Virus record (IMG/VR): IMGVR_UViG_3300042319_002138
Coordinates: 124,001 to 188,000 of that record
Direction: 5' to 3' (one strand)
Length of the DNA: 64,000 nt
In this document: one piece after another, positions 1-64,000 of the stretch
Layout of the letters: each line of letters opens with the position of its first letter
Position numbering within the stretch: the first letter of the stretch is position 1
Position numbers and translations under genes: made by a program
The notes under the pieces: model-generated
What the model was told of the DNA's origin: nothing
The model's database searches: none
What the model saw: only the letters and a program-made list of their open reading frames with translations

Positions 1-1
1 A

Positions 2-1234
2 ATAAATCTTGAAGGTACAAATTATAGTAATAACCCAACAATAGACCAGTTCATTGACCCAGATTTAAGATGGTATGAAATGGATTCGTTAGCTGAAGAT
101 AAAGTTTTTATTGAAGACACTAGTAGAACTACTGATAATGAAGCGGTTAAACCTGGTAAGTATGTTCACACAACAAGAAAATTTGTTAGAGAATTTACTG
201 ATAATAATTACTGTAAATTAACTTTTGGTAGTGGTGTTAGTACAGACGATGAACAATTACAAAACATATCTACAACTGGTATAAAAATAGGTGACTTTAT
301 AAATACTACAGCTTTAGGTGAAATAATTAAACCAAACACAACCTTATTTATTAGATATAGAGTTGGTGGTGGACCTAGTAGTAATATAGGACCTAATGCT
401 ATAAACGCAATTGGTAATGTTACTTTAAATGTAAATGGACCCAACACACCAACAAATCAATCGGTAATAAGGTCGTTAAGAGTTAATAACCCAATTCCAG
501 CAATAGGTGGAGCTGGGGTACCTTCAGTTGACCAAATAAGACAATATACAAAGTATAATTTTGCCTCACAAAATAGAGCGGTTACTATTAAAGATTATGA
601 AGCTATTTTAGCTAAAATACCTGGTAGATACGGCTCACCTTATAGACATAAAATAGCTGAGGAACAAAATAAAGTAATTATTTATACACTAGGTTTAGAT
701 GCTTCAGGTAAGTTAACAAACCAATCTACTAATACTCTAAAAGAAAATATAGCAACTTGGTTATCAGATTATAGAATGATAAATGATTACGTATTAGTTG
801 GTGATGGTAAAGTAGTTAACCTAGGATTTGAAATAGACTTATTTATAGATAAACAGATTAATCAATCAGAATTAATTAATAACGTTATTACTAGTGTTAA
901 AAATTATTTTGATGTTAAGAAGTGGGAAATGGGTGATAATATTTATATCGCTCAATTGGTTGAAAACATTAATAATGTTGGTGGTGTACTAAATGTTATT
1001 GATATAAGAGCTTACAATTTAATAAGTTCTCCTTATTCATTAAACCAAACATCACAAAATTTCATACCAGAATCTTTAGTAAATGGTGTTATACCATTTA
1101 ATAATGGTAAACTAATTGATTTAGGTTCTGATTACGCTTTATTTGGTGATATAGACTCTATGTTTGAAATTAAGTTCCCTGAAAGGGATATAAAAGTAAG
1201 GATTAAGAGAAGTTCGACTGTAACTGAAGGGTAA
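2..1234 (+). CDS. baseplate wedge subunit (T4 gp6-like), 5'-truncated by window edge
   Basis: Frame is open from nt 2 to the annotated ATG at 80. Contains YRVGGG..SN and SQNRAVTIKDYE motifs typical of gp6/baseplate J-like wedge proteins. Confidence 0.8.
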   Translation: MNLEGTNYSNNPTIDQFIDPDLRWYEMDSLAEDKVFIEDTSRTTDNEAVKPGKYVHTTRKFVREFTDNNYCKLTFGSGVSTDDEQLQNISTTGIKIGDFINTTALGEIIKPNTTLFIRYRVGGGPSSNIGPNAINAIGNVTLNVNGPNTPTNQSVIRSLRVNNPIPAIGGAGVPSVDQIRQYTKYNFASQNRAVTIKDYEAILAKIPGRYGSPYRHKIAEEQNKVIIYTLGLDASGKLTNQSTNTLKENIATWLSDYRMINDYVLVGDGKVVNLGFEIDLFIDKQINQSELINNVITSVKNYFDVKKWEMGDNIYIAQLVENINNVGGVLNVIDIRAYNLISSPYSLNQTSQNFIPESLVNGVIPFNNGKLIDLGSDYALFGDIDSMFEIKFPERDIKVRIKRSSTVTEG

Positions 1235-1236
1235 CA

Positions 1237-3051
1237 ATGGAAAGAATTGAACAACTATTGGGTAGGGCTAGATATAAAATGGCCCCTGACACTAATTTTA
1301 ACTATAAATTAAATTTAGATAGCAGCCTTAGTCCGTTAAAAAATAATTTTAATAAAATTATTTCAATCCTTAGTGCAGACCAAGTTTTTCAAGATGAAAG
1401 AGACAATTCTACAAAATATAGAATTCTAGGTAGATTAAACATTATTACCGACAATTCAATTAATTACACAGCAACAACAGTTACAACAGGGGCTAACCCA
1501 CAAACTATTGGTATAACAAGACCAAACAATTCTGATTGGACCCCACTTTTTGGTTCTGGTAATGTAATAACTAATCAAAACCCACCTATACCAAATAATT
1601 GGGTTTTACAAATACTGTACCCTAGTAAAATTGATAAATACACTAAAGTAGGAGACAATCAGGCTTATAAAGGTATTACTATAAAAAATTTAATTTCTAC
1701 TGACCCTTCTGGCACTAAAGAACAAGTTTTATTGGAGACCCAACAAAAAAATAAATTGGTTGAGGGTGATTTTTGTTACATATACAGTAACACACATAAT
1801 AGTATTTATACTGGTTTTCATGATGTAGATTTTTTAGGTGTTAACGGACAGTATTCGGAAACAAAATTTAGGTTAACAACTAAATATATTGGTCCCGATA
1901 ATGAATTGATTTTAAAAAGAGTGATAAATGTTTCTGATAACGACATAAATTTTCTTAACACACAGAACATTATAAAAGTAGTATCTACAGATTTAAGTGG
2001 AACCTCTACTAATGCAAATTATACCAAAGTAACTACAGGTAACCTATCACCCAGCTTTTCAGCATTAACACATAATTTAAGGGTTTCTGATTACATAGAC
2101 ATAAGAACCGTAAATGGACCTTTTATACTCAATGGTTTATATAGGGTTGAAAAAATTATTGATAGATACAATTTTATTATTGATTTAAAAATAAGTAATA
2201 TACCTGGGTTAAATATTAATAATTTAAGTATACCATTTAGAAGAATGGATGGTATACCGTCAGATTATTATATAAGAAAATTTACTTTGTTAACAGGTAA
2301 TGATTACGAAGTTAATAAAGCAACTTCATTTGGTACTAACATTTACCCAAAAACTAAAATTAATAAATTAGCTATAGCTAACGATACTTGGTTATTTACC
2401 TTTATACAAGACATAAATACTAAGTTTATATACAGTCATAAAGACGGTGAATTAACCCAACTATACCTAGGTACAATAAAAAGAGCAGGAGCAAATAATT
2501 TTAATTGGTCAGATGTAACCGCTAATTGGGATTTTGAATATAGTTACGCAGATAGTTCTAACAAAATAGAAACAATATCACTTAATAACCCAAGCGGTAT
2601 AGGGACTATTGAAAAAAACATACCCAAAACTAGTGAGTATTTTGGTGACTTTGTTGAATATAATAGAGGGGATATTTTAGAAAGAACAGTTTCTAAAATA
2701 ATACATAGATTTGCTTTAAATACTAATAACACACCCGAAAAAGGTTATTATATAGACCCTTTCTCTAAATTAGACATTAGGAAATTTTCTAATATTATTG
2801 AATCAGCATATGTTGGACAAAACGTTGTTGGTATTCCTGGTGATTCAGAATTAAGACCTAATGGTTCTCTTGAATGGAGGGATATTCTAGAACCAGGTTA
2901 TATAGAAAATGGTGACAATGGCGTTAATTACCCATTTTTAAATGGTGCTAACTATATATATTTAAATAAATTTATATATGTTAGGAGACAAATACCAGAA
3001 ATAACAATTGAACCTTTAACGGTGAACCCTTCAGCAACAGTTAAGTGTTAA
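1237..3051 (+). CDS. putative baseplate/tail structural protein
   Basis: 604 aa ORF, beta/Asn/Thr-rich, tightly coupled within the baseplate operon. No family recognised. Confidence 0.55.
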   Translation: MERIEQLLGRARYKMAPDTNFNYKLNLDSSLSPLKNNFNKIISILSADQVFQDERDNSTKYRILGRLNIITDNSINYTATTVTTGANPQTIGITRPNNSDWTPLFGSGNVITNQNPPIPNNWVLQILYPSKIDKYTKVGDNQAYKGITIKNLISTDPSGTKEQVLLETQQKNKLVEGDFCYIYSNTHNSIYTGFHDVDFLGVNGQYSETKFRLTTKYIGPDNELILKRVINVSDNDINFLNTQNIIKVVSTDLSGTSTNANYTKVTTGNLSPSFSALTHNLRVSDYIDIRTVNGPFILNGLYRVEKIIDRYNFIIDLKISNIPGLNINNLSIPFRRMDGIPSDYYIRKFTLLTGNDYEVNKATSFGTNIYPKTKINKLAIANDTWLFTFIQDINTKFIYSHKDGELTQLYLGTIKRAGANNFNWSDVTANWDFEYSYADSSNKIETISLNNPSGIGTIEKNIPKTSEYFGDFVEYNRGDILERTVSKIIHRFALNTNNTPEKGYYIDPFSKLDIRKFSNIIESAYVGQNVVGIPGDSELRPNGSLEWRDILEPGYIENGDNGVNYPFLNGANYIYLNKFIYVRRQIPEITIEPLTVNPSATVKC

Positions 3052-4037
3052 TGAGTACGTATAGATATAAAATAAGATTAAATTACCCCACAATAACAGG
3101 TGGAACAGTAGAACCGATGGTCAACGTAGTTACGGGTACACAACAGTTTACTGATTATTTAACTACTTATGCTATTAAACCTGGGCAATCTGGCAATCAA
3201 TTACAAATACCTAAAAATATCGGTAAAAATTATTTTACCAAAAGTTCTTTTAGTAATTTAAAAACAGCATTAATTGAAAATATTGGTGGATATTTTGATG
3301 TATCAGAGGGTGGTATTTTAATTTCTTCAGGTAATACAATAAACCCTGATTATAATTACAAAAATATTAACATACCTATAAATGTTAAATTTGAGGTTGT
3401 AGATTATTCTGATGATATCGATAATTTTATTGAAAGAGAAAAGAAAAAAGCCATAAACCCAATTATAGATGGAGAAAAAGTTAAATACATCCCTGAAAAT
3501 TATAATACTGTAACTATAAATTTTAGATTTTATAATAAGGATAGTGGTATGTATGATACCCCTAATTATATTACCGCTGGATTTGTACCACAAGATATTG
3601 GTGTTAAAAATAACTTTAAAAAAAGTTTTTTTAGGTTATATTTTTATGACAGTAATAATAATAAAAAACAAAATTTATTGTCATCAGAAGATATATCTGC
3701 TAATGGTAGTACAATGCCTTCGTTTAATTTAAATAAAATTTATTGGTTAATGTCCGACAACCCAATTACAGGTACGGGTAATAAAAAAATTTATATGGAG
3801 GCTAGATTTTTTAACGCTAAAACAGGTAGAGTCCATAGATTTTTTAATGTACCAATTTATATTGCGTCACCAATAACTGTAAGTGATTTAGCTAATAACC
3901 AAACTTGGAAAACAAGCCAAATCACTATTTTAAACCCTACTACTAATAACGGTAATCGTTGGTTTAGGGTAGAACCAGGTATTGGTGCAAACACACAAAA
4001 TACAATAACAATGACAGAATTTATATTAAGTACATAA
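3051..4037 (+). CDS. putative structural protein
   Basis: TAATG coupling to the previous gene, so ATG 3051 is the probable start. Operon context. Confidence 0.5.
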   Translation: MSTYRYKIRLNYPTITGGTVEPMVNVVTGTQQFTDYLTTYAIKPGQSGNQLQIPKNIGKNYFTKSSFSNLKTALIENIGGYFDVSEGGILISSGNTINPDYNYKNINIPINVKFEVVDYSDDIDNFIEREKKKAINPIIDGEKVKYIPENYNTVTINFRFYNKDSGMYDTPNYITAGFVPQDIGVKNNFKKSFFRLYFYDSNNNKKQNLLSSEDISANGSTMPSFNLNKIYWLMSDNPITGTGNKKIYMEARFFNAKTGRVHRFFNVPIYIASPITVSDLANNQTWKTSQITILNPTTNNGNRWFRVEPGIGANTQNTITMTEFILST

Positions 4038-6940
4038 TGAGTTTTTATGATAGAAAGATACCTTATTATAAGTCATTTAAATTAATTGATAGTGATGGGG
4101 ATGGTATTAAAGATACCATTGTCTATCGACCTATTTCCGATTTTTATTATATACAATTTGGTTTAGAACAAGATATTAAAAATATTGGTCATTATATAAA
4201 AGGTGAAGGAAAACCTAAATTTGAATTAGTAGATTTTAGTAGTATATGGAATGAAGGTCTTGTAATATCTAATCCAGGTCATAACACGAGTAGTTCTGGT
4301 AACACCACTACTACGCCAACACCCATTTGTATTGACATAAGAGATTGGAGTGTTTTTAATCCTTGGCCACAAGGAGACACTTTACCAATATCTGAGGGTA
4401 ATTTAATTTGGTTAACAACCACAGACATAGACGCAGCAAATTTACAAGTTGGGCAACAGATAATTTTATCTGGTATGGATGTAACCCCAGTCAACCAAAC
4501 ATGTAAAGGTGAAACTAATTTAACAACCCTTAATTTAACAACTGATATTGTTGCAATATGGGGACCATATTTAGGTAGTTGGAGTATAGCTACTTCAATA
4601 TATTTTAACACACAGACAGGTGATTACACAAATGGTTTATGTACAGCCGCAGAAAATTACGGTGTTATAAGTGTCTTAGGTAGTGGTAAAGCTTGTGTTA
4701 CTACATCATCTAATGGTGGTGACACACTACAACCAGTAGAATTTTGTAATGACCCAAGTGCGAGTAATTATGATGTTTCATTAGTTGGTGTTAATGGATA
4801 CACACCATGTTTTGACAATACTTGTTGTACTTACAATAGTGTAGAAAATTATAAAAAATCGGCTAACAGTGGTTATGATGAATTAAATTGCTTAGCATTT
4901 TATACTGATTGGGGCCCTTGGAATGATAATCTTTTATTAAACGATACACAACAATTATTTATTAAAAAAACAGATTGTACCTTAACATTAAGGTTAATAA
5001 ATCAATTAGACGGTGAGAATAACTTTACTAAAGGTGGTTGGTATGGTGCTTCTGTAAAAATAGAAATCGATGAAGGTAATGGTTTTATGCCATTATTACC
5101 TGGAAATACTTTAATACAAAATTTAGATAACGATATATCTTTTAATCAAAGTAAGGAATCTTATACGTTAGATAATAAAGTTAGAATATGGAAAGCAAAA
5201 TCAACAACTACTATTCCTAAATATTATACAACAAAACCTTATAGGGATATTATTTTAAAACCAAATACTAATACAAAAGTTAAAATTACTTACATAAATT
5301 CTGATGAAAATATCAGTGAATACGAAAAATATGCTAAATATTTAAGACTACAACTAATAAAGGGTAGTACGTCATCACCCACACCTACACCACCTACACC
5401 AACAACAGACGTGAGTAGTTTTGTATGGTCACAAAATATATCAGAAATAAATACTTTTTTAGGGACACCGAGTAACAGACAAAATAATGGTGAAACTTTT
5501 CATTATATATCTAATGGTTCGGTAGAGGTTAAAGGTAAAACGTGGTCAGATTATTTAATGGGATATAAAAACCCTAGTAATATAGTTCCTTGGGCACCAT
5601 CAACAACAGGTATAGCTGTTGGTACATTTTATGCTAACCCTATAGTTACTGTTCTAAATGATTTTGGTGATTCAATTAATACTACAGTAATCGATAATAG
5701 TAGTAATAATAGTTTAAATTATTTTAGTAATCCTAATGAATTATTAAAAGAATTAACTTTTACCTGTTCAGTAAAAGAAAATTATGTTTCTTATTTTGAT
5801 AGAAACGGTGATGGGTTTATTGAATACAGTAAAAGTTATCCTAAAATAAATTCAGAAAATAGTAGTTCAGTAGATATTGGTTTATTTAGTAAAACTAGAT
5901 ACGATTCACCTTATATATTTTTAAAACCTGGAACTAAAGATAATACAGAATTTTTAAATGATAATCCATTAACAAAAACTACGGTACAACAAAGTGACGC
6001 ACCAGTTGGACCTAGTTCCCATGGTGGTTGGAAAAACTACGCTTATGTTGCCACAAATTTAATAAACACATTAAATAATAATCTTACATATTCTTTTACA
6101 AATGTCTCACCGACATGTCAATTAGGTGGATTTAATAATTTAAGTGAGATTGATATTAATTTAGTAGACCAGTCGAATAGTAATATATTTTTACAACAAC
6201 CTTATTTTACGTTAACAACATCAAATCCAACGAAAGAAGCTACTTTTGGTACTGGGACAACAGTACCACATTTATGGAATTATGGATTCAGTAATGCTAA
6301 AGGTGGTTGTTGTGCCAAATCTTATAGTAGTTCATTAGATATATCGACATCAGGACCTTATTTTAATAGTAAGTGCTCAAGTTGTCATGGACAAATGACA
6401 CCTAGGTCAGCACAAACGGTTTTAGATAGAGGAACTAAAATAGCTATGCAAACAACAGACAGTGATGTTTATTACGGACCTTTTTATGACCCACAAAACC
6501 CAACCTATAATGGGTATGGATTAGCATTCTCTAAAGCAAATAAATTTTGTCGTGATGTAAAAAACAAAAATGGTGTTTTAGTAGATACATCTGAAATAGG
6601 TGTTAGTACAGACGCTTTATATGTTGGTGGTATATTACATGGTGGGGCTGTACAATATAAACCTAACACTGATTTCACTAATAATTATGGGGTTACGGAA
6701 GCAATACAACTAGGGTTTGATGAAATTGGGGTTACAGAAGCTAACAGTACTTGTTTAAGCGGCACCAAAATACCCCTTAAATGTAGGAGAGTTGTTAATG
6801 ACCCTAACTGTCCCAACAACAATTGTATGAAATGTCTTTTTTGTTTTAAATGTAATTCAGAAGATAAACAACCTGGCATATTTACAGGTAATAACGGGGA
6901 CTCAAATGGACCTAGTGATGGAATAACTTATTTAGGATGA
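4037..6940 (+). CDS. large Cys/Thr-rich virion (tail/baseplate-associated) protein
   Basis: 967 aa. Contains CNDPSASNYD...CCTY (resembles the C-x-D-P-x-A-x-N-Y repeat of surface proteins), a PT-rich linker and a Cys-rich C-terminus. Confidence 0.5.
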   Translation: MSFYDRKIPYYKSFKLIDSDGDGIKDTIVYRPISDFYYIQFGLEQDIKNIGHYIKGEGKPKFELVDFSSIWNEGLVISNPGHNTSSSGNTTTTPTPICIDIRDWSVFNPWPQGDTLPISEGNLIWLTTTDIDAANLQVGQQIILSGMDVTPVNQTCKGETNLTTLNLTTDIVAIWGPYLGSWSIATSIYFNTQTGDYTNGLCTAAENYGVISVLGSGKACVTTSSNGGDTLQPVEFCNDPSASNYDVSLVGVNGYTPCFDNTCCTYNSVENYKKSANSGYDELNCLAFYTDWGPWNDNLLLNDTQQLFIKKTDCTLTLRLINQLDGENNFTKGGWYGASVKIEIDEGNGFMPLLPGNTLIQNLDNDISFNQSKESYTLDNKVRIWKAKSTTTIPKYYTTKPYRDIILKPNTNTKVKITYINSDENISEYEKYAKYLRLQLIKGSTSSPTPTPPTPTTDVSSFVWSQNISEINTFLGTPSNRQNNGETFHYISNGSVEVKGKTWSDYLMGYKNPSNIVPWAPSTTGIAVGTFYANPIVTVLNDFGDSINTTVIDNSSNNSLNYFSNPNELLKELTFTCSVKENYVSYFDRNGDGFIEYSKSYPKINSENSSSVDIGLFSKTRYDSPYIFLKPGTKDNTEFLNDNPLTKTTVQQSDAPVGPSSHGGWKNYAYVATNLINTLNNNLTYSFTNVSPTCQLGGFNNLSEIDINLVDQSNSNIFLQQPYFTLTTSNPTKEATFGTGTTVPHLWNYGFSNAKGGCCAKSYSSSLDISTSGPYFNSKCSSCHGQMTPRSAQTVLDRGTKIAMQTTDSDVYYGPFYDPQNPTYNGYGLAFSKANKFCRDVKNKNGVLVDTSEIGVSTDALYVGGILHGGAVQYKPNTDFTNNYGVTEAIQLGFDEIGVTEANSTCLSGTKIPLKCRRVVNDPNCPNNNCMKCLFCFKCNSEDKQPGIFTGNNGDSNGPSDGITYLG

Positions 6941-7377
6941 TAATAACAGGATTTACAGACTCAAAATTAAATTTAGTTAAGACATACGACGATAATAATC
7001 CATATCAAGTAGGGATTAATGGAGTTACAGAAGTTGTTACTGAGGGTGATAGTTTATCTTATGTAGAATATACCATAAATGGTATCAACTACAAGACTTC
7101 AGTATTAAAACCTTTATTTGAAGATTCTGACCTTTTCTTTAAAACCCAAACAGTTTATTTTTTTGAAGCTAATGGTTTAACGCAACAAAACATTAATGTT
7201 GTAAAAAGAGAAGCAGAAATGGGTATAGCTTTTCCACCTAAAATTAAAACAGAGATATTTATTGAAAGACAGTCAATATCTGTTTTTGAAAGACATCTTA
7301 GAATGGAAGAAATAGAAACAATTGAACAATTAACTGATTATAAAAATGGGTATTACAATATTTTTAATATAGAATAA
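6937..7377 (+). CDS. putative structural protein
   Basis: 146 aa, ATGA overlap with the upstream gene. Confidence 0.5.
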   Translation: MIITGFTDSKLNLVKTYDDNNPYQVGINGVTEVVTEGDSLSYVEYTINGINYKTSVLKPLFEDSDLFFKTQTVYFFEANGLTQQNINVVKREAEMGIAFPPKIKTEIFIERQSISVFERHLRMEEIETIEQLTDYKNGYYNIFNIE

Positions 7378-7378
7378 C

Positions 7379-8281
7379 ATGGCTACAGGCAACTATGGAA
7401 CGGTAAGACCGGCTAACGTATCAGCAGATGATATAGATATTTTTTATACCTATTCACCTAGTAGAGACGTACCGCCATCTGTACCTGTAAGAGTTTTAGA
7501 CGCAAACTCTTTTTTAACACAATTTAATAACCCATTAAATATTAATGGGGTACAACCATTATTGAGTGGTTTATATAATTTAAATCTACCTTCGAATTTA
7601 TTTTCGTCAAAGGGATTTTATACAATAATGATAAGACCAAAACAATATTACGTTACAATAGCGGATTGTGGTGTTTTATCAGCTTACCCCGACATTAAAG
7701 GTTTAGTATTTGATACTAATAGTTTACCACCTGTTTTGGGTCAAAATGACTCTATGGTTGGGTATCGAATTGAATATATTGATAACACAAATCAAATCAT
7801 ACCTAATTTATATAGAATAGTTACTTCAGCTAATTTAACTGAAGCAGTAAATCAAAATTTATCTAATACATCACAAAAAGCTATTAGATATAGATTTAAT
7901 GACAACTCAAATTTATTGTTTTGTACATTAACACCGTCTTCACCTTCAGTGGTTACACCAAATAAAATACCTTTTATTGGTTCACCTGGTCAGGCTGTTG
8001 TTATTACAAATACCTTTTTTAATCCCGTAACAATTGAATTAGAAATGGTTGAATATGATGTTGAGACTCTTGCTTATGGTTTGTTTGGGAATCAAAGTAA
8101 AAGTATTGTTGATGGTAAATATACTATCTACGACTTTGAAAATAGAATTTACAAACAATACAATCTTTATGAGGTACAAGATACATTTAATAGTGAACCA
8201 CTTTATGAAATTAGAGAAGAAGTTAATGAGATTGATGACACAAAAGATTTTGACACGATAACTAATATAGGAAATATTTAA
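7379..8281 (+). CDS. putative baseplate structural protein
   Basis: 300 aa ORF in the structural operon. Confidence 0.5.
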   Translation: MATGNYGTVRPANVSADDIDIFYTYSPSRDVPPSVPVRVLDANSFLTQFNNPLNINGVQPLLSGLYNLNLPSNLFSSKGFYTIMIRPKQYYVTIADCGVLSAYPDIKGLVFDTNSLPPVLGQNDSMVGYRIEYIDNTNQIIPNLYRIVTSANLTEAVNQNLSNTSQKAIRYRFNDNSNLLFCTLTPSSPSVVTPNKIPFIGSPGQAVVITNTFFNPVTIELEMVEYDVETLAYGLFGNQSKSIVDGKYTIYDFENRIYKQYNLYEVQDTFNSEPLYEIREEVNEIDDTKDFDTITNIGNI

Positions 8282-8288
8282 AAATTAA

Positions 8289-11200
8289 ATGTCTAAAAAA
8301 GTAGTACCTGGTTCAATAACGGAACCATATAAAAAAGGGCAAGGTGACTTTTCACCAAACCTAGTAGGACAACAATTTACTAATGGTGTAACACTTTTTA
8401 CATTAGGCAATTTTGCTATTACAACAAATGCTTCAGCTAGTTTAAGTAAGGTTTATAACACCGGTAGTTTTTCTGACGCATATACTTTAAATGATTTAAA
8501 TCTAACTATAGATGAATCACAAGTTCTTTCAAACGAGAGTTTAAAAATATCACTAAACATAGACCCTAATAGATTAGAAGGTTATGTTTATTTTGGTAGT
8601 TTTTTCCAATTCATTAAAAGTAATATCGAACAAATTTTATTAAAATGGAAAGGTTCTTTATACGTCGATAATTTAATAGACGATGACCCAGAAAGAATAC
8701 CAAGAAATACTGTATTAAACTATAACTATGATAGTATATCAGGAACCTCTACATTCAAAATACCCGTATCATTAATAAAAAATAAATTTGGTTTAGTCTT
8801 TGCACAAAACCCATTATTTAATATTAATAATTACGGTGATATATCCGACTTAAATAATAGCTTTTTGGATTACCAAGTCACAAATATATTTGGTGATTTT
8901 TATGTTTTAGGTTTTACTGGTAGTACAAGTTTAGATAATTACGTTTATCTACAAGTTAATGGTAATCCATGGCCTAATTTAAATGGTGTTGGTTTTGGTA
9001 GTTTTGTCTACCACGTTAGACCTAAAGAGGAATTAATAAACAAATATTTCTTCAGCCGTTTAAATGAATTTGAGTCTAACATGTTAAATAGACTTATAAC
9101 CCCACAATATACAATAGCTGTTAATTTACCTATAAGAACTGAATCAGGTACACTATTCAGTAGTAATAGAAGATTAACTTGGCCAACAAGTGATGGTTAT
9201 AATCTTGATAATGGTTCAACTGAATTCACAAACTACCTTAATGATTGGATTGATATAGGAATTCAAATGGATGCAAATAAAACAGACCTTATTGCTAGAA
9301 GATTTGTTTCCGATTCAATCATAGAGTTTGATACTGAAGGTGATAACACAGACGTTTATGGTAGAAAAGTTAACAAACTTTTAAGAATTTACGGTAGAGA
9401 ATTTGATGAGGTTAAAAAATATATTGATGGGATATCCATTTCAAGAATAGTAACATACGATAAAAAAGATAATACCGCAGATGAATTAGTTAAAGTTTTA
9501 GCATCTGAATTAGGGTTAGATGTGTTATTAAGTTTCTTTGACAATAATCTATTTAATAATACTTTACCTGGTAATTCTGGTGAAGAAGGTTATGGTAATC
9601 CATATAATGTACCTTTTTCAGGGTACTCAAGAAACCTTTCACCTAAAGAAATGGATTTTGAATTATGGAGAAGATTAGTTATAAACGCATGGTGGCTATT
9701 TAAATCTAAAGGCCATAGAAAAGTATTGGAATTTTTCTTAAACCTTTTTGGAATCCAAAAGTGTGTGGTTAGTCTTGACGAATATCTTTATATAGCTAAA
9801 GATAAATTGAATGCTGATAAGGTATATACTTTATTAGCCGAATATTTTGACCAACCGGTAGACGATTTTATATCTAGTTTAACCGCTGGTGAAATATCAT
9901 ACCCGATAGACCAATACGGATTTCCAAAAGTACCAGCAGACGGTGATGCTTTTTATTATCAGATGAATGGTTTTTGGTATAATGGTGGTAATTTATCCGA
10001 AATTGGTAATAACCCACATATTGGGCCTTACGATTACGGTAAAATGTATTTGGATAGGTTTAGGTGTTTCGTTGAAGATTTTCAAGGGACTACAACAGGA
10101 ACTACAACATTTATTACTTTAGATAATTTATTTAAAGATTTTAATAATGGTGACATAGAAGACGGGGTTTCAAATTACGGTGGGGATTACGCACAAATAC
10201 TAAACGACAATAATCAAATATCATCTAATGCTACTGTAGTTATGGCAGGTGGTGTTGGTGATGTTACGTATGGTCATAGTGGAGCTTCATTAAGAATAAC
10301 ATTTAGTTATGGTGGGTCTAATTGTGAATTAACTTGTCCTACAGATTTAATATATTACGATAATGGGATTATATTTGCCAACGATTTAACTCCAGTAGCT
10401 GTTGATTTAACAAATATCTATAGTTTACTAAATACAAACCAACAAGATTTAATAGTTGCCTCACAAATAACTGAACAATGTTGTTCTAATATAGGTGGTT
10501 ATTATTTACCTAGTAGTGTGTCAACAATAACTACTATATGTCCCACAGAAGGACAAATTTCTATTTTACCTAGTGGTTTAGTCTTTGGAGTAGAAAACGA
10601 AACTTGTTGTACTAATATTGTTGTGGGTACTGATGTTTATTGGGATGGGACTAGATGTATATTAGCGGACATAAATTCTAACACAGTTGTAGATGTATTT
10701 ACTGCTGATGAATTATTTTACGACCCAATAATCCAAACAAACAATACTAATTTTGTTTGTTATTGGTGCCCACCAACAAATGTTTATTGTGGTACAGAAT
10801 ACTATGATTTATTAATAAATTCAAATAAACAATTAAAAGTTCCAAGTGGTACAAACGGTAACGGTGGGGGTGGAGGTCCGATTAATTTTGGTTGTACTCT
10901 TGGTGTTGGAACCACTTATAACGATACTGATGGGTTTAGTTATATCATTAGTAGTTCTAGTGAACCTGCTCCGTCAGGATACCAAATGTGCGCTAGCTTT
11001 TACACAAGTCAATGGACACCGATACTTGGTACAAGTCCTTTATTATATGAAAAGGGATGTTGTAGAGGATATAGAAATAATAATAATACAGGTGGTGGAG
11101 CTACTGGTGGAGCTATTGGTGAAGTACAATTAGGTCCAGCTAGTTTAGTGTATTGTCCTAATATTTCAGACATTATAATTAATAATAACATTGTTTATTA

Positions 11201-12623
11201 TAATTACACGGCTAACCCAAATACATCGACAGTCCAAAAATTAGGTGAGTTATGTTGTACACAAAGTGTGGTAGGCCAACAAGTTGTGTGGGATGGTACT
11301 AATTGTGTATTAGCAAATCCTGTTAATATTAAATGTCCAGATATAACTAATATAGCAATTAGCCCAACTGGGGTTGTTTATTATGTCAATAATGGCACAA
11401 CACAACTATTATCCGCAGAATGTTGTACAAAAGACGTTGTTGGTAATGACGTAACAATATCAATTAATGGTGAGTGTGTTGTTAGTAATAGTCCTAGTAA
11501 CTGTACCTTTACTATATTACAAACTGGACTTGTTTCAGGAATATCGACACCAGATTGTTGTACAGAAAGTGTTGTAGGACAACCCGTTATATGGAATGGT
11601 AATTCTTGTAACTTAATACCAAACGACTTTTGTGTTATAATGAGTGTTAGTGACGAGAACATATCAAATCTTGAATGTTGTAAAGCTAAAGGTGGTTATA
11701 TTGGTTTAGATGCTTTTGGTAATCAAGTCTGTCTTGATTTAGCTGACACTTCTATAAGTGTTTCCACAACAAATTGCCCAACTACTTTTACATTTTTAGA
11801 TAATTTAGTTTTAATAGGTACAGATACTTTTATACAAACAGAAGTATTGGGTTCTGATGGTTCTCCTTTAGATGCCAATTGTTGTAAAAATTATACAACA
11901 ATTACTGGTGATTTAAATTATCATTATGATGTTAATACTAAAAAATGTGTTAAAACTGAAATTGCTGAATTTACTTCTTGTAGACATACTTTAATAGAAA
12001 CTTACATGTCCTTATTATACCCACAATATCATGTTGGTAGTAATTATGGTATTTACGGTTTAAATGAAAGAGTGTACGTCAAACTTAAGAAATTGATAAT
12101 AAATGGTTACGATTATTTATCGGGATATTCAAATTTACCGAGTACGGTATTAGACGCAAATTATTTACCACCTGATAAATGGAATTCAGTACTTTTCATA
12201 CAAAAAACATTAAATGATTTAAGTATAGATTTTTCTAAAGCACAACTACCTGGACAACCATTAAATTTATCTAATACACCTAACACACAAGGTACTTTAA
12301 CAAATATTTTTAATAATGGTTACGGATTCTATTTTATTGGTTTAAACAATTATTCATATAAAATTGAGTTGGAAGTCTACACAATATCTAACCCTAGTGA
12401 CGTAAAAACAATTTACTACTCATCAAGTTCATCAGGTATTGTTGTTAGTGACGTTGATATACAAGATGTCACACTAAAAACAGAGTGTGGTTACCAAGTC
12501 AAAAGAACAATAAATACTTCAAATGAATCATGTTATACTGTAGGTATGAACATAACGGCAGGAATAGATGTAGAACCATCACAATGTTATCCATATATTC
12601 TTGGTGGAAATACTTACTTATAA
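8289..12623 (+). CDS. large baseplate/tail-fibre protein with Cys-rich repeats
   Basis: 1444 aa. N-half has LFKSKGHRKVLEFFLNLFG (resembles the P2 gpI / tail protein I KGT motif). C-half has repeated CP..I.....G...CCT..VVG..V.W.G..C units. Confidence 0.6.
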   Translation: MSKKVVPGSITEPYKKGQGDFSPNLVGQQFTNGVTLFTLGNFAITTNASASLSKVYNTGSFSDAYTLNDLNLTIDESQVLSNESLKISLNIDPNRLEGYVYFGSFFQFIKSNIEQILLKWKGSLYVDNLIDDDPERIPRNTVLNYNYDSISGTSTFKIPVSLIKNKFGLVFAQNPLFNINNYGDISDLNNSFLDYQVTNIFGDFYVLGFTGSTSLDNYVYLQVNGNPWPNLNGVGFGSFVYHVRPKEELINKYFFSRLNEFESNMLNRLITPQYTIAVNLPIRTESGTLFSSNRRLTWPTSDGYNLDNGSTEFTNYLNDWIDIGIQMDANKTDLIARRFVSDSIIEFDTEGDNTDVYGRKVNKLLRIYGREFDEVKKYIDGISISRIVTYDKKDNTADELVKVLASELGLDVLLSFFDNNLFNNTLPGNSGEEGYGNPYNVPFSGYSRNLSPKEMDFELWRRLVINAWWLFKSKGHRKVLEFFLNLFGIQKCVVSLDEYLYIAKDKLNADKVYTLLAEYFDQPVDDFISSLTAGEISYPIDQYGFPKVPADGDAFYYQMNGFWYNGGNLSEIGNNPHIGPYDYGKMYLDRFRCFVEDFQGTTTGTTTFITLDNLFKDFNNGDIEDGVSNYGGDYAQILNDNNQISSNATVVMAGGVGDVTYGHSGASLRITFSYGGSNCELTCPTDLIYYDNGIIFANDLTPVAVDLTNIYSLLNTNQQDLIVASQITEQCCSNIGGYYLPSSVSTITTICPTEGQISILPSGLVFGVENETCCTNIVVGTDVYWDGTRCILADINSNTVVDVFTADELFYDPIIQTNNTNFVCYWCPPTNVYCGTEYYDLLINSNKQLKVPSGTNGNGGGGGPINFGCTLGVGTTYNDTDGFSYIISSSSEPAPSGYQMCASFYTSQWTPILGTSPLLYEKGCCRGYRNNNNTGGGATGGAIGEVQLGPASLVYCPNISDIIINNNIVYYNYTANPNTSTVQKLGELCCTQSVVGQQVVWDGTNCVLANPVNIKCPDITNIAISPTGVVYYVNNGTTQLLSAECCTKDVVGNDVTISINGECVVSNSPSNCTFTILQTGLVSGISTPDCCTESVVGQPVIWNGNSCNLIPNDFCVIMSVSDENISNLECCKAKGGYIGLDAFGNQVCLDLADTSISVSTTNCPTTFTFLDNLVLIGTDTFIQTEVLGSDGSPLDANCCKNYTTITGDLNYHYDVNTKKCVKTEIAEFTSCRHTLIETYMSLLYPQYHVGSNYGIYGLNERVYVKLKKLIINGYDYLSGYSNLPSTVLDANYLPPDKWNSVLFIQKTLNDLSIDFSKAQLPGQPLNLSNTPNTQGTLTNIFNNGYGFYFIGLNNYSYKIELEVYTISNPSDVKTIYYSSSSSGIVVSDVDIQDVTLKTECGYQVKRTINTSNESCYTVGMNITAGIDVEPSQCYPYILGGNTYL
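10470..11960 (+). repeat. protein-level Cys-rich tandem repeats (about 45-50 aa unit)
   Basis: CCTNIVVGTDVYWDGTRC, CCTQSVVGQQVVWDGTNC, CCTKDVVGNDVTISINGEC, CCTESVVGQPVIWNGNSC plus degenerate copies. Boundaries are approximate. Confidence 0.8.
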
Positions 12624-12637
12624 AATATTTAAAATAA

Positions 12638-14950
12638 ATGGGACAAAATAATAATATAGCAATAGGTGGTGGAAAAGGAGGGGGAGGTGGAGGACCACTA
12701 ACACAATCCTGTACACTTACATACCAACCAGGGATAGGTAATGTAATCCCAGGACCACAAATTATTAACCAATTACCACCTTCTTATCAAAATCAAGGGT
12801 ACTCTACAACTACCGCAACTCTTAGAGTGTATGGTGGTACACAAGCTGTATCTGGAGATATTATGTGTACTTCATATAGTACCGCAGCACAATGGACGTA
12901 TGTGGTAGGTTCAGAAACTACAGCAGCAGGTCCTACTTATACAAAAGGTTGTTGTACAGCTAGATGGCTTCCTGGTGATAATAATGGAACGGGAGGTTCA
13001 ACAGGAGTTTCAGCAGGTGGTGCAATAGGAACATTACCATCTTTAGAAATTTCGAATGTTTGTCCAGATGCCACACAAATATACATAACTTTATCGGGTG
13101 ATATTTTTTACACCACAAACGGAAATCAAATACCGTTATCACAAGAATGTTGTAACAGGAATATTGTTGGTTCCGATGTTATATGGATTTCACAAGGTAA
13201 TACAGGTTTTTGTAAAGTATTAAAAAACTCATGTCCACCAAATATTGCTATTTCAATAAGTAAAGATACTGTTATTGGTGTAACTAGTCCTGATTGTTGT
13301 ACACCTGAAGTTACTGGTATACCTAATGTTTATTGGGATTCTACCCATAACTTATGTAAAATACCTTTAACAAATTATGGTTGTTTATATAGTGATTTTA
13401 CAACACAACCAGCCAATATACCTGACAGACCTAATGTAGAACAAGTTTTCGGTACAATTTCAAAAATTAATGAAAGTTTAAATGAGTCTTGTTGTACTAA
13501 AGAAATTGTTGGTTTTGATGTAGTTTGGAACCCAATCCTAGGAATCTGTGAAAAAAGTCCTGATTTAACTATTGGTGGGCCAGACTCCATCAACATCACT
13601 TTAAATAGTGAACCAATAAAACCCGATGGTTGTGATGATTTAGTTGTTTCAGCTAAAATATTTTTTACACAACCATCAGAAATTTGTTTTACTGAATTTT
13701 TAACTGCGTCGTTATTAACAAATAACCCGAATGTTGTAATTTCACAATTTGGGGTCTTTGATTCAAGTGTAGACGGTTTTAATACTTGGGTTGATTTAAG
13801 TGCTAGATTTACTGTTAATTCTGGTGAAACTTTTAATTTAATGTTAAATATCGGTGGTGGAATAATACCTTGCTGTGAATATGATGTTAGAGTAGATAAT
13901 ATTAGGATTGATTGTTATAAAGAAGAAGATAGATTATTTTTTGATACTAAAAAATGTGTTGGATTTGATTTAGTAAGAGTTATTGATAATAAAAGGTCTT
14001 GGGTATATAACCCAGGTTTAGAAAATATCGGGGAATCAACACAGGATAATTTAATAAGAGATAGGGGTCAGGTAGGGTTAATACAAGGTTATGGTTATGT
14101 GAATAGAACATTCGCACCTAGTGCTGATGCAGATATTCCGTGGAGATATACAGATTATTTTGAACAATCTAACATATTAGAACCACATAGTAATTCCGTT
14201 ATTATCAGTAAGGAAATGGAACTTACATTTAACATGTGTAGTGATTGTTGTGTTGAATATAGTAAATGCCCTGATGGGTATTCACTTGTAACAACTACAG
14301 GTGGGACTGAATATTGTACAAAAACTGAGACTTATTGTCCTAGTGGATATACTTTAAGTGCTGGAACTTGTTATAGTGGAGTCACTACTGCAAGTACGAT
14401 AGTAGAAACAGTAACAGCATCAACAGGTTCTTATTGTGTAAAAACAGCCACACTATTACAATTAGAAGAGTACAAAAAAGTTTTCCAAAGTTTTTGGGTT
14501 AGGATGATTGAACAATTTGTACCAGCAACCACAATATTTGTCTCAGGTGAAAAATGGTGTAATAATGATTCATTTATTTGCCCACAATTTGATGTGTGTG
14601 ATTTTGATTTTGAATATGTTGAATCTGAAATAACAGTTATTGAATATGGCACTAATTTTGTTCCATATACAGGATTCACACTTAATGGTGGGGATGTTGT
14701 AACTAGTAATGTTGATAGTACTGTTTTATCTGGTACTAGTTCGGGGACACCACACGATTCAACTAACGGACCTATAATTACTGATGGTACAGTAGTAATT
14801 TCAACAACACAAGACCCGACAGGGGGTGGTGGAATCGTGGTAGTAAATGTTGTTACATTAACACAACCACAATTAGAACCTTTACTTAAACAAAAACAAG
14901 AATATTATAATAACTTAATTAGAGGTGGAGTAAAAGAAGTATTTGTATAA
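12638..14950 (+). CDS. Cys-rich repeat virion protein (paralogous modules to 8289..12623)
   Basis: CCNRNIVGSDVIW, CCTPEVTGIPNVYW and CCTKEIVGFDVVW units, plus CPDGYS/CPSGYT repeats. Confidence 0.6.
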   Translation: MGQNNNIAIGGGKGGGGGGPLTQSCTLTYQPGIGNVIPGPQIINQLPPSYQNQGYSTTTATLRVYGGTQAVSGDIMCTSYSTAAQWTYVVGSETTAAGPTYTKGCCTARWLPGDNNGTGGSTGVSAGGAIGTLPSLEISNVCPDATQIYITLSGDIFYTTNGNQIPLSQECCNRNIVGSDVIWISQGNTGFCKVLKNSCPPNIAISISKDTVIGVTSPDCCTPEVTGIPNVYWDSTHNLCKIPLTNYGCLYSDFTTQPANIPDRPNVEQVFGTISKINESLNESCCTKEIVGFDVVWNPILGICEKSPDLTIGGPDSINITLNSEPIKPDGCDDLVVSAKIFFTQPSEICFTEFLTASLLTNNPNVVISQFGVFDSSVDGFNTWVDLSARFTVNSGETFNLMLNIGGGIIPCCEYDVRVDNIRIDCYKEEDRLFFDTKKCVGFDLVRVIDNKRSWVYNPGLENIGESTQDNLIRDRGQVGLIQGYGYVNRTFAPSADADIPWRYTDYFEQSNILEPHSNSVIISKEMELTFNMCSDCCVEYSKCPDGYSLVTTTGGTEYCTKTETYCPSGYTLSAGTCYSGVTTASTIVETVTASTGSYCVKTATLLQLEEYKKVFQSFWVRMIEQFVPATTIFVSGEKWCNNDSFICPQFDVCDFDFEYVESEITVIEYGTNFVPYTGFTLNGGDVVTSNVDSTVLSGTSSGTPHDSTNGPIITDGTVVISTTQDPTGGGGIVVVNVVTLTQPQLEPLLKQKQEYYNNLIRGGVKEVFV

Positions 14951-16554
14951 TGTGTATATTATGTAAAAATAAAAAAACAGATATCCCTACAGTAAATTTA
15001 ACTTCTGTAGAACAAACTAATGTTGATAGGTCTTTGGGTTTATCTAACATTTACAATATTAGTAATAGTTTAGCTTTTTTAGAAGAAACTTTTTTAAATC
15101 CTTTATATAATTTAAGTGGAACAACTAAACCTACATCAGGATTTACAACAATAAACTGTAGTGGTTTTACTACGGGTAGTTCTTATTCTACGTCAGCTTG
15201 TACTGCCGTTTATAACTTATCTGATGTTGATGAAATAGACTTAGTATTCCAAATTACGGGTAATACACAGTATAGTGCATACACTGGTAATTTTTGTTAC
15301 CACACATTCCAATTAGCTAAATTACCCAAAAATCGTGATTACGTCACAAAAATAGATTCAACATATTCAAATTGTTTTGGTTATTCAACAATAACCGCTA
15401 ATACAATTTATGAAACTATAAATAAATCATCATTACCTGTTATTGATGCTGAATATATCATAAAAGATTATAATATATTCCAAACACAAAATCTTGTAGA
15501 TAATCTTAAGGTAAACACTTTTGATATGTCTACACAAACAAAAGAATCTTTATTTGATGATGGTTGGTATTTTGTAACAACAGTTAATCCTGATAAACCC
15601 ACAATTGGTCAAATCAATACTTTTGATATATTACAAAACGCTACCTTAATTACAGAAACCCCTAATTTGTTAGAAGGTTACACATCCGTGTTTAAAATTG
15701 GTGGATATGCTTTAAATAATAAATTTATTGTATTTGTTAATGGTATTTTATTGACAGAAAATTTAGATTGGGTTTATTTAAGTAATTTGGGTAATGGTTA
15801 TTTTGAAATCATTTCAGGTGAAATAGAACCAACAAAAGATGTAATCCAAGTTGTTTATTTAAACAATCCAGATGTAACTGTTGATAGTATTAATTTATAT
15901 GAAAATTATTTGAATATAGATGCGGGAATTGTTAATACTATAACAACTGGTATTACATCAGGGGTGACAAGTTTAACAGTAAATTACAACCCTGTAAAAA
16001 ACAGACAAGAAATATTATTAACAAAACTAAATAGAAGTGAGTCTAGTTTAATAATTGTAATTAACGGGGTTAAACTACAAGAAAATGTTGAGTACTTTCT
16101 TAGTTCTACGGACAACTCAAAATTAATAATAAACCCTTTAAATCAAATACAAATAAATGATGCTATATCTATTTTTTATTTTACAGATTTAGGTTCTAAG
16201 TATTTTGACTTAGGGTATTATAGAACATTAACACCAACTATTTTATGGGAAGCCCCACAATCATATTCTTCTATTAAGAGTGAGGATGGTAAATTCCTAA
16301 TACAAGTAACTACTTTTGATGATACCCAATTTTTAAATTTAGTACAATCCAAATTATATGGATTTGATAGATTACAATCCGAATATTCTACAACATTAGA
16401 CCAATTACCTACAAATGTAGGTGAAAAATTTTTACTTAGGATATGTTTTTTCAAAAATTACCATATATTATTTGATAATGTGGTAACAACTAGAAGTGTA
16501 AGTGATACAGTATCATTTAAAGTTAACATTGACTATGCTAAAAACAGTTATTAA
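14950..16554 (+). CDS. putative tail/baseplate structural protein
   Basis: 534 aa. Two copies of a V.(V/I)NG..L.EN..(W/Y) beta module common in phage tail proteins. Confidence 0.5.
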   Translation: MCILCKNKKTDIPTVNLTSVEQTNVDRSLGLSNIYNISNSLAFLEETFLNPLYNLSGTTKPTSGFTTINCSGFTTGSSYSTSACTAVYNLSDVDEIDLVFQITGNTQYSAYTGNFCYHTFQLAKLPKNRDYVTKIDSTYSNCFGYSTITANTIYETINKSSLPVIDAEYIIKDYNIFQTQNLVDNLKVNTFDMSTQTKESLFDDGWYFVTTVNPDKPTIGQINTFDILQNATLITETPNLLEGYTSVFKIGGYALNNKFIVFVNGILLTENLDWVYLSNLGNGYFEIISGEIEPTKDVIQVVYLNNPDVTVDSINLYENYLNIDAGIVNTITTGITSGVTSLTVNYNPVKNRQEILLTKLNRSESSLIIVINGVKLQENVEYFLSSTDNSKLIINPLNQIQINDAISIFYFTDLGSKYFDLGYYRTLTPTILWEAPQSYSSIKSEDGKFLIQVTTFDDTQFLNLVQSKLYGFDRLQSEYSTTLDQLPTNVGEKFLLRICFFKNYHILFDNVVTTRSVSDTVSFKVNIDYAKNSY

Positions 16555-16556
16555 TA

Positions 16557-18989
16557 ATGGAGAATAAGAGTATAAGAATAAGAACAACACCTGGTGTAGA
16601 TAAAAATATTAGTTTTGAGTTAAAACAAGACTTTGATTTTATTGAAATCTTAAGTTTAAAAATAACACAACAAGATGTTTATGAATCTTTTTGTGCTGAT
16701 TATGGTGTTGTAGTTGGACGTGTAATATCTAATGAAGGTTTTGGTGTCCCGAATGCTAAGGTTTCTATATTTATACCTGTTACTAGCGAAGACCAAAAAA
16801 ATGATTTAATAAATACTTTATACCCTTATAAAACAGTAACTAGTGTTAATGGTGAGGGATATAGATATAATTTATTATTAGAACAGTCAACTTGTAGTCT
16901 TAATCAGGCCGTAGGAACTTTCCCAACAAAAGAAACGTTATTAAATAATGAAATTTATTTAGAAATATTTGATAAATATTATAGATATACAACAGTCACT
17001 AATGACGCAGGAGATTATATCATATTTGGGGTTCCACCTGGACAACAAACAATACACATGGATGTTGATATAAGTGACATAGGATTTTTAAGCCTTAGAC
17101 CTTATGATTTAAAATCACAAGGATTCACTGATTCTTTATTTGATGGTAAAAATTTTAAAAAATCTACTAACCTAGATAGTTTGGCACAAATTAAAACACA
17201 AAATAAAGGTGTTGAAGTTGTTCCTTTTTGGGGTGATGAGGAAAGATGTAATTTTGGGATTACTAGAGTTGATTTTAATATTGGTAACGATTTAGTTGCT
17301 AACGCTATTTTTATGGGTTCAATCTTTACCGATTCTGATAAGAATTATTTAAAGAAAAGTTGTAGAATTAAAAGATTTATGGGAGACCAAACACAGTTAA
17401 TTACCGCTTCAGGACAAGTAGATATTCTAAGATTAGAAGTTAATGATGATGGTGACCCCATAAACATATCAAGATTACCCTCGAAAGAAATTGATGAAAA
17501 CGGTGTTTATGTATTTACATTACCATTGTATTATGATAAGGTAGTAACAGATGAATTCGGTAATTTAGTTAAATCACCAGACCAAACCAAAGGTGTACCC
17601 ACTAAAGGTAAATATAGATTTAAATTAAAATTTAATGACAATTCAGCCACTTTTAAAGGTAGAAAAACTTTTAGAACAGCTAGTTTAATAACACCTAGTA
17701 CAAATAGTTCTGTTAGATTTACTGACGACATTGATAGTTATGCAATGATTAATGTTAATACAGATTTTCATACTTTTGAATGGAAACAAGTTTATACTAC
17801 AACACAATTTATAAGAAAGTTAAAGAAAAGGAAATCTGGTAGATTTGACTTTATTGGGTTAAAAAATTGTGGTGAATTTGTAATTACCCCAGTTTCGTTA
17901 AGTAATGAGGATGATGAGGATGATACACAATCTGAAGGTGGTAACAAAAACCTTGATGTCCCTTATAATGTTTTCATAAAAAGACCTTTTTCAGGCTTTT
18001 CTAAGAGAAAAAAAGTTAAAGCTTGTTTTTATGATGCATGGTTAAATGGTGGGTGTTACTTACCAAAATTTCAAGTAAGAACAAAAAATAATGGCGATTA
18101 TGATTGTTGTGGTTTTGGTCATAACGCTAATGTTGACCGTTACTTTATGGTGGAAGGGGATATCCAATACACCATAAACACCACACAATACCCAAATGTA
18201 CTAGCCACAAACCCGAATTCTTGGGCTAATGCTCAAGCAAATGGAACTGAAATGCCAGAAGGTACTAGATGTACATTCATTACACCAAAATCAATTCCAG
18301 GTGTATTAAATGGTGCTAACGACACAGAAGAATTTGTTTATTGTAAATGGGGTTCGGACACAAGAATTATGAATATTGGTTCTATGTTAATGTGTCAAGA
18401 AATATTGGATACGTTAAAAGATAGTTTATCTAATAATGTTGGTAGCGTTTTAAAACCTTTCTTTAAACCGACTGGTGCTAGATTTTGTATGACTACTAAT
18501 GTTGAAAATGGAATTAGAACACAAAATCTAATACCATTTTTATCACCAACAACTTACCTAGACCCCAATGATTTTTTTCCTTATCAGAATAATGATATGA
18601 ATAATTTACCCAATAATTTACCTGGTAAATGGGGTAAGAACCTTTCAATTTGGGCAACAGACGCTTTTTTAGATGCACAATACGCTGATAAAGAGTTAAA
18701 ACAAAATCACGGAGGTTGTTGGTTAAAATATTACTGTAGGATAGACTTCCAGCCAATATACGGTTCGGATGGTAACCCAGTAGTCTCACATTGTAACAAC
18801 ACAAGTCCAGTTATAGCACCAACAAGTGGGGGTTATTTAGATTTAACACTTAATAGATTGTTTGGTTGTCCCTACAATTGGAACGCTGACCTTTATTACG
18901 CTTCTCGTTACGATTTGGTATATTTTTACTTTGGTATAACGGCTGGTAGTACGGCATTGGATAAATTAAAAAAAGATTTTTTTGAATAA
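16557..18989 (+). CDS. structural protein with carboxypeptidase-regulatory-like beta-sandwich N-terminal domain
   Basis: VVVGRV...GVPNAKVSI and TVTNDAGDYIIFGVPPGQQTI motifs. Confidence 0.55.
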   Translation: MENKSIRIRTTPGVDKNISFELKQDFDFIEILSLKITQQDVYESFCADYGVVVGRVISNEGFGVPNAKVSIFIPVTSEDQKNDLINTLYPYKTVTSVNGEGYRYNLLLEQSTCSLNQAVGTFPTKETLLNNEIYLEIFDKYYRYTTVTNDAGDYIIFGVPPGQQTIHMDVDISDIGFLSLRPYDLKSQGFTDSLFDGKNFKKSTNLDSLAQIKTQNKGVEVVPFWGDEERCNFGITRVDFNIGNDLVANAIFMGSIFTDSDKNYLKKSCRIKRFMGDQTQLITASGQVDILRLEVNDDGDPINISRLPSKEIDENGVYVFTLPLYYDKVVTDEFGNLVKSPDQTKGVPTKGKYRFKLKFNDNSATFKGRKTFRTASLITPSTNSSVRFTDDIDSYAMINVNTDFHTFEWKQVYTTTQFIRKLKKRKSGRFDFIGLKNCGEFVITPVSLSNEDDEDDTQSEGGNKNLDVPYNVFIKRPFSGFSKRKKVKACFYDAWLNGGCYLPKFQVRTKNNGDYDCCGFGHNANVDRYFMVEGDIQYTINTTQYPNVLATNPNSWANAQANGTEMPEGTRCTFITPKSIPGVLNGANDTEEFVYCKWGSDTRIMNIGSMLMCQEILDTLKDSLSNNVGSVLKPFFKPTGARFCMTTNVENGIRTQNLIPFLSPTTYLDPNDFFPYQNNDMNNLPNNLPGKWGKNLSIWATDAFLDAQYADKELKQNHGGCWLKYYCRIDFQPIYGSDGNPVVSHCNNTSPVIAPTSGGYLDLTLNRLFGCPYNWNADLYYASRYDLVYFYFGITAGSTALDKLKKDFFE

Positions 18990-19002
18990 AATAATAATTT
19001 AA

Positions 19003-19010
19003 ATATTTAT
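19003..19010 (+). promoter_or_regulatory. putative late promoter ATATTTAT
   Basis: Motif recurs 5-35 nt upstream of many structural/head genes (see findings). Confidence 0.55.
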
Positions 19011-19025
19011 AAAAAAACATAAGAA

Positions 19026-21062
19026 GTGAGTTATATAGATAAAAATTCAAATATTGTAGTAAGTGCAAGACTTACAGATAAAGGTAGAAATTTATTGGCT
19101 AACGGAGCGTTAACTTTTAACACCTTTAAATTAGGTGATTCAGAGATTGATTACACAACTTTGGGGCCAACATATGATATTACGTTAGAGAATATCTTAA
19201 GAGCCAAAGCCAATCAACCTGAGATGAAGACGGTTTTGTTACCAACATTAACAAGTTTACCTAACCAAGCGGCTTTAGGTCTAACACAAGTTACGGCATT
19301 AGAGTTGGTTACAATAACACAAGCACCTGAATTGGGTTTCTTTGAAATAACATCAGGTGGAACAGAATATAGTGCTTATACAACCACTAATTATGTTTTA
19401 CAGACTGATACGATTGTTCCTTTAAGTGGTTTAACAGGTTCAACAACCGTAATACCTGTCTTACAATCAGCAACTTATGGAACTAACACATATGAACCAT
19501 CTATTGGTGATTTTATGTTAGTTAAAATGAGTAATGATGAATTGAGTGTTACACAAAGAGATGCTGTTATCGACCAAAATATACCTGTACCTTACTTATG
19601 GTATAGGGTACAAAATAAAACTGGTTTATTATCAGCAAATACTTTAAACGTAACTTTAGATAGAAATTTTGCTTACTTCCCTGGTTATACAGGAACCAAT
19701 TATTGTTGGTCAGCATTTTACCCAACAGGAAATACTTTTAGTACTGACGGAATATATTCAGCAGGAACAGTATGGAACCAAAACAATGTATGGTCATATC
19801 CTATGGCAGGTATTGATGATGGTATTGGTACTTTTGAGAATTTTAATCTATACGGAAGTGAAAGTTATGTTGGTTCAAAAGAATATTTTGGATATACTTC
19901 TGAAATAACTAGTAATTGTGAAGATGAAAGGTCAATTGCTTTAGTTCACTACACTAACGTACAGACTTGTAACAACCAATCTGAAAGTGTTTACGGACAA
20001 AGACTTTATATCGATACAACAGTACCAGCATCACCGATACTTAATATGCCTACATTGATGTGGCATGGTAGAGTATTCTCAGGTTCGGGTACAGCAGATA
20101 TGATTGGTGAGACATTCTCAGGTACTGGTGTTGAAAAATACGTAACCTTTAGTGGTGTTTCTACTGAGGTTAGATATTATGATTTAGTTGATAGTAGTGG
20201 TATTAATTATGTTGGTAGGATTTTTCCTGACCAACAAGTTATGACAATAGACGACCAAGAATTAGTGGCAGCAATGTCATATAAATCTAATAGGAATTGG
20301 ACTTTACCAACTTTAGGATATGGTTTAGTTACGGCTACAGATGGTTTAATTGGCCAAACACAAGATTTATATGTATCATACATGTTGGCTAGTAGTTCTG
20401 GTTATACAACAGGTTTACACGCACAAAATTATACATGTGTTGTTTTAACTGAACAAGAATGTCCTGATAACGCTAAAAAAGACGTACAAATCACATTCCC
20501 GACTTCGGGACTACCGTACATGACGGTTAGTGGTGGAACTGGATTTGAAGCTGATAAATTATATTTAATCGCACAAAGAGTTTCTTCAGGTGAAAAACCT
20601 GTTTCTGATGGTTGGGTAATTATGGATTACACAAACCAAATTAATGGCCAAGTAGTTGGTGATACTATTAACCCGTTAAATTTAGAAAACACAACATTTA
20701 CAATTAATAAAAATATGTATTTGTCAGCATCTACACAATATATTGTGAACAACTATTTGACAGTACCAACAACAATACAACAAAATTTACTACAATTTGG
20801 TGACGAAAATTTCTTCTTCGGTAATGTTAGTTCCGCAGGTACAACAAGAAAATGGAGAACTAAATTTAATATTGTTGTACCACCTACCTTATTTAACTCA
20901 ACAACAAACCCAACGTGGTTTAATAGTGGCCAAAATGTCCACATTTCTGAAGTTGGTATTTATAGTACAGGTGGTGAATTAGTTGCTATTGGTAAACTAA
21001 ACCTACCGATAGAAAAAAATAACACAACAACGGTTATAATTGAAATAGCTTTTGATTTATAA
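19026..21062 (+). CDS. tail-collar/tail-fibre-like protein
   Basis: N-terminal ARLTDKGRNLLANG and C-terminal ISEVGIYSTGGELVAIGKL resemble the two halves of the phage tail-collar fibre domain (DUF3751-like). GTG start. Confidence 0.6.
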   Translation: MSYIDKNSNIVVSARLTDKGRNLLANGALTFNTFKLGDSEIDYTTLGPTYDITLENILRAKANQPEMKTVLLPTLTSLPNQAALGLTQVTALELVTITQAPELGFFEITSGGTEYSAYTTTNYVLQTDTIVPLSGLTGSTTVIPVLQSATYGTNTYEPSIGDFMLVKMSNDELSVTQRDAVIDQNIPVPYLWYRVQNKTGLLSANTLNVTLDRNFAYFPGYTGTNYCWSAFYPTGNTFSTDGIYSAGTVWNQNNVWSYPMAGIDDGIGTFENFNLYGSESYVGSKEYFGYTSEITSNCEDERSIALVHYTNVQTCNNQSESVYGQRLYIDTTVPASPILNMPTLMWHGRVFSGSGTADMIGETFSGTGVEKYVTFSGVSTEVRYYDLVDSSGINYVGRIFPDQQVMTIDDQELVAAMSYKSNRNWTLPTLGYGLVTATDGLIGQTQDLYVSYMLASSSGYTTGLHAQNYTCVVLTEQECPDNAKKDVQITFPTSGLPYMTVSGGTGFEADKLYLIAQRVSSGEKPVSDGWVIMDYTNQINGQVVGDTINPLNLENTTFTINKNMYLSASTQYIVNNYLTVPTTIQQNLLQFGDENFFFGNVSSAGTTRKWRTKFNIVVPPTLFNSTTNPTWFNSGQNVHISEVGIYSTGGELVAIGKLNLPIEKNNTTTVIIEIAFDL

Positions 21063-21295
21063 TGGGATTTTTAGATAACAATATTGATGAAGTAAAATTA
21101 ATCTTAACTCCATATGGTAAAACAAAGTTTTTAACTAATGGGTTCAAAGATACGTTTAGATACTTTAGTTTTTCGGATGATACAGTAATATATCATTTAT
21201 GTGTTGAACCACAAGGTATTCTAGAAATAACGGGTAGTCATAAAAGTTCTACAACTAAAAGTGAACCAAGATATAAAGTAAAAATAAAAGAATAA
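21062..21295 (+). CDS. short paralog of the tail-collar N-terminal module
   Basis: LILTPYGKTKFLTNG..FRYFSFSD aligns with the N-terminus of 19026. Confidence 0.55.
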   Translation: MGFLDNNIDEVKLILTPYGKTKFLTNGFKDTFRYFSFSDDTVIYHLCVEPQGILEITGSHKSSTTKSEPRYKVKIKE

Positions 21296-22440
21296 TGGCA
21301 AATAATGTAAGTTTAAAATTAACCAATTACGGATTACGTAGAGTAATGACTAATGGTGCTGAACAGAGTTTTAAGTATTTTAGCTTATCTGATATGAATG
21401 AACTTTATTACGTCACTACGGACCCAAATCTGGAAGACATAATGAATATAACAGGTTCTAAAAATTTATTTACAGCAAGAAAATCATGTACTGACGCTAT
21501 CCCAACGGAAGCACAAGTCACACCACCACCAATGCAAGAAATGGTAAAGACTGCACAGAGATGGGTTGTTAATTTTTACAAACAAGACTGTGGTGTTAAT
21601 GATTACACTAGTAGTAATCTAACAATGACAATAAACTTACACGAATACTTTGCTTGGTTAACGGATGTAACAACTTATTCAGCTTATACAGAAAATCTAG
21701 AAACAAGTTTAAAATTATTCCAAGGGATTTATTTAGTAAAACAAGAACAAGACTTTGTGACTAATGCTTGGTCTAATTTAGATACAACAAATAACTTTGT
21801 TACTTCATATGAATTCTTTGGTGATGAGGATAAAAAGAACTACGTAAACTTTAATAGTAAGTATATAAGTTTTGATAACGGTGTTAGAACCCAATCAGAT
21901 AAATCTTTTGATAGATTCTATACTGGATTACTATTTGGTTTTGGTGCTAATATAGAAGGTAATAATTACTTAGAAGGTCATAACTCATTTTTAACATTTA
22001 ACGCCCCACAATTTGGGTACGTTGTTAATGGTTTAACAAACTTTATTCCATTTAACAAAATGGGTACAGCTTCTAGTTATAAGGAAATTAGACCGGCAGT
22101 ATTACTTGGAAGTAATGGTTCTAAAGATGTTTATTATTTAAAAGAACCTAGAACATATAATTCAGTTGATTTAAATGGTTTTATGGCTCAAGCCATTTGG
22201 GGGTACCAAAATTCAGATGAACAATCTTTAATTATCGGTATGATTGAAAAAGCTAAAAATCATGTTGAGTTTTATTTTAAAGAAACTTCATTTGATAAAT
22301 GGGAGATGCCAATTAATCTTAGACTAAGACTTAACGATACTGGAGACCTACCGATTATAGGTGGTAATGTAAGTTTAAACTTCGTTTATGAACCTAATGC
22401 AACAATATTAGGATATAACAATATATTAATAGTTAACTAA
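21295..22440 (+). CDS. tail-collar-module structural protein
   Basis: LKLTNYGLRRVMTNG..FKYFSLSD N-terminus is paralogous to 19026 and 21062. Confidence 0.55.
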   Translation: MANNVSLKLTNYGLRRVMTNGAEQSFKYFSLSDMNELYYVTTDPNLEDIMNITGSKNLFTARKSCTDAIPTEAQVTPPPMQEMVKTAQRWVVNFYKQDCGVNDYTSSNLTMTINLHEYFAWLTDVTTYSAYTENLETSLKLFQGIYLVKQEQDFVTNAWSNLDTTNNFVTSYEFFGDEDKKNYVNFNSKYISFDNGVRTQSDKSFDRFYTGLLFGFGANIEGNNYLEGHNSFLTFNAPQFGYVVNGLTNFIPFNKMGTASSYKEIRPAVLLGSNGSKDVYYLKEPRTYNSVDLNGFMAQAIWGYQNSDEQSLIIGMIEKAKNHVEFYFKETSFDKWEMPINLRLRLNDTGDLPIIGGNVSLNFVYEPNATILGYNNILIVN

Positions 22441-22742
22441 TGGTAAAGATATATTACAATACTTTAAGTGATTATAATAATCAGAATAAATTTAATGACT
22501 TAGTTGAAGGAAACAATAATGCTGAATACAACGCTTTCCTTTCGTCAAGTTCTGTCGACCTTTACTATAAAGTTAATGATAGGTTACAAACAATTAATTT
22601 AGGAGCAGCAGATGTGATACCTTTAGGTCTTAATGGAATGAGGTTATTACCCGTTTCATTCACTGTTCAAAAAGTTAATAATAGTGGTATAGCTATTTCA
22701 TACGATAGTACCACAAACACTCAAACAATAACAACAATTTAA
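22440..22742 (+). CDS. hypothetical structural protein
   Basis: 100 aa, TAATG-coupled. Confidence 0.45.
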   Translation: MVKIYYNTLSDYNNQNKFNDLVEGNNNAEYNAFLSSSSVDLYYKVNDRLQTINLGAADVIPLGLNGMRLLPVSFTVQKVNNSGIAISYDSTTNTQTITTI

Positions 22743-22753
22743 ATAAAAAATTA

Positions 22754-23905
22754 ATGAGTTCATTAGTACCTGTAGAAAATGTTAACATAAAAACAACCGA
22801 AGAGGAAAGTTCATATTTTTATGCAATCCCTGGTAATGAAATAGAATGGACATACGTACCATCTTCTTCAAATTCAGGATTTACAACTAATGTGTGGTCA
22901 CATTTCTACGCTAATCTTGGTTTATACACAGATGAAATAGCTGATAACTATAATATATCTTTTAATAATGGTGGTTATTTAGGTACCTCATTAGAAAAAC
23001 TTTATGAAGCTTATAATAGTACTGGTATTATTGTTGGTTTAATTAATAACGAAACATATAGACAAGCTTTAATTGGTAGAGATGGGGCACTTGTAATACC
23101 GACATCCTTTACGGGAAGTACTTTATCAGGTATAACCGCTTTAACTAATTATTTTACTTTTTATAATACACCTGAAATCTTAACTAGAAACACAGCTGGT
23201 GTTTGTGCTAAAACTGTTGGTGATACTAGAAAATTTGAGTCACTAAAAGAGGCTGTTATTGATACAGGTATGGGCCAAGAAACTGGTAGGGGTAATAACG
23301 GACCTACTTATGAAAGTGGAATTGTATTTTTATTTAATGATTATACAAGTTTAACTACAGGGTCTACTTCAGGATTCAGTCAGGCACATAAAGTCACAAA
23401 TCCTTACGCAAACGGTAAATTAACTGCTAGATTTAATGGTAGTGGTTATCATTTAGCGGCTGGTATGGTAGATTGTATTAGTGGTATAGTTACTCTTTGG
23501 GACCCAACGATTGTTCAAGGATTTAATTTTGCTTTAGCAACAGGAGGTACGGGAACAACAAGAGCAACATTCGCACCAAATATTTCTTACACAGTTGTTA
23601 CAGACTATGATAGTAGTGTATCAGCAGATGTTAGAATTAATGCTTCACCAGATATTTTAAAATTCACAACTAACCCATCTAGAAAACAAGCTATTGCTAA
23701 TGGTGAGACTAATTGTGAGGAAGTGGTTAAAGTAACACAAGTGTGTCTATATGATACAGCTGGACAAGTTACCGCTATTGGAACACCAACAAGTATTATT
23801 GAGAAAACTGACAACTATGTTGTATTGAATCTTAGTGTTAAATTGGATGGTGGAATTGGAACTGTATGGGGTACATCAGTAAATACTTCTGTATACCCAT
23901 CATAA
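22754..23905 (+). CDS. tail-collar-module structural protein
   Basis: C-terminal TTNPS...VTQVCLYDTAGQVTAIG..IEK is paralogous to the C-terminus of 19026. Confidence 0.55.
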   Translation: MSSLVPVENVNIKTTEEESSYFYAIPGNEIEWTYVPSSSNSGFTTNVWSHFYANLGLYTDEIADNYNISFNNGGYLGTSLEKLYEAYNSTGIIVGLINNETYRQALIGRDGALVIPTSFTGSTLSGITALTNYFTFYNTPEILTRNTAGVCAKTVGDTRKFESLKEAVIDTGMGQETGRGNNGPTYESGIVFLFNDYTSLTTGSTSGFSQAHKVTNPYANGKLTARFNGSGYHLAAGMVDCISGIVTLWDPTIVQGFNFALATGGTGTTRATFAPNISYTVVTDYDSSVSADVRINASPDILKFTTNPSRKQAIANGETNCEEVVKVTQVCLYDTAGQVTAIGTPTSIIEKTDNYVVLNLSVKLDGGIGTVWGTSVNTSVYPS

Positions 23906-23926
23906 TATAAATAAAAAATGTTTTAA

Positions 23927-24559
23927 ATGTCAAGAATACTCGGACTAGATGTGTCAACAAAAACCATTGGTATGGCTTTATTTGAAGCTGACGGAAAATT
24001 GTTAGAATTAACGCACATCACACCAAAAATTAAACCTCAACCTGAAACAAAACTAGAAGAATTGTTTAAAAAGGTTGATGCTTTTGAAAGATTAATAACT
24101 CGTTATATTGAGTTTGATATTGAGAAAGTTATAATTGAAGAACCTTTATTGAATAGTAATAACGTATATACTGTTGCCACATTACTTAAGTTTAATGGGA
24201 TGATATCTAAGGTAGTATCAGAGGTATTAAATGTCATACCAGACTTTGTATCATCAAACGACGCTAGAAGGTACTCCTTCCCTGAATTGGTTCAATTAAG
24301 AACACATAATAAGAAAGGTGAACCATACAAACAAAAAGATATTGATAGGGCTACACCTGTTTTATTTGGTGCTTTCTCTTGGGAGGTTGATAAAAAACAA
24401 ATTATTTGGGAAAAAATAGCTGATTTGGAACCACAAATTGTTTGGGAGTATGATAGAAACCAAAAACTTAAAAAAGAAAATTTTGATATGACGGATAGTT
24501 ACGCCGCTGTCAGAGGGTTTATGTGTAAAGAAAACCATTGGGATTGTACCAAAAAATAA
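23927..24559 (+). CDS. RuvC-like Holliday junction resolvase
   Basis: ILGLDVSTKTIG (catalytic Asp), VIIEEP (Glu) and C-terminal DMTDSY (Asp pair). Confidence 0.8.
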   Translation: MSRILGLDVSTKTIGMALFEADGKLLELTHITPKIKPQPETKLEELFKKVDAFERLITRYIEFDIEKVIIEEPLLNSNNVYTVATLLKFNGMISKVVSEVLNVIPDFVSSNDARRYSFPELVQLRTHNKKGEPYKQKDIDRATPVLFGAFSWEVDKKQIIWEKIADLEPQIVWEYDRNQKLKKENFDMTDSYAAVRGFMCKENHWDCTKK

Positions 24560-24582
24560 CCCACATTATATAAAAAATTATT

Positions 24583-24617
24583 AAATATCGGCCAATTTTG
24601 ACCGATATTTTTGTTTT
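24583..24617 (+). terminator. intrinsic terminator
   Basis: Stem AAATATCGG / CCGATATTT followed by a T-rich tract. Confidence 0.65.
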
Positions 24618-24632
24618 ATTGAAAAAATATAC

Positions 24633-24640
24633 TATATTTG
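24633..24640 (+). promoter_or_regulatory. Bacteroidota-type -7 promoter element (TAnnTTTG)
   Basis: TATATTTG, 4 nt upstream of ATG 24645. Confidence 0.6.
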
Positions 24641-24644
24641 TATT

Positions 24645-25121
24645 ATGACTGAAAATAAAAAACTAGCATTAGAATGTTTATGGGAAGAGGCTAAGATGTA
24701 TTCTAAATTATATTATGAAACAAAAGATGAATATAAAAAACATAAATACGTTTCACACTTTAGAAGTCCAATCTATGACGAAACAAACACAACATTCTTT
24801 CAAAAAGAATTTATTTCTTTAAGAGCCTTTAACAAAGAAGGTAGAGTTACAGAGGAACACTGTAATGGTAGAACTAACTGTTCTAAAAAATTATTAGAAA
24901 AAATACATTCAGAAGAAATCGTAACTTTTGATGAGTTCATTAATTTCCTAAAAGACTATTGTTATACAATAAAAATATTGTCAGAGGAAAATGTTTCTGT
25001 ATCAACGTACCTTAAAAAACATAAAGAAAAAAACTTTATAGAGGCTTATAGTGACTTGGGTATTATAATTTGTGACCAAGAAGGTACAGTAATCGAAGAA
25101 CTTAACTTACCTATTATTTAA
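24645..25121 (+). CDS. hypothetical protein
   Basis: 158 aa ORF immediately after the promoter. Confidence 0.6.
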   Translation: MTENKKLALECLWEEAKMYSKLYYETKDEYKKHKYVSHFRSPIYDETNTTFFQKEFISLRAFNKEGRVTEEHCNGRTNCSKKLLEKIHSEEIVTFDEFINFLKDYCYTIKILSEENVSVSTYLKKHKEKNFIEAYSDLGIIICDQEGTVIEELNLPII

Positions 25122-25122
25122 T

Positions 25123-26088
25123 ATGGTTGAAAACTCACTCATTTACGGTATAATTTTGGATGTCTTAGGGAAACCTAAAAAGACAAATGTTTCTAAACAA
25201 CAATATAGTTTTGATTGTCCTGTTTGTTCTGCCGAAAAAGGTGAATATGAAGGTGATGGTAAAGGTAATTTAGAGGTTAACTTATCTGAGGGTGTTTATA
25301 ATTGTTGGGCTTGTGGTGAGGTTAATGGAACCAAGGGTAGTCTTAAAAAATTATTCAGAAGTTTTGCTAACAAACAACAAGTTAAAAAACTAAAAATGAT
25401 TGGTTACACTTTAGATGATTTTAAATCTAAAGTAAAAGATGCCAACGTTATCGAAGACTTAACCTTACCAAAAGGATTTATTAGTTTTGAAGAAGGTAAC
25501 CCTAAATCACTGTTATATAAACAAGCTTGGAATTATCTTACTAAAGAAAGAAAAATTAAAAAAGAAATAATCCAAAGATATAAAATGGGTTATGTTAGTG
25601 GGGGACAGTACGACTCTAGGGTTGTAATTCCTTCTTATGATATTAATAATGAATTAAATTATTGGGTAACAAGAACTTATGTTAATGCAAAACCAAAGTA
25701 CTTAAATCCTGATTCGGATAAAGAAATTTTAATATTTAACGAATGTTGTGTAGATTGGGATTCAGATGTTTATTTGGTTGAAGGACCTTTTGACCATATT
25801 GTAGTTCATAACTCAATCCCACTATTGGGTAAAAAAATTTCTGATAAACTAATGCATTCTTTATTCCATAAAACAAACGGTAATGTAATAATTCTCTTAG
25901 ATGATGATGCATGGGAAGACGCTAAAAAACATTATGCAAAGTTGAATGTTGGAAAATTATTTGGTAGAATTAGAATTGTTAAAATGAAAGAAGGTTATGA
26001 TATAGCCAAAATTCATGAAGACTTTGGTAGAGAAGGTGTGATTGAATGTATGAAAAGTGGTATTATTCTTAAAGAAAGTGAATTGTGA
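25123..26088 (+). CDS. DNA primase (zinc finger + TOPRIM)
   Basis: CPVC...CWAC zinc-binding domain, KYLN, VEGPFD and LLDDDA TOPRIM motifs. Confidence 0.9.
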   Translation: MVENSLIYGIILDVLGKPKKTNVSKQQYSFDCPVCSAEKGEYEGDGKGNLEVNLSEGVYNCWACGEVNGTKGSLKKLFRSFANKQQVKKLKMIGYTLDDFKSKVKDANVIEDLTLPKGFISFEEGNPKSLLYKQAWNYLTKERKIKKEIIQRYKMGYVSGGQYDSRVVIPSYDINNELNYWVTRTYVNAKPKYLNPDSDKEILIFNECCVDWDSDVYLVEGPFDHIVVHNSIPLLGKKISDKLMHSLFHKTNGNVIILLDDDAWEDAKKHYAKLNVGKLFGRIRIVKMKEGYDIAKIHEDFGREGVIECMKSGIILKESEL

Positions 26089-26297
26089 TGGGATTTAATA
26101 AAAGAATTATTAAGAAAGAAATTTTATTAGAAAGATTTAGACTTGAGGGTTATCAAGGAATTATAAATTATATAGGTAATGCTGATGCATTACTTGGTTT
26201 AACTGATGAAATAAGGGAGATATTGGATATCACTTACTGTGATAATTGCCCAACTAAAAAGAATGTTGAGATTAATAAAGTAATAAATGGCAAATAA
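26088..26297 (+). CDS. hypothetical protein
   Basis: About 69 aa, overlaps both neighbours in coupled fashion. Confidence 0.5.
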   Translation: MGFNKRIIKKEILLERFRLEGYQGIINYIGNADALLGLTDEIREILDITYCDNCPTKKNVEINKVINGK

Positions 26298-27036
26298 ATG
26301 GGAAACACAAGTTTGGTTAGAACCGATAGAACATAAATATTATCATAAGGAAACTAACGAAGTTTTTAAATCAGTAACAACAATTTTATCATTATTGGAA
26401 CCTCATTTCGATAGTGACTCAGTGGCTTACGCAATATCCCAACAGTCGGATGATGTAAAAAAACCTGAGTATGTTGGTATGACCAAGGGTGAGATATTAG
26501 TAGAATGGGAACGTATTAATCGTGAGGCAAATGAATATGGTACTGAAGTCCATGAAATATTGGAGAGGTACCTATTGGCTGATAGGATATACATACCTAA
26601 AAACGATTATGAAAGAGAGGTAATAAGTAAATTCCAAGAAGTAGATGATATGTCTGGTACAGTTTACCCAGAAGCAGTTTTATTTAGTGAAAAATATAAA
26701 ATTTGTGGAACAGCGGATATTGTAGAGGATTGTGGTGATTATTTTAATATATTGGACTTTAAAACAAATAAAGAACTAAATTACATATCAAAATACAATC
26801 AATGGTTAAATAAACCAGTATCACATTTATCAGATTGTCAATACAACGTATACGCTCTACAACTATCTATATATGCATACATGATACAAATGCAAACAAG
26901 AAAAAAAGTTGGTAAACTACAGATATTTTATTTAAACCCACAAAAAGATTATACCTTTGAAAAAATTAATATGCCCTATTTGGGTAGGGATGCCAAAGCA
27001 ATTTTGGACTATTGGTTAGAAAAAAATAAAAAATAA
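26287..27036 (+). CDS. PD-(D/E)XK exonuclease (RecB/Cas4-like phage exonuclease)
   Basis: SVTTIL, GTEVHEILE, E.....ICGTADIV, ILDFKT and LQLSIYA motifs. Confidence 0.85.
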   Translation: MANKWETQVWLEPIEHKYYHKETNEVFKSVTTILSLLEPHFDSDSVAYAISQQSDDVKKPEYVGMTKGEILVEWERINREANEYGTEVHEILERYLLADRIYIPKNDYEREVISKFQEVDDMSGTVYPEAVLFSEKYKICGTADIVEDCGDYFNILDFKTNKELNYISKYNQWLNKPVSHLSDCQYNVYALQLSIYAYMIQMQTRKKVGKLQIFYLNPQKDYTFEKINMPYLGRDAKAILDYWLEKNKK

Positions 27037-27088
27037 AGTCTTTAGTGTTTAATATTTTTTGTCTATTATTTATTAAATAAACAGATAT

Positions 27089-28240
27089 ATGAGTGATAAA
27101 ATAGAATTCGAACCTAAATTAACTTTAGAGGAGACAATTGGAATAAAAGATAGATTTATAAATTTTTACCGAGACCTTGAGTCAATCCAAGACTATTTTT
27201 TGGCTAGAAAAAAAGAAAAAATTGTGGATATTAACCACGATAAATACACTAAAAACATGTTTGATGATTATAGTGTTGAGCCAAAAAACATGGAATTTGA
27301 AATCGAGGTGATTGAGGGTAATTTATTTAATCCTTCTACACAGATTATCACTTCACTACCTTTAGAATCACAAATCGGTAGACAAATCATGATGGGTATT
27401 AGAGAAAAAACCACTAACAAATATGTTGGGTTTATTCGTGTGGCTTCACCTGTTTTATCTATTAAACCTAGAAATGATTTCTTTGGTGAAACAATTAGAG
27501 CTACAGCTGTTAATAGACATATGATTAATGGGGCCATTATTGTTCCTGTACAACCTTTTGGGTATAACTACTTAGGTGGTAAACTATTAGCTTTAATTTC
27601 ATGTTCACACGAAATTAAAAATATGTTAAAAGAAAAGTATGGTGATAAAATCGATACTTGTTTTTTTGAAACAACCTCCCTTTATGGTGACATCAAAGGT
27701 ATGAGTCAATACGATGGTTTAAAACCATATATCCGTTACCAAGACATGACAGAATCAGATTTGTTTTTATTCCCAACAGAAGAAGTTTATGGGCCGATTA
27801 GAGCTAAAATGAGAGAGTTATACGGTAACCCTGAATGGGGTGGAAATACTGTAGACCCTGTACCATCAGGACCAAAGATGAGAGAGTTTAATAAGGCAAT
27901 ATCAGTCCTTAAAAATCACCTTAAACATTATGATATCGATGCTTATAATGAGTTTCATTCTTTCACCAAAACACATATGAAAGCCAAAACCAAAAAGAGA
28001 TATTATTATTCAAACTTTGGATACGACAATGTTATTGAACATGTTAATTCTGGTGGTGAAATTCCTTTAATTGAAGGACAAAATTTCCATAAACACAAAC
28101 TTTCTCATATGATTGAGTGGTGGAAAGGGAAAGCACAAAAAAGATACGAGAAACTTGTTGAGGAAAATAAACTAAGACACGAAATGGAAATCTACACTCT
28201 TGAAAGAATAGAGAATAACGATATAGACATGGTGAGATAA
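27089..28240 (+). CDS. DUF4338-like / GNAT-fold protein, possible DNA-modifying enzyme
   Basis: GFIRVASP..SIKPR, IVPVQPFGYNYLGGKLLAL and ETTSLYG...SQYDG motifs, as recalled for DUF4338-related phage proteins. Confidence 0.55.
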   Translation: MSDKIEFEPKLTLEETIGIKDRFINFYRDLESIQDYFLARKKEKIVDINHDKYTKNMFDDYSVEPKNMEFEIEVIEGNLFNPSTQIITSLPLESQIGRQIMMGIREKTTNKYVGFIRVASPVLSIKPRNDFFGETIRATAVNRHMINGAIIVPVQPFGYNYLGGKLLALISCSHEIKNMLKEKYGDKIDTCFFETTSLYGDIKGMSQYDGLKPYIRYQDMTESDLFLFPTEEVYGPIRAKMRELYGNPEWGGNTVDPVPSGPKMREFNKAISVLKNHLKHYDIDAYNEFHSFTKTHMKAKTKKRYYYSNFGYDNVIEHVNSGGEIPLIEGQNFHKHKLSHMIEWWKGKAQKRYEKLVEENKLRHEMEIYTLERIENNDIDMVR

Positions 28241-28657
28241 ATGTACGTCGAAGTAAGTGGTAGACAAACAGGTAAATCAACTAGGATGGTTGAGGACATA
28301 GTTCTTTTTTTAGAAGAAAATGGTGGAAAAACAGCTTTAGTGGTTTCACCAACAGGGGCTAGTAGAAAACTAATAAAAGAAAAGATATTTCAAAAATGTG
28401 GTTACTGTATAAACAGAGTAATTACATCACATAAGATGTTACCACCCATGAATACCATGAAACAATATGTAGATGAGTTTTTTTATGTAAAAGAAAAAGA
28501 TTTATTTATTGACGGAAGTGCTTATTATGCTGGTACACCTAAATTAGAAGGTTTCACTGGAAAATACCAAGATATAATAGACCTATTTAACCAAAAAATG
28601 GGTAAAATGGTACAATTAAAACCAATAAAAAAACATGGATTTGGAGGAAGTGATTGA
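28241..28657 (+). CDS. miniature terminase large-subunit ATPase-like protein with C-terminal tag
   Basis: GRQTGKST (terminase-type Walker A), LVVSPT, YVDEFF (Walker B) and GTP (motif III) in only 138 aa. No nuclease domain. Ends LKPIKKHGF. Confidence 0.7.
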   Translation: MYVEVSGRQTGKSTRMVEDIVLFLEENGGKTALVVSPTGASRKLIKEKIFQKCGYCINRVITSHKMLPPMNTMKQYVDEFFYVKEKDLFIDGSAYYAGTPKLEGFTGKYQDIIDLFNQKMGKMVQLKPIKKHGFGGSD

Positions 28658-29036
28658 AAAGTGGGGTAACTTAGGTTTTTTAGATGGGTTAACCGAAGAG
28701 TTTAAAGGTAATACAGCTATAACCTATGAAAAGGCTGCCACTATATTAATTAGTGATGGTCCTTTATTTGGTAGTGGTGATTTTTTAATAACTACTATAT
28801 TCCCTATAATATATAGAATTTGTAAAACAGGTTTAATTATTAAAAATGTCCCAAATTTAATACAAAAATTTGACCAGTTTATAACTGATAATAGAGAGGT
28901 TATTAGTGATTTACATGGAACAAATTTTGATGCTGAGGCTGAGTTATGTAGTTTTTTTGCTGAAGACTATTGTGAATGGATTAAAGACAATCCTGAAATG
29001 GACCCAATAAAATATATACCAAAACATAAATTATAA
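28635..29036 (+). CDS. major-capsid-protein (gp23) fragment-derived small protein with C-terminal tag
   Basis: EKWGNLGFLDGL...TTIFPIIYRI (gp23 N-terminus-like) and DLHGTNFDAEAELC (gp23 HGxDAxAEL-like). Ends PIKYIPKHKL. Confidence 0.7.
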   Translation: MDLEEVIEKWGNLGFLDGLTEEFKGNTAITYEKAATILISDGPLFGSGDFLITTIFPIIYRICKTGLIIKNVPNLIQKFDQFITDNREVISDLHGTNFDAEAELCSFFAEDYCEWIKDNPEMDPIKYIPKHKL

Positions 29037-29329
29037 TGAATTTATCATACACCACATTCAAAAATTGGTTTTTAGATAATTACGGACATTTAGGATTTGA
29101 TTTATCACCACTTTACCAAGACACACAAGATTTAAAATTTTATTTTGGTGTTTTATATAATAACAATAAAACACAGATGGTTAGGATAAGTTTGGAAAGA
29201 GTTTTAGATTTTACTGTTGGTGATAAGGAACTTAGAAAATTAATATTTGACACATTATTAACAACTTATGGTTATAGATTAGATGGTGATTTTATACCAA
29301 TAAAAAAAATTAAACAATTTGAATTGTAA
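29036..29329 (+). CDS. small tagged protein, paralog of 29329..29658
   Basis: WFLDNYGHLGFDLSP vs WFENEFGHLGFTVTP. Ends PIKKIKQFEL. Confidence 0.65.
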   Translation: MNLSYTTFKNWFLDNYGHLGFDLSPLYQDTQDLKFYFGVLYNNNKTQMVRISLERVLDFTVGDKELRKLIFDTLLTTYGYRLDGDFIPIKKIKQFEL

Positions 29330-29658
29330 TGGATGAAATTTCACAATGGTTTGAAAATGAGTTTGGTCATTTGGGGTTCACGGTTACACCTATAATGTAT
29401 AACCCAGATAACTTTTCTCCCGTTAGGGGAGTTTTATTTAGGCATCCACGAGTAAGTAGTAATTATACTTTTAAAACTAATATACAAATTTCAGTTCAAC
29501 TCACAGATGACGTATATCATTCTAATTTTAATGTTGAAACTGAATATAAAGAATTACTTACAGAGGCAGTAATTCAATTTTTAAATATACACGGATTATC
29601 AATAGAGGATTTAAAAGACTTTAAACCTATAAAAAAAATTAATAAATTTAAATTATGA
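29329..29658 (+). CDS. small tagged protein with gp23 C-terminal-like segment
   Basis: TPIMYNPDNFSPVRGVLFRH resembles gp23 DPxNFQPxxGxxTRY. Ends PIKKINKFKL. Confidence 0.65.
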   Translation: MDEISQWFENEFGHLGFTVTPIMYNPDNFSPVRGVLFRHPRVSSNYTFKTNIQISVQLTDDVYHSNFNVETEYKELLTEAVIQFLNIHGLSIEDLKDFKPIKKINKFKL

Positions 29659-30464
29659 TAAAAATAATCTATCACTGTGCTGATTTACACATCAGACTTT
29701 ATAAAAGACACGATGAATACCGTGAACAATTTCAAAAGTTCTTTGATTCAGTTAAAGAACATATGGAAGAAAACAACCTTAACAGAGAAGAGGTTAGGAT
29801 TGTTATTGCTGGTGATGTGGTACACTCTAAGAATCAGTTAACACCTGAACTAGTAGATTTAACAACATGGTTCTTTAAAAATTGTTGTGACATTTGTGAT
29901 ACCATAGTTATTTTGGGTAACCACGATTTCTTAGCCAATAACTTAGATAGAATGGATGCGTTAACACCCATTATTGATACAATGAATGATGATAGACTTA
30001 AGTTTTTAAAACACACAGGATGTTTTGAGGATGAGAATATTGTTTGGTGTTTATATGGTCATATCGAAGGTTCACAGAGACCTGAAATAGAAAAGGCCAA
30101 AGAGGACTTTGGTGATAAGACATACGTTGGTTTATATCATGACCCTTTAATTGGTTTAAAGACAAATGTTGGGTTTGAATTTGAGGACGGACAAGACATT
30201 TCTATTTTTGATGGTTGTGATTTTGTTTGTTGTGGTGATATTCACTTATACCAAGTGATGAATTATCATGGAACTACTATCGTACAACCCTCATCAATGA
30301 TACAACAAGATTTTGGTGAGTCTGTAGATAAACACGGGTTTGTTATATGGAATGTAGAAACTAAAAAACATAAACATATTAACTTAGAATCCGATTATGG
30401 GTTTTATACTTTTAAAATAAGCTCAATAGAGGATATTGAAAATGAAATAGAAAGGTTAGTATGA
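29655..30464 (+). CDS. SbcD/Mre11-like (T4 gp47-like) metallophosphoesterase nuclease
   Basis: ADLH, GDVVH, GNHD and GDIH motifs. Confidence 0.9.
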   Translation: MIKIIYHCADLHIRLYKRHDEYREQFQKFFDSVKEHMEENNLNREEVRIVIAGDVVHSKNQLTPELVDLTTWFFKNCCDICDTIVILGNHDFLANNLDRMDALTPIIDTMNDDRLKFLKHTGCFEDENIVWCLYGHIEGSQRPEIEKAKEDFGDKTYVGLYHDPLIGLKTNVGFEFEDGQDISIFDGCDFVCCGDIHLYQVMNYHGTTIVQPSSMIQQDFGESVDKHGFVIWNVETKKHKHINLESDYGFYTFKISSIEDIENEIERLV

Positions 30465-30775
30465 TAAAACCTAAAAAATATATAAAAAAATACCATTTTG
30501 GTGATTTTGATTATGAAAAGGAGTTAAATAGACTTTTAAATGAATTATCTGGACAGATTCAAAGTAGTAATAGAGGGGGACCTGCCAATTGGATTGTTTG
30601 TTCACCACAAGTAGCTGATTCAATAAACTCAATGATTATGGAATCCCAAATAGGTGATTGGAGGATAGAAGATAACAGTTTTATACAAGATATACAATTA
30701 AGACCTAGAAGAGTACCTCAGTATCTTAACTTGGATATTAGTATCACTAACACAGATAATAATTATTTTTTATAA
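30461..30775 (+). CDS. chimeric capsid-fragment/tail-sheath-fragment protein with N-terminal tag
   Basis: N-terminal PKKYIKKYHF. RGGPANWIVCSPQVA resembles gp23 RGxGNFIIAS. DIQLRPRRVPQYLNLDISIT resembles the gp18 sheath C-terminus. Confidence 0.65.
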   Translation: MIKPKKYIKKYHFGDFDYEKELNRLLNELSGQIQSSNRGGPANWIVCSPQVADSINSMIMESQIGDWRIEDNSFIQDIQLRPRRVPQYLNLDISITNTDNNYFL

Positions 30776-30780
30776 ATAAA

Positions 30781-31095
30781 ATGGCAAATTTTTCAGGATT
30801 AACAACACAAAGAGAAGAAATTATTAAAAAGTGGATGGACTCTGGGTTGTTAGATTGTTTAGACACTAATAATGAAACAAAAATAAATATAGCCTCATTA
30901 CTTGAGGGTCAGACATCACAGTTAATTAATGAAGTGGATGAAGTACCTAGCACTGGTGGTTTTGATACTATAGTGTTCCCAATAGTAAGAAGGATTTATC
31001 CTAGAACATTATTTCAAGACTTACAGTCACATTACGTGGAATTTAAAAAAGATGGTTTAACACCATATAATTACGTTAAAAAACATAAATTATGA
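30781..31095 (+). CDS. gp23 N-terminal fragment protein with C-terminal tag
   Basis: KKWMDSGLLDCL..NIASLLEGQ..LINE..FDTIVFPIVRRIYP. Ends PYNYVKKHKL. Confidence 0.75.
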   Translation: MANFSGLTTQREEIIKKWMDSGLLDCLDTNNETKINIASLLEGQTSQLINEVDEVPSTGGFDTIVFPIVRRIYPRTLFQDLQSHYVEFKKDGLTPYNYVKKHKL

Positions 31096-31313
31096 CAATA
31101 GGGGATAAAGTAAAATATGAGAATTCTTTTTCAGATACTATGATAGGTACTATAGTTAGTAAAGAACAACCTACTTGTAAATGTAAAGGAATGGGTAAAT
31201 GGGTTATTGACTTTAGTGGTGAAATTAAAAAAATAAAAATAAGTGATGAAAGATTAAGTCTATATAATATAGAACCAACTATGACTAATTTAAATTTTAA
31301 TTTTGGAAAATAA
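31092..31313 (+). CDS. small hypothetical protein (SH3/KOW-like start), possible degenerate tag
   Basis: Starts IGDKVKY. Ends PTMTNLNFNFGK, with the same P...F-x-F spacing as the tag. Confidence 0.5.
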   Translation: MTIGDKVKYENSFSDTMIGTIVSKEQPTCKCKGMGKWVIDFSGEIKKIKISDERLSLYNIEPTMTNLNFNFGK

Positions 31314-31704
31314 TAAAAAATATCCTGATAATATTGTCTTTAATGAAAAGACAGATAAATTTGATGCTAACCTAAAGCATTACCCAACAACGGTGGGTGC
31401 TCAAAAGTTTGAAATTTTACAGATAGATAAATCAGATGCAATAAAGGCTGATAAATATTTTAATAAAAAATTAGAAGAATTAAAGGAAGAGTATGATAAG
31501 TTGCTGAATGAGTATGAGTCAACCAAGTTATTATACAACACCAAATATTCATTTCAACCTATATTAGGTGAGATTTATTATATCTATAAGAATAATAATG
31601 ATGAAAACTTTTTAAGTATCATAAAACCTAATGAATGGAATAAACCATGTTATGGTAGTTATAAACTAAATACTAATGGAACATGGGAAGAGATAGAGTA
31701 TTAA
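31303..31704 (+). CDS. DUF2452-like protein
   Basis: YSFQPILGEIYYIYK..FLSIIKPNEW..GSYKL..GTW resembles DUF2452 of Bacteroidota and their phages. TTG start. Confidence 0.6.
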   Translation: MENNKKYPDNIVFNEKTDKFDANLKHYPTTVGAQKFEILQIDKSDAIKADKYFNKKLEELKEEYDKLLNEYESTKLLYNTKYSFQPILGEIYYIYKNNNDENFLSIIKPNEWNKPCYGSYKLNTNGTWEEIEY

Positions 31705-31711
31705 TAATAAT

Positions 31712-32302
31712 ATGAATAGAAATTTAACCCTACAAGAAAAAATAGTAAAATTAACCACAAATAGTTTTCATAACATAGATAATAACATAAGACAAGGTGA
31801 ACAAATTACTCGTGAAAACTATGAAACTTTAAGAGAACAAATAATTGGTCTTTTGGAATATCTTGAAAATGAAAAGGTATATGTTTTAGATTTACCAGGT
31901 AATATAATACCACACCCTGAAGCTAGAAGAAGGATGGTAGACCCTGAGTTAGCTAACACACCAACAACAAAAACTTTAGTAGTTGGTACTCAAAATTTTA
32001 ATACTTTTTATGATTTAGTTATAAAAATAATGGAAGATTTAAGTAGTAATAAAGAAGTTTTTATATACACAATAGACACCGTTAGGATATTCAACCCGAT
32101 AAATTTTGAACCTGATTATAGATACATAGTTAGATATAGTACTATCGATATGGATTATTGGTATAACCCACAATACGTAGAACAAATAAATAACCCTATA
32201 CAACCTGAACAATATTTTGAAAGGTATTCAAATACAAGAACAGATGAAAAATCTAATAAACCAAAATCTATTGGTGATAGTAAATTGATACACAAATTTT
32301 AA
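31712..32302 (+). CDS. hypothetical protein with gp23 C-terminal-like segment and degenerate tag
   Basis: IFNPINFEPDYRYIVRY resembles DPxNFxP...RY. Ends KLIHKF. Confidence 0.55.
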   Translation: MNRNLTLQEKIVKLTTNSFHNIDNNIRQGEQITRENYETLREQIIGLLEYLENEKVYVLDLPGNIIPHPEARRRMVDPELANTPTTKTLVVGTQNFNTFYDLVIKIMEDLSSNKEVFIYTIDTVRIFNPINFEPDYRYIVRYSTIDMDYWYNPQYVEQINNPIQPEQYFERYSNTRTDEKSNKPKSIGDSKLIHKF

Positions 32303-32892
32303 TGGAACTACCTAAAGATTTAAAAGATGAAATATGGGAATACTGTAGATTAAACGATATAACCGATTTGAATGCTTTTATGGTTAGGATGTTAAAACAA
32401 GGTTACAATATTGAAAAATATGGTGCCACCCCTTTTAAAATGGGGCAAAAAGAACCTGAAATTATTGAAAAAGAAATCATCAGGGAAGTGATTGTAGAAA
32501 AAGAGGTGATTAAAGAGGTTATTGTCGAAAAAGAGAAGATTGTTGAGGTAATTAAAGAAGTCCCTGTTGAGGTTATAAAAGAAATAATCGTAGAAAAAAT
32601 TGGTGGTATTACTGAAAATAGAGTGGAAGTACCTGTTGAAGTAATAAAAGAAGTTATTAAAGAGGTTATAGTAGAAAAAATTGTTGAGGTGCCAATTAAA
32701 AACGATAAACAATTTAAAGAATTAGAACAACAAGTTGAAAACCTTAAAATAGAGTTAGAGTTGGAAAAAAATAGAAACTATAAACCAACTAAAACAGAAA
32801 AACCAAAAGAAGAAAATTCAAAAACACCAACTAGCAACGTTATTAGTTGGATATCCAAATCTGAAAGGGATACTGATTTATATGGAGAGTAA
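32302..32892 (+). CDS. protein with EVIKEV/EVPVEV low-complexity repeats
   Basis: Central (E-V/I-I/P-K/V-E-K/V)n repeat followed by a coiled-coil. Confidence 0.7.
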   Translation: MELPKDLKDEIWEYCRLNDITDLNAFMVRMLKQGYNIEKYGATPFKMGQKEPEIIEKEIIREVIVEKEVIKEVIVEKEKIVEVIKEVPVEVIKEIIVEKIGGITENRVEVPVEVIKEVIKEVIVEKIVEVPIKNDKQFKELEQQVENLKIELELEKNRNYKPTKTEKPKEENSKTPTSNVISWISKSERDTDLYGE

Positions 32893-32946
32893 ACAAGTCT
32901 TTATTTAATCAAAAATTTAAAGTATATTTTTATAAATTAAAGAAAT

Positions 32947-35325
32947 ATGGAAAACTTGGTAAAAGAAGTTAAAACTGTTGTGCCTGAAAAGGCTAAAATC
33001 AGAGTTATATGGGATGATAGTCCAGAAAATTACACCCAGGAACGTGCAAAAAGAATTGCTAAATACTTTACTGAGAAATATAACAACCCTAATGTACAGG
33101 TTATTTTTAAACCTAAAAAAGTACTCACTGAAAATGGTGAAGTAGAAATGACCGTTGCTGATAATGTAATGGATACTAATTATCAAAGAAAGTTATTTAA
33201 ACAATGGATTACTGATAATAAAGTAGATGTTGATTGGGATAGACTCTTACGTTTAGATGATAAAGTAAACGAAAAATTATCACAAGAAAGAGAAACAGAT
33301 TATAGATATCGTAATTGGTATATAAAGGAGTTAGAGTGGTCTAATTTCCTTTCTTATGGTGATGGTAATAAAATCTCTTTTAAAGAGTTAGAGGGTATTA
33401 CAGTGATTACTTCAGACCCGTTAAATATGGGTGGTAAAACAACTCTTGCTTTAGATTTACTTTTATTCCTTTTCTTTAATACCACCACAAAAGGTAGTAC
33501 CGCAATTAAAATGTTTAATCTTTTTAGAGAAGATAAAAATGAAGTAGTTGTTAAGGGTAAAGTTGCTATTGATGGTGTAGATTATATCATCGAGAGAACT
33601 GTTGTACGTAAAGCTAAAAGGACTGGTGATGAGTATACCACTAGAACAGACTTATCTTTCTATAGAACCTTACCTGATGGTAGTATTGAAAACTTAGAAG
33701 GTGAACAAAGAAGAGAAACAGAAGAATTTATAAAAAAATCGGTTGGTTCAGTGAATGATTTTTTATTAACAATTATTGCTGATGCCGACAATCTTGAGGA
33801 CATCATTCACACCAAACCGACTGAAAAAGGGCGAATCCTATCTAGATTTATTGGATTAGAAGTTATTGAAGACAAAGAAACTATTGTCAAAGAAATGAAA
33901 TCTAATTGGTCAAAAGGATTAAAATCAGACCAATACAATATTACAGACTTAAATTCTGAGATTGGTGAACTAAAAAGTTTAATTTCTGAAAATGAAAACT
34001 CGATTAAAGAAAATGAATTAGAAATTAAATCCCTAGAACTTAATATTGAGTCTTCCACAGTCAAAAAAGAAAATTTAATTGGTAAAAAAATAGAGATAGA
34101 TTCTGATGTTATTAATTTAAGACCCGAAGATATTGATAATGAAATTGATAGAATCGAATTGTACGGTAAGAAGAAAAAGAGTGAGTATGAGGATACTAAA
34201 AAATCTTTTGATTCTATGACAGAACCAGTTTATGATGAAGATTTACATGAGGAATATGTAAAACAAGAACGAGGATTTAGTTTAGAAGTAGAGAGAGCTA
34301 AATCTAAAATAAAGGAAACTCAAAAAACAATTAAAAATTTAGAAGAGGGTGAGTTCTGTTCTTTATGTAAACAACCTTTAGCTGATGTAGACCATTCAGA
34401 TGAAATTGAGGAAAATAAAGTATTATTAGATACTTTGGGTAGTGATTTATTGTCTTTATCCGAAAAATTAGTTGAGATTACAAATCTAGTTAAAGAACAA
34501 GATAACATTAAATCTTCTGTTTGGGAATACGATAGAACTTCTTTAACGGTTTCTAAACTAGAATTGGATTTAGAAAAATTAAGATTAGAAAGAAAAGAAA
34601 AATTAGACCTTAAAAAACGTTATGAAGATAATCTAGACAATATCCAAAAAAATAAAGATTTGGAGAGTCAGATAATAGGTTATAATTCTAAAATAAGTGG
34701 ATTAGAATTGGAAAAAACTAATAAAATTAAATTAGGTGAAAGATTATCTAATGAAATTGAAACTTATAAAACAAAGATAAATAAGAACGAGGAATACATT
34801 AAAACTATTAAAGCAGAAGAAGAAATTAAAATAATTTTTGATGTTTATGCTAGAATGGTTGGTAAAAATGGTATCCTTAAAATAATAATGAGAAGTGTTA
34901 TGCCTTTAATTAACTCAGAATTGGATAGATTACTAGTAGATACGGCATCATTTAAATTAGAAGTGGATATTAACGATAAGAAAGAAGTTGAATTTTTAAT
35001 AGTAAAAGAAAACGAAAAAGGTGAGGCTATCAAATACCCTATTAATGAAGGTAGTGGATTTGAAAAAACAGTGTCATCATTAGCTTTACGTTGTGTAATG
35101 TCAAAAGTCAGTTGTCTACCAAAACCTAACATAATTGTTTTTGATGAGGTTTTTGGAAAGGTTGCTAACACTAATTTAGAGTTAGTTGGAAACTTCTTTC
35201 AGAAATGTTCAGAAATGTTCCCTAACATTTTTATTATAACACATAATGAAATTGTTAAAGATTGGGCGACTAAAATAATAACAATTAAAAAGAAAAATAA
35301 CATATCATCATTAATGGTACAATAA
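32947..35325 (+). CDS. SbcC/Rad50-like (T4 gp46-like) ABC ATPase with N-terminal extension
   Basis: NFLSYG, NMGGKTT (Walker A), CSLC zinc hook in the coiled coil, GSGFEK signature, IVFDEVFG (Walker B) and IITH. Confidence 0.92.
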   Translation: MENLVKEVKTVVPEKAKIRVIWDDSPENYTQERAKRIAKYFTEKYNNPNVQVIFKPKKVLTENGEVEMTVADNVMDTNYQRKLFKQWITDNKVDVDWDRLLRLDDKVNEKLSQERETDYRYRNWYIKELEWSNFLSYGDGNKISFKELEGITVITSDPLNMGGKTTLALDLLLFLFFNTTTKGSTAIKMFNLFREDKNEVVVKGKVAIDGVDYIIERTVVRKAKRTGDEYTTRTDLSFYRTLPDGSIENLEGEQRRETEEFIKKSVGSVNDFLLTIIADADNLEDIIHTKPTEKGRILSRFIGLEVIEDKETIVKEMKSNWSKGLKSDQYNITDLNSEIGELKSLISENENSIKENELEIKSLELNIESSTVKKENLIGKKIEIDSDVINLRPEDIDNEIDRIELYGKKKKSEYEDTKKSFDSMTEPVYDEDLHEEYVKQERGFSLEVERAKSKIKETQKTIKNLEEGEFCSLCKQPLADVDHSDEIEENKVLLDTLGSDLLSLSEKLVEITNLVKEQDNIKSSVWEYDRTSLTVSKLELDLEKLRLERKEKLDLKKRYEDNLDNIQKNKDLESQIIGYNSKISGLELEKTNKIKLGERLSNEIETYKTKINKNEEYIKTIKAEEEIKIIFDVYARMVGKNGILKIIMRSVMPLINSELDRLLVDTASFKLEVDINDKKEVEFLIVKENEKGEAIKYPINEGSGFEKTVSSLALRCVMSKVSCLPKPNIIVFDEVFGKVANTNLELVGNFFQKCSEMFPNIFIITHNEIVKDWATKIITIKKKNNISSLMVQ

Positions 35326-35333
35326 TTTTTTAG

Positions 35334-35356
35334 TATCTTTGTTGGTATATATTTAT
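35334..35356 (+). promoter_or_regulatory. tandem promoter elements TATCTTTG and ATATTTAT
   Basis: Host-type element at 35334-35341 and late-type element at 35349-35356, upstream of ATG 35371. Confidence 0.5.
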
Positions 35357-35370
35357 AAATAAAAGAAGTT

Positions 35371-35820
35371 ATGGATGCAAGATATATGATTGTTATCCTA
35401 GGTTCCTATAAAGGAATTGAGGAAGATTTAAACAACATAGCTAACGGTGAGGATGGTGTTAATTATGTCGATGGTAACGGTATATTTATGGGTACTTTTT
35501 ATAGTGTTTATAATACTATAGAGATATACGAAAACTTAGTTCATATACCAGCTTTTTTATTGTTTGAGATATCTGACCCCTCACATAGTGCTATAAGTCT
35601 ACCAACGAAATATCTAAAGGGTTTGTTTCCTGAGATTGAAAAAACGTTAAACGAACTTACAGGTGAACCTAAAGTCAAAACTAGAAGAAAAGGTAAGAAA
35701 AAGGTTGAGGTTGAGGAATACAATAATGTTGATGATATTTTGGATAAACTTAGTAGAAACAACTATGATAGAGGCTGTTTGACAGAGAGTGAAATTGAAA
35801 TTTTAGAAAAAAGTTCTTAA
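35371..35820 (+). CDS. hypothetical protein
   Basis: 149 aa. C-terminal VDDILDKLS......LTESEIEILE resembles a DUF6576-like motif. Confidence 0.55.
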   Translation: MDARYMIVILGSYKGIEEDLNNIANGEDGVNYVDGNGIFMGTFYSVYNTIEIYENLVHIPAFLLFEISDPSHSAISLPTKYLKGLFPEIEKTLNELTGEPKVKTRRKGKKKVEVEEYNNVDDILDKLSRNNYDRGCLTESEIEILEKSS

Positions 35821-35847
35821 TTTTTTGATTTTTAAAAAAGTATTCAT

Positions 35848-35855
35848 TATATTTG
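35848..35855 (+). promoter_or_regulatory. Bacteroidota-type -7 element
   Basis: TATATTTG upstream of ATG 35866. Confidence 0.55.
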
Positions 35856-35865
35856 TAAAAAAATT

Positions 35866-36060
35866 ATGAATATGGAAAGTAAGGAATTAAAAAATGAAAT
35901 GAATAAATTACGTCAAGTAAAAGACGTAGTTTTCAAAAATGAGGTTAACAATAATTGTGTTTCTACTCTCAGTGAGATTGAAAAATTAATCAAAAAATAC
36001 CCTAACGATTACGACTTGGGTCAAAATTTAAGAAAATTTTATTTGGAATCGATTAAATAA
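35866..36060 (+). CDS. small hypothetical protein
   Basis: 64 aa, contains KKYPNDYDLGQNLRK. Confidence 0.55.
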   Translation: MNMESKELKNEMNKLRQVKDVVFKNEVNNNCVSTLSEIEKLIKKYPNDYDLGQNLRKFYLESIK

Positions 36061-36064
36061 TTAT

Positions 36065-36072
36065 TATCTTTG
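36065..36072 (+). promoter_or_regulatory. Bacteroidota-type -7 element
   Basis: TATCTTTG, 6 nt upstream of ATG 36079. Confidence 0.55.
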
Positions 36073-36078
36073 TATTTA

Positions 36079-36492
36079 ATGGATAGGGAAAAATACACTA
36101 AGATATTAAAAACGGGTGAACGGGTAGATTGGCACGGCGCTAATGTGCCCAATGAACTAATAACTAGTTCAGTTAGACTTTGGTCTGACGCGTTATCACA
36201 TGAAATAGACAAAATTGAGAGTGAGTTAGACGACTTAAAAGGTGTTTCTTTAGATAAACGTAAAGCTTATTTACAATCATTAAAAAACAATTTAAAAGAT
36301 TGTCCTTATACTTTGAATGGTGATTTCTACCTCATCAAAAAAAGAGCTATTGAGAAAGAAATGGCTGAAGATAAAAAAGTAGAGAAACCTAAAAAAACAA
36401 AAGAAAAGGTAGTTAAAGAGACAACCAAAAAAGAAATAGTTAGTTCTAGAACTAAAAACAGTGATTTAATATTCGGTAAAAAAACAAAATAA
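36079..36492 (+). CDS. hypothetical protein
   Basis: Probable start at ATG 36079, since the listed TTG lies inside the promoter element. Confidence 0.55.
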   Translation: MDREKYTKILKTGERVDWHGANVPNELITSSVRLWSDALSHEIDKIESELDDLKGVSLDKRKAYLQSLKNNLKDCPYTLNGDFYLIKKRAIEKEMAEDKKVEKPKKTKEKVVKETTKKEIVSSRTKNSDLIFGKKTK

Positions 36493-36496
36493 ATAT

Positions 36497-37312
36497 ATGG
36501 TATCATACAAACGTTACATTGACACAACAGAGGACTCTATTTCTAACTATTTAAAAGAGGTTAGAAAGATTGATTTGGTAACACCCGAAGAAGAGTTGGA
36601 GTTAGCTAAAAAAATTGCTGAGGGGGACAAAAGGGCATTAGATAAATTGGTTAAAGCTAATCTTAGATTTGTTATCTCAATAGCTAAAGAATATCAAGGA
36701 CAAGGGATTCCTTTGGTAGATTTGATTTCTGAAGGTAACTACGGATTGATAAAAGCTGCAGGTAAATTTGACCATACAAGAGGTTTTAGGTTTATTTCTT
36801 ATGCTGTTTGGTGGGTTAAGCAATCGATTCTACAATCTTTGTGTGAAAATTCAAGAACAGTAAGACTTCCTGTTAATATCACAAACCAGTTATCAAAAAT
36901 TAAAAAAGAGATTGCTGTCTTCGAACAAGAAAATCAAAGAATGCCAATCAACGGTGAGATGGATTTATCTGTACTAAATCACCCTACATGTACTTCATTG
37001 AATGATAAAATAAATGAAGAAGGTGATGAGATTATGGACTTAATTCCTGATTTAACATTTGCTAGACCTGACGAGGACACTATGTCTGATGAAATCTTAA
37101 AAAACGAATTGGAAAAAACTTTATCAATTTTAAGTGATAGAGAAAGAAAAATTGTTGACATGTATTTTGGTGTTGATGGTGGTGCTTTAACTCTTGAACA
37201 AATTGGTGATGAGTTTGGTCTTACAAAAGAACGTATTCGTCAGATTAAAGAAAAGGCTTTAAGAAAGTTGAAGAATAATAGTGAAAATCTTTTTGAATTT
37301 GTACAAAAGTAA
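36497..37312 (+). CDS. RNA polymerase sigma-70 factor (RpoD/SigA-like, no region 1.1)
   Basis: YLKEV, ANLRFVISIAKEY, DLISEGNYGLIKAA, FISYAVWW, RTVRLP and LTLEQIG..GLTKERIRQI. Confidence 0.95.
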   Translation: MVSYKRYIDTTEDSISNYLKEVRKIDLVTPEEELELAKKIAEGDKRALDKLVKANLRFVISIAKEYQGQGIPLVDLISEGNYGLIKAAGKFDHTRGFRFISYAVWWVKQSILQSLCENSRTVRLPVNITNQLSKIKKEIAVFEQENQRMPINGEMDLSVLNHPTCTSLNDKINEEGDEIMDLIPDLTFARPDEDTMSDEILKNELEKTLSILSDRERKIVDMYFGVDGGALTLEQIGDEFGLTKERIRQIKEKALRKLKNNSENLFEFVQK

Positions 37313-38037
37313 TGAAAATAGTTGTTTTTACAGGGGCAGGAGTTTCTAAGGAATCAGGTATTGATACATTCAGAGATGCTGGTGGTACATGGGAAAATGA
37401 AGATGTTGAAGCTGTTGCCACACCTGAAGGTTGGAGAAAAGACAGAGAAAGAGTATTGGATTTTTACAACAAAAGAAGGCAACAGTTACTTGGTGTCGAA
37501 CCCAATGAGGCACATAAACTTATTGCTGAATTAGAAAAAGAACATGAGGTAACCGTTATCACACAAAATGTAGATAATTTACATGAACGTGGGGGTTCTA
37601 CAAACATCTTACATTTACATGGTGAGTTAACTAAAGCACAGAGTAGTTTAAACCATAAGAAAGTTATTGATGTTGGTTATAAACCAACTAATATTGGTGA
37701 CAAACATGAAGACGGTTCACAATTAAGACCACACATTGTTTGGTTTAATGAGTACCCCAATAATATAAATGAATCTGTAATAGCTCTTAGAAATTGTGAT
37801 GTTTTATTAGTTATTGGCACCACATTATTTATAAGTTATACACTTGGTCTATTGAGGTCTTGTAAAGATTTACATAACCCTAATATGGGGGTGATAGACG
37901 TTGTTTGCATCGACCCCAACCCTCCTAAAGGTGAACTAGATGGTATGTTTAGAGATGTTAATTATATTGAAAAACCTGCCACTGAGGGTATGAAAGAATT
38001 TATTGAAAATTATTTGCCTAAATTTATTGCTAATTAA
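37312..38037 (+). CDS. cobB: NAD-dependent deacylase, sirtuin (CobB-like)
   Basis: FTGAGVSKESGIDTFRD, ITQNVDNLHE, LHGEL, RPHIVWF and IGT. Confidence 0.9.
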   Translation: MKIVVFTGAGVSKESGIDTFRDAGGTWENEDVEAVATPEGWRKDRERVLDFYNKRRQQLLGVEPNEAHKLIAELEKEHEVTVITQNVDNLHERGGSTNILHLHGELTKAQSSLNHKKVIDVGYKPTNIGDKHEDGSQLRPHIVWFNEYPNNINESVIALRNCDVLLVIGTTLFISYTLGLLRSCKDLHNPNMGVIDVVCIDPNPPKGELDGMFRDVNYIEKPATEGMKEFIENYLPKFIAN

Positions 38038-38048
38038 AATAATACCCT

Positions 38049-38056
38049 TATATTTG
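38049..38056 (+). promoter_or_regulatory. Bacteroidota-type -7 element
   Basis: TATATTTG with no credible ORF before the next terminator. Confidence 0.55.
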
Positions 38057-38060
38057 TATT

Positions 38061-38142
38061 ATAGATAAGGAAATAAATTAAATGTTCTTATTGTCAGAAT
38101 ACATTAAGAACAGCCACGGTCAGAACACCGTGGTTTTTTTTT
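38061..38142 (+). ncRNA. candidate small RNA with two hairpins carrying CAGAA(T/C) loops
   Basis: TGTTCTTA(38083-90)/TAAGAACA(38105-12) with loop CAGAAT. GCCACGGT/ACCGTGGT with loop CAGAAC plus a T-tract, which doubles as the terminator. Confidence 0.5.
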
Positions 38143-38195
38143 GCATAAAATTTTTTTTATACTTTATTCTTGCATATTTATTAATAAAAAAGTAA

Positions 38196-38618
38196 ATGAG
38201 TGTAAAGTATATTATCGACAACGCCGACAGTTTATTATCAGAACAAATAATAACGGGTGATTTATTAGTGACTAACATAATATCAGGAGCAACCTTTTAT
38301 GGTGATGGTTCTGGTTTAATTGGTGTTAGTGGTTCTTTTACTGGTGGTACTGTAACAGGACCTACTGAGTTTACAAGTGGTTTATCAGCTGACACAATTT
38401 ACGCCAATTATTTTATTGGGGACGGTTCTCAGTTAGCTGGGGTAGTTGGTCTTACTTATACCGATTTAGGGTTTACAGTAACATCACCGGCACCCTCAAC
38501 TATAAATCAAAATGTAGTTTTACCTTATAATTCAACAGTAACTTATCCAACACCTTTAACAGTTGACCCAGGTTTTTCTGTTACAGTACCATCTGGAACA
38601 ACATTATCAGTAATCTAA
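38196..38618 (+). CDS. tail-fibre-like/decoration protein
   Basis: FYGDGSGL and FIGDGSQL repeats typical of fibre shafts. Preceded by ATATTTAT at 38174. Confidence 0.55.
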   Translation: MSVKYIIDNADSLLSEQIITGDLLVTNIISGATFYGDGSGLIGVSGSFTGGTVTGPTEFTSGLSADTIYANYFIGDGSQLAGVVGLTYTDLGFTVTSPAPSTINQNVVLPYNSTVTYPTPLTVDPGFSVTVPSGTTLSVI

Positions 38619-38663
38619 TATATAAAATAATAATAAAATAATAATAAAATAAAAAAAAACAAA

Positions 38664-39410
38664 ATGAGTCAAATTAATGTAAATACAATAAATTCAGCTG
38701 GAGACCCAAGTATATCAATAAGTGTTCCGTTTAGATATTCATCATCAGTAGCTACAGGTGGTAGTTCTTCAGCTATAGGAAGTTCTGTTACAGCAACAGG
38801 TTCTGGTTCACATGCTGAAGGATGGCAAACTTTAGCTTCAGGAAATTTTGGTTCACATGCTGAGGGGTATCAAACTTCAGCAACAACACAATCATCACAC
38901 ACTGAGGGTTCACAAACTTTAGCTTCAGGAAATAACGCACACGCTGAAGGGGAACAAACTATAGCTTCTGGTGCTTCTTCACACGCTGAAGGGGAGGATA
39001 GTGTAGCTTCAGGTACTTCTTCACACGCTGAAGGTAAAACTACAATAGCATCGGGAAATTATTCACATTCACAAGGATACCAAACAACAGCGGGAGGTGA
39101 TTACTCACACGCGAGTGGTTCTGCTACTATTGCTAGTAATACATCTTCATTTATTCATTGTAATTCTGGTACTGTTGATGCTATTGCTGGAGCCGTTTTG
39201 GGTGGTACAAGTAATATTTTAACTAATACAGCTACAAATAGTGCTATTATAGGTGGTAATAATATTACAGGGTCAACATCAAACACAGTTTATGTACCAG
39301 AACTAGAAGTGACATCAGTTGGTTTTGGTATAATATTACAATCTTCTAATGGTACTAGATATAGAGTAACAGTATCGAATGGTGGTGCATTGACTGTAAC
39401 AGCAGCATAA
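38664..39410 (+). CDS. fibre protein with YadA-head-like beta-roll repeats
   Basis: About eight 14-aa repeats SHAEG..T.ASG.., and C-terminal ILQSSNGTRYRVTVSNGGAL. Confidence 0.7.
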   Translation: MSQINVNTINSAGDPSISISVPFRYSSSVATGGSSSAIGSSVTATGSGSHAEGWQTLASGNFGSHAEGYQTSATTQSSHTEGSQTLASGNNAHAEGEQTIASGASSHAEGEDSVASGTSSHAEGKTTIASGNYSHSQGYQTTAGGDYSHASGSATIASNTSSFIHCNSGTVDAIAGAVLGGTSNILTNTATNSAIIGGNNITGSTSNTVYVPELEVTSVGFGIILQSSNGTRYRVTVSNGGALTVTAA

Positions 39411-39433
39411 AATTTATTAATAAAAAGAAAATT

Positions 39434-39925
39434 ATGTCTACACAATACATTATTAATAATAACGACGGTCTATTATCTGGACAAACAATTAGTGGAGATT
39501 TAACGGTAACTAATTCTTTATCAGCCACAACATATTATGGTGATGGTTCTGGTTTAAGTAACATAGGAGTTAGCCAACCTTATAAAGTTTATACGGCTTT
39601 ATTAAATCAGGGTGGTGTTGGTATTGCTCCGACAGCTAGGGTATTAGAGAATACTTTAGGTGTTATAACTTGGGAGTATATCGATGCAGGTATATATTAT
39701 GGGACATTAACTAGTGCTTTTACACCTTCTAGTAGTGCTTTTACTTATGACAAAACAGTTGTGTTTGTACAAAGGTATCTATCTCTTTCTGCCGCAGGAG
39801 GTGGTAAAGATGTTGTTGCGTATAGGGGCAGTGATGAGAGTATTACTGTTGTAACAATGGACAATGTTGATTACATTAATAATGTTTTATATGAACAAGG
39901 AATAGAAATAAGGTTGTATGATTAA
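39434..39925 (+). CDS. fibre-like protein, paralog of the 38196 N-terminus
   Basis: MSTQYIINNNDGLLSGQTISGDL..YYGDGSGL vs MSVKYIIDNADSLLSEQIITGDL..FYGDGSGL. Confidence 0.6.
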   Translation: MSTQYIINNNDGLLSGQTISGDLTVTNSLSATTYYGDGSGLSNIGVSQPYKVYTALLNQGGVGIAPTARVLENTLGVITWEYIDAGIYYGTLTSAFTPSSSAFTYDKTVVFVQRYLSLSAAGGGKDVVAYRGSDESITVVTMDNVDYINNVLYEQGIEIRLYD

Positions 39926-39930
39926 AATAT

Positions 39931-39963
39931 AAAAAAACCACAATTAATGTTGTGGTTTTTTTT
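39931..39963. terminator. bidirectional intrinsic terminator
   Basis: A-tract, ACCACAA/TTGTGGT stem, T-tract, between convergent genes. Confidence 0.75.
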
Positions 39964-39964
39964 A

Positions 39965-40360
39965 TTATGGAACAAATATTTGTAATTGTCCAGCACTTAC
40001 AGTAAAATCAGGTTTTTTCATCACGGTGATTGTGACCAGATTCCAATGATTTGTTTCTAATTTTTCAGGATTAATAATAACATTTAAATTATCACCACCT
40101 TCTCTTGAAACTATAAATCTTCTATTAGGTCTTATTTCATTATCTATAATACTATAAATTATTTCATCTTTAGCATCCTCAAGTAGGTTAATAATGTCAT
40201 AATCATATATTTTTTCACCACTCCCGTGTCTCCATTTTCTTTGTGCTGTATGACCACCTGTATCATGATATAAGTCAAAAGTAAAAGTAATTTCACTACT
40301 TAACTCATGAAATTTTTCTTCCCTTAAGATAGTTTCTTTTATTAAAGATTTAATATTCAT
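39965..40360 (-). CDS. putative head-internal protein
   Basis: N-terminal IKSLIKETILREE motif. Late-type motif 5 nt upstream on the - strand. Confidence 0.6.
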   Translation of the reverse strand: MNIKSLIKETILREEKFHELSSEITFTFDLYHDTGGHTAQRKWRHGSGEKIYDYDIINLLEDAKDEIIYSIIDNEIRPNRRFIVSREGGDNLNVIINPEKLETNHWNLVTITVMKKPDFTVSAGQLQIFVP

Positions 40361-40364
40361 ATTT

Positions 40365-40378
40365 TATAAATATTTATA
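40365..40378. promoter_or_regulatory. palindromic divergent late promoter TATAAATATTTATA
   Basis: Perfect 14-bp palindrome containing ATATTTAT on both strands, between divergent genes. Confidence 0.55.
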
Positions 40379-40437
40379 TAAGTATTAAACGATATACTTT
40401 TAAAATAAAATTAATTAAAATTAAAAATAAAAAGGCT

Positions 40438-40767
40438 ATGAAAAAAATTATTGAGTTTGTAAAAAAATATAAAATCTACATTTTATCGGGATTATTATTT
40501 ATCTTCTTTTTCCGTTCTTGTATTAAATCAGGTGAGGTAAGAAAGTTGGATAAAATTAAAACTAAAAATGAAAGAGTTATTGATAGTTTAACTTCTGTTG
40601 TTAACGGACAAAAAGACACTATTAATAATATTTCTGAAGTAATTAGAATGGAAAAAATTAGAGTCCATAGAAATTATGATAATTATATTTCTTCTAAAGA
40701 CAGGGGTGACCAATTAATGGAACTCCATATGGTTGTGAAAAAAAATATTAAAGAACTAGAAAAATGA
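40438..40767 (+). CDS. membrane-anchored coiled-coil protein (spanin-like candidate)
   Basis: N-terminal TM segment ending FFRSC, followed by a coiled-coil. Confidence 0.45.
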   Translation: MKKIIEFVKKYKIYILSGLLFIFFFRSCIKSGEVRKLDKIKTKNERVIDSLTSVVNGQKDTINNISEVIRMEKIRVHRNYDNYISSKDRGDQLMELHMVVKKNIKELEK

Positions 40768-41723
40768 GAAAAATAATTAATTGGGTTAAGGACAACCCAA
40801 ACAGAAGTATGTTCTTGTTACCTATTATATTGGTAGCAGGAATTTCTATTTCACACGTTGTTTCTTGGTATGATATTACTAACCCATTTAGTTGGGCAGT
40901 TTACTTATCAGTCGCTATTGAAATAGGTGCTATGACAGCTTTGGTCGCAGCAACAAATAAAATGAAAGGTGGGGTTTGGTTTATGTTTGGATTGATTACA
41001 CTAATCCAAATGATTGGTAACATATTCTTCTCATTTAAAGAAATTGACGCAAACGGTTCTTTATTTAAATCTTGGGTTGAACTTACGGGTCCACTTTGGG
41101 ATATGATTGGTTCAGATTCTACCGATGTTGTTTCCATGAAAAGATGGTTGGCATTTTTAGAGGGTGGATTACTACCTATTATATCACTAACCTCACTACA
41201 TTTCTTTGTTAAGTATGAAAAATCTAATTCCCCAAAAAAGGAAGAGATTTCTCCAAATGAAGAGGTAATTACTGTAAATCAAGTACAAATTGAAGAAACC
41301 AATTCCCCAAAAGAAGATGAAAACTTGTTTCAAGAAGAGGTTTATTTACCTACAAAGGAAGAGGCTTTAATCGAAATAAATGAGACTCTTAATAAAGAGG
41401 TTAAAAAAGTTTGGGCAAAAGTTGAGGAATTAAGAGAAGAAAGTAAATTACCTGAAACAACAGAAGAGGATGATTCATCTGAACCTACCACTTTAGCTAA
41501 TTCTGAATATAGACTAGAAGAAATTAATGAGGAGGATGATGAACAACCATTGTTAGTTGAAGAAGAAAATCCTGAAGATGAAATAATTATTCCCATGACA
41601 GGAGACACTAGAGTAGTTGAAGTTGGAACAGATATTAAAGCTGGAAAAACTTTGGGTGATGAATTAACTAAAAGTTGGAATAGAATAATCAAAAAAAATA
41701 ACACTATCGATAGATTAGGTTAA
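40764..41723 (+). CDS. multi-pass membrane protein with acidic C-terminal tail
   Basis: About 4 hydrophobic segments, then a Glu-rich region. Confidence 0.6.
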   Translation: MRKIINWVKDNPNRSMFLLPIILVAGISISHVVSWYDITNPFSWAVYLSVAIEIGAMTALVAATNKMKGGVWFMFGLITLIQMIGNIFFSFKEIDANGSLFKSWVELTGPLWDMIGSDSTDVVSMKRWLAFLEGGLLPIISLTSLHFFVKYEKSNSPKKEEISPNEEVITVNQVQIEETNSPKEDENLFQEEVYLPTKEEALIEINETLNKEVKKVWAKVEELREESKLPETTEEDDSSEPTTLANSEYRLEEINEEDDEQPLLVEEENPEDEIIIPMTGDTRVVEVGTDIKAGKTLGDELTKSWNRIIKKNNTIDRLG

Positions 41724-42307
41724 TGATTAACGAAATATCATATCTTTTAGGTGAAAATAATTACTACAAACAAACCTACGAAAAAACTCAAATAGTAGTT
41801 GGTCATAATAGTAGAAAAGATATGCGTCACTACCATTCATGGATTAATAGGAGAAATGGTGGTTATAAAAAAACAGCCACCTTCTCAATAGATAAGGATG
41901 GTTCTATTTATAAACATTACGACCCAAAATACTATTCAGATTTTTTAGGTTGTGAACAAGATAAATGTAATATATCAATAGTATTAGTTAACGAAGGTTG
42001 GGTAAAATTAAACGATATGAACGTGTTTGTTGACTGGTTAGGGCATACTTATAGTAAAAATAGTGATTTATTAGAAAAGAATTGGAGGAACTATAAATAT
42101 TGGATAAAATACACCGAAAAACAGTTTGATTCCCTTAATTATTTAATAAATCATTTATGTGAAAACTATAATATTAAAAATAAATTTATTGGTCATAATG
42201 TTTATGATGAAAATATAGATTTATTTAAAGGAATAACTTTTAGGAGTAATTACTTTAAGGATATAACGGATGTAAGTCCGGCTTTTGAATTTGAAAAAAT
42301 AAAATAA
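41723..42307 (+). CDS. N-acetylmuramoyl-L-alanine amidase-like protein (divergent)
   Basis: QIVVGHN, FSIDKDGSIY, ISIVLVNEG, YTEKQFDSL..L..LC, and TDVSPAF. Confidence 0.65.
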   Translation: MINEISYLLGENNYYKQTYEKTQIVVGHNSRKDMRHYHSWINRRNGGYKKTATFSIDKDGSIYKHYDPKYYSDFLGCEQDKCNISIVLVNEGWVKLNDMNVFVDWLGHTYSKNSDLLEKNWRNYKYWIKYTEKQFDSLNYLINHLCENYNIKNKFIGHNVYDENIDLFKGITFRSNYFKDITDVSPAFEFEKIK

Positions 42308-42308
42308 A

Positions 42309-42860
42309 ATGGATGATAGAAAATTTTTAGACAAAATTAGAAAATTACAAGAAAGTGGTCAAAAAATTGGTCTAACAGAATCTACTGTAGGTAAATCTAC
42401 ATTAAAAGACTCTAGTTTTAGAAGACTTTTAAAAGAGTACGAGGAAAATACTAATATACAAACAGTTGAACCTGACGAACAAAGAGACGAAGAAAATAAG
42501 TTTAAAGATACTGTATCTAAATTGGTTAAATTTAACCCAATTAAGGTACATAAAGAAAACGTTGAGTGGTCAGGAAATCTTGTAAGAGAAAAGATTCAAT
42601 GGAACTACTCACTAGATGAAAAAATTGGTTGTTATATTCAATCAATGACAGATGGAGGTACTTCAGCACCAATTCAATTAACGGATGATACTTTAGAAGT
42701 TATTAAAAAACTTAGAGGTTATTATGATGTATGGAGTGATGAATGGTCAGCAAGATTAACGGGTGGTTCAGCAGAAGAAACAACCGAAGAAACACCAGTA
42801 GAAACTGCACCCACAGAAGCAGGTACAGAAGGTAAAGAAACAGGAGGATTTGGATTTTAA
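42309..42860 (+). CDS. putative head-associated protein
   Basis: LQE/LTE/LKE sites in the N-terminal 45 aa and an acidic C-terminus. Confidence 0.5.
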   Translation: MDDRKFLDKIRKLQESGQKIGLTESTVGKSTLKDSSFRRLLKEYEENTNIQTVEPDEQRDEENKFKDTVSKLVKFNPIKVHKENVEWSGNLVREKIQWNYSLDEKIGCYIQSMTDGGTSAPIQLTDDTLEVIKKLRGYYDVWSDEWSARLTGGSAEETTEETPVETAPTEAGTEGKETGGFGF

Positions 42861-42862
42861 TT

Positions 42863-43669
42863 ATGAAAGGTATTAATTTAAAAGACACCATTTTATTTGG
42901 TGGTATTATGTTTTTAATCATTTTACTTATGATGAGTAGATGTGAAAAAACTAAAATGGAAAAAGACTTGTATGAACAAGTTAGAGCAACAAATAAAGAA
43001 ATTGTTAAAAACAGTAAACTAATAAAAGAAAAAGACGGGCAATACTCTAAGTTTGTCAATAATTTCAACGACCAAAAAGATTTACTTAAACAATTAAAGG
43101 AAGAAAATAAAGATTTATATAAAACAATCAAAAAAAGTGATGAAAAACTTTTAATGATTAATAATACATTGATTACACTAGAAGGACAAGTTTCGGAAGG
43201 TTTTGGTAAAATTAATCCTAGTGATAGTAATTTAATTGATTTAAAATTAAAATACCCTAACGACAAAGATTGGTTTATTTCTTGGGATGGTACAGTACAT
43301 AAGAAGACAGCTTTCTATAAAGGTGACTGGACTTTTGGTAAATTACCTTTACAGATTATTTTAACTGAAACAGATAAAGGTATATGGAATAGTAGATTAA
43401 TTGGACCAGAATGGTTAAAGGTTGATAAAATGGAGGTTAATGCTATTAAACCTGAAGACATTACATCACCATATGTACCACAACCACGTAATTTTGGACT
43501 TATGTTAGGTGGTGGTTATGTAAAAGGATTTGCTAATCCAACAACTAACGCACTTTCAATAGGTATAGGTGGGTTCTTTAAAAATCATTCAGTAATAGTT
43601 AATGGAACAACTAATAGTACGATAGGCTTTAATTATTATTACAGATTTGTTACTTTTAAGAAAAAATAA
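42863..43669 (+). CDS. membrane-anchored coiled-coil + beta protein (spanin-like candidate)
   Basis: N-terminal TM ending MSRC, coiled-coil, and C-terminal Gly/aromatic beta strands. Confidence 0.45.
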   Translation: MKGINLKDTILFGGIMFLIILLMMSRCEKTKMEKDLYEQVRATNKEIVKNSKLIKEKDGQYSKFVNNFNDQKDLLKQLKEENKDLYKTIKKSDEKLLMINNTLITLEGQVSEGFGKINPSDSNLIDLKLKYPNDKDWFISWDGTVHKKTAFYKGDWTFGKLPLQIILTETDKGIWNSRLIGPEWLKVDKMEVNAIKPEDITSPYVPQPRNFGLMLGGGYVKGFANPTTNALSIGIGGFFKNHSVIVNGTTNSTIGFNYYYRFVTFKKK

Positions 43670-43674
43670 TTGTC

Positions 43675-44001
43675 ATGAGTAGTAATTTACAGGTTAAAAG
43701 ATTAATAGAAGAAATACAAGAAAACAGTCACAAAAAAGTTATTGTTTACGCATTAGATGGTTGTCCAGCGTGTGAAGAGTTTAAAAGTAAGATTGATAAA
43801 ATAGGTCTTGTTTTTGAAAATATCGGTATGGATGGTAACGACGTTATGTGGAAAATGTTAAGTGAAAAAGGTGGTAGTGACTTTGTTCCACAAGTTGAAG
43901 TGGAGGGTTATTTGATTAAAGAGGAAGAATATGAAACTGTTAATGAGTTGGTTAGTAAGACCTTATCGAGACTCTTAGAACGAAAAATTATAATTAAATA
44001 A
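43675..44001 (+). CDS. glutaredoxin-like protein
   Basis: VIVYALDGCPACEEFK and the cis-Pro motif FVPQV. Confidence 0.8.
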   Translation: MSSNLQVKRLIEEIQENSHKKVIVYALDGCPACEEFKSKIDKIGLVFENIGMDGNDVMWKMLSEKGGSDFVPQVEVEGYLIKEEEYETVNELVSKTLSRLLERKIIIK

Positions 44002-44011
44002 TTAAAAAATT

Positions 44012-44041
44012 AAAACCACTTAAAATTTAGGTGGTTTTTTT
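44012..44041 (+). terminator. intrinsic terminator
   Basis: AAAACCACTTA / TAGGTGGTTTT stem plus T-tract. Confidence 0.7.
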
Positions 44042-44096
44042 ATGCTCAGAAGATATTTATCTAATAAATAATAATCGATTATTAAAAAAACACAAA

Positions 44097-44261
44097 ATGG
44101 CAAAGGTATTAAGATACAATGAAGAAGAATTCGTAACTCTATTAGAGAACATCGTAAAAAGAGTTAAAAAAGAACAAATGTTAGAAGAGGCTAGAAAAAA
44201 TAGAAAAGCTAACCTATCTGAAAATTTCAATAGACTTAGAGAAAGAAGAAGTCGTAATTAA
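44097..44261 (+). CDS. small putative head-internal protein
   Basis: Probable start MAKVLRYNEEEFVTLLENIVKRVKKE, after ATATTTAT at 44053. Confidence 0.55.
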   Translation: MAKVLRYNEEEFVTLLENIVKRVKKEQMLEEARKNRKANLSENFNRLRERRSRN

Positions 44262-44263
44262 TA

Positions 44264-44533
44264 ATGAAAAGTCTTATTAAACAAGTCCTTAAGGAAGAAC
44301 TAACTCGTGCCGATAAAGCTGAAATTAAAAAAATAGCAAGGACCGAGTTTGAAGACATGCTTAAAAGTTCCAACATCAAATCAAAGATAGAGGATATTGT
44401 TAAAAAACAACTTAAAAACGATAAAGCAACCCAAAAAGAAGTTGCTGATATCACACAAAAAGTATTAGTACAATTCTATAAAACCCTTTGGACTAGAAGA
44501 AGTTTTTGGGCTAATAAATTAGATAACATATAA
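44264..44533 (+). CDS. putative head-internal protein
   Basis: MKSLIKQVLKEE N-terminus. Confidence 0.6.
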   Translation: MKSLIKQVLKEELTRADKAEIKKIARTEFEDMLKSSNIKSKIEDIVKKQLKNDKATQKEVADITQKVLVQFYKTLWTRRSFWANKLDNI

Positions 44534-46161
44534 TGTCATATAATTTAATTAATAGAGACCCAATAGCTAAAGTAGGGATGAGAATCCGTATGGGTGAATT
44601 TGATGCCAACAATCCATCTAAAAAAAATTCTGAATGGAAACCTGATGTAAGTGCAGTAAAAAAAGATTTAGAAGGTACTATATATAAAATAGATGACATT
44701 GGTACCTTACATGTTAAGTGGGACAACGGGAGTACAATGGGGATTATACCTAATATAGACACTTATACGTTATTACCATCTTTAAAAGACCAGGTAGATT
44801 TTAATGTTTTTGAGGCTGAAGATAAACCTATTTTAAATAATAGTAAGGCAACTCCAGCAGGAAAAAATCTATCAAAAAAGTTTAAAGCACCAATGAAAAA
44901 ACTTGGTGTAAAATCTGAATCTGAGGAAAAAAATCTATCAAAAGAGGTTGATTGTGAAATGTGTGACCATTCTTGGGACATAGAACCAAAAGAAAAACAC
45001 CCATACTTATGTCATGATTGTGGTTACGATAACAAATCTAAAAAATATAACTACAAAGAACTTGAAAACTTTCGGAAGAAACATAAAAAAGAGGGTGAGT
45101 TAGAAGAAACTATGACAGCCGGTGGAGGAAATGGTTTAGCTGGTGCATCAGGTTATGCATTTACAGGTTCATTAGGTGGTACCAAAAAAACAAACGAAAA
45201 CAAAATCATTAAAGTAAAAGATTTAATGAAAGAAGAAACTACCACAAGTGCTATTTCAGCAACGGTAGATTTTGTGGTAGCTAATTTATTGGGTTGGGGT
45301 ACAAAGGAGGATATGAGTCCACCTTGGCCTTCACCTAAAAGAAAAGCTGATAATAATGAAATAGAAGATTGGTGGTGGCAAAAAATACCAACATACAATG
45401 GTGGTGTTATAACAGACCCTTATGCCAAAACAAACGAAACTTGGGACGACGACCAATTAGAGGTTCATATTGACGGTGATATGACGCAATTTCAAAAAGA
45501 CGTTTATAAAAACCCTAAAAAATATAAACAATCTGTTATTACAATTGACAAGGGGTTTGACCTTAACGTTAGTCCACCAAATAATGATTGGAAAACATCA
45601 TTACAAAAAGGGGTAACTTTAAAAAACCAAAAATCAGAAGAACCCGCTGAACATTTTCGTAATAGACACTATTCAAGAACCATCAAGAAAGAAGAGGTAT
45701 CTAATTTTGTAAATGATTTACTTTCAGAATCTAAGAAAAAAGAAAAGGAAAAAGAGGATTTAGAAGAAACAACAACATTTGGTTCTGTATTTGGTGGTGG
45801 TTTCCCTGTAGGTCCTGCTTTTGCAGCTAAGAAAGGGAAATGGACACCATCTAAAAAACCTATATGGAAAGGTGGTAAAATCATCCAAAGATTAGATAAT
45901 ACTGGTATTCTAGGTGAAAACACTTTATTTACTGAAATAAATAAAATTAAGTTTGTCCCAAAAGGAGGTAAATTTGTTAAGATTAAAGACAAATGTGCTA
46001 AATATAATAACCAACCATGGTGTAGTCAGGGAGCAATAGATAAACCTTTAGAACTTAGTAATAATACCTTTGAAAGTATTAAAAAAGTCTCTAAAGAAAC
46101 TGGTTTACCTTTTAATATTATCTTAGATAAAATCAAATTAAAGATACTAAACAATAAATAA
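44533..46161 (+). CDS. modular head-associated protein (DUF4314-like N-domain, zinc ribbon, repeated EET sites)
   Basis: GTIYKIDDIGTLHVKWDNGS; CEMC..CHDC; LEETMT / KEETTT / LEETTT. Confidence 0.6.
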   Translation: MSYNLINRDPIAKVGMRIRMGEFDANNPSKKNSEWKPDVSAVKKDLEGTIYKIDDIGTLHVKWDNGSTMGIIPNIDTYTLLPSLKDQVDFNVFEAEDKPILNNSKATPAGKNLSKKFKAPMKKLGVKSESEEKNLSKEVDCEMCDHSWDIEPKEKHPYLCHDCGYDNKSKKYNYKELENFRKKHKKEGELEETMTAGGGNGLAGASGYAFTGSLGGTKKTNENKIIKVKDLMKEETTTSAISATVDFVVANLLGWGTKEDMSPPWPSPKRKADNNEIEDWWWQKIPTYNGGVITDPYAKTNETWDDDQLEVHIDGDMTQFQKDVYKNPKKYKQSVITIDKGFDLNVSPPNNDWKTSLQKGVTLKNQKSEEPAEHFRNRHYSRTIKKEEVSNFVNDLLSESKKKEKEKEDLEETTTFGSVFGGGFPVGPAFAAKKGKWTPSKKPIWKGGKIIQRLDNTGILGENTLFTEINKIKFVPKGGKFVKIKDKCAKYNNQPWCSQGAIDKPLELSNNTFESIKKVSKETGLPFNIILDKIKLKILNNK

Positions 46162-46186
46162 AGATATTTATAATAAAAACATAGAC

Positions 46187-47155
46187 ATGTCAAATAAGAT
46201 TAATAAACTAGTTAAAAAGAACTTAAATACTTTACTTGAAACTAAAGGATTTGAGGATATGGAAGTTGCTTTTGGTGTTAAACACAAAAGTGATAACCTT
46301 TCTGACGCTGAAAAAGGCCAATTTGGTTCAATGGAGTCAATCCAAGACAAAGAAAGTGGTGTTGTTAAATTAGGTACTTCTACTGTACAACCAGCATTAA
46401 ATAAAGTACATAAAGAAGATGTGAAAGATGCTGAAGAGTATTACAAAATGGTTTTGGATAGAATGAGAAACTTCCAAAAGACAGATACTTCTGAACCATC
46501 ACAAATTGGTGAGGCTTTTAAACCTAAAAAGGTTAATAGAGAAGATGACCAAACAAAAGATTATGATGTATATGATACTGAAGCTTTAGGACCTGGTATG
46601 TTAGCACTAAAATATGATAATGAAGGAACACCTGTTCACGATGAATTCGTGAAAAGACAAGATGAGTTAAACGGTAACGACTCTACATATCTAAAATTAA
46701 GAGGTTATTCAGAAAAGTATTTAAAACACAAATACGGAACACCTGATGAATACCACTACTCACCAAAAGTTAGAACAACTGATAAACCTATTGCTGAATC
46801 AGATAAAAAATACTCTGACGTTATTGAAGAAAATATATTCAAAACAAAAAGTAAGATAACATCAAAAGAACAGGTTATTAGATTAACAGAAAAGTTACCT
46901 TCTAGAGTTAAGATTGATGAGACAGTATTTGCTGTTACTGACGGTAATAACTATTATAGATTGATTTGGGAAGGTGAAGAAGACGGTGAAGCGGTTATTA
47001 CACACGAAAAAAATACTAAGGTAGTTAGTGAGTCGATTGATAAAATGAAACATTTGTGGGGTTATAAAGCATCGGATTCTATTTCCACTAAAAACATTGT
47101 TAAAGAAAACGAAGAAGATAAGTTTAAAACATTATTTAGACAAATGAAAAAATAA
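46187..47155 (+). CDS. putative head-associated protein
   Basis: 322 aa after ATATTTAT (46164). Multiple [LIV]xE sites. Confidence 0.55.
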   Translation: MSNKINKLVKKNLNTLLETKGFEDMEVAFGVKHKSDNLSDAEKGQFGSMESIQDKESGVVKLGTSTVQPALNKVHKEDVKDAEEYYKMVLDRMRNFQKTDTSEPSQIGEAFKPKKVNREDDQTKDYDVYDTEALGPGMLALKYDNEGTPVHDEFVKRQDELNGNDSTYLKLRGYSEKYLKHKYGTPDEYHYSPKVRTTDKPIAESDKKYSDVIEENIFKTKSKITSKEQVIRLTEKLPSRVKIDETVFAVTDGNNYYRLIWEGEEDGEAVITHEKNTKVVSESIDKMKHLWGYKASDSISTKNIVKENEEDKFKTLFRQMKK

Positions 47156-47160
47156 TCACT

Positions 47161-47487
47161 ATGGCAAATGAAAAAAAAATAAACACGGAACCAACAAAAA
47201 AGAAGTGGTATTCAGTAGCAGCAGAAAAAATTAAATGGTTTTTTACTGAAGTTATGAATATGTATTCAGCTAGTGATTCTTATTTTTCTAAAAAAAGAAT
47301 TGAATCTGGTGTAGCTTTTGTTATAGCTCAATGGGGGATGATATTTTTTTTAATGGAAAAACATAGTAAACTAAGTATGGGTGAATTTCTATTATGGGCT
47401 TCAGCGGAATTTGCGGTCGCGGGATGGATGATTACTAAAATACAGAAAGAAAAAAATACAAATCATAACGAAGAAAACCCTCAGTAA
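47161..47487 (+). CDS. holin-like membrane protein
   Basis: Two TM helices with charged termini, upstream of the lysozyme. Confidence 0.45.
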   Translation: MANEKKINTEPTKKKWYSVAAEKIKWFFTEVMNMYSASDSYFSKKRIESGVAFVIAQWGMIFFLMEKHSKLSMGEFLLWASAEFAVAGWMITKIQKEKNTNHNEENPQ

Positions 47488-47499
47488 GAGGGTTTTTTT
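47474..47499 (+). terminator. intrinsic terminator
   Basis: AAAACCCTC-AGTAA-GAGGGTTTT plus T-tract. Confidence 0.75.
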
Positions 47500-47522
47500 A
47501 TTTATAATCATATTTATGTAAT

Positions 47523-47906
47523 ATGAAAAAAGTAATTAGACTTACAGAATTAGATTTAACAAGAATTGTCAAAAGAATTCTTAAAGAAGAGGCTGAAGAA
47601 AAAGTTGAGGTAACATATAGTACTTCACATGGTGATATAACTTATATTGGGCAATTAGGTAGAAACCCTAACGAAGATTTATATTATTTTAAACCAGAGG
47701 AAGGTGGGTTTGAATTTATGTCTAATAGTAGTATGAAACCTAATTGGGGTCTTGAAAAAGAATTTAATAGATTAGTCGGAAAAAAATTAACTGTTGATTA
47801 TGAATATGGTCCTTCTATTAAATTAGGTGGTCAAATAAATCATGGTAAAATGTTTATTAAAGGCCTCTTAAACGGTGAGGAGAATGTTAAAATAAAAAAA
47901 ATTTAA
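47523..47906 (+). CDS. putative head-internal protein
   Basis: MKKVIRLTELDLTRIVKRILKEE N-terminus. ATATTTAT 5 nt upstream. Confidence 0.6.
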   Translation: MKKVIRLTELDLTRIVKRILKEEAEEKVEVTYSTSHGDITYIGQLGRNPNEDLYYFKPEEGGFEFMSNSSMKPNWGLEKEFNRLVGKKLTVDYEYGPSIKLGGQINHGKMFIKGLLNGEENVKIKKI

Positions 47907-47976
47907 TTTATTAAACCCCATCTTTATATAGTTAGGGTTTTTTTTATGTCTAAGAATATTTATAAATAAAAACATT

Positions 47977-48435
47977 ATGAAAATTACAAAAACAAGTGAG
48001 AAAGGTATTGATTTAATTAAATCTTTTGAAGGATTTATGTCAAAACCTTATTTATGTCCAGCTAAAATCCCAACAATTGGGTATGGAGCAACTTTTTACC
48101 CTGACGGTAAAAAAGTAACCTTAAATGACAAAGCGATTACTGAAGCGGAAGGTGTTGCGTTATTAAAAAGTATGTTAGTAAAGTTTGAACAATACGTTGA
48201 TTCTTACTGTGTGGATACAATTAATCAAGGTCAATTTGATGCATTAGTTTCTTTCGCCTATAACTTAGGTCCAGCTAACTTAAAATCTAGTACATTACTT
48301 AAAAAAGTTAATACTGACCCTAACGACCCAACTATTGAAGTTGAATTCTTAAAATGGACTAAAGCTGGTGGTAAAACACTTAAAGGTTTGGTAAGAAGAA
48401 GAGAGGCTGAAGTTAAATTATATTTTAATAAATAA
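47977..48435 (+). CDS. endolysin, GH24 lysozyme
   Basis: IKSFEG...PYLCPAKIPTIGYG, QFDALVSFAYNLG and GLVRRREAE. Confidence 0.92.
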   Translation: MKITKTSEKGIDLIKSFEGFMSKPYLCPAKIPTIGYGATFYPDGKKVTLNDKAITEAEGVALLKSMLVKFEQYVDSYCVDTINQGQFDALVSFAYNLGPANLKSSTLLKKVNTDPNDPTIEVEFLKWTKAGGKTLKGLVRRREAEVKLYFNK

Positions 48436-48441
48436 AAAAAA

Positions 48442-49032
48442 ATGAGTTATACAAGAGAACAAATTGAAACAGCAGTTAAATCAAAAGGATACGTTTGGTT
48501 TGAAGGCACTAAAGATTACGATGTGAACATTGTAGGGGTAAGAAATTCCGCTACTGGAGATAAAGTTACTAATGTATTTGATGATACAATGACTATATCT
48601 TATAAAGAAAATGGTGAATGGAAATTCCGCACTTGGTCATGTACAACAGACCCAGGTAAAAAAGGGGTTATGGAGTATCATAACGCAGCTGGTGTAGCTA
48701 GATTAGTGGAAGGTCAGTACAGAGGTTCACACACAATTAGATTACACCAAGGTAAGTATGAGGCGTTAGGTCAAGCAAAGAATGTTAAAGTTTATCGTGA
48801 TGCTAATCGTGATATGAAATATGATGAGACTAAAATTACTGAAGGTGTTTACGGTATCAATATTCATAAAGCAGGTGCTGATTCTACTTACGTAGAGAAT
48901 TGGTCAGAAGGTTGTCAAGTATTTAAAAAATCAGCTGATTTTGAAGAATTTATGAAAATCTGTAGAAAAGCTAAAGATATTCATGGAAATTCATTTACCT
49001 ACACTCTTATTGAGTCAAAAGATATTGTTTAA
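48442..49032 (+). CDS. YkuD-like (L,D-transpeptidase fold) cell-wall enzyme candidate
   Basis: GINIH...(12 aa)...SEGCQV resembles the His/Cys catalytic motif of YkuD. Adjacent to the lysozyme. Confidence 0.55.
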   Translation: MSYTREQIETAVKSKGYVWFEGTKDYDVNIVGVRNSATGDKVTNVFDDTMTISYKENGEWKFRTWSCTTDPGKKGVMEYHNAAGVARLVEGQYRGSHTIRLHQGKYEALGQAKNVKVYRDANRDMKYDETKITEGVYGINIHKAGADSTYVENWSEGCQVFKKSADFEEFMKICRKAKDIHGNSFTYTLIESKDIV

Positions 49033-49086
49033 CAATATTTAAACAGTAAACCTATAAATCTAAGAAATAGTCATTAATATTAATAA

Positions 49087-49566
49087 ATGGGTAAAATTAA
49101 TAAGATATCAAAGACTATAGATTTTATAGAGTACATATCAAAAAATATGGAAAAAGACGATTTAATGTTGTTATATAAAATTAATAATATAACACAAGAA
49201 AAATTAGAGTTATTTTTCGATTTTATATACTCACTAAATGAGTTAGTTTTAACTACATATATGGGTGATGATGTTACTATCGGTGAAGAAAAGAATAATC
49301 ATTTTAAATGGTGTTGGTCAAAAGTGATTAGTTCCTTTAAAGAAGAGAGAATCTACTTCATCGATGTAACAGAATTATTTAATTATTTTAAAGAGTTTTA
49401 TAAAGAATCTTTTTATTACGAAGAAGATAAAGATATTGATAGTACAAAAAAGATAACCGAGTTTTGGGGACAGTTGTTTGATTTTAGTAAAGGTAAAACA
49501 ATGTCTGAATATGAAACTCTTTTAGAACTCTACAAAATATTTAATAAAAGTTTTGTAGTAAATTAA
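49087..49566 (+). CDS. hypothetical protein
   Basis: 159 aa helical ORF. Confidence 0.6.
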   Translation: MGKINKISKTIDFIEYISKNMEKDDLMLLYKINNITQEKLELFFDFIYSLNELVLTTYMGDDVTIGEEKNNHFKWCWSKVISSFKEERIYFIDVTELFNYFKEFYKESFYYEEDKDIDSTKKITEFWGQLFDFSKGKTMSEYETLLELYKIFNKSFVVN

Positions 49567-49630
49567 TATTATTTTAACCCAATACTGTTTAATTTTAAAC
49601 AAATTAGGTTAATTTAAATAAAAATGTTTT

Positions 49631-49870
49631 ATGAATTTTAAAGATTTAAATATTGTAAGTAACGAACTTATACAGGAAAAATTAAAAGCCGAATCCAATA
49701 TCGAACACTTGATATTAGATAAAAATTTAAATCCAGAAGAAAAAATAAAAAGCATAATCAAGGAATTAGGTAGACTAAAAGACGCGTCATTAATGATTAC
49801 GTATTGGGAGTCTTTTATATCTAATAATTTAATAACCCCTAAAAACGAAGGGGAAAATAATAATGAATAA
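49631..49870 (+). CDS. hypothetical protein
   Basis: 79 aa ORF. Confidence 0.55.
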   Translation: MNFKDLNIVSNELIQEKLKAESNIEHLILDKNLNPEEKIKSIIKELGRLKDASLMITYWESFISNNLITPKNEGENNNE

Positions 49871-49882
49871 AAAATAATTAAA

Positions 49883-50068
49883 ATGGAAAAAATTATTGAA
49901 CTAGAAAATCTTGTAAAATCTTTTAGAGATGATTACGAAAAATTTATTGAAAAAGGTAATAAAACTGCTGGTACTAGAGCAAGAAAAACTTTACAAGACA
50001 TTCGTAATGTGGCTAAAGACACTAGAGATGAAATTAGTAACACTAAAAAACAAATGGTAACACCGTAA
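49883..50068 (+). CDS. histone H1-like Hc1 family protein
   Basis: KFIEKGNKTAGTRARKTLQDIR motif. Confidence 0.75.
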   Translation: MEKIIELENLVKSFRDDYEKFIEKGNKTAGTRARKTLQDIRNVAKDTRDEISNTKKQMVTP

Positions 50069-50271
50069 TGGGAGAATTTTTTTTAAATAAAGTTTTATTA
50101 GTTATATTCATAATGGGTGTCTTTAATGTACTTAAACACTCTTGGAATATAATAAATGGGTTGAGGTCGGAAGTACCCACTAAATACGAAATCTCTACTT
50201 GGGACAGGTTTTTATTGGGTCTTTCTATCTCATACATTATCACAGCATTACTCACAGGAATTCAATTATAA
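50068..50271 (+). CDS. small membrane protein
   Basis: Two hydrophobic segments, TAATG-coupled. Confidence 0.55.
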   Translation: MGEFFLNKVLLVIFIMGVFNVLKHSWNIINGLRSEVPTKYEISTWDRFLLGLSISYIITALLTGIQL

Positions 50272-50720
50272 TGATACAAAAAAGAATAGACAAACTACAA
50301 CCTTTTTTTAAGGGGTTAAAAGTTGCTGAAGGTTATAGAATAGTTGAGGTTAACTTAAGAAAGACTTGGGAAATAGAGGAAACAGATGAAATTCAGGTTT
50401 CACAAAAAGAAACCAAAGAACAAGGTTCTCTTTATAATATGTTTTATTCAGATACAAAAAGTTTTGATGAAATTTTAGATTATATTGAAGAAAAGGTAAT
50501 TAACTATAATCTAGAAATTGAGGAAAAAGAAAGATTACTTAAAGCTAAGGTTGAGGAACTTAAAAGAGTTTTTGAAACAAAAAGTTTAGATGAACTTAAT
50601 CACCTTAAATTCACTACAGAAGAGAATAATCTAAAGTTGAACGCAAAAAACATTATCGCTAATGTTACTACAACAAACGAACAACAAGATAATAACAAAA
50701 CAACAGAAAAAATTTCTTAA
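50271..50720 (+). CDS. hypothetical protein
   Basis: Probable start ATG 50271 (TAATG coupling), C-terminal coiled-coil. Confidence 0.55.
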   Translation: MIQKRIDKLQPFFKGLKVAEGYRIVEVNLRKTWEIEETDEIQVSQKETKEQGSLYNMFYSDTKSFDEILDYIEEKVINYNLEIEEKERLLKAKVEELKRVFETKSLDELNHLKFTTEENNLKLNAKNIIANVTTTNEQQDNNKTTEKIS

Positions 50721-50721
50721 A

Positions 50722-51120
50722 ATGGGGGTTCCTAAAAATTTTCACCAAACAGTTAATCTACCTAAAATGGCTGAGGCTTTAAATGAACTAAGTTTTTATG
50801 ATTTTGAGTATTCAGTGGTTTTAACCGAAAATTATAATAAACAATTACGTGAAGCCGAAATCCTAGGTCACATCATTGAAACCGATTTAAATGTTATTGG
50901 TAGAGGTGGTGATTTAGAATTTAGATGTACAAAAAGTTTTAGTGCTTTAGATGACGAAACCGCTAATAATAAAATTACAGAATGGTTAGACACTAAAGTA
51001 GATAAGGGTGAGATATCACACTACGAAATAAATGGGATGAATTCTAACACTTTTTATGAAGAACTAGAAGAAAGACATTTGGATAAATTATTTGTTAAAG
51101 AAGAAAAAGGGACTAATTAA
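50722..51120 (+). CDS. hypothetical protein
   Basis: Probable start MGVPKNF at 50722. Confidence 0.55.
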   Translation: MGVPKNFHQTVNLPKMAEALNELSFYDFEYSVVLTENYNKQLREAEILGHIIETDLNVIGRGGDLEFRCTKSFSALDDETANNKITEWLDTKVDKGEISHYEINGMNSNTFYEELEERHLDKLFVKEEKGTN

Positions 51121-51132
51121 GTCCCTTTTTTT
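51104..51132. terminator. bidirectional intrinsic terminator
   Basis: AAAAAGGGACT-AATTA-AGTCCCTTTTT between convergent genes. Confidence 0.8.
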
Positions 51133-51475
51133 ATTCCTCATTAAAGGCTCTTTCAGCCATTTCCTGAAATGTATGGATTAACCAAGTAGTACCTGAGGCT
51201 AACATACCGTCAAAAAATACGGAAGTAACTTCATTAGGTATTGTAAAAAATCCAAGATTTAAATCTCCTAAACCATAGTACAAACTAGGTGAGAAAAATG
51301 TTAATGAAAGGAAGAATCCTGCCCATGTAGGAAAACACATCATACAAGAAACTAGTTTACCCCAAAAATTAGGGCTCTTCTTAGTCAAAAACTCTCTCAT
51401 ACTGCCAAATATTGTTCCATAAACAATGATATTTGACAATCCATAACAAACTAAAATAAATAATAATGTATTCAT
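51131..51475 (-). CDS. DUF1360-like membrane protein
   Basis: TM segments flanking LVSCMMCFPTWAG (CxxC..W). Confidence 0.6.
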   Translation of the reverse strand: MNTLLFILVCYGLSNIIVYGTIFGSMREFLTKKSPNFWGKLVSCMMCFPTWAGFFLSLTFFSPSLYYGLGDLNLGFFTIPNEVTSVFFDGMLASGTTWLIHTFQEMAERAFNEE

Positions 51476-51521
51476 ACTGTATTGTTTTTATATTTATAAG
51501 TATAATGAATTTATATATATA

Positions 51522-51956
51522 ATGAAAGAGTCTGTAGGAATTTTAATAATAGCAAGAGATACAAATAACTTTCTTTTGTTACATAGGTCTGATAGGCCAA
51601 TAGTATGGTCCATTTTAACGGGTACTATGGATGTTGAAGGTGAGACACCATTAGATTGTGTTAAAAGAGAGATTGAAGAGGAAATAAGGGTAGATTCTAG
51701 TCAAATACAAAACATTAAGTTATTAGATACAATAACAAATGATTACGGTCTTTTTCATGTCTTTGTTGGGTTTGTTGATGAAGAATTTAAACCTAATCTA
51801 AAATTAGATGAAAATGATGATTATATGTGGTCTAATGAAAATAATTTACCAAAACCAATACATAAAGGTTGGAATAAAACTTTCCAATTAGTAGAACCCA
51901 TATTAAATTTAAGAGAATCAATTAACAGAAAATTAAACAAATTGTTATATGAATAG
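51522..51956 (+). CDS. Nudix hydrolase
   Basis: Nudix box GTMDVEGETPLDCVKREIEEE. Confidence 0.85.
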   Translation: MKESVGILIIARDTNNFLLLHRSDRPIVWSILTGTMDVEGETPLDCVKREIEEEIRVDSSQIQNIKLLDTITNDYGLFHVFVGFVDEEFKPNLKLDENDDYMWSNENNLPKPIHKGWNKTFQLVEPILNLRESINRKLNKLLYE

Positions 51957-52146
51957 AGAAGAATGGGAAATAGAACAAGAAAGAAGAAAAATTGTACAAG
52001 ACCAATTAGTAACTGAACATAAAAAAAATAAGTTCATTAATGAGATAATGGGTGGTTTGGGTGAAATCATTAAAAAAGAACCAAATACAGTTCAAAAAAA
52101 ACTCACTAAATGGGAAAAATTTAAAAAATTAATAGGATGGAATTAA
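51949..52146 (+). CDS. hypothetical protein
   Basis: 65 aa, overlapping-coupled. Confidence 0.5.
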   Translation: MNREEWEIEQERRKIVQDQLVTEHKKNKFINEIMGGLGEIIKKEPNTVQKKLTKWEKFKKLIGWN

Positions 52147-52373
52147 AAAGTTTTGTTGATTTTGCTTACTCCATGGTCAATATGGATGAAGTAAAAGCAG
52201 GTAAATTCCTTTTACCAAAAGAAATAGTATATGATTTACGTGATGATTTACATAGAGAAATCCATAGAGAAATCCAAAGAGAAATTAAAAAAGATAACAA
52301 CACTAATTTAGACCAAGAGTTTGAGGTAGAAATTTATAACATAAATTTTAAATTCTTAAAAAACACTATATAA
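52137..52373 (+). CDS. hypothetical protein
   Basis: 78 aa, coupled to the RNase HII gene. Confidence 0.5.
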   Translation: MELKSFVDFAYSMVNMDEVKAGKFLLPKEIVYDLRDDLHREIHREIQREIKKDNNTNLDQEFEVEIYNINFKFLKNTI

Positions 52374-52975
52374 TGGGTTTAAAATCATATTTACACACAG
52401 ATTTAGTAGAATGTGGTGTTGATGAGGTCGGTAGAGGTTCGTTAGCTGGACCTGTTTTTGCGGCAGCAGTAATCCTACCCAAATATTTTACATCTGAACA
52501 AATTAAAGACTCAAAAAAACTAACAGAAAAAGGTAGACAAAGAGCTCTTAAAGAAATTGAAGAAAATGCGATAGCTATTTCAGTTGAGATGGTTGATGTG
52601 GAAGGTATCGACACCTACAACATCCAAAACGCAACATTTGGTGCAATGAATAAAGCTATTACTTCTTTATCAGTTAAACCTGAACATATCTTGGTTGATG
52701 GTAATATTTTTGATTCTTTTGAAGAGATACCTTATACTTGTGTTATTAAAGGTGATAATGAATATCTTTCTATTGCTGCTGCTTCAATTGTAGCTAAAGT
52801 TTATCGTGATGAATACATGAACTTTCTCCACGAAAAATTTCCTTCATATAAGTGGGATAAAAATAAGGGGTATGGAAGTAGTCACCACATTCAAACTATA
52901 AAAGAAGAAGGTATAACTAGTCACCATAGAAAAAGTTTTTTAAAGAAAATTTTAACGACTACTACTTCTATATAG
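52373..52975 (+). CDS. rnhB: ribonuclease HII
   Basis: GVDEVGRGSLAGPV, DSKKL, LVDGN, KGD..YLSIAAASIVAKV.RD, NKGYG and HRKSF. Confidence 0.95.
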   Translation: MGLKSYLHTDLVECGVDEVGRGSLAGPVFAAAVILPKYFTSEQIKDSKKLTEKGRQRALKEIEENAIAISVEMVDVEGIDTYNIQNATFGAMNKAITSLSVKPEHILVDGNIFDSFEEIPYTCVIKGDNEYLSIAAASIVAKVYRDEYMNFLHEKFPSYKWDKNKGYGSSHHIQTIKEEGITSHHRKSFLKKILTTTTSI

Positions 52976-53593
52976 TCTATTGTAACCTACACCAGTTACT
53001 GAATTCAATTTTTTGTACCATTCTTTTTTATTTTCTTTAGGTACAGAACCAAAGAAAATAATGTGTTTAACTCTGTTGTCATAGCAATGGATACGTAATC
53101 TATTGTACAATCTAGTGGCCTCACTAACATCCTTACAAGTAACCATATTTAAAGCTAAACCTTCTATAACAATTTTATTATTTAAAATAACAACCTGTTT
53201 AGGGTTTTTATCACTTAATTTACTCAACAAAACGTAACTAATAATCTCTTGGGTGTTTAATTTTCTATTTGCACCCGTTACCGAAAATTGTTCCTCTATT
53301 TGATATTCAGAACGGCCTAAAACAACCCAATCAGGGTCCTCCATAAATGATTCTAATAATTTACCATATTTATCCCGTAGAATAATACTTTTATCACCCT
53401 CACCTCTTTTCTTTAAGAGTAAGACATGATAAACTACCTCCGTTAAAACTTTGTTTTTATAAACTTGTTTTTTCGGATATTGTATTTGTTTATTACTTAC
53501 GTTTGTAAAACGATAAAGAGCATCATATTCCCGACTATATTTGTATAGTGTTTTGACTTTCTTATCATTTTCTGTTAATATTATTTCGTACAT
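52952..53593 (-). CDS. hypothetical protein
   Basis: 213 aa ORF filling the gap between rnhB and dnaJ. Confidence 0.6.
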   Translation of the reverse strand: MYEIILTENDKKVKTLYKYSREYDALYRFTNVSNKQIQYPKKQVYKNKVLTEVVYHVLLLKKRGEGDKSIILRDKYGKLLESFMEDPDWVVLGRSEYQIEEQFSVTGANRKLNTQEIISYVLLSKLSDKNPKQVVILNNKIVIEGLALNMVTCKDVSEATRLYNRLRIHCYDNRVKHIIFFGSVPKENKKEWYKKLNSVTGVGYNRLYRSSSR

Positions 53594-53616
53594 ATTACTT
53601 TTTAATATTACATACG

Positions 53617-53645
53617 TTTACAAAAAATGTCCACACTATTATTAT
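53617..53645 (+). promoter_or_regulatory. sigma-70-type promoter TTTACA-17-TATTAT
   Basis: -35 at 53617-22, -10 at 53640-45, upstream of dnaJ. Confidence 0.5.
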
Positions 53646-53651
53646 TAACAA

Positions 53652-54584
53652 ATGAAAGAATATTATGATATTTTAGGTTTAAATGAAGGAGCTAAAGAAG
53701 AAGATATAAAAAAGGCATATAGAAAAATGTCTAAAAAATATCACCCAGATTTAAACCCAAACAACAAAGAGGCTGAAGAAAACTTTAAAAAGGTTGTTGA
53801 AGCTTACGAAATATTAACAGGGAAACAAAAACCAAAAAACCAAGGAAATCCTTTTGGTGGTTTTAACCCTTTCCAAGGAGGTCCACAAAAAGCTAGACCT
53901 TTAAAATTAGTTATAGAATTAACCCTTGAGGAATCTTATTATGGTTGTGATAAGATTATTAATTTCCATTCTACCGAAGCTTGTGACAAATGTCATGGGG
54001 AAGGAGGTTTTGAACCACAACAGTGTAACCAATGTGGTGGGAATGGTCATATACAACAAGGCCCATTTTTATTTATGTGTAATAATTGTGGTGGTAACGG
54101 TAAATTATTTAAATCTGTTTGTTATCACTGTAATGGTAATGGTGCTGTTAAAACGATTAGAAGTGTTGAGGTTAAAGTACCTAGTGGAACAGTTGATGAT
54201 TCTTTCTTTACCTACCCTGGTTTAGGTGATTGGGTTAAGAATGCCCAAAGGGGGGATTTGTATTTTATTACCAAGTTAAAACCACATGATGTTTATACTT
54301 TAGAAGGTTTAAATCTTAAAAGAAAATTAGACATTCCAATCCTAGACATTTTATTAGGTATTGAAAGTGAGTTTAGTACTTTAGATGGTAGTGTTAAAGT
54401 AAAGATACCTAAGTTATCTGAGACAAATAAAACGTTTAGATTACGTGGTAAGGGTTTTGTGGATGGTTCTACTGGTATAACCGGTGATTTATACGTTACA
54501 TTAAACCCAATAATACCAAAAGAATTATCTGATATTGAAGAATATAAGATAAGGGAGTTAAAAAATATGCCCAACTTTAGTTAA
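53652..54584 (+). CDS. dnaJ: DnaJ chaperone (J domain, CxxCxGxG zinc repeats, C-domain)
   Basis: YYDILG, HPD, four CxxCxGxG repeats and GDLYV. Confidence 0.95.
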   Translation: MKEYYDILGLNEGAKEEDIKKAYRKMSKKYHPDLNPNNKEAEENFKKVVEAYEILTGKQKPKNQGNPFGGFNPFQGGPQKARPLKLVIELTLEESYYGCDKIINFHSTEACDKCHGEGGFEPQQCNQCGGNGHIQQGPFLFMCNNCGGNGKLFKSVCYHCNGNGAVKTIRSVEVKVPSGTVDDSFFTYPGLGDWVKNAQRGDLYFITKLKPHDVYTLEGLNLKRKLDIPILDILLGIESEFSTLDGSVKVKIPKLSETNKTFRLRGKGFVDGSTGITGDLYVTLNPIIPKELSDIEEYKIRELKNMPNFS

Positions 54585-54607
54585 AGGATATTTATAATAA
54601 AACTTTA

Positions 54608-55807
54608 ATGAAAAAAGTAGAATTACTTAACGAGATAATGGGTGTCCCTAAAGATTTGGACCCATGGGTTGAATCTTTAACAAAATTACTATTGGATGAG
54701 ATTAAATCTGAAATAAGAGGTGGTTGGGCCGAAGAAGGTAGATTTAACTACACAGACCCAAACACAGGAGAAGAAATAGAAGATTTTGCTAATAAATCAA
54801 ATGATGTTGAAATATCTGGTGGTGAGGTAATGGATTTTGTTATGAAAGACAATGGTTTTAGTGATATGAAAGATTTCCTAAATTCAAAAATGTTTCAATC
54901 ATTGCCAATATGGAAACCTAGGATAACTTTTAATGTTGTAGGAATACCTTCGATAGTGTTAAAACAAGAGGATGGGACAATACAAGCCTCTGTAGGTGGT
55001 GAGATAACCCAAAAACTAAGTAAACTAGGTAAACATATGGTTTTATCAAAACTATACCTAGATTTTAATGTAATTATTGAAAAAGAAGGTATGTCTACTA
55101 AAGATGTTAATGAATTAAGAGAAACTATAGCTCACGAACTTTTACACGTTTATCAAAAATGTAAACAATTAAAGGCTGGTAAAGATGTACATTTTGGTAA
55201 AGAAACCGCTCTAAATGCTGTGGCTAATAACCATTATTTTAGGGAAATAGGTATTGATTGGTGGCGTGATTTTCTTAATTTAGTATACCTACACTTATCT
55301 TTTGAGATTAACGCTAGAATTGAACAGTTATATTATAAATTAAAAAATAAGGACATTAAAACAACTGATGATTTTGTAAGAGAATTACATAAATCAGAGG
55401 TTTGGCGTCAAATGAAGATGTTGGAAGATTTTAACGCTGAAGAATATTTAAAAAGTTTCCAATTACCGTCAGCTGGTAGTAAACGTAATCCATTATATAT
55501 GTTACATAAATTAATGAGAGATACACAACTTAAGTCTATGGGAGTAGACACAAGTTCCAAGGATAGTGCTATAAAATCTTTAATAAACCTTTGGGATACT
55601 GTATTAGAGAACGGTGTAAAAGGAATTCAATCTGTTGGGGTAAATATTAGTATGGATAAAGTTCCACAAAAAGCTAAAGAAGACCCTTACGTATTTTTTA
55701 AATTCTTTGAAAAACGTTTTCATAAAAAAGCTGAAACATGGAAGAAAAAAATGTACCGAGTTGGTGCATTAATTTTACAAGAAAACAATGAAGGTACTTT
55801 ACAATAA
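54608..55807 (+). CDS. HExxH-motif protein (putative zinc metallopeptidase), likely virion-associated
   Basis: TIAHELLHVYQ plus downstream EINA. N-terminal LLNE. ATATTTAT at 54588. Confidence 0.55.
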   Translation: MKKVELLNEIMGVPKDLDPWVESLTKLLLDEIKSEIRGGWAEEGRFNYTDPNTGEEIEDFANKSNDVEISGGEVMDFVMKDNGFSDMKDFLNSKMFQSLPIWKPRITFNVVGIPSIVLKQEDGTIQASVGGEITQKLSKLGKHMVLSKLYLDFNVIIEKEGMSTKDVNELRETIAHELLHVYQKCKQLKAGKDVHFGKETALNAVANNHYFREIGIDWWRDFLNLVYLHLSFEINARIEQLYYKLKNKDIKTTDDFVRELHKSEVWRQMKMLEDFNAEEYLKSFQLPSAGSKRNPLYMLHKLMRDTQLKSMGVDTSSKDSAIKSLINLWDTVLENGVKGIQSVGVNISMDKVPQKAKEDPYVFFKFFEKRFHKKAETWKKKMYRVGALILQENNEGTLQ

Positions 55808-55826
55808 GTTTTTTTAATAGTAGATT
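55798..55826 (+). promoter_or_regulatory. sigma-70-type promoter TTTACA-17-TAGATT
   Basis: Upstream of the slyD-like gene. Confidence 0.45.
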
Positions 55827-55857
55827 TAATATATAATAAAAATAAAATATTGTTAAA

Positions 55858-56271
55858 ATGATTAAAGAAGGAAGTAAAGTAAAAGTACATTACACAGGTA
55901 AATTTGAAGATAATAATGTTTTCGATTCATCTACAGGTAAAGACCCAATCGAATTCGTTGTTGGTGAGGGTAATTTGATTCTTGGTTTTGAACAAGGTGT
56001 TATGGGGTTGTCGGCAGGTGATAAAAAAACTGTTGAATTAGAACCAGAGCAAGCTTATGGACCATATAACGAAGAACTAGTTAACCAAGTACCTCTTGAT
56101 AGAGTACCTGAAGGAGTACAAGCAGGTCAAATGTTGGAAGCACAAACAGAAGCGGGGCCAATTCCTGTTGTTGTTACTGATGTAAACGAAGAAACTGTTA
56201 CCATCGATGCTAATCACCCATTGGCTGGTAGAAAATTGATTTTTGAATTGGAAATTGTTGAAGTAGCGTAA
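55858..56271 (+). CDS. slyD: FKBP-type peptidyl-prolyl isomerase (SlyD-like)
   Basis: VKVHYTG..D..VFDSS, G.LI.GFE, AYG and DANHPLAG..LIFE. Confidence 0.9.
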   Translation: MIKEGSKVKVHYTGKFEDNNVFDSSTGKDPIEFVVGEGNLILGFEQGVMGLSAGDKKTVELEPEQAYGPYNEELVNQVPLDRVPEGVQAGQMLEAQTEAGPIPVVVTDVNEETVTIDANHPLAGRKLIFELEIVEVA

Positions 56272-56296
56272 TTTTTAAAAAAATCATAAAAAAAAT

Positions 56297-56330
56297 AATC
56301 CTATATGTTAATCATGTGGGATTTTTTTTT
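56297..56330 (+). terminator. intrinsic terminator
   Basis: AATCCTATATG / CATGTGGGATT stem plus T-tract. Confidence 0.6.
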
Positions 56331-56337
56331 ATCTTTG
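56330..56337 (+). promoter_or_regulatory. Bacteroidota-type -7 element
   Basis: TATCTTTG, 4 nt upstream of ATG 56342. Confidence 0.6.
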
Positions 56338-56341
56338 TGTT

Positions 56342-56515
56342 ATGAAAAAACCCTGTAAAGAATGTCCTCACTTTATCCGTAATCGTCATAATGATATGAT
56401 TGTGGAGTTCGGTGAAAAAACGGGAAAGAAACACAATTGTCACATGACGGAAGGAAAAAAAGATTTGTGGAATGTGACGGATAAAAAACTTGAATGTTAT
56501 GGAAGTAAAAACTAA
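56342..56515 (+). CDS. small Cys/His zinc-binding protein (not in the ORF track)
   Basis: Manual translation, 57 aa: MKKPCKECPHFIRNRHNDMIVEFGEKTGKKHNCHMTEGKKDLWNVTDKKLECYGSKN. Confidence 0.7.
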   Translation: MKKPCKECPHFIRNRHNDMIVEFGEKTGKKHNCHMTEGKKDLWNVTDKKLECYGSKN

Positions 56516-56828
56516 ATTTGGAACATATATAGAAATGGAAACAGAAACTAGTACAAAAATAAGTACAGATAAACTCGGAGTGTTTGTTGAACGACTTAAA
56601 AAAATAGGAATTGATGTAAAACTATCAGGAAATTTTCCTTGGGTTTATCTTGGTAAAATCAATGGTGTTAGAGTTACTGAAACATTTTATGCTAATCACG
56701 GGTTTACTGTGATGTTTCTTCCTAGTAGAATGGATAGTCCACCATCCGAGTTTACAGACATTACGGAGATTTTTAAATTAATTAGAAAATATACAAAAAA
56801 ACCTATTGACAAATCAGAAAATAAATAG
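56499..56828 (+). CDS. hypothetical protein
   Basis: Contains RLKKIGIDVKLSGNFPWVYL..ING..V.E.F.ANHGFT. Start uncertain. Confidence 0.6.
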   Translation: MEVKTKFGTYIEMETETSTKISTDKLGVFVERLKKIGIDVKLSGNFPWVYLGKINGVRVTETFYANHGFTVMFLPSRMDSPPSEFTDITEIFKLIRKYTKKPIDKSENK

Positions 56829-56834
56829 TATAAT
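56806..56834 (+). promoter_or_regulatory. perfect sigma-70 consensus promoter TTGACA-17-TATAAT
   Basis: -35 at 56806-11, -10 at 56829-34, upstream of the TROVE/VWA gene. Confidence 0.7.
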
Positions 56835-56876
56835 TTATAACTGTTTTAAAGAAACCTAATTAAAAAAATAGAAATT

Positions 56877-58319
56877 ATGTCAAGATTAACTGAAGCATTA
56901 CAAACTGAAAACACAACCACTAAGAACGGGATGGAAACTAATTCATCTTCTCTTAATGAGTGTGTTAACCTTTTCTTCTCCATTGGAGCAATGAGAGGTA
57001 AAAGTTCTGAGAGTGTTGTAAAACTTTTCTCAAAGGCTTTCAGTGAAGAACCAACTACAGCATTAAGAATCCTTTTTTGGGCAAGAGATGTTAGAGGTGG
57101 TGCTGGTGAGAGAAAAATCTTTAGAGATATTTTATCTTACCTAGTTGATAACTACTCAAAAGTAGTTAAAGTTAATCTTAACTTAATTCCTGAATACGGG
57201 AGATGGGATGACGTTCATATCCTTTTCGGAACTGAATTGGAAAATGACGCCATCACACTTCTTGTAGAAGGTTTAAAAAGTGGTAATGGTTTATGTGCTA
57301 AATGGATGCCCCGTAAAGGTTTGGTATTTAATAAAGTACGTAAAGCACTTAAGTTGGACCCAAAATCCCTTAGAAAATTACTTGTGTCTTTGTCAAACAC
57401 GGTAGAACAAAAAATGTGTTCGAAAAGTTGGGCAGAGATTGAGTATTCAAAGACACCATCTTTGGCTATGTCAAGGTATACAAAAGCTTTTGGCAGAAAC
57501 GACCAAGAAAGATTTGGTCAATTTATTGAAGCCCTTCAAAAAGGTGAAACTAAAGTTAACGCCGGAGCTTTGTATCCTTACGATGTTACCAAGAATCTTA
57601 GATTCGGTAATAAAGATTTGGCTAATGAACAATGGAAAGCCCTACCAAATTATATGGAAGGTTCAACAGAACTTGTCCTACCTTTGGTTGACGTTTCAGG
57701 TTCAATGGATTGTTCGGTAGGAGGTAATCCAAACCTTACATGTATGGAGGTGGCTATTTCTTTGGGTATGTACATCTCTGAAAGAAATGAGGGAGCATTT
57801 AAAGATATGTTTATGACATTTTCTTCAAATCCCGAAATTCAAAAATTGATGGGTCCACTTAGTGACCGTTACAATCAATTAGCTAGAGCTAAATGGGGTA
57901 TGTCAACTAATTTAGAAGCAGCGTTCAAGACTATCTTGAATCAAGCAGTTAAATTTGGTGTTCCACAGGAAGAGATGCCAACAAAGATTCTTATCCTATC
58001 CGATATGGAGTTTGATTCCGCTACTAGTAGTGGTTGGGGAAATGAATCTGATTGGAATCCCTCGGCTATGTCGATGATTGATGAAATGTACACTAACGCT
58101 GGTTATGTAAAACCTGGAATTATTTTCTGGAACCTACATTCCAACGGGGGTAATTTCCCAGCAAGATTTGATGAGGTTGGAACTGCTTTAATTAGTGGTT
58201 TCAGTCCATCAATCTTGAAATCGGTTCTGAATAATCCTAACAGTTTAACACCTGTTAATATTATGAATGAAACCGTACATTCAGAAAGATATGAACCTGT
58301 AAAGGTTTGGATTCTTTAA
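56877..58319 (+). CDS. TROVE/Ro60-related VWA protein (DUF2828-like)
   Basis: TTKNG, LFWARDVRGGAGER, EYGRWDD, AKWMPR, MIDAS-type VDVSGSM, ILILSDMEFD, IIFWNL and SGFSP. Confidence 0.85.
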   Translation: MSRLTEALQTENTTTKNGMETNSSSLNECVNLFFSIGAMRGKSSESVVKLFSKAFSEEPTTALRILFWARDVRGGAGERKIFRDILSYLVDNYSKVVKVNLNLIPEYGRWDDVHILFGTELENDAITLLVEGLKSGNGLCAKWMPRKGLVFNKVRKALKLDPKSLRKLLVSLSNTVEQKMCSKSWAEIEYSKTPSLAMSRYTKAFGRNDQERFGQFIEALQKGETKVNAGALYPYDVTKNLRFGNKDLANEQWKALPNYMEGSTELVLPLVDVSGSMDCSVGGNPNLTCMEVAISLGMYISERNEGAFKDMFMTFSSNPEIQKLMGPLSDRYNQLARAKWGMSTNLEAAFKTILNQAVKFGVPQEEMPTKILILSDMEFDSATSSGWGNESDWNPSAMSMIDEMYTNAGYVKPGIIFWNLHSNGGNFPARFDEVGTALISGFSPSILKSVLNNPNSLTPVNIMNETVHSERYEPVKVWIL

Positions 58320-58323
58320 AATA

Positions 58324-58481
58324 TTGTGGTATTGAGGAATAATTGCAGCAAAATTAAAATCTTAAATTTATAGCTACATAAGAGAGGGCTTTGATAACCC
58401 GTCTAACCACAAGGGTGTAAAGGTGAAAGCCGGGGACCACTCAGAGTTAGACAAAAGAGTCAAACGATTCTGTTACCACAA
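58324..58481 (+). ncRNA. candidate structured ncRNA 1 (closed terminal stem)
   Basis: TTGTGGTA(58324-31)/TACCACAA(58474-81), GGAAT/ATTCT, GTCTAAC(58401-07)/GTTAGAC(58446-52), and a GGT-GAAA-GCC GNRA hairpin. No ORF. Confidence 0.6.
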
Positions 58482-58492
58482 AATTATTAAAA

Positions 58493-64000: not shown

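What the first reader, a model, noticed from the sequence alone, without database searches (positions are those of the whole stretch)
28241..32302. Family of small 'virion-fragment + shared tag' proteins: candidate decoy/anti-defence or interference system
Seen in sequence: ORFs 28241, 28635, 29036, 29329, 30461 and 30781 (and weakly 31092 and 31712), plus 61533 and 61729 elsewhere, all carry one 10-residue terminal motif, P-x-K-x-[IVL]-x-K-[HFY]-x-[FL]. Copies: QLKPIKKHGF, PIKYIPKHKL, PIKKIKQFEL, PIKKINKFKL, PKKYIKKYHF (N-term), PYNYVKKHKL, PKKLLKIHSF (N-term), PIRKIPKFNF (N-term). By recalled motifs the bodies are short pieces of core morphogenesis proteins: gp23 major capsid (N-terminal, middle and C-terminal segments), terminase ATPase and the gp18 sheath C-terminus. 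The ORFs are intact, translationally coupled, and lie in the replication operon rather than the structural operon, which argues against pseudogene debris. Established knowledge: capsid and terminase are triggers of bacterial immune sensors (Avs3-type sensors bind the terminase ATPase domain, CapRel-SJ46 binds capsid protein, Lit is activated by the gp23 Gol peptide). Inference: these are modular early-expressed baits, with the tag as a common docking, degron or localisation signal. An alternative is dominant-negative poisons of co-infecting relatives' assembly.
Basis: partly seen in the sequence, partly recalled or inferred. Interest (0 to 1): 0.95.

Follow-up and report, generated by a model that had tools for sequence, protein, structure and literature searches.

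The report
Capsid-fragment proteins sharing one end-tag
An uncultured lake-water jumbo phage carries a conserved set of about ten small genes, each a cut-down piece of its own capsid protein (or a mini terminase-like ATPase) joined to the same ten-residue end-tag. The pattern is real and I found no description of it, but what the tag binds, and whether the proteins are immune decoys, is untested.

Summary
Seven small ORFs (28635, 29036, 29329, 30461, 30781, 61533, 61729) carry P-x-K-x-[IVL]-x-K-[HFY]-x-[FL] at an extreme terminus. In leave-one-out scoring, six of them have 0-1 equal hits among 69,756 proteome positions. ORFs 28241 and 31712 carry conserved variants.

The bodies are true pieces of the phage's own 599-aa gp23-type capsid protein (E 1e-6 to 1e-22). 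Four pieces (30781, 61729, 30461, 61533) tile the HK97 core minus the insertion domain, with a tag at every break.

ORF 28241 is not a fragment of the phage's terminase. It belongs to a wide family of stand-alone P-loop proteins with a terminase-ATPase-like fold and a disordered C-terminal tag. No sheath piece lies in the window. Relatives have a tagged sheath N-terminus and a tagged tail-tube paralog.

Tags are better conserved than bodies (79% against 61%). dN/dS is 0.2-0.9 (most 0.2-0.6), against 0.06-0.10 for well-conserved neighbours. The module always follows a DruA-like gene, and two complete related genomes lack the DruA-like gene, the P-loop gene and the capsid fragments together.

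Best reading: accessory mimic proteins docked by a common short linear motif, probably anti-defence decoys (confidence about 0.3). An assembly role or interference with rival phages remains possible. Expression and binding partner are untested.

The parts
27089..28240 (+). DruA-like (DUF4338) gene, 383 aa, immediately upstream of the tagged genes. Candidate partner or effector of the module.
   Evidence: Pfam DruA 5e-15, above cutoff; PADLOC DruA 6e-9. It sits directly upstream of the P-loop gene, or with only one or two small (some tagged) ORFs between, in six lineages. It is absent together with the module from two complete relatives.
28241..28657 (+). 138-aa stand-alone P-loop NTPase (Walker A GRQTGKST, Walker B YVDEF). 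C-terminal tag QLKPIKKHGF (nt 28613-28642) followed by GGSD.
   Evidence: 188 representative homologs, nearly all 100-240 aa; 32 of 150 carry the tag core in their last 16 aa against about 1.2 expected. AF2 pLDDT 92 with a disordered tail at residues 121-138. Foldseek top hits are TerL ATPase domains, E >= 6.6e-3. No match to the phage's own TerL.
28635..29036 (+). 133-aa capsid (MCP) N-terminal fragment: MCP residues 26-86, plus a weak match to a piece of the spine helix (390-409). C-terminal tag PIKYIPKHKL (nt 29004-29033).
   Evidence: BLASTP 40% identity, E 2e-10; hhalign 95.5%, E 1.6e-8; the tag is identical in a 64%-identical ortholog.
29036..29329 (+). 97-aa paralog of ORF 29329 (MCP N-terminal helix motif W..GHLGF plus a diverged MCP C-terminal segment). 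C-terminal tag PIKKIKQFEL (nt 29297-29326).
   Evidence: Paralogy with 29329, E 3e-7. No direct significant MCP match. Orthologs keep the tag.
29329..29658 (+). 109-aa protein: MCP N-terminal helix motif plus MCP residues 552-598. C-terminal tag PIKKINKFKL (nt 29626-29655).
   Evidence: BLASTP E 6e-7; hhalign 89%, E 2e-6.
29655..30464 (+). Mre11/SbcD-like nuclease (T4 gp47 type), 269 aa. Not tagged; it marks the operon context.
   Evidence: Pfam Metallophos 6e-9 and PHROG SbcD-like 5e-16.
30461..30775 (+). 104-aa protein: N-terminal tag PKKYIKKYHF (nt 30470-30499), then MCP residues about 445-530 (A-domain helix and strand). This is 'piece 3' of the tiling set.
   Evidence: hhalign 92.6%, E 4.6e-7; Pfam Gp23 positions 222-259, E 1e-3, below cutoff; orthologs start MEPKKYIKK.
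30781..31095 (+). 104-aa protein: MCP residues 22-94 (propeptide plus N-arm). C-terminal tag PYNYVKKHKL (nt 31063-31092). 'Piece 1'.
   Evidence: BLASTP 45% identity, E 1e-14; hhalign 98.9%, E 3e-17. Only 18 homologs among 5.8 billion proteins, with the tag invariant.
31092..31313 (+). 73-aa small protein with a CKCKG motif. Its C-terminus, EPTMTNLNFNFGK, is a Lys-poor relative of the tag. Conserved member of the module.
   Evidence: Orthologs in four lineages end EPxxxxL[NG]FNF. In one lineage it sits between the DruA-like and P-loop genes. No MCP match.
31712..32302 (+). 196-aa protein with a weak MCP C-terminal-half likeness (NPxNFxP...RY segment). C-terminal short tag KLIHKF (nt 32270-32299).
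   Evidence: hhalign 125-143 = MCP 555-573, E 0.055. The top structural neighbour in the ESM Atlas is a Gp23 cluster, TM 0.38, from a low-confidence model. Orthologs end ...[KR]H[KN]F, and AIKMIKKHKL in L119.
61533..61769 (+). 78-aa protein: N-terminal tag PKKLLKIHSF (nt 61539-61568), then MCP residues 529-587. 'Piece 4'.
   Evidence: Pfam Gp23 positions 304-366, 29 bits, above cutoff; BLASTP 46% identity, E 1e-14; hhalign 99%.
61744..62154 (+). 136-aa protein (probable TTG start at 61744; an in-frame ATG lies at 61729). N-terminal tag PIRKIPKFNF (nt 61750-61779), then MCP E-loop plus spine helix (357-419), then an inserted copy of MCP 79-108, then the start of the A-domain helix. It ends with the tag-like EISPHKFI. 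'Piece 2'.
   Evidence: Pfam Gp23 positions 132-195, E 4e-22; BLASTP 59% identity, E 4e-20; colinear with residues 207-313 of a cyanophage gp23; orthologs.

Best explanation
WHAT IT IS. This is an accessory gene module of one clade of uncultured freshwater T4-like jumbo phages. A DruA-like gene is followed by a run of small, tightly coupled genes. One product is a 138-aa mini P-loop NTPase with a terminase-ATPase-like fold. The others are cut-down, diverged copies of the phage's own major capsid protein. In relatives there is also a tagged tail-tube paralog and a tagged sheath N-terminus. Each carries the same basic-aromatic peptide of about 10 residues, (D/E)-P-x-K-x-[IVL]-x-K-[HFY]-x-[FL], at its extreme N- or C-terminus.

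SHOWN. The motif and its strict terminal placement. Homology of the bodies to the capsid protein. Conservation of the tag above that of the bodies. Selection on the coding sequence. The disordered state of the tag in the one confident model. The operon context. The shared presence/absence with the DruA-like gene.

INFERRED. The tag is a short linear docking motif that brings all members to one common partner. The bodies work by mimicry, displaying surfaces of virion proteins. The main cluster is transcribed with primase, exonuclease, Mre11 and Rad50 and lacks the late-type promoter motif, so the proteins are probably made before the virion proteins. They would occupy host factors that recognise capsid, terminase or tail proteins, most plausibly immune sensors, without triggering them. 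The tag would supply common handling such as tethering, modification or removal. My first candidate for the partner is the DruA-like protein encoded immediately upstream.
For: - Motif specificity and terminal placement.
- Bodies are real MCP pieces.
- Other virion-type bodies carry the same tag: a tail-tube paralog, a sheath N-terminus in G005, and a TerL-ATPase-like fold for 28241.
- Tag identity among orthologs is 79%, against 61% for bodies (Fisher p = 2e-8), and tag codons vary synonymously.
- The same C-terminal core occurs in 32 of 150 distant P-loop family representatives, against about 1.2 expected. The tag is a disordered tail in a pLDDT-92 model.
- Evolution looks like an accessory, fast-changing family. 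dN/dS is 0.2-0.9 (most pairs 0.2-0.6), against 0.06-0.10 for DruA-like and for the well-conserved Mre11 pair. Members come and go between lineages.
- Two complete relatives with the same capsid family lack the fragments, the P-loop gene and the DruA-like gene together.
- The main cluster has no late-type promoter motif, and a terminator plus a sigma-70-like site precede the operon.
- From established knowledge: capsid, terminase, portal and tail-tube proteins are the known protein triggers of CapRel, Lit, Avs and DSR2-type defences.
Against: - No partner, sensor or activity has been identified.
- No RNA data were available: no RNA run was listed.
- The fragments are only 33-59% identical to the phage's own capsid protein, which is poor mimicry of a very conserved protein.
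- The 61533/61729 pair lies downstream of a late-type promoter motif, between proteins with a capsid-targeting-like N-terminus. That points to the head rather than to early decoys.
- Four pieces tile the capsid fold with tags at the breaks. This is also what a split, re-assembling capsid paralog would look like.
- The link to the DruA-like gene is only synteny and co-occurrence in a handful of genomes.
- PADLOC finds nothing defence-related in the small ORFs.
Confidence: 0.3

Rival explanations
1. Head-assembly or virion role. The tag is a procapsid-targeting or piece-joining peptide, comparable to the T4 internal-protein targeting sequence or to encapsulin cargo peptides. The capsid pieces would then be minor head, scaffold-like or size-determining proteins. 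In the extreme form, pieces 30781 + 61729 + 30461 + 61533 re-associate through their junction tags into an insertion-less capsid paralog, for example a vertex protein.
For: - The four pieces tile MCP 22-110 and 344-587 with small overlaps, and a tag lies on at least one side of each break.
- No gp24-type paralog was found in G001 or in two complete relatives.
- 61533/61729 sit behind a late-type promoter motif, among proteins with a T4-like M..IKKILKE N-terminus.
- The C-tagged members keep the N-terminal propeptide motif of the capsid protein.
Against: - Complete relatives with the same capsid family lack all of these genes, so they are not needed to build this capsid.
- dN is 2-5 times that of neighbouring genes, and members vary between lineages, unlike core head proteins.
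- The main cluster is in the replication operon without the late motif.
- There are redundant N- and C-terminal pieces, and tags also sit on a P-loop protein, a tube paralog and a sheath piece.
- No LxE protease site follows the tag.
Confidence: 0.2
2. Interference with competitors. The fragments are dominant-negative poisons that cap or mis-assemble the capsid, tube, sheath or packaging motor of co-infecting related phages or satellites. The tag would control their location or lifetime so that the producer is spared.
For: - The bodies are exactly the segments that make subunit contacts in HK97-fold shells: N-arm, E-loop/spine helix and P-domain strands. The same holds for the sheath N-terminus and the tube.
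- The family evolves fast and is patchily distributed.
- The phage and many relatives co-occur in the same lake samples.
Against: - The capsid protein is 74-100% identical across more than 100 related clusters, so a poison could hardly tell self from rival.
- There is no evidence of any self-protection.
- The most conserved, widespread member is a P-loop protein, not an assembly interface.
Confidence: 0.12
3. The tag targets a cellular or replisome site (membrane, DNA ends, Mre11-Rad50, clamp, or a protease such as ClpXP), and that targeting is the function. The capsid-derived bodies are merely re-used small folds with a new role unrelated to mimicry.
For: - The tag works at either terminus, is basic-amphipathic and disordered. 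In this it resembles the membrane-targeting tails of MinD, FtsA and MreB, clamp-binding peptides, and the MuA-type ClpX signal (from my own knowledge).
- A P-loop ATPase with such a tail recalls MinD.
- The genes flank Mre11 and precede Rad50 in every lineage.
Against: - The invariant Pro, the frequent His and the fixed spacing suggest a specific protein pocket rather than generic membrane or DNA binding.
- It gives no reason why the bodies should be drawn repeatedly from virion proteins.
- No known clamp, SSB or ClpX motif matches.
Confidence: 0.12
4. No function. The ORFs are decaying debris of a duplicated capsid gene, and the 'tag' is a by-product of A-rich translation-initiation regions where genes overlap.
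For: - The genome is 31% G+C.
- The tags are rich in AAA and ATA codons and overlap the start regions of downstream genes.
Against: - All ORFs are intact in lineages down to 36-50% amino-acid identity, and dN/dS is below 1 in every pair.
- Only these termini, out of 280 equally A-rich and mostly close-packed genes, score on the motif.
- Pro, aromatic/His and hydrophobic positions are fixed while codons vary.
- The same motif ends distant P-loop proteins in other genomic settings.
Confidence: 0.03

Closest known systems
T4 gp23/gp24 capsid paralogy (Pfam Gp23, PF07068)
   Same: The bodies descend from the gp23-type major capsid protein by duplication. Two ORFs pass the Pfam Gp23 threshold.
   Different: They are 78-196-aa pieces, not a whole HK97 fold. 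They are scattered and out of order in the genome, lack the insertion domain, carry a terminal tag, and are absent from complete relatives.
T4 internal proteins (IPI-III, Alt) with the N-terminal capsid-targeting sequence
   Same: Unrelated bodies share a terminal peptide of about 10 residues. The genes lie outside the head module. This phage also has a separate T4-like N-terminal motif (M..IKKILKE) on at least 16 proteins.
   Different: The tag sequence is different, it occurs at the C-terminus as well, and it is not followed by an LxE protease site. The cargo here would be pieces of the capsid protein itself.
Encapsulin cargo-loading peptides
   Same: A short disordered peptide at either terminus docks diverse cargo on an HK97-fold protein.
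   Different: There is no sequence likeness. No shell other than the phage capsid is present, and the bodies are themselves HK97 fragments.
Phage anti-defence proteins that compete with or mimic a trigger (e.g. DSAD1 versus the tail tube at DSR2; Ocr as DNA mimic)
   Same: The proposed logic is the same: occupy a sensor that recognises a phage component. The bodies match the classes of protein known as triggers (capsid, terminase ATPase, tail tube).
   Different: No homology to any described anti-defence protein. The mimic is a paralogous fragment of the trigger itself plus a shared tag. Nothing has been shown experimentally.
MinD-type P-loop ATPases with a C-terminal membrane-targeting tail
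   Same: A small P-loop protein ends in a short basic-amphipathic tail (...IKKHGFGG, compared with ...KRLFGG).
   Different: The fold is nearest to terminase ATPase domains, not to the deviant Walker A ParA/MinD family. The tail is rich in His and Pro.
Capsid-derived dominant-negative factors of eukaryotes (Fv1, enJS56A1)
   Same: A truncated or diverged capsid gene is kept under selection to interfere with capsid function.
   Different: Those are host genes acting against viruses. Here the virus itself encodes them, as many pieces with a common tag.

Membership tests
Gp23 major capsid protein family (PF07068) | Match to the family profile above the curated cutoff (24.4 bits) | tested here: met
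   61729 scores 79.4 bits and 61533 scores 29.0 bits. 30461 scores 18.8 bits, below the cutoff. 28635, 30781 and 29329 match the phage's own capsid protein instead, at E 2e-10, 1e-14 and 6e-7.
Gp23 major capsid protein family (PF07068) | A complete HK97 fold (N-arm, E-loop, P-domain, A-domain) in one chain, able to form capsomers | tested here: not met
   Each ORF covers only 35-100 residues of the 599-aa protein, so they are fragments, not capsid proteins.
Terminase large subunit (Terminase_6N, PF03237) | Profile match to the TerL ATPase, and presence of the C-terminal nuclease domain | tested here: not met
   No Pfam hit for 28241. 2 of 34 family members hit Terminase_6N, at best E 0.006. 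hhalign against the phage's own TerL gives 1.6% probability. The protein is 138 aa and has no nuclease domain.
Terminase large subunit (Terminase_6N, PF03237) | ATPase-domain fold | tested here: inconclusive
   Foldseek top hits are TerL ATPase domains (4znk, 8dgc_E, 2o0h; TM by query 0.54-0.60). The best E is 6.6e-3, and generic ASCE helicases and Rho follow closely.
Contractile tail sheath (PF04984) | Similarity of any window ORF to the phage's sheath | tested here: not met
   No hit at E <= 5. Only a relative's ORF (G005 50828-51166) matches sheath residues 4-50, which is the N-terminus and not the C-terminus.
T4-type capsid-targeting sequence | N-terminal peptide ending in an L/I-x-E prohead-protease site | tested here: not met
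   The tags lack the site, and five ORFs carry the tag at the C-terminus. A different motif in this genome does fit the feature.
Known anti-phage-defence or anti-defence protein families | Profile match in PADLOC, Pfam or PHROGs | tested here: not met
   Only the upstream gene matches DruA. The small ORFs have no significant hits.
Immune decoy (functional class) | Binds a host sensor of a virion protein and prevents its activation | not testable with these tools
   The host is unknown and uncultured, no multimer prediction tool was available, and no experiments exist.

The most novel reading that the evidence does not exclude
A bait-and-tag counter-defence system. The phage keeps a fast-evolving library of mimics of its own virion proteins: tiled capsid pieces, a mini terminase-like ATPase, a tube paralog and a sheath N-terminus. 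The shared terminal peptide recruits one co-encoded effector, the DruA-like (possibly GNAT-like) protein, to whatever host sensor each bait binds, and so neutralises many structurally unrelated sensors with one enzyme.
Probability: 0.1. Interest if true: 0.92.

Novelty: categorically new. Interest (0 to 1): 0.78.

Why it matters
Capsid, terminase and tail proteins are the main protein signals by which bacterial immune systems detect phages. How phages hide such indispensable, slowly evolving proteins is an open question. This module is a conserved, selected family in which a phage has repeatedly cut up its own capsid gene and attached one common docking peptide. That makes the question directly testable: find the partner of a 10-residue peptide, then ask what each bait binds.

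If the function instead lies in assembly, it would be the first capsid-fold protein found to work as tagged pieces. In either case, the tag gives a simple search key for further members in uncultured jumbo phages. My novelty call rests on four full-text literature searches and on domain, family and structure libraries that returned nothing comparable. It describes the architecture, not a proven function.

Tried and rejected
- DNA-level repeat or recombination site: rejected. Tag codons differ between paralogs and vary synonymously between orthologs.
- Alternative genetic code, read-through, or adjacent-ORF fusion: rejected. Stop codons are mixed TAA/TGA, and the genomic order of the pieces (3,1 and 4,2) is not the capsid order.
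- A-rich translation-start composition as the source of the tag: rejected by proteome-wide and leave-one-out scoring.
- 28241 as a fragment of the phage's own TerL or of an SF1 helicase: no support. The deep search shows a stand-alone family.
- The first AF2 run on 28241, with three sequences, was useless (pLDDT 47). The 34-sequence run worked.
- Origin of the tag from a capsid segment (NFxPVKGI...RY, or PIGKLFYF) or from the tube N-terminus (EPKKKNRF): suggestive look-alikes only, none significant.
- Nearest cultured phage, for proteomics or annotation: none. Capsid identity is at most 44%, and 28241 has no hit in 50,697 phage records.
- Profile searches against PDB sequences for 28241, 31712 and the DruA-like protein: nothing.
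- RNA evidence: no RNA run was listed.
- The genome search with PF03237 missed the phage's TerL, although its homologs carry that family. Negative family searches in these contigs should therefore be read with care. I ran a positive control for the key negative result.
- Literature searches for capsid-fragment decoys found nothing comparable.

Full report
SETTING. The window is bases 10461-74460 of a 95.6-kb IMG/VR viral contig with 31% G+C. CheckV puts it at 29% complete, so the genome should be about 320 kb. Near-identical contigs of up to 226 kb exist (G001), and I assembled G001 for whole-genome comparisons. The sequence occurs in at least 24 lake-water metagenome runs. The closest cultured phages have capsid proteins at most 44% identical. 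A distant relative encodes a protein with a type-IX-secretion tail (Por_Secre_tail), which hints at a Bacteroidota host.

IS THE MOTIF REAL? Yes. A position matrix scanned over all 69,763 positions of 280 G001 proteins gives 21.7-30.4 bits for the seven sites. It gives 18.2 bits for one untrained site, the N-terminus of a tail-tube paralog outside the window. Everything else scores at most 12.6 bits. In leave-one-out scoring, six of the seven have 0-1 background positions at or above their score; 61533 is weaker, with 11.

The variants in ORFs 28241 and 31712 look weak in the window but are borne out by orthologs: PIKPLKRHEF-GGNN for 28241 and AIKMIKKHKL for 31712. ORF 31092 has only a Lys-poor cousin of the motif. 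N-terminal tags start M-E-P. For 61729 the conserved start is the TTG at 61744.

The motif is a protein-level feature. Codons differ among paralogs and vary synonymously among orthologs while the residue pattern stays. Tag positions are 79% identical among orthologs, against 61% for the bodies (p = 2e-8).

ARE THE BODIES VIRION FRAGMENTS? G001 holds the real 599-aa gp23-type capsid protein, plus sheath, tube, portal, protease and TerL genes. Matches to this capsid protein (MCP) by BLASTP and profile-profile comparison are as follows:
- 30781 = MCP residues 22-94 (45% identity, E 1e-14; hhalign 98.9%).
- 28635 = residues 26-86 (E 2e-10), plus a weak spine-helix piece.
- 29329 = residues 552-598 (E 6e-7).
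- 30461 = residues 445-479 (hhalign 92.6%, E 5e-7).
- 61533 = residues 529-587 (E 1e-14).
- 61729 = residues 357-419 (59% identity, E 4e-20), plus an inserted copy of residues 79-108.

Pfam Gp23 independently hits 61729 (E 4e-22) and 61533 (29 bits, above cutoff). ORF 29036 is a paralog of 29329 (E 3e-7). ORF 31712 has only weak capsid likeness.

However, relative G005 has an extra tagged ORF whose body matches the sheath N-terminus (33% over 48 aa). G001 also has a full-length tail-tube paralog with an N-terminal tag (26% identical to the tube, E 1e-11).

ORF 28241. It has no profile similarity to the phage's own TerL or to a neighbouring SF1 helicase in a relative. A full HMM search of 1.84 billion representative proteins found 188 relatives. 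Nearly all are stand-alone proteins of 100-240 aa matched from residue 1. Of the best 150, 32 end in the tag core ([IV]-K-[KR]-H-x-[FL]), against about 1.2 expected. The tag is therefore an old feature of this family.

With a 34-sequence alignment, AlphaFold2 gives pLDDT 92. The last 18 residues, including the tag, are unstructured at pLDDT about 64. Foldseek's best PDB matches are terminase ATPase domains: P74-26, the PhiV-1 TerL chain of the Avs3 complex, and T4 gp17 (TM 0.54-0.60). None reaches E 1e-3, and generic ASCE ATPases follow. So 28241 has a 'terminase-ATPase-like' fold but is not a terminase fragment.

A NEW POINT: TILING. ORF 61729 is colinear with residues 207-313 of an insertion-less cyanophage gp23. 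By extending the local matches colinearly, I place 30461 at about 300-390 and 61533 at about 387-441; the directly aligned segments are 319-341 and 392-441. ORF 30781 covers the N-terminal part up to about residue 101-124. In the phage's own numbering, the four pieces cover residues 22-110 and 344-587. That is the whole HK97 core minus the 110-343 insertion domain.

A tag lies on at least one side of every break. Piece 1 has a C-tag. Piece 2 has an N-tag plus a tag-like C-end. Pieces 3 and 4 have N-tags. The genomic order is 3,1 (at 30461/30781) and 4,2 (at 61533/61729). The other members (28635, 29036, 29329, 31712) are redundant, internally deleted versions. All four ORFs with a full C-terminal tag (28635, 29036, 29329, 30781) keep the capsid protein's N-terminal W..LGF motif.

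CONTEXT AND EVOLUTION. Cluster 28241-32302 lies in a unit that starts after a strong hairpin terminator (24583-24610) and a sigma-70-like site. The unit runs through primase, a PD-(D/E)XK exonuclease, the DruA-like gene, Mre11 and Rad50. A motif ATATTTAT[AT] sits about 22 nt upstream of some 35 genes, including portal, sheath and tube, and is probably the late promoter. It is absent from 24645-35325, but one copy (58882) precedes the unit that holds 61533/61729. That pair is also flanked by proteins with an N-terminal M..[IL][KR]K[IV][IL]KE motif, found on at least 16 proteins and reminiscent of the T4 capsid-targeting/propeptide signal.

The order DruA-like, P-loop(tag), MCP-N piece(tag), MCP-C piece(tag), Mre11 is kept in lineages as distant as 33-44% identity in the P-loop protein, in some with one or two extra small ORFs after the DruA-like gene. 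A distant contig also keeps the 61533/61729 pair with its tags. dN/dS is 0.2-0.9 for the small ORFs (most pairs 0.2-0.6), against 0.06-0.10 for DruA-like and for the well-conserved Mre11 pair. Members are gained and lost between lineages.

Two complete genomes of relatives (345 and 296 kb, capsid 60-62% identical) contain one capsid gene only. They have no fragments, no gp24-type paralog, no P-loop(tag) gene and no DruA-like gene. A positive control for the P-loop search worked. The module is thus accessory, and its parts share one presence/absence pattern.

INTERPRETATION. Debris and composition artefacts are excluded. The tag behaves like a short linear docking motif: it is terminal, disordered, more conserved than its carriers, and attached to unrelated bodies. 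The bodies are drawn again and again from virion proteins.

I rank an anti-defence mimic/decoy role first, at about 0.3. The reasons are that the module is dispensable for building the capsid, evolves fast, sits mainly in a non-late operon, is linked to a homolog of a defence-system protein, and uses exactly the classes of protein known to trigger bacterial sensors. The cases against it are serious. There is no partner, no expression data, and only 33-59% identity to the capsid protein. The tiling and the setting of 61533/61729 would suit a head-associated role, which I put at about 0.2. Interference with rival phages (0.12) and a targeting function unrelated to mimicry (0.12) remain open. The remainder of the probability is unassigned.

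NOVELTY. The domain, family and structure libraries and four full-text literature searches gave no precedent for tagged capsid-fragment families. I therefore rate the architecture as new, while stressing that its function is unproven.

Noticed in passing
window 39965-40360(-), 44264-44533, 47523-47906, 60624-61529, 62479-63855, 63855 onward; at least 16 proteins in G001: A second terminal motif family. N-termini read M-x-x-[IL]-[KR]-K-[IV]-[IL]-[KR]-E-[ES], and 18 of the 26 regex hits in the proteome lie in the first 30 residues. Carriers include small proteins next to the prohead protease and scaffold genes. It looks like a T4-type capsid-targeting/propeptide signal ending in an LxE-type protease site.
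   Followed up: partly
window 19003, 35349, 38174, 46164, 47956, 51490, 54588, 58882 and others; G001 genome-wide: The motif ATATTTAT[AT] (often ATATTTATAATAAAA) occurs 55 times on the + strand, about 35 of them 13-46 nt upstream of gene starts, including portal, sheath and tube. It is a likely late promoter, differing from the T4 TATAAATA.
   Followed up: partly
window 27089-28240: A phage-encoded homolog of DruA, a Druantia type I component (DUF4338). An ESM-Atlas feature search gives a weak lead to 'GNAT-phage-like' (score 0.85 only). Pfam gives nothing beyond DruA.
   Followed up: partly
window 30461-31095: Synonymous divergence between lineages is much lower here (dS 0.14-0.42) than in flanking genes (about 1.2-1.3), while dN is high. 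The pair is also absent from one distant lineage (L119). This suggests recent exchange of the two-gene cassette, or constraint on the RNA.
   Followed up: no
window 36497-38037, 53652-54584, 56877-58319, 59818-60612: Unusual cargo for a phage: a sigma-70-family factor next to a Sir2 protein, a full DnaJ, a TROVE/vWA-like protein (DUF2828 + DUF7788) and a Mom-family protein.
   Followed up: no
window 38196-38618 and 39434-39925; 47977-48435: Other partial paralogies without the tag. Two proteins share their first 47 residues at 66% identity. A 152-aa ORF matches residues 158-303 of a 345-aa protein encoded elsewhere (G001 70439-71476).
   Followed up: no
window 24583-24610: A perfect 12-bp hairpin with T-runs on both sides, probably a bidirectional terminator. 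It marks the start of the operon that holds the finding.
   Followed up: no
relatives' TerL genes (e.g. P0153, P0164, P0187; 1025-1056 aa): Many close homologs of this phage's terminase large subunit carry an intein with a LAGLIDADG endonuclease. The G001 copy (617 aa) does not.
   Followed up: no
window 32302-32892: A 196-aa protein whose middle is a run of (E/K)-V-I-K-E-V-type repeats. It is conserved next to the module in all relatives.
   Followed up: no
G001 107014-113559 (upstream of the window): Three tandem paralogs (642, 661 and 845 aa) share a 67-73% identical N-terminal 435 residues and have different C-termini. This looks like a set of exchangeable tail-fibre or receptor-binding proteins.
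   Followed up: no

What the first reader, a model, noticed from the sequence alone, without database searches (positions are those of the whole stretch)
28241..28657. Stand-alone 138-aa terminase-ATPase mimic lacking the nuclease domain
The ORF retains terminase-type Walker A (GRQTGKST), a motif-Ia-like LVVSPT, Walker B (YVDEFF) and the coupling motif (GTP) in compressed form, then the shared tag. It is too short to package DNA. The retained surface is the ATPase region that Avs-type sensors are reported to recognise. A decoy role is inference.
Basis: partly seen in the sequence, partly recalled or inferred. Interest (0 to 1): 0.8.

Follow-up and report, generated by a model that had tools for sequence, protein, structure and literature searches.

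The report
Stand-alone terminase-like phage mini-ATPase
This freshwater T4-like phage carries a small, well-conserved ATPase whose core resembles the motor half of the DNA-packaging enzyme. It looks like a working enzyme rather than a decoy, and the only tested look-alike (T4 vs.8) sets off a bacterial terminase sensor rather than blocking it.

Summary
It belongs to a family of small stand-alone phage P-loop proteins (93-241 aa). R8, G11, K12, R15, D78, E79, F80, Y95 and Y96 are kept in at least 90% of 136 diverged members. A confident AlphaFold model (pLDDT 89) is a minimal ASCE ATPase core. Its best solved matches include terminase ATPase domains (P74-26, PhiV-1, T4 gp17), level with SF1 helicase domain 1A. 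Profile comparison links the family to T4 vs.8 (97%) and to T4-type terminase ATPase (86%), with Walker A, Walker B and the TTP motif in the same order.

vs.8 was described in 2026 as a stand-alone terminase-like ATPase that activates EcAvs2, and isolated terminase ATPase domains also activate it. So "terminase-like ATPase without nuclease" is supported, but "decoy" is not.

The gene keeps one position, between a DruA-like gene and Mre11/Rad50, in phages down to 31% identity. That points to a core role as an active enzyme in DNA metabolism.

The C-terminal basic tag is a real motif selected at the protein level, and its partner is unknown. The GFGGSD tail is read-through into the next gene's overlapping frame.

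The parts
28241..28657 (+). 138-aa stand-alone terminase-like ASCE P-loop NTPase
   Evidence: ORF. Conserved family. AF2 model pLDDT 89, pTM 0.82. Fold matches.
28259..28282 (+). Walker A, GRQTGKST (residues 7-14). Its P-loop arginine R8 aligns with R162 of T4 gp17 SRQLGKT.
   Evidence: R8, G11 and K12 kept in at least 90% of 136 sequences. Aligned to gp17 161-168.
28337..28354 (+). Strand beta2 and turn, LVVSPT (residues 33-38). Aligns with gp17 GILAHK.
   Evidence: Model strand 31-35. hhalign with gp17 and vs.8.
28424..28438 (+). TSHKM (residues 62-66), invariant in the close family. Aligns with gp17 SSPDAVRG, so K65 may act as a finger or sensor residue (inference).
   Evidence: T62, S63, K65 and M66 invariant in A1. 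Alignment.
28466..28483 (+). Walker B with catalytic glutamate, YVDEFF (residues 76-81)
   Evidence: D78, E79 and F80 kept in at least 90%. Aligned to gp17 IYIDEC.
28520..28540 (+). Motif III (coupling motif), AYYAGTP (residues 94-100). Family consensus AYYxTTP aligns with gp17 IIITTTP.
   Evidence: Y95 and Y96 kept in at least 90%. Alignment.
28619..28642 (+). C-terminal basic tag KPIKKHGF (residues 127-134), in a disordered tail
   Evidence: pLDDT below 50 from residue 126. Tag in 53 of 136 members against 1.4 expected. Synonymous codon variation between orthologues.
28635..28657 (+). 23-nt overlap with the next gene. The FGGSD end of the GFGGSD tail (its first G, codon 28637-28639, starts with the G of that ATG) is the out-of-frame reading of the next gene's MDLEEVIE.
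   Evidence: Compared with L003, L011 and L012, where the ORF stops at ..KHK[MF].
27089..28240 (+). Upstream neighbour: DruA-like (DUF4338) protein. Its stop is directly followed by the ATPase's ATG.
   Evidence: Pfam PF14236 5e-15. PADLOC DruA 6e-9. Conserved upstream neighbour, adjacent or 1-2 small ORFs away, in L003-L006, L011 and L012.
28635..29036 (+). Tag-bearing small ORF (ends ..IPKHKL), paralogue of 30781-31095
29036..29329 (+). Tag-bearing small ORF (ends ..KKIKQFEL), paralogue of 29329-29658
29329..29658 (+). Tag-bearing small ORF (ends ..KKINKFKL)
29655..30464 (+). Mre11/gp47-like phosphoesterase, the conserved downstream anchor of the gene block
   Evidence: Pfam Metallophos 6e-9. 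Synteny.
30781..31095 (+). Tag-bearing small ORF (ends ..VKKHKL)
32947..35325 (+). Rad50/gp46-like ATPase, end of the conserved recombination block
   Evidence: SbcC_Walker_B hit, weak. Conserved 787-792-aa gene in all related loci.

Best explanation
The ORF encodes a working, stand-alone ASCE NTPase. It shares ancestry with the N-terminal ATPase subdomain of T4-type large terminases and is a distant relative of T4 vs.8. It keeps the nucleotide-hydrolysis parts: the P-loop lysine and arginine, the Walker B Asp-Glu, and the TTP coupling motif. It has lost, or never had, the adenine-reading N-terminal motif, the lid subdomain, the nuclease and the portal-binding parts, so it cannot package DNA. 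It is carried as a core gene of the replication/recombination block (primase, PD-(D/E)XK exonuclease, DruA-like, this gene, Mre11, Rad50).

Inferred mechanism: it binds and hydrolyses ATP as an oligomer or together with a partner protein. A disordered basic C-terminal motif, [IVL][KR][KR]H[KR][LMF], shared with several neighbouring small proteins, recruits it to a common hub. There it works as an ATP-driven accessory factor in phage DNA metabolism.

Shown: the fold, the motif conservation, the homology links, the synteny and the reality of the tag. Inferred: catalysis, oligomerisation, the hub and the DNA-metabolism role.
For: - Catalytic residues are kept in at least 90% of 136 sequences whose mean column identity is 13%.
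- The model is a complete minimal ASCE sheet, with a disordered tail from residue 126.
- Terminase ATPases rank at or near the top of the fold searches.
- hhalign gives vs.8 profile Prob 97.2, E 4.6e-11, and T4-type TerL N-domain Prob 86, E 4.9e-6. The vs.8-to-TerL score is the same strength, Prob 83.
- With single T4 gp17, the motifs align in order over residues 7-103 against 161-291.
- Seven members hit PHROG phrog_2, terminase large subunit, best E 1.2e-6.
- The position between the DruA-like gene and Mre11 is kept in phages whose ATPase is only 31-47% identical.
- A clear member in Pseudomonas phage Cygsa01 sits just upstream of the sliding clamp and clamp loader.
- A 153-nt contig, 95% identical, covers 28291-28441 in a marine metatranscriptome. 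This is weak evidence.
Against: - No biochemical data exist for any member.
- The fold cannot be told apart from SF1 helicase domain 1A: Rep Z 11.1 equals gp17 Z 11.1.
- Pfam's best hits are AAA_19/UvrD.
- A thymidine kinase sequence scores as well as gp17 over the stretch from Walker A to Walker B.
- Other family members sit in unrelated contexts: the lysis cassette of P2-like Pseudomonas prophages and next to a Gad2-like gene. The DNA-metabolism role therefore rests on synteny in one lineage.
- Expression timing could not be established.
Confidence: 0.5

Rival explanations
1. Decoy or anti-defence protein. The mini-ATPase presents a terminase-like ATPase surface to host terminase sensors (Avs1-3, Upx) early in infection and occupies them without triggering them.
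For: - The terminase-like fold includes a match to the Avs3-bound PhiV-1 terminase chain.
- AlphaFold 3 places the related vs.8 in the EcAvs2 pocket, and the authors raise the possibility that such proteins are anti-defence factors (PMC13601566).
- One family member lies next to a Gad2-like gene in an early region rich in small ORFs.
Against: - vs.8 co-expression is toxic with EcAvs2, so it activates the sensor.
- Isolated terminase ATPase domains alone strongly activate EcAvs2. Ksap2, also terminase-ATPase-like, activates KpAvs2.
- A surface mimic has no need for near-invariant catalytic residues.
- The gene is a syntenic core gene, not a variable accessory one.
- It is only about 19% identical to T4 gp17 in the hhalign alignment.
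Confidence: 0.1
2. Regulator of the packaging motor. As a terminase ATPase paralogue, it binds the large or small terminase or the portal, or joins mixed rings. This would time or limit packaging, or poison the motor of a competing phage.
For: Homology with the TerL ATPase subdomain, which carries the ring interfaces. Conserved basic residues R15, R42, R59 and K65 could serve as trans-acting fingers.
Against: The gene lies in the replication/recombination block, far from any packaging gene in the window. Nothing shows an interaction. The regions of gp17 that contact portal and small terminase are absent.
Confidence: 0.15
3. Small nucleotide or nucleoside kinase-like enzyme related to type II thymidine kinase. 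It would supply or modify nucleotides for replication.
For: A3 against Bas60 thymidine kinase gives Prob 87, E 4e-6 from Walker A to Walker B. Three members hit the thymidine kinase PHROG. TK 2orw gives Z 8.9. One JGI record calls a member thymidine kinase.
Against: The zinc/lasso thymidine-binding domain that defines TK1-type kinases is absent. The TK alignment stops at Walker B, whereas gp17 also aligns through motif III. Structural scores are lower than for gp17 and Rep.
Confidence: 0.07
4. Helicase-derived fragment: a lone SF1 domain 1A that works with a separate partner. It would be unrelated to terminases except through the shared ASCE fold.
For: AAA_19 hits in 19 of 28 close members, best E 6.6e-6, and UvrD hits in 8. 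Rep and PcrA give Z 11.1 and 10.7. UvrD-like clusters reach TM 0.74-0.76. Weak GajB hit.
Against: - SF1 motif III and the whole 2A domain are absent, as far as motif reading and the model show.
- The family's RQxGK[ST], DEF and TTP motifs match terminases by my knowledge of both families. This was checked here only against gp17.
- Dda-like helicases from the same phage lineage score only E 3-5e-3.
- Among PHROGs with an annotated function, the hits are terminase (phrog_2, phrog_7579), thymidine kinase, and one single-member hit to a virion structural protein. No helicase family appears.
Confidence: 0.1

Closest known systems
T4 vs.8 (Evans et al. 2026, Nat Commun, PMC13601566)
   Same: Both are small stand-alone ATPase-like proteins of T4-type phages, with Walker A GGRQ[ST]GK[ST] and Walker B IIDE. 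vs.8 is homologous to the T4 terminase ATPase domain and lacks a nuclease. Family profiles match at Prob 97.2, E 4.6e-11. Both are about equally distant from TerL. vs.8 is present in 1014 phage records, mostly enterobacterial T-even-type phages.
   Different: Only about 48 columns (Walker A to helix 2) align confidently. vs.8 has a 50-85-aa N-terminal extension and ends just after the last core strand. It lacks the AYYxTTP motif and the basic C-terminal tag, and sits in a different genome region (denV/ipII side). Its Avs2-activating property is untested for the window protein.
T4 gp17 large terminase, N-terminal ATPase subdomain I (PDB 2o0h, 3cpe)
   Same: ASCE core with P-loop arginine, Walker B Asp-Glu and TTP coupling motif, all in the same order. 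VIA Z 11.1, rmsd 3.2 over 134 residues, against chain residues 155-328.
   Different: About 19% identity in the hhalign alignment. No adenine-binding motif upstream of Walker A, no lid subdomain II, no nuclease domain. 138 aa against 610 aa.
Ksap2 (Bas60_220), activator of KpAvs2 (Bechon et al. 2024, PMC11564622)
   Same: A small phage protein reported to have a weak terminase-ATPase-like fold. It shows that terminase sensors can bind such proteins.
   Different: No P-loop and no detectable sequence relation (hhalign Prob 0.3). It lies between the nrdA and nrdB genes.
SF1 helicase domain 1A (Rep, PcrA, UvrD; Pfam AAA_19)
   Same: Equally good structural superposition and weak Pfam hits.
   Different: No 1B, 2A or 2B domains and no SF1 motif III or IV. 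Single domain only.
Type II thymidine kinase
   Same: Similar size and an N-terminal P-loop with Walker B VDE.
   Different: No lasso/zinc domain. Similarity ends at Walker B.

Membership tests
Large terminase (TerL, T4 type, Terminase_6N + 6C) | Walker A with P-loop arginine, (S/G)RQxGK(S/T) | tested here: met
   GRQTGKST at residues 7-14. R8, G11 and K12 kept in at least 90%. Aligned to gp17 161-168.
Large terminase (TerL, T4 type, Terminase_6N + 6C) | Walker B with catalytic Glu, followed by the TTP coupling motif | tested here: met
   VDEF at 77-80 and AYYxGTP at 94-100 align in order with gp17 IDEC and TTTP.
Large terminase (TerL, T4 type, Terminase_6N + 6C) | Significant match to the Terminase_6N family model | tested here: not met
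   Only 3 of 28 members hit PF03237, best E 0.03, below the cut-off. hhalign to a TerL N-domain profile reaches Prob 86 only.
Large terminase (TerL, T4 type, Terminase_6N + 6C) | C-terminal RNase H-like nuclease domain and ATPase lid subdomain | tested here: not met
   The protein ends at residue 138. The model has one domain plus a disordered tail. All but one of the 58 relatives are 93-241 aa; the exception is a 671-aa hit.
vs.8-like stand-alone terminase-like ATPases | Stand-alone small protein with Walker A and B, homologous to the TerL ATPase domain | tested here: met
vs.8-like stand-alone terminase-like ATPases | Sequence homology to vs.8 itself over the whole domain | tested here: inconclusive
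   Profile match Prob 97.2, but over 48 core columns only. The rest aligns only when forced. Pairwise BLAST E 8e-4 over 43 aa.
vs.8-like stand-alone terminase-like ATPases | Activates EcAvs2 on co-expression | not testable with these tools
   Reported for vs.8 (PMC13601566). No co-folding or assay was available here.
SF1 helicase (UvrD/Rep/Dda) | Two RecA-like domains (1A + 2A) with motifs III-VI | tested here: not met
   Single domain of 138 aa. Dda-like helicases of the same lineage score E 3-5e-3 over the Walker A region only.
Type II thymidine kinase | C-terminal zinc/lasso nucleoside-binding domain | tested here: not met
   No such domain in the sequence or the model. The TK alignment ends at residue 87.
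Anti-defence decoy of terminase sensors | Binds an Avs or Upx sensor and lowers its activation by the real terminase | not testable with these tools
The literature shows activation by related proteins, not inhibition.

The most novel reading that the evidence does not exclude
The ATPase is one piece of an early-expressed cassette of tagged mini-proteins. The shared C-terminal [KR][KR]H[KR][LMF] motif would dock all of them, including a terminase-ATPase look-alike, onto one hub. That hub could be a host sensor, a protease or a phage scaffold. The cassette as a whole would blunt or divert host recognition of conserved phage proteins. This would be a new counter-defence strategy: tagged fragments of the phage's own core proteins.
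Probability: 0.06. Interest if true: 0.85.

Novelty: new variant of a known kind. Interest (0 to 1): 0.45.

Why it matters
Stand-alone terminase-like ATPases were recognised only in 2026, through T4 vs.8, as unexplained proteins that terminase sensors can detect. This ORF shows that a separate and much more compact family of the same kind is widespread. It occurs in freshwater and marine T4-like phages, in a Pseudomonas phage, and in P2-like prophages. In one lineage it is a fixed part of the recombination block.

At 138 aa it may be close to the smallest natural terminase-like ATPase core. That makes it a convenient object for asking what such proteins do, and whether Avs2, Avs3 or Upx sense them. 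The shared C-terminal motif on otherwise unrelated early proteins points to an unidentified interaction hub in these phages.

Tried and rejected
- Sequence searches of Pfam, PHROGs, NCBIfam, PADLOC and PDB sequences gave no significant named family.
- The first AlphaFold run, with 28 close sequences, was poor (pLDDT 60). It was replaced by a run with 136 sequences.
- I tested Ksap2 as a relative and rejected it.
- I tested the idea that the tagged neighbours 28635-29036 and 30781-31095 are fragments of the major capsid protein N-terminus. hhalign gave Prob 1% against T4 gp23 residues 1-352 and BLAST was not significant. Only 30461-30775 keeps a weak Gp23 hit (E 0.0012, below cut-off).
- I asked whether the tag is just an A-rich translation-initiation signal for the next gene, and rejected that. 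Many tightly coupled genes lack it. The amino acids are kept while third codon positions vary (ATA/ATT, CAT/CAC, AAA/AAG). It is strongly enriched over shuffled sequences.
- Promoter and terminator scans were uninformative in this 30% GC sequence.
- The T4 gp17 homologue search returned only close relatives (81-100% identical), so the TerL profile is shallow.
- No comparably deep profiles of helicases or thymidine kinases could be built, so the terminase-versus-helicase ranking is not settled.

Full report
**Observation**

The window is a 30% GC phage sequence. Its genes are almost all on the + strand. It holds large structural-looking genes up to about 23.9 kb. Then comes a replication/recombination block:
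- a primase-like gene at 25123-26088;
- a PD-(D/E)XK exonuclease at 26287-27036;
- a DruA-like gene at 27089-28240;
- the target ORF at 28241-28657;
- small ORFs;
- an Mre11-like gene at 29655-30464;
- a Rad50-like gene at 32947-35325;
- a sigma-70-type factor and a Sir2 gene.

No cultured phage is close at the DNA level. The DruA-like protein is 34-39% identical to a gene of T4-like cyanophages and of Pelagibacter phage HTVC008M. Near-identical DNA is found in many lake-water metagenomes, and relatives occur in marine samples.

The target ORF is exactly as described: 138 aa, with GRQTGKST at residues 7-14, LVVSPT at 33-38, YVDEFF at 76-81, GTP at 98-100 and KPIKKH at 127-132.

**It is a real, conserved gene**

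A word-indexed search found 29 proteins of 120-149 aa at 46-98% identity. In their alignment M1-E4, R8, G11, K12, R15, K52-C53-G54, C56, R59, T62, S63, K65, M66, K74, Q75, V77-F80 and A94-Y96 are invariant.

An exhaustive phmmer scan of 1.84 billion representative proteins found 58 relatives. All are 93-241 aa except one of 671 aa. A profile search extended the family to 120 proteins, including roughly 158-aa proteins in Pseudomonas and Streptomyces genomes.

In the 136-sequence alignment A3 the mean column identity is 13%. Even so, R8, G11, K12, R15, D78, E79, F80, Y95 and Y96 are kept in at least 90% of sequences. That pattern is what selection on catalysis produces.

**Fold**

With the deep alignment, AlphaFold2 gives pLDDT 89 and pTM 0.82. 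Residues 1-123 are confident and residues 126-138 are disordered. The order of elements is strand, P-loop, helix, strand, helix, strand, strand (Walker B), strand (motif III), helix.

- Foldseek against the PDB ranks the P74-26 TerL ATPase domain first (four entries). Next come the Avs3-bound PhiV-1 terminase and T4 gp17, and then eIF4A, UvrB, Rho, F1 and Dda. All E-values are marginal, about 6e-3 and weaker, with TM about 0.55-0.59.
- BFVD gives a mix of terminases, RNA-virus SF1 helicases and PhoH.
- VIA-align over 48,161 chains gives Rep helicase Z 11.1 and T4 gp17 ATPase Z 11.1 (134 residues, rmsd 3.2, chain 155-328). PcrA scores 10.7 and Upf1 10.4.
- The ESM Atlas shape search returns T4-type Terminase_6N, gpA ATPase and UvrD-like clusters, all at TM 0.72-0.76.

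So the fold is a minimal ASCE core of the helicase/terminase type. Terminase is among the best matches, but the fold alone does not separate it from helicases.

**Sequence-profile evidence**

- Pfam: AAA_19 in 19 of 28 close members (best 6.6e-6), UvrD in 8, Terminase_6N in 3 (0.03).
- PHROGs: mostly unknown-function families (phrog_1488, 5437, 2586). The families with an annotated function that were hit are terminase large subunit (phrog_2, 7 members, best 1.2e-6; phrog_7579, 2 members), thymidine kinase (3 members) and a single-member virion structural protein hit.
- hhalign of A3 against T4 gp17 aligns residues 7-103 with gp17 161-291 in one colinear block. GRQTGKST pairs with SRQLGKTT, ITSHKM with ASSPDAVRG, YVDEF with YIDEC, and AYYxGTP with IIITTTP (E 6.9e-5).
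- With a 15-sequence TerL N-domain profile the score is Prob 86, E 4.9e-6.
- Comparators as single sequences: Bas60 thymidine kinase E 4.3e-6, but only up to Walker B; T4 TK 1e-3; two Dda-like helicases of the same phage lineage 3-5e-3; PhoH 6e-3; P2-type TerL 4e-3.

**The key comparison: T4 vs.8**

The weak tblastn hits of the window protein in Tevenvirinae fall on a gene annotated vs.8 in some records. It is present in 1014 phage records.

Evans et al. 2026 (PMC13601566) describe T4 vs.8 as an uncharacterised ATPase-like protein. It shares sequence homology and high structural similarity with the T4 terminase ATPase domain, with conserved Walker A and B motifs. PSI-BLAST from it retrieves T4-like terminases. 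[quoted passage not shown]

I built an 8-sequence vs.8 profile.
- Against A3 it scores Prob 97.2, E 4.6e-11, over 48 core columns from Walker A to helix 2.
- vs.8 against the TerL profile gives Prob 83, E 9.3e-6, the same strength as A3 against TerL.

So the window's family, vs.8 and TerL form a consistent triangle. The family is nevertheless separate from vs.8. It has no N-terminal extension, it has the AYYxTTP motif and a different C-terminus, and it sits in a different genome region.

**Context**

In six related loci the ATPase is 31-71% identical. In all of them the order is the same: DruA-like gene, 0-2 small ORFs, the ATPase, small ORFs, Mre11, then Rad50, with a Dda-like helicase just after Mre11 in L011 and L012. 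The small ORFs around it come and go.

A clear member in Pseudomonas phage Cygsa01 (E 4e-20) lies directly upstream of the sliding clamp and clamp loader. Other members lie between the endolysin and LysC in P2-like Pseudomonas prophages and next to a Gad2-like gene in a 153-kb contig.

In the window's lineage it behaves as a core gene of the DNA replication/recombination module, not as a variable accessory gene.

**The tag**

[KR][HF]x[LMFI] lies within 9 residues of the C-terminus in 53 of 136 family members, against 1.4 expected. This includes sub-families with quite different C-terminal domains (..IKRHRF..IKKHKF).

The same motif ends three other genes of the window (0.06 expected). It ends seven genes in L003 (0.03 expected), among them the PD-(D/E)XK exonuclease.

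Orthologous tags keep the amino acids while third codon positions vary. The region is disordered in the model. So it is a short linear motif selected at the protein level. Its partner is unknown.

In the window's sub-lineage the stop after ..KH-K-[LM] has been lost. The ORF reads on for six codons in the alternative frame of the next gene's MDLEEVIE, giving GFGG(S/N)(D/N). The conservation of that tail is therefore explained by the overlapped gene.

**Interpretation**

The decoy half is not.
1. Near-invariance of the catalytic residues argues for enzymatic function.
2. The gene is a syntenic core gene.
3. It is only about 19% identical to T4 gp17 in the hhalign alignment, so it is no recent copy of a T4-type terminase.
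4. The only experiments on comparable proteins show activation, not blockade. vs.8 is toxic with EcAvs2. Isolated terminase ATPase domains strongly activate EcAvs2. Ksap2 activates KpAvs2.

The authors themselves leave open that such proteins may be anti-defence factors that Avs2 learned to sense. A defence-related role therefore cannot be excluded, and I give it about 0.1.

My best explanation (0.5) is a working stand-alone NTPase of terminase ancestry. It would act as an accessory factor in phage DNA metabolism and be recruited through its C-terminal motif. The rivals are a packaging-motor regulator (0.15), a helicase-derived fragment (0.1) and a TK-like kinase (0.07).

**Limits**

- Nothing here measures activity, binding or expression.
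- The one RNA-library contig (95% identical over 28291-28441) is weak evidence and could be DNA carry-over.
- The TerL and vs.8 profiles are shallow. No deep helicase or TK profiles were available, so the terminase-over-helicase ranking rests on motif colinearity and on the vs.8 link, not on a decisive score gap.
- Host assignment (an AT-rich freshwater bacterium, possibly SAR11-like) is inference only.

Noticed in passing
window 29013-29036, 29306-29329, 29635-29658, 31072-31095, 32279-32302; L003 6323-6346, 10385-10408, 11940-11963, 12937-12960, 13170-13193, 13983-14006, 14315-14338: A basic C-terminal motif, consensus [IVL][KR][KR]H[KR][LMF] at or near the C-terminus, is shared by otherwise unrelated small early proteins and in L003 by the PD-(D/E)XK exonuclease. 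It is far above chance and selected at the protein level. Its binding partner or purpose is unknown (possibilities: a hub-docking motif or a degron).
   Followed up: partly
window 28635-28657: A 23-nt gene overlap. The ATPase lost its stop after the tag's ..KH and now ends in the alternative frame of the next gene's first codons. This explains the conserved GFGG(S/N)(D/N) tail in the close sub-family. L012 shows an analogous extension (..KRHKFNDDGEY).
   Followed up: yes
window 27089-28240: A phage-encoded DruA-like (DUF4338) protein, the family that defines Druantia defence systems. It is widespread in T4-like cyanophages and Pelagibacter phage HTVC008M as 'putative cytoplasmic protein'. One record annotates features under the match as 'methylcarbamoylase mom' and 'TIP60 protein'. 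Its role in phages is unknown.
   Followed up: partly
window 28635-29036 and 30781-31095; 29036-29329 and 29329-29658: Two pairs of paralogous small ORFs (BLASTP 1e-7 and 4e-10) with conserved N-terminal motifs (..KWGxLGFLDGL.. and ..WFxxxFGHLGF..). All carry the tag. By eye they resemble the T4 gp23 N-terminus, but profile comparison did not support this (Prob 1%).
   Followed up: partly
window 30461-30775: A 104-aa ORF with a weak hit to the major capsid protein family Gp23 (Pfam E 0.0012, below cut-off; PHROG major head protein 0.0099), centred on ..GGPANWIVCSPQVA... It is conserved in L003 and L005. It could be a capsid-protein-derived fragment or a chance match.
   Followed up: no
L007 8001-8477 and L008 8001-8477: Clear family members (EISPRQTGKTTRL.., ..FYDEFDW.., ..GAYYATTP) sit between the endolysin and LysC in P2-like Pseudomonas prophages. 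That is a lysis-cassette position quite unlike the replication-module position in T4-like phages.
   Followed up: partly
L009 8001-9463: A 189-aa family member overlaps the start of a Gad2-like (anti-Gabija) gene, in a long run of small early ORFs that also includes a Sequestin-family gene. The window protein itself gives a weak PADLOC hit to the N-terminus of GajB (E 0.005).
   Followed up: no
window 36497-37312 and 37312-38037: A full sigma-70-type factor (regions 1.2, 2 and 4) instead of a T4 gp55-type late sigma, followed by a Sir2-family gene. The sigma factor ends in ..ENLFEFVQK, which by eye recalls the hydrophobic-acidic clamp-binding tails of T4 proteins.
   Followed up: no
window 53652-54584, 55858-56271, 56877-58319: By eye, a J-domain (DnaJ-like) protein and an FKBP-type isomerase-like protein. 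Next to them is a DUF2828/DUF7788 protein (Pfam 1e-45). Together they look like a possible chaperone-related cluster.
   Followed up: no
window 30771-30778 and 23906-23913: The T4 late-promoter-like octamer TATAAATA lies in the short gaps just upstream of the ORFs starting at 30781 and 23927. Overall the octamer is not enriched in the window (26 against 20 expected).
   Followed up: no
window 26500-32400 (runs X1, X25): Near-identical DNA occurs in many lake-water metagenomes, whereas related proteins come largely from marine samples. A marine metatranscriptome holds short contigs 80-95% identical to parts of this block, including the ATPase gene.
   Followed up: partly

Follow-up and report, generated by a model that had tools for sequence, protein, structure and literature searches.

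Conserved structural proteins of phages are recognized by many bacterial defenses. The T4-type major capsid protein gp23 and vertex protein gp24 (Pfam PF07068) adopt the HK97 fold, and the tail sheath gp18 is a multi-domain protein whose C-terminal region corresponds to PF17482 (Phage_sheath_1C). Gol, the most conserved segment of T4 gp23, is sensed as a peptide by the Lit protease with EF-Tu, and about 100 N-terminal residues of gp23 bind EF-Tu more stably (PMC3014915). A capsid protein activates CapRel (PMC9712102), and the phage protein DSAD1 counteracts DSR2 activated by the tail tube (PMC10981675 and related papers). DSAD1 is a small phage protein that neutralizes a sensor of a virion protein, but is not known to be derived from the tail tube. 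Partial copies of virion genes also occur in T4, where the small ORFs alt.-1 and alt.-2 are annotated as an old partial duplication of the head-protein gene alt, and shuffling of cassettes bounded by promoter plus stem-loop elements (PeSL) in hyperplastic regions of T4-type phages is documented (PMC2839356, PMC4122927).

Here we analyzed two small genes of an uncultured jumbo T4-like phage that follow sbcD within a 64,000-nucleotide stretch of DNA (hereafter, the window). An earlier note, made from the sequence alone, described one as a capsid-sheath chimera and the other as a copy of the gp23 N-terminus reaching the Gol region, both inserted directly after sbcD, and inferred selection for displayed epitopes rather than folded domains. 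The note's observation was confirmed, with its anatomy correct on every point that could be tested, while its interpretation was supported only in part.

Composition of ORF 30461 and ORF 30781

Both genes are on the plus strand and encode 104 aa. ORF 30461 (30461–30775) starts on the ATGA that ends sbcD (29655–30464, plus strand, 269 aa), an SbcD/gp47-like nuclease subunit gene identified by Pfam Metallophos (E 5.7e-9) and SbcD-like phrog_100 (E 4.9e-16). The matching sbcC lies at 32947–35325. ORF 30781 occupies 30781–31095. The full-length major capsid protein (MCP, 599 aa) and sheath (930 aa) of the phage are encoded outside the window, on a longer contig that contains this sequence without mismatch, with the MCP about 125 kb away. 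The two ORFs lie outside the head-morphogenesis module, between sbcD and sbcC and near primase and an exonuclease.

ORF 30461 consists of a basic N-terminal tag, a capsid piece and a sheath piece. The tag (30464–30499, residues 2–13) has the motif P-x-K-K-x-I-K-K-[HY]-x-[FL]. The capsid piece (30500–30631, residues 14–57) is equal to own MCP 442–484 and T4 gp23 about 340–387, and comprises a helix plus the G-x-A-N-[WF]-[IV]-V strand. It matched Pfam Gp23 positions 222–259 (E 1.2e-3), although the score of 18.8 bits is below the 24.4 cut-off, and matched own MCP 445–480 by blastp (E 6.5e-5). A family HMM hit own MCP 443–484 at E 3e-12, and in five related genomes the same profile hit only the full-length MCPs (E about 1e-10). 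Of 17 family members, 10 hit Pfam Gp23.

The sheath piece (30665–30766, residues 69–102) is equal to own sheath 894–927 of 930 and T4 gp18 about 620–649 of 659, such that the last ~35–50 residues of the sheath are represented. Similarity of this segment to gp18-type profiles had been set beforehand as a test of the chimera. Pfam sheath models (PF04984, PF17482) gave no hit on the ORF or its relatives. Conversely, among all 585 ORFs of the phage, the best non-self hit of the C-terminal-half profile was the sheath C-terminus (903–925 of 930), and in the whole PDB the only four hits at E<10 were T4-type gp18 tail sheaths (residues 620–649 of 656–659), with individually weak E-values of 0.14–0.43. 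Profile-profile comparison by hhalign with an alignment of 43 sheath C-termini gave a probability of 87% and E 3.7e-6. The observed score of 36.1 compared with 10.2 +/- 2.3 and a maximum of 18.9 in 200 column shuffles (z of about 11), and with 11.8 for the reversed alignment. We conclude that this is homology of a fragment, not membership in the sheath family. We first read this half as the MCP E-loop (own MCP 348–374), but support was limited to a Smith-Waterman p of about 0.03 with no profile hit to the MCP, and this reading was rejected in favor of the sheath.

ORF 30781 joins an MCP N-terminal copy to a 20-residue basic tail. The copy (30796–31029, residues 6–83) is equal to own MCP 14–94 and T4 gp23 about 6–113 (hhalign E 1.2e-15; blastp E 3e-16). 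It covers the propeptide, the start of the N-arm and the first half of the Gol-equivalent segment. A PDB profile search with the ORF 30781 family gave no capsid hit, as the N-terminal region is too far from T4 gp23, and mapping was therefore done through the own MCP. By this transitive alignment the FPIVRR..LFQD stretch corresponds to own MCP 76–92 and to T4 gp23 95–111, which includes MVRRAIPNLIAFD. The whole 29-residue Gol region is not present, because similarity ends after LFQD at own MCP 94, a point that the earlier note could not see. The length of gp23 that binds EF-Tu more stably is roughly what ORF 30781 copies.

The two ORFs cover only 43 and 78 residues of the 599-residue MCP. They lack the E-loop, P-domain, A-domain and insertion domain as a whole, cannot form a capsomer, and carry foreign parts. 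AlphaFold predicted no confident autonomous fold for ORF 30461 (pLDDT 60.9, pTM 0.27), and the model had too little confidence for a fold search. Alignments used for modeling were shallow, so low confidence is weak evidence for disorder. Single-sequence scores for ORF 30461 are weak, but chance resemblance is refuted by the strong profile-level results of independent searches, the shuffle control, and the further MCP-derived ORFs described below, which reach E-values down to 4e-21.

Additional capsid-derived mini-ORFs and the terminal tag

The two genes are part of a set of at least seven MCP-derived mini-ORFs, a context not visible to the earlier note. Five more, all on the plus strand, sit at 28635–29658 and 61533–62154. 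The ORF at 28635–29036 (133 aa) contains MCP 23–83 (blastp E 4.4e-12; HMM E 2.8e-12), a weak MCP 390–403 piece and a C-terminal tag. The ORF at 29036–29329 (97 aa) carries a C-terminal tag and is a paralogue (E 1e-8) of that at 29329–29658 (109 aa), which contains MCP 552–595 (C-terminal strands; blastp E 1.3e-8) and a C-terminal tag. The ORF at 61533–61769 (78 aa) has an N-terminal tag followed by MCP 529–585 (E 1.5e-16). The ORF at 61729–62154 (137–141 aa; ORF 61729) has an N-terminal tag, MCP 357–417 (E-loop strand and spine helix), an inserted MCP 79–108 (N-arm, second half of the Gol-equivalent) and then the post-helix segment (E 4e-21 and 1.8e-7). Its Gol-equivalent part aligns to T4 gp23 98–127. 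The AlphaFold model of ORF 61729 had a pLDDT of 35.8, again too low for a fold search. A tagged paralogue of the tail tube also exists. No pieces of other virion proteins were found at HMM level in the remaining mini-ORFs.

The tag motif of ORF 30461 recurs at termini of most of the other mini-ORFs. It is the most conserved part of the ORF 30461 family, with P4 invariant and K10 nearly invariant, and a segment dN/dS of 0.11. The C-terminal tail and tag of ORF 30781 (31030–31095; ..LTPYNYVKKHKL), with the ATGA junction to the next gene, is invariant in 18 homologues. Its last 18 nt plus the junction are identical in a relative designated G006, where the upstream gene body is unrelated, and dS is low here (0.15 against 0.63 in the rest of the ORF). 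We infer that the shared terminal tag is partly a peptide motif and partly a nucleotide-level gene junction; the junction within the C-terminal tag is another feature the note could not see. The 73-aa gene downstream (31092–31313, plus strand), whose start is coupled to this junction, is conserved in all five lineages and in G006. A reading of the tag as a genome-wide junction element was rejected, as the 18-nt motif is not enriched in the window. The tag and the tail-tube N-terminus share EPKKK, but a tag HMM did not hit the tube itself, leaving derivation from the tube a weak lead. In contrast to PeSL cassettes, the repeated boundary motif lies inside coding sequence and is conserved as a peptide as well, promoter-like and terminator-like sites are at background level in 27000–36000, and the fragments come from two different structural genes and persist as wide families.

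Conservation and divergence of the families

The ORF 30461 family has 16 clusters at 90% identity and about 20 representatives at 50%, and the ORF 30781 family has 18 clusters at 60–99% identity, nearly all of 102–107 aa. The ORF 61729 family is larger, with 114 clusters of constant length. The one long hit of a search of 1.84 billion proteins (P0158, 549 aa) is an unrelated repeat protein. Five lineages with DNA showed only in-frame indels, with dN/dS of 0.26 for ORF 30461, 0.40 for ORF 30781, and 0.26–0.45 across all mini-ORFs. The same analysis gave 0.06–0.09 for a DruA-like gene and for sbcD among its similar alleles, and both ORFs evolve faster than neighboring core genes. The ORF 61729-type protein is 42–45% identical between genomes whose MCP is 79–81% and whose sheath C-terminus is 85–87% identical. 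The ORF 30461 and 30781 types are absent from two relatives that are 96–100% complete and have other genes at that site, which supports the note's term "inserted". Synonymous divergence of both ORFs is lower than that of flanking genes, suggesting recent exchange between lineages.

We considered whether the ORFs are functionless debris of recombination in a hyperplastic region, kept open only because ribosomes must read through them to reach translationally coupled genes, with the tags merely junction sequences. Start and stop codons overlapping throughout the cluster, the junction shared with G006, the depressed dS of the tail, the alt duplication of T4 and documented cassette shuffling (PMC2839356) are consistent with this idea. 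However, it is unlikely. The dN/dS of all mini-ORFs over five lineages is not about 1, although these are pairwise data, parent-like motifs stay conserved in homologues only about 30% identical, and the chimeric architecture is constant across about 20 clusters at 50% identity.

Inferred roles of the miniproteins

The analysis establishes, with high confidence, the anatomy and origin of ORF 30461 and ORF 30781. They are conserved protein-coding genes that arose by capture of short pieces of the phage's own late structural genes in the variable region between sbcD and sbcC, with the MCP piece of ORF 30781 joined to the tail of a resident small gene. They keep only the most conserved helix and strand segments of the parents. 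Either way, they are a clear, datable example of gene birth by capture and fusion of fragments from two structural genes. What the proteins do, including when they are expressed and what they bind, is inferred. We tentatively favor a role as molecular mimics that would be made together with the replication and recombination genes, before or apart from the bulk of the virion proteins, and would present conserved capsid and sheath segments to whatever normally binds them. In this view, they would occupy host sensors or abortive-infection factors that recognize conserved parts of abundant late proteins, without triggering them, in a competition resembling that of DSAD1 with the tail tube on DSR2. 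Here, however, the candidates are literal fragments of the sensed class of proteins, and the sensor is hypothetical.

Several findings fit this reading. The genes are tightly packed with primase, a PD-(D/E)XK exonuclease and sbcCD, next to the DruA-like gene and, for the second cluster, two Mom-like DNA-modification genes, and have no promoter-like spacing of their own. They sit among early-type and anti-restriction-type genes. Timing is inferred from this neighborhood only. Low AlphaFold confidence, conservation of exactly the parent-like motifs, and fast evolution under purifying selection also fit the note's inference of displayed epitopes. Fast evolution and patchy distribution are indirect evidence for a decoy role. 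Conversely, a fragment that binds a sensor might activate rather than block it, and ORF 30781 carries only half of the Gol-equivalent segment. Moreover, the retained segments are largely buried core elements of the folded parents rather than surface epitopes, which fits recognition of unfolded or nascent chains, or partner-subunit binding, better than recognition of folded virion proteins. PADLOC gave no hits on the miniproteins, and no Pfam hit on them points to defense biology.

A role in assembly of the phage's own virions is possible but doubtful. The miniproteins may bind MCP and sheath subunits through retained interface strands and prevent premature or aberrant polymerization (polyheads, polysheaths), or the MCP propeptide carried by ORF 30781 and ORF 28635 may recruit them into the prohead core, to be trimmed by the prohead protease like T4 internal proteins. 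ORF 30781 is essentially the MCP propeptide plus N-arm and keeps an invariant [VMT]-x-E then [VT]-P site at residues 52–56, at the position of the MCP maturation site. The sheath piece lies in the C-terminal region, which forms inter-subunit contacts in contractile sheaths. The tagged tail-tube paralogue, the widespread ORF 61729 family, and low AlphaFold confidence, as for proteins that fold only on a partner, are also consistent. However, the genes lie in replication and recombination clusters rather than structural modules, the ORF 30461 and 30781 types are dispensable, being absent from the two near-complete relatives with 79–81% identical MCPs, and they evolve several-fold faster than the MCP and sheath they would have to fit. 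Were they assembly modulators, they would be a new class of capsid and sheath chaperone made from the client's own strands.

Less likely is inter-phage interference, in which dominant-negative fragments poison head and tail assembly of related co-infecting phages, resident prophages or tailocins, with the producer spared by timing or divergence. Interface-derived fragments are the classic design of dominant-negative assembly inhibitors, and fast evolution and patchy distribution fit conflict genes. The suggested recent exchange between lineages also speaks for this reading. However, the retained segments are those most similar to the producer's own MCP and sheath, and self-poisoning would need a separate escape mechanism, for which there is no evidence.

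Many bacterial defenses fire upon recognizing conserved phage structural proteins, whose segments cannot easily be mutated because they are needed for assembly. If decoys, the miniproteins would show how phages protect indispensable epitopes, and could serve as bait to find the sensors. A broader and speculative reading, which we consider unlikely but not excluded, is that a lineage of jumbo T4-like phages maintains a repertoire of tagged poly-epitope miniproteins, assembled from the most conserved segments of the three most abundant virion proteins (capsid, sheath and, through a tagged paralogue, tail tube), as early decoys that blind host pattern-recognition defenses to late structural proteins. 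This would be a general counter-strategy to sensing of structural proteins that has not been described.

No DNA similarity to deposited phages was found, and no deposited phage has a homologue covering at least 80% of the ORF 61729-type protein. PHROGs has no dedicated family for the miniproteins, only partial "major head protein" hits. Sigma-70-like promoters and terminators around the cluster are at background level. The T4 late promoter TATAAATA is not enriched (26 found, 20 expected) and is absent upstream of the MCP, sheath and tube genes, although one copy sits 3 nt before ORF 30781. In other phage groups, the ESM Atlas lists clusters of 81–171 aa, some possibly truncated gene calls, that carry partial SU10, GP7, crAss or P2 capsid domains.

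Genome context and the segments derived from capsid and sheath proteins

The window is part of a 95.6-kb IMG/VR record (31% G+C) that is contained, without a single mismatch, in a 226-kb contig, here termed G001, whose coordinates are obtained by adding 124000 to those of the window. Near-complete relatives are 318 and 380 kb, so this is a jumbo myovirus. It encodes a gp23-type MCP of 599 aa (Pfam Gp23, 206 bits), a 930-aa tail sheath and a gp19-type tail tube, all three of which lie outside the window. The nearest deposited MCPs are those of Microcystis phage Mel-JY01 and Flavobacterium phage immuto, at about 42-44% identity. The window begins with a baseplate-wedge gene and large unannotated ORFs up to about 24 kb, followed by primase, a PD-(D/E)XK exonuclease, a DruA-like protein, sbcD and sbcC, all on the + strand. 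A second sbcC-like gene, 39% identical to that of the window, occurs in the complete 380-kb relative G006 (G006:C1:56519-58864) in addition to the orthologue (72%). The DruA-like gene (27089-28240, +) encodes a homologue of the Druantia defense protein DruA (Pfam PF14236 E 5e-15, PADLOC DruA E 5.6e-9) and is strongly conserved in all relatives, one of which, G007, carries a second, 316-aa copy beside sbcD. A defense-system component in a lytic jumbo phage could be an antagonist or a weapon against other phages.

ORF 30461-30775 and ORF 30781-31095 are both 104 codons. The first starts on the ATGA that ends sbcD, and the second ends on the ATGA that starts the next gene. Residues 6-83 of ORF 30781 align to residues 14-94 of the phage's own MCP, with E 1.2e-15 by hhalign of the 18-member family, 45% identity and E 3e-16 by blastp, and E 2e-12 in a genome-wide search. 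The N-termini of Flavobacterium-phage and huge-phage MCPs were also found by tblastn. T4 gp23 was retrieved and four MCPs were aligned, which showed that this segment equals T4 gp23 about 6-113, that is, the cleaved propeptide plus the start of the N-arm. The stretch FPIVRR..LFQD equals T4 95-111, which contains the MVRRAIPNLIAFD that an earlier note, made from the sequence alone, had assigned to the T4 Gol region. Gol is described in a review as a 29-residue region in the first quarter of gp23 and the most conserved part of the protein, with about 100 N-terminal residues binding EF-Tu more stably (PMC3014915). ORF 30781 stops resembling the MCP at LFQD and so holds only the first half of the Gol equivalent. 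Its remaining 21 residues are the most conserved part of the family, and the last 16 are nearly invariant.

Residues 14-57 of ORF 30461 match own MCP 442-484, a helix and the G-x-A-N-F-V-V strand, equal to T4 gp23 about 340-387. Single-sequence scores are modest (Pfam E 1.2e-3, blastp E 6.5e-5), but a family HMM scores the own MCP at E 3e-12 and also recovers the immuto and S-SRM01 MCPs. Of 17 family members, 10 hit Pfam Gp23, and in five related genomes the family profile finds only the full-length MCP, at E about 1e-10.

We initially read the C-terminal half of ORF 30461 as the MCP E-loop and expected a relationship to the sheath to fail, but the E-loop reading had only p about 0.03 and no profile support. 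When a profile of the C-terminal half of the family was searched against all 585 ORFs of the phage, the best non-self hit was the sheath, residues 903-925 of 930. Against the whole PDB, the profile returned four sequences at E<10, all T4-type gp18 sheaths matched at residues 620-649 of 656-659. Comparison by hhalign gave E 0.002 against the own sheath alone, and a probability of 87% and E 3.7e-6 against an alignment of 43 distinct sheath C-termini from related contigs, aligning ORF residues 69-102 to sheath 894-927. Two hundred column shuffles gave scores of 10.2 +/- 2.3 with a maximum of 18.9, against the observed 36.1, and the reversed alignment gave 11.8. Pfam's own sheath models do not score the ORF, and we therefore describe the segment as homologous to the C-terminal stretch of the sheath rather than as a sheath family member. 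The capsid-sheath chimera reported in the earlier note is real.

A larger set of capsid-derived ORFs with a common terminal motif

Searches of the genome with Pfam Gp23 and with the own MCP revealed that the two ORFs belong to a larger set. ORF 28635-29036 carries MCP 23-83 plus a weak 390-403 piece, ORF 29329-29658 carries MCP 552-595 and has a paralogue at 29036-29329, ORF 61533-61769 carries MCP 529-585, and ORF 61729-62154 carries MCP 357-417 followed by MCP 79-108. In ORF 61729, the N-arm piece, which equals T4 gp23 98-127 and is the second half of the Gol equivalent, is inserted after the spine helix, and the ORF then continues colinearly with the post-helix segment, as shown by alignment to the S-SRM01 MCP. 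An all-against-all comparison of the 226-kb contig showed no comparable fragments of other virion proteins at blastp level, but did show a 169-aa paralogue of the tail tube protein (phrog_4542, E 3e-8) at G001:C1:214089-214598, outside the window (locus L041:14089-14598). The true tube is at G001 89212-89700.

All seven MCP-derived ORFs carry a motif close to P-x-K-K-x-I-K-K-H-x-[LF], at the C-terminus in 28635, 29036, 29329 and 30781 and at the N-terminus in 30461, 61533 and 61729. The tail tube paralogue begins with the same tag (MEPKKKLKKFNEF), and looser versions end some non-capsid small ORFs of the same regions. A 138-aa P-loop protein (28241-28657, +; Walker A near the N-terminus, weak GajB/UvrD-like hit, E 0.005) ends in a tag-like K-P-I-K-K-H, and its stop region overlaps, in another frame, the start of the first capsid-derived mini-ORF. 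Within the families the tag is the most conserved part, with segment dN/dS of 0.11 and 0.20. However, it is not purely a peptide feature. The last 18 nt of ORF 30781 and its junction with the next gene are identical in G006, where the upstream gene body is an unrelated 165-aa protein, and synonymous divergence is also depressed in this tail. The motif is not a genome-wide junction element.

Conservation, evolutionary rate and predicted fold

ORF 30781 has 18 homologue clusters at 60-99% identity, nearly all 102-107 aa. ORF 30461 has 16 clusters at 90% identity and about 20 representatives at 50% identity, with the same tag-capsid-sheath order down to about 30% identity, and the 61729 type has 114 clusters. 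DNA from five lineages shows conserved synteny (DruA-like, a P-loop ORF, three mini-ORFs, sbcD, ORF 30461, ORF 30781, a 73-aa ORF, DUF2452) with in-frame indels only. By pairwise Nei-Gojobori estimates on these short genes, mean dN/dS is 0.26 for ORF 30461 (capsid part 0.38, sheath part 0.21), 0.40 for ORF 30781 and 0.34-0.43 for the other three, compared with 0.08 for the DruA-like gene and 0.06-0.09 for sbcD among its similar alleles. They are therefore constrained proteins that evolve several-fold faster than core genes. Given dN/dS and motif conservation, debris kept open for translational coupling is the least likely account of the ORFs. Between genomes whose MCPs are 79-81% identical and whose sheath C-termini are 85-87% identical, the 61729-type protein is only 42-45% identical.

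The ORF 30461 and 30781 types are missing from two genomes that are 96-100% complete, which carry other small genes after sbcD. This supports the description of the pair in the earlier note as inserted, although that note's wider interpretation is supported only in part. Synonymous divergence of the two ORFs (30461-31095) between some lineages (dS 0.1-0.4) is well below that of the flanking DruA-like gene and sbcD (0.8-1.9), which hints at recent lateral exchange of this small cassette, but the ORFs are short. The sbcD allele of relative G005 (L009:4902-5699) is only 45% identical to that of the window (29655-30464), while flanking genes are 77-88% identical and about 1 kb of extra DNA precedes it. 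In other lineages sbcD is 83-95% identical, and the G005 locus looks like allele replacement between the tag-bearing junctions.

AlphaFold2 with the family alignments gave a mean pLDDT of 60.9 and pTM of 0.27 for ORF 30461 (17 sequences), and 35.8 for ORF 61729 (54 sequences). Neither looks like an autonomous domain, but the alignments are shallow and this is weak evidence.

Inferred function and origin

Whereas the composition of the ORFs and their conservation as genes are demonstrated by the sequence comparisons, what they do and how they arose are inferred, the former from sequence and gene order alone and the latter from their anatomy. The proteins keep just the most conserved helix and strand segments of two abundant polymerizing proteins and lack the rest of either fold. 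They sit in replication and recombination clusters, next to a DruA-like gene and, for the second cluster, two tandem Mom-like DNA-modification genes just upstream (59085-59816 and 59818-60612, +; PF25680, E 1e-22 and 1e-54). A Mom-like gene lies at the same relative place in a distant 83-kb contig (L045). The capsid- and sheath-derived proteins also evolve fast and are patchily distributed. The common denominator is mimicry of virion-protein segments, and we tentatively favor decoys or antagonists of host factors that recognize conserved parts of late proteins, with timing inferred from gene order only. Gol with Lit, the CapRel capsid trigger, and DSR2 with the tail tube and DSAD1 show that such sensing, and competition for it, exist. 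Modulators of the phage's own head and tail assembly are the main rival, as ORF 30781 copies the propeptide and keeps an invariant x-E then [VT]-P site at the position of the MCP maturation site. Dominant-negative interference with competing phages is a further possibility.

In our view of their origin, copies of short stretches of the late genes were joined to resident sequences of a variable region. In ORF 30781 the breakpoint lies between LFQD and the tail shared with the G006 gene. The junction of the two capsid pieces in ORF 61729 falls where the two MCP segments resemble each other (I-D-R-E-I against I-V-R-R-V), which suggests microhomology-mediated joining. T4 offers a precedent, as its annotation describes alt.-1 and alt.-2 as an old partial duplication of the head-protein gene alt. 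Cassette shuffling in T4-type hyperplastic regions is documented (PMC2839356, PMC4122927), but the promoter plus stem-loop repeats described there are not seen here. Immediately downstream of the full-length MCP gene of G001 is an ORF (L015:2352-3050) with what by eye looks like an HNH-type endonuclease motif, which parallels segD after gene 23 in T4. Endonuclease-driven breaks could be the source of MCP gene fragments.

The nearest feature-space clusters to ORF 30461 in the ESM Atlas are small proteins (81-171 aa) carrying partial capsid domains of other MCP families (SU10, GP7, crAss, P2, encapsulin). With scores of 0.84-0.92 these are leads only, and may be truncated gene calls or a wider phenomenon of mini-capsid ORFs. 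Capsid-piece mini-ORFs are not confined to this phage group, as a JGI contig of a different lineage (L047:480-1392) carries three adjacent small ORFs, each holding one MCP piece (spine helix twice, C-terminal strands once), a few kb from GIY-YIG homing-endonuclease genes. The same 94-aa protein also occurs on a contig of a Chitinophagales MAG. Another small copy of part of a larger gene is present in the window, where a 152-aa ORF (47977-48435, +) is 27% identical (E about 1e-5) to residues 158-303 of a 345-aa protein encoded elsewhere in the genome (G001 70439-71476, -).

Follow-up and report, generated by a model that had tools for sequence, protein, structure and literature searches.

The window analyzed here is a 64-kb stretch of a 95.6-kb IMG/VR virus record with a CheckV completeness of 29%, which suggests a large phage. 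The few DNA matches of the window among phage records are to Flavobacterium phages and to uncultured huge phages. The host has not been identified and is inferred to be a member of the Bacteroidota from the promoter type and these nearest phage matches. The element under study lies in a 158-nt gap between a Sir2-family gene and a 140-aa ORF that starts a short run of tail-fiber-like genes, and the following features were assigned in and around this gap.

36497 to 37312, plus strand: phage sigma-70 factor gene (271 aa), the conserved upstream anchor of the element.
37312 to 38037, plus strand: Sir2-family gene ("cobB"), a lineage-specific insertion between the sigma gene and the predicted sRNA, whose mRNA would also end at hairpin 2.
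38027 to 38056, plus strand: host-type (Bacteroidota sigma-A) promoter, with a -33 TTG at 38027-38029, a 19-nt spacer, and TATATTTG at 38049-38056, followed by a 27-nt A/T-rich stretch.
38061 to 38142, plus strand: predicted small RNA of about 80 nt, with a 23-nt leader, two hairpins, and a U-tract.
38084 to 38111, plus strand: hairpin 1, with 11 stem positions including one T.T mismatch, a variable and covarying outer stem, a small internal loop, and the tip GTCAGAATAC at 38093-38102; two unpaired bases follow.
38114 to 38133, plus strand: hairpin 2, the terminator stem CCACGGU/ACCGUGG with seven perfect pairs and the tip GTCAGAACAC (in RNA, GUCAGAACAC) at 38119-38128.
38134 to 38142, plus strand: T9 (U9) tract of the intrinsic terminator.
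38196 to 39925, plus strand: three inserted genes (140, 248, and 163 aa; tail-fiber-like, with a YadA-head repeat), of which the first is the 140-aa ORF at 38196-38618.
39931 to 39962, no strand assigned: bidirectional terminator between the inserted genes and the 131-aa gene, with a stem (CCACAA/TTGTGG) that resembles hairpin 2 but has no tip.
39965 to 40360, minus strand: 131-aa gene, a putative RelE/RegB-like (BECR-fold) endoribonuclease.

The sigma factor was assigned from Pfam regions 1.2, 2, and 4 and a PHROG sigma factor match, and the Sir2 gene from Pfam SIR2 (E = 4.5e-37). A sequence-only reading of this DNA had described a candidate sRNA of about 80 nt with two hairpins of different stems but the same loop and closing pairs, preceded by a host-type promoter element and followed by a terminator, and our analysis confirmed that description. 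Folding of 38038-38150 with ViennaRNA returned exactly these two hairpins (minimum free energy of -26.7 kcal/mol, z = -4.46), and 0 of 200 shuffled sequences folded as well. Hairpin 2 and its T-run were listed by a terminator scan and meet the definition of an intrinsic (Rho-independent) terminator, a GC-rich hairpin (7 to 9 pairs, 5 of them G-C) followed directly by a U-tract, although this covers only part of the element. In Flavobacterium the sigma-A -7 box TAnnTTTG spans -12 to -5 (PMC9723704), which places the predicted start at about 38061, as the sequence-only reading had guessed. That reading had named a transcript from this position as a test of its proposal; RNA-seq data were not examined, so the start site is inferred rather than observed, as are the transcript, its ends, and its abundance. 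The only ORF across the element encodes 37 aa (38082-38195), but its ATG is absent in many relatives, and an ORF of 25 or more codons crosses the element in only 15 of 40.

No Rfam 15 family matched the window at gathering thresholds. The best subthreshold hits, MicC (26 bits against a threshold of 90) and PsrR1 (24.7 against 42), aligned only the terminator, and five related loci also gave no match. A tRNA and tmRNA scan found none. The exact 10-mer GTCAGAAYAC occurs only twice in the 64-kb window, both times in this element. Within the window alone the shared loops could be chance, and it is their conservation in relatives that makes them more than chance.

To find relatives, IMG/VR was scanned for two GTCAGAAYAC words 8 to 30 nt apart. 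Besides tandem-repeat noise, this returned 14 distinct loci with the same architecture of hairpin, two bases, hairpin, and T-run. A stricter pattern applied to metagenome contigs raised this to 40 distinct elements from freshwater and marine samples, including a TARA scaffold. A covariance model (R1) built for the element scored 88.5 bits in the window and found one copy in the 95.6-kb record. In a covariance-model-based alignment of 42 sequences, 89.4% of cells were paired and 10 of 18 pairs showed double changes, while none of 500 shuffles reached any of the five measures and slid controls paired only 29 to 62%. Eight of the 11 pairs of hairpin 1 showed double compensatory changes. Hairpin 2 was 100% paired, with G-C to A-U double changes at column pair 40/51 in 15 sequences, and switched between CCACGG/CCGTGG, CCACAG/CTGTGG, and CCATAG/CTATGG. 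The same 10-nt tip, GUCAGAAUAC, was carried on at least five unrelated hairpin 1 stems: GTTCTT../..AAGAAC, TAATTAATT/AATTAATTA, TTTTGGT/ATCAAAA, TTAATTTTAAT/ATTAAATTAA, and, in one variant, CCCCTC/GGGGAG. A T-run followed hairpin 2 in all members.

Because the pattern searches required the tips, tip invariance in those sets is partly ascertainment, and we therefore also used unbiased anchors. Among 66 distinct phage sigma genes, the element followed the gene in two deeply separated sigma clades, but patchily. Three close sister sigma loci without the element (L208, L209, and L215) kept a terminator with a similar CCAC../..GTGG stem (CCACGG/CGTGG or CCGTGG in L209 and L215, CCACA/TGTGG in L208) but with unrelated loops and no hairpin 1. 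Some decay of the tip was also seen from these anchors, in loci L206, L280, and L305. This indicates that the tip is not needed for termination and decays when the rest of the element is lost. Loss of the loops in relatives was the outcome that the sequence-only reading had said in advance would reduce the element to the cobB terminator; the loops were instead conserved while the stems covaried, so that the element is not merely the Sir2/cobB terminator. Sir2 was likewise rejected as the anchor, since divergent Sir2 loci lack the element and most relatives have the sigma gene directly upstream.

As evidence that the element is not a host RNA, it was absent from 151 Flavobacteriaceae genomes searched with the covariance model, where the one weak hit was a plain terminator, and from 401 searched by pattern, where the one hit was a chance match; the 12-mer tip occurred at chance level in three genomes. 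A pattern scan of genome contigs of all species returned at least 120 stretches, and none of these 120 had the two-hairpin architecture. Those that kept any short flanking stem were tandem repeats or chance matches, and as the scan was partial, it says little about bacteria at large, and absence from bacteria in general is not established. Among cultured phages (INPHARED), no DNA match to the element was found, the best hit of the sigma factor was at 43%, and the only hit of the 131-aa protein was an uncultured 484-kb phage at 31%, so that there is no cultured model.

The genomic context of the element provided the main lead to its function, through two neighbors that the sequence-only reading did not see, the phage sigma factor upstream and the 131-aa gene 1.8 kb downstream. 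In the sigma context, the order is the sigma gene, sometimes one extra gene (Sir2 here, a 130-aa gene elsewhere), and then the element, and the sigma gene lay upstream in every sigma-context locus with enough flank. In 30 of 37 such loci the 131-aa gene follows on the opposite strand and converges on the element, and in 24 of the 30 loci that carry both, its stop codon lies in or next to the U-tract. In the window, the three inserted genes, which are absent from most relatives, separate the two, and five other lineages have similar insertions; in the window and these lineages 1 to 1.9 kb of other genes lie between the two. A second context is a 98-aa ORF, the element, and a DUF932 gene (five loci), and a third is a ThyA/HNH phage.

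The 131-aa protein travels with the tip. All 14 distinct close homologs found by protein-anchored searches carried it: 13 matched R1 strongly, and L305 had a one-tip variant found by eye. A larger protein search gave 483 relatives, all unnamed, of which three at 43 to 47% identity were examined. In two of these (L385 and L390) the gene follows the sigma gene on the same strand, so that the cassette is inverted, and in the third (L388) it lies near a DUF932 gene. In all three, the strand opposite the gene carries a TTG-N19-TAnnTTTG promoter and a predicted RNA of about 130 nt with a covarying hairpin with loop CAGAUA and a terminator hairpin whose tip is again GGUCAGAAUACU, abutting the stop codon of the protein gene. 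Shorter homologs at 27 to 36% identity had no tip nearby. Thus, the pair of protein gene and convergent tip-bearing sRNA is kept through an inversion relative to the sigma gene and in an unrelated neighborhood, in every full-length homolog examined (43 to 100% identity).

A sharper correlation was found for the sRNA promoter. A TTG-N18-20-TAnnTTTG promoter lies 14 to 27 nt before hairpin 1 in 27 of 40 distinct elements, and it is present in 27 of 27 twin-tip loci that have the 131-aa gene and in 0 of 13 that lack it, even though the promoter and the gene lie on opposite sides of the hairpins. The sRNA and the gene are physically adjacent in most loci, so that their co-occurrence is partly simple linkage and shared descent and the counts are not independent trials. 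On the sigma tree the state lacking both gene and promoter arises in at least three places. The converse does not hold, as 13 twin-tip elements lack the gene nearby, one of them in a 229-kb record estimated to be 76% complete, and the tip therefore has some value without a cis-encoded partner.

No Pfam, PHROG, NCBIfam, or PADLOC family matched the 131-aa protein of the window. PADLOC, NCBIfam, and PHROG searches with the 98-aa and 130-aa proteins also returned nothing, nor did an ESM Atlas search with the 98-aa protein. Alignments showed invariant H37, R41, R44, H45, R81, F82, and N93 and a near-invariant TVMKK motif at 112-116 in which only M114 is strictly invariant. AlphaFold2 models, predicting a soluble alpha/beta fold, reached pLDDT values of 81 and 84.7. 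Foldseek against PDB placed T4 RegB first (E = 0.12), followed by HigB and YoeB/ParE. Structural alignment (VIA-align) over 48,161 chains gave a CdiA-CT RNase toxin at Z = 5.2 and then HigB2, RegB, RelE, BrnT, YoeB, YafQ, ParE, and a colicin-type RNase domain at Z = 3 to 4, and the second model matched RelE, ParE, HigB, and RegB at Z = 3.9 to 4.0. The Z values of about 4 and the PDB E value of 0.12 are below the level at which such a match is considered reliable, so that the BECR fold is suggested by the recurrence of the same proteins among the top matches but is not settled by these scores, and RNase activity is unproven. In BFVD the protein matched a Tenacibaculum phage protein (E = 1.7e-6) and a T4-type "site-specific RNA endonuclease," which is the usual label for RegB (E = 6e-3, probability of 0.99). 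DUF4258 (PF14076), listed among the BECR-fold RelE/ParE-superfamily toxins (PMC11980606), was the nearest Pfam signal both by language-model (ESM) features (0.79) and by profile search, where one distant member of an alignment matched at E = 0.0011, short of significance. A PDB profile hit to GGGP synthase was judged spurious. The gene is monocistronic on its strand, with no antitoxin-like protein gene beside it. Each line of evidence is weak and all point the same way, and we therefore call the protein a candidate RelE/RegB-like endoribonuclease, not a demonstrated one.

On the basis of these results, we propose that the locus is a gene for an sRNA of about 80 nt, read from a host-type sigma-A promoter and ending at an intrinsic terminator, that belongs to an undescribed family in uncultured, mostly large, Bacteroidota-type phages. 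The family is defined by one or two hairpins capped with the tip GUCAGAAUAC (two closing pairs plus a CAGAAY hexaloop), a U-tract terminator, and phage origin, and the element in the window has these features. In this view the sRNA is one half of a two-gene cassette whose other half is the convergent 131-aa gene. Complementarity between a cis-encoded antisense pair is automatic and cannot explain why ten bases stay fixed while the stems and the protein diverge; a trans factor that reads the tip is needed, and the coinherited protein is the simplest candidate. The tips would be its binding or pseudosubstrate sites, and the sRNA, made from the start of infection by host RNA polymerase, would bind the enzyme as a decoy, two tips per RNA, and so restrain or time it as an RNA antitoxin would. 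The 131-aa gene, like ten other genes in the window, is instead preceded by ATATTTAT 5 to 24 nt before its ATG, which may be a phage-sigma promoter and would place the protein later than the RNA, although this ordering is inference. In most relatives the sRNA would also overlap the 3' end of the enzyme's mRNA as an antisense RNA, which may add control but cannot be essential, because the overlap is absent here and in five other lineages with intact tips.

We give this reading as a whole a probability of about 0.5. The structure, the conservation of the tip and of the promoter, and the linkage are shown by the sequences, whereas transcription, RNase activity, binding, and the direction of the effect are inferences from them. 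We consider it very likely that the sRNA family is real and somewhat more likely than not that it is functionally coupled to the 131-aa gene, whereas a neutralizing or decoy role specifically is tentative and less likely than not. Nothing here tells binding from cleavage or inhibition from activation. The interpretation offered by the sequence-only reading, which compared the repeated loops with protein-titrating RNAs such as CsrB/RsmZ and inferred a sponge or antitoxin-mimic role, was borne out in part: the element looks like an independent short transcription unit, and the antitoxin-like guess gained unexpected support from the tight linkage to a RelE/RegB-like gene, but a CsrB/RsmZ-type RNA is not supported because the loops carry no GGA motif.

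Of the alternatives, the best surviving, though unlikely, is a trans-acting base-pairing sRNA whose exposed CAGAAY loops act as seeds for host or phage mRNAs or kiss the anticodon loop of tRNA-Gln (CAG is a Gln codon), with the 131-aa gene irrelevant. Twin identical loops on stable stems are good kissing seeds, a host-type promoter implies early expression, the element persists without the 131-aa gene in 13 loci, and the loop UCAGAA could pair with a UUCUGA anticodon loop. However, complementary sites were not enriched in the window (7 hits against 5.3 expected), and no conserved complementary site was found in or before the 131-aa mRNA. The one Flavobacterium tRNA-Gln examined has the loop UUUUGGU, which allows only five pairs, one of them G.U, and no CUG isoacceptor was found by pattern. 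A same-sense 20/21 similarity between the sRNA leader and the 131-aa coding region was seen only in the closest relatives and was treated as chance or recent. This alternative also does not explain why the sRNA promoter is present only where the 131-aa gene is present.

Less likely is a type I toxin-antitoxin-like cis-antisense regulator, in which the two transcripts converge on a shared bidirectional terminator, their 3' overlap controls the stability of the 131-aa mRNA, and the tip is conserved as a fast-pairing loop. Overlap is implied in the 24 loci in which the stop codon lies in or next to the U-tract, and the same tail-to-tail layout holds in three contexts. In the window and five other lineages, however, other genes separate the two, the 3' flank of the protein gene has no tip complement, and the tips are still intact; the terminator beside the protein gene in the window gave only a weak R1 hit (24 bits). 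Duplex folding of the long RNAs was uninformative, and the overlap criterion, fulfilled in some lineages and not in others, speaks neither clearly for nor against this class. Automatic complementarity also cannot explain a 10-nt sequence staying invariant across 43 to 100% protein identity.

Two further readings are improbable: a mere terminator or 3'-UTR stabilizer of the upstream gene (Sir2 or sigma) with neutral inherited loops, which fits the textbook terminator and the 13 loci where the element lacks its own promoter and directly follows a stop codon but not the retention of tips on at least five unrelated stems and in three gene contexts, the plain terminators of relatives, the covariation of a hairpin 1 not needed for termination, or the L385-type loci in which the RNA lies opposite the sigma gene with its own promoter; and, least likely, a DNA-level protein-binding or recombination site, for example for inversion of the cassette, which fits two direct 10-bp repeats 26 bp apart and the one inverted lineage but not the compensatory stem changes (pointing to a folded single strand), the one-tip variants, the single copy per genome, or the promoter and U-tract conserved on one strand.

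In logic the proposed system works most like a type III antitoxin or a protein sponge. Like ToxI of ToxIN and phage pseudo-ToxI mimics, it would be a structured RNA with a repeated protein-recognition unit, genetically coupled to an endoribonuclease gene that has no protein antitoxin, and orphan copies on phages are conceivable as mimics. Unlike ToxI, only the 10-nt tips repeat and not whole tandem units of 34 to 36 nt, the RNA is convergent with the protein gene in all contexts rather than upstream on the same strand, and the protein looks RelE/RegB-like, not ToxN/AbiQ-like; binding and processing of the RNA by the protein were not assayed. Type I pairs with 3' overlap (par RNA I/RNA II of pAD1; txpA/RatA) share convergent transcription, a shared terminator hairpin, and a short antisense RNA with its own constitutive-type promoter, but the putative toxin here is a 131-aa protein predicted to be soluble, not a small hydrophobic peptide, and the overlap is lost in the window's lineage while the tips are kept. 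T4 RegB and the RelE/ParE-superfamily toxins, including DUF4258, are the best structural matches of the 131-aa protein, which is small and phage encoded with invariant His and Arg residues and, like RegB, stands alone without a protein antitoxin; similarity is weak, no partner sRNA is known for RegB or RelE, and specificity and ribosome dependence were not determined. CsrB/RsmZ-type RNAs also present the same loop motif on several hairpins, which suggests titration of a protein, but here the loops are CAGAAU and CAGAAC, there are two sites rather than many, the element is phage borne, and no CsrA-type partner was identified, CsrA not having been searched for. 3'-UTR-derived sRNAs of the MicL/DapZ type likewise share the terminator of the upstream mRNA (sigma or Sir2 here) and have their own promoter just after the stop codon, but no Hfq or ProQ is known in Bacteroidota, and the function proposed here is protein binding, not seed pairing. 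A lambda-type late leader or put-type antiterminator RNA would lie upstream of and co-oriented with the operon that is read through, which was not observed, since in most relatives the next gene is convergent and in the window the next gene has its own ATATTTAT motif. Nothing in the literature that we searched, a limited collection, pointed to a prior description, and we regard the element as a new sRNA family and possibly as an RNA-controlled toxin-like module that differs from type III and type I systems in the respects listed above.

A bolder possibility, which we consider unlikely but which the data leave standing, is a new kind of toxin-antitoxin-like module in which a RelE/RegB-fold endoribonuclease would be held in check not by a protein but by a small RNA displaying the enzyme's recognition motif on invariant hairpin tips. 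Large Bacteroidota phages would use it to time mRNA shutoff, and orphan copies would act as decoys against related RNases from competitors or hosts.

Almost nothing is known about regulatory RNAs of Bacteroidota phages, and because Bacteroidota also lack Hfq, ProQ, and Shine-Dalgarno-based control, their RNA biology is poorly charted. The element described here is a compact, clearly delimited sRNA family with a sequence-invariant structural motif and an obvious candidate protein partner, which makes it directly testable. If the RNA restrains a RelE/RegB-like RNase, RNA antitoxins would extend to the largest superfamily of toxin-antitoxin ribonucleases, and this would also give a mechanism for timing phage-driven mRNA decay. 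If it does not, it is still a new phage sRNA family with strong covariation support, suitable for Rfam.

The phage encodes its own sigma-70-family factor with regions 1.2, 2, and 4, and a Sir2-family gene follows it immediately, such that the sigma stop and the Sir2 start overlap. Sir2 is found at this position only in the nearest relatives of the window. The features of the window considered here are as follows.

36497-37312 (+), gene for the sigma-70-family factor
37312-38037 (+), Sir2-family gene
38056-38076 (+), 5' leader of the predicted small RNA (sRNA) with the twin hairpin tips
38664-39410 (+), gene for a 248-aa protein
39931-39962, bidirectional terminator between the inserted tail-fibre-like genes and the 131-aa gene
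40132-40152 (-), 21-nt stretch inside the coding sequence of the 131-aa gene, the proposed partner of the sRNA

The 21-nt stretch inside the 131-aa coding sequence is a same-sense 20/21 copy of the 5' leader of the sRNA (E value of 6e-4 within the record). It is seen in the window and in the related locus L055, weakly in the related locus L066, and not in distant members. The bidirectional terminator at 39931-39962 has the stem CCACAA/TTGTGG and looks like a tip-less copy of hairpin 2, the terminator hairpin of the sRNA, perhaps left by the insertion that split the cassette. The 248-aa protein has a near-threshold hit to the YadA-head repeat and matches a PHROG of unknown function, while Flavobacterium phage records annotate the homologous DNA as tail spike protein.

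In a second gene context, represented by loci L381, L062, L065, L051, and L377, the twin-tip element has no promoter of its own. It begins inside the stop codon region of a conserved 98-aa ORF of unknown function and is followed by a DUF932 gene. The tips stay intact down to 56% identity of the 98-aa protein, including a C-G for U-A swap next to the tip.

Another conserved, structured-looking element sits in the same neighborhood in related loci, at about 843 to 1000 in L212, at about 3780 to 3930 in L272, and upstream of the 131-aa gene, on the opposite strand, in L063. It begins AATGGGTYGAACCGAGAYTACCCA, continues with ACTCGGCGG, and ends in a terminator. No Rfam family matched this element.

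A search of BFVD with the model of the 131-aa protein also matched part of a 575-aa protein from an uncultured phage (A0A6J5SZS4) that is annotated as “RNA polymerase sigma-70 like domain,” which hints at a sigma-RNase-like fusion somewhere. In the window, the motif ATATTTAT lies 5 to 24 nt upstream of the ATG of 10 ORFs and 60 nt upstream of that of an eleventh. Examples of its positions are as follows.

38174-38181 (+)
40366-40373 (-)
35349-35356
46164-46171
47956-47963
54588-54595

The motif recurs before genes downstream of sigma in many related loci. It is a candidate phage-specific promoter or leader signal, distinct from the host-type TAnnTTTG.
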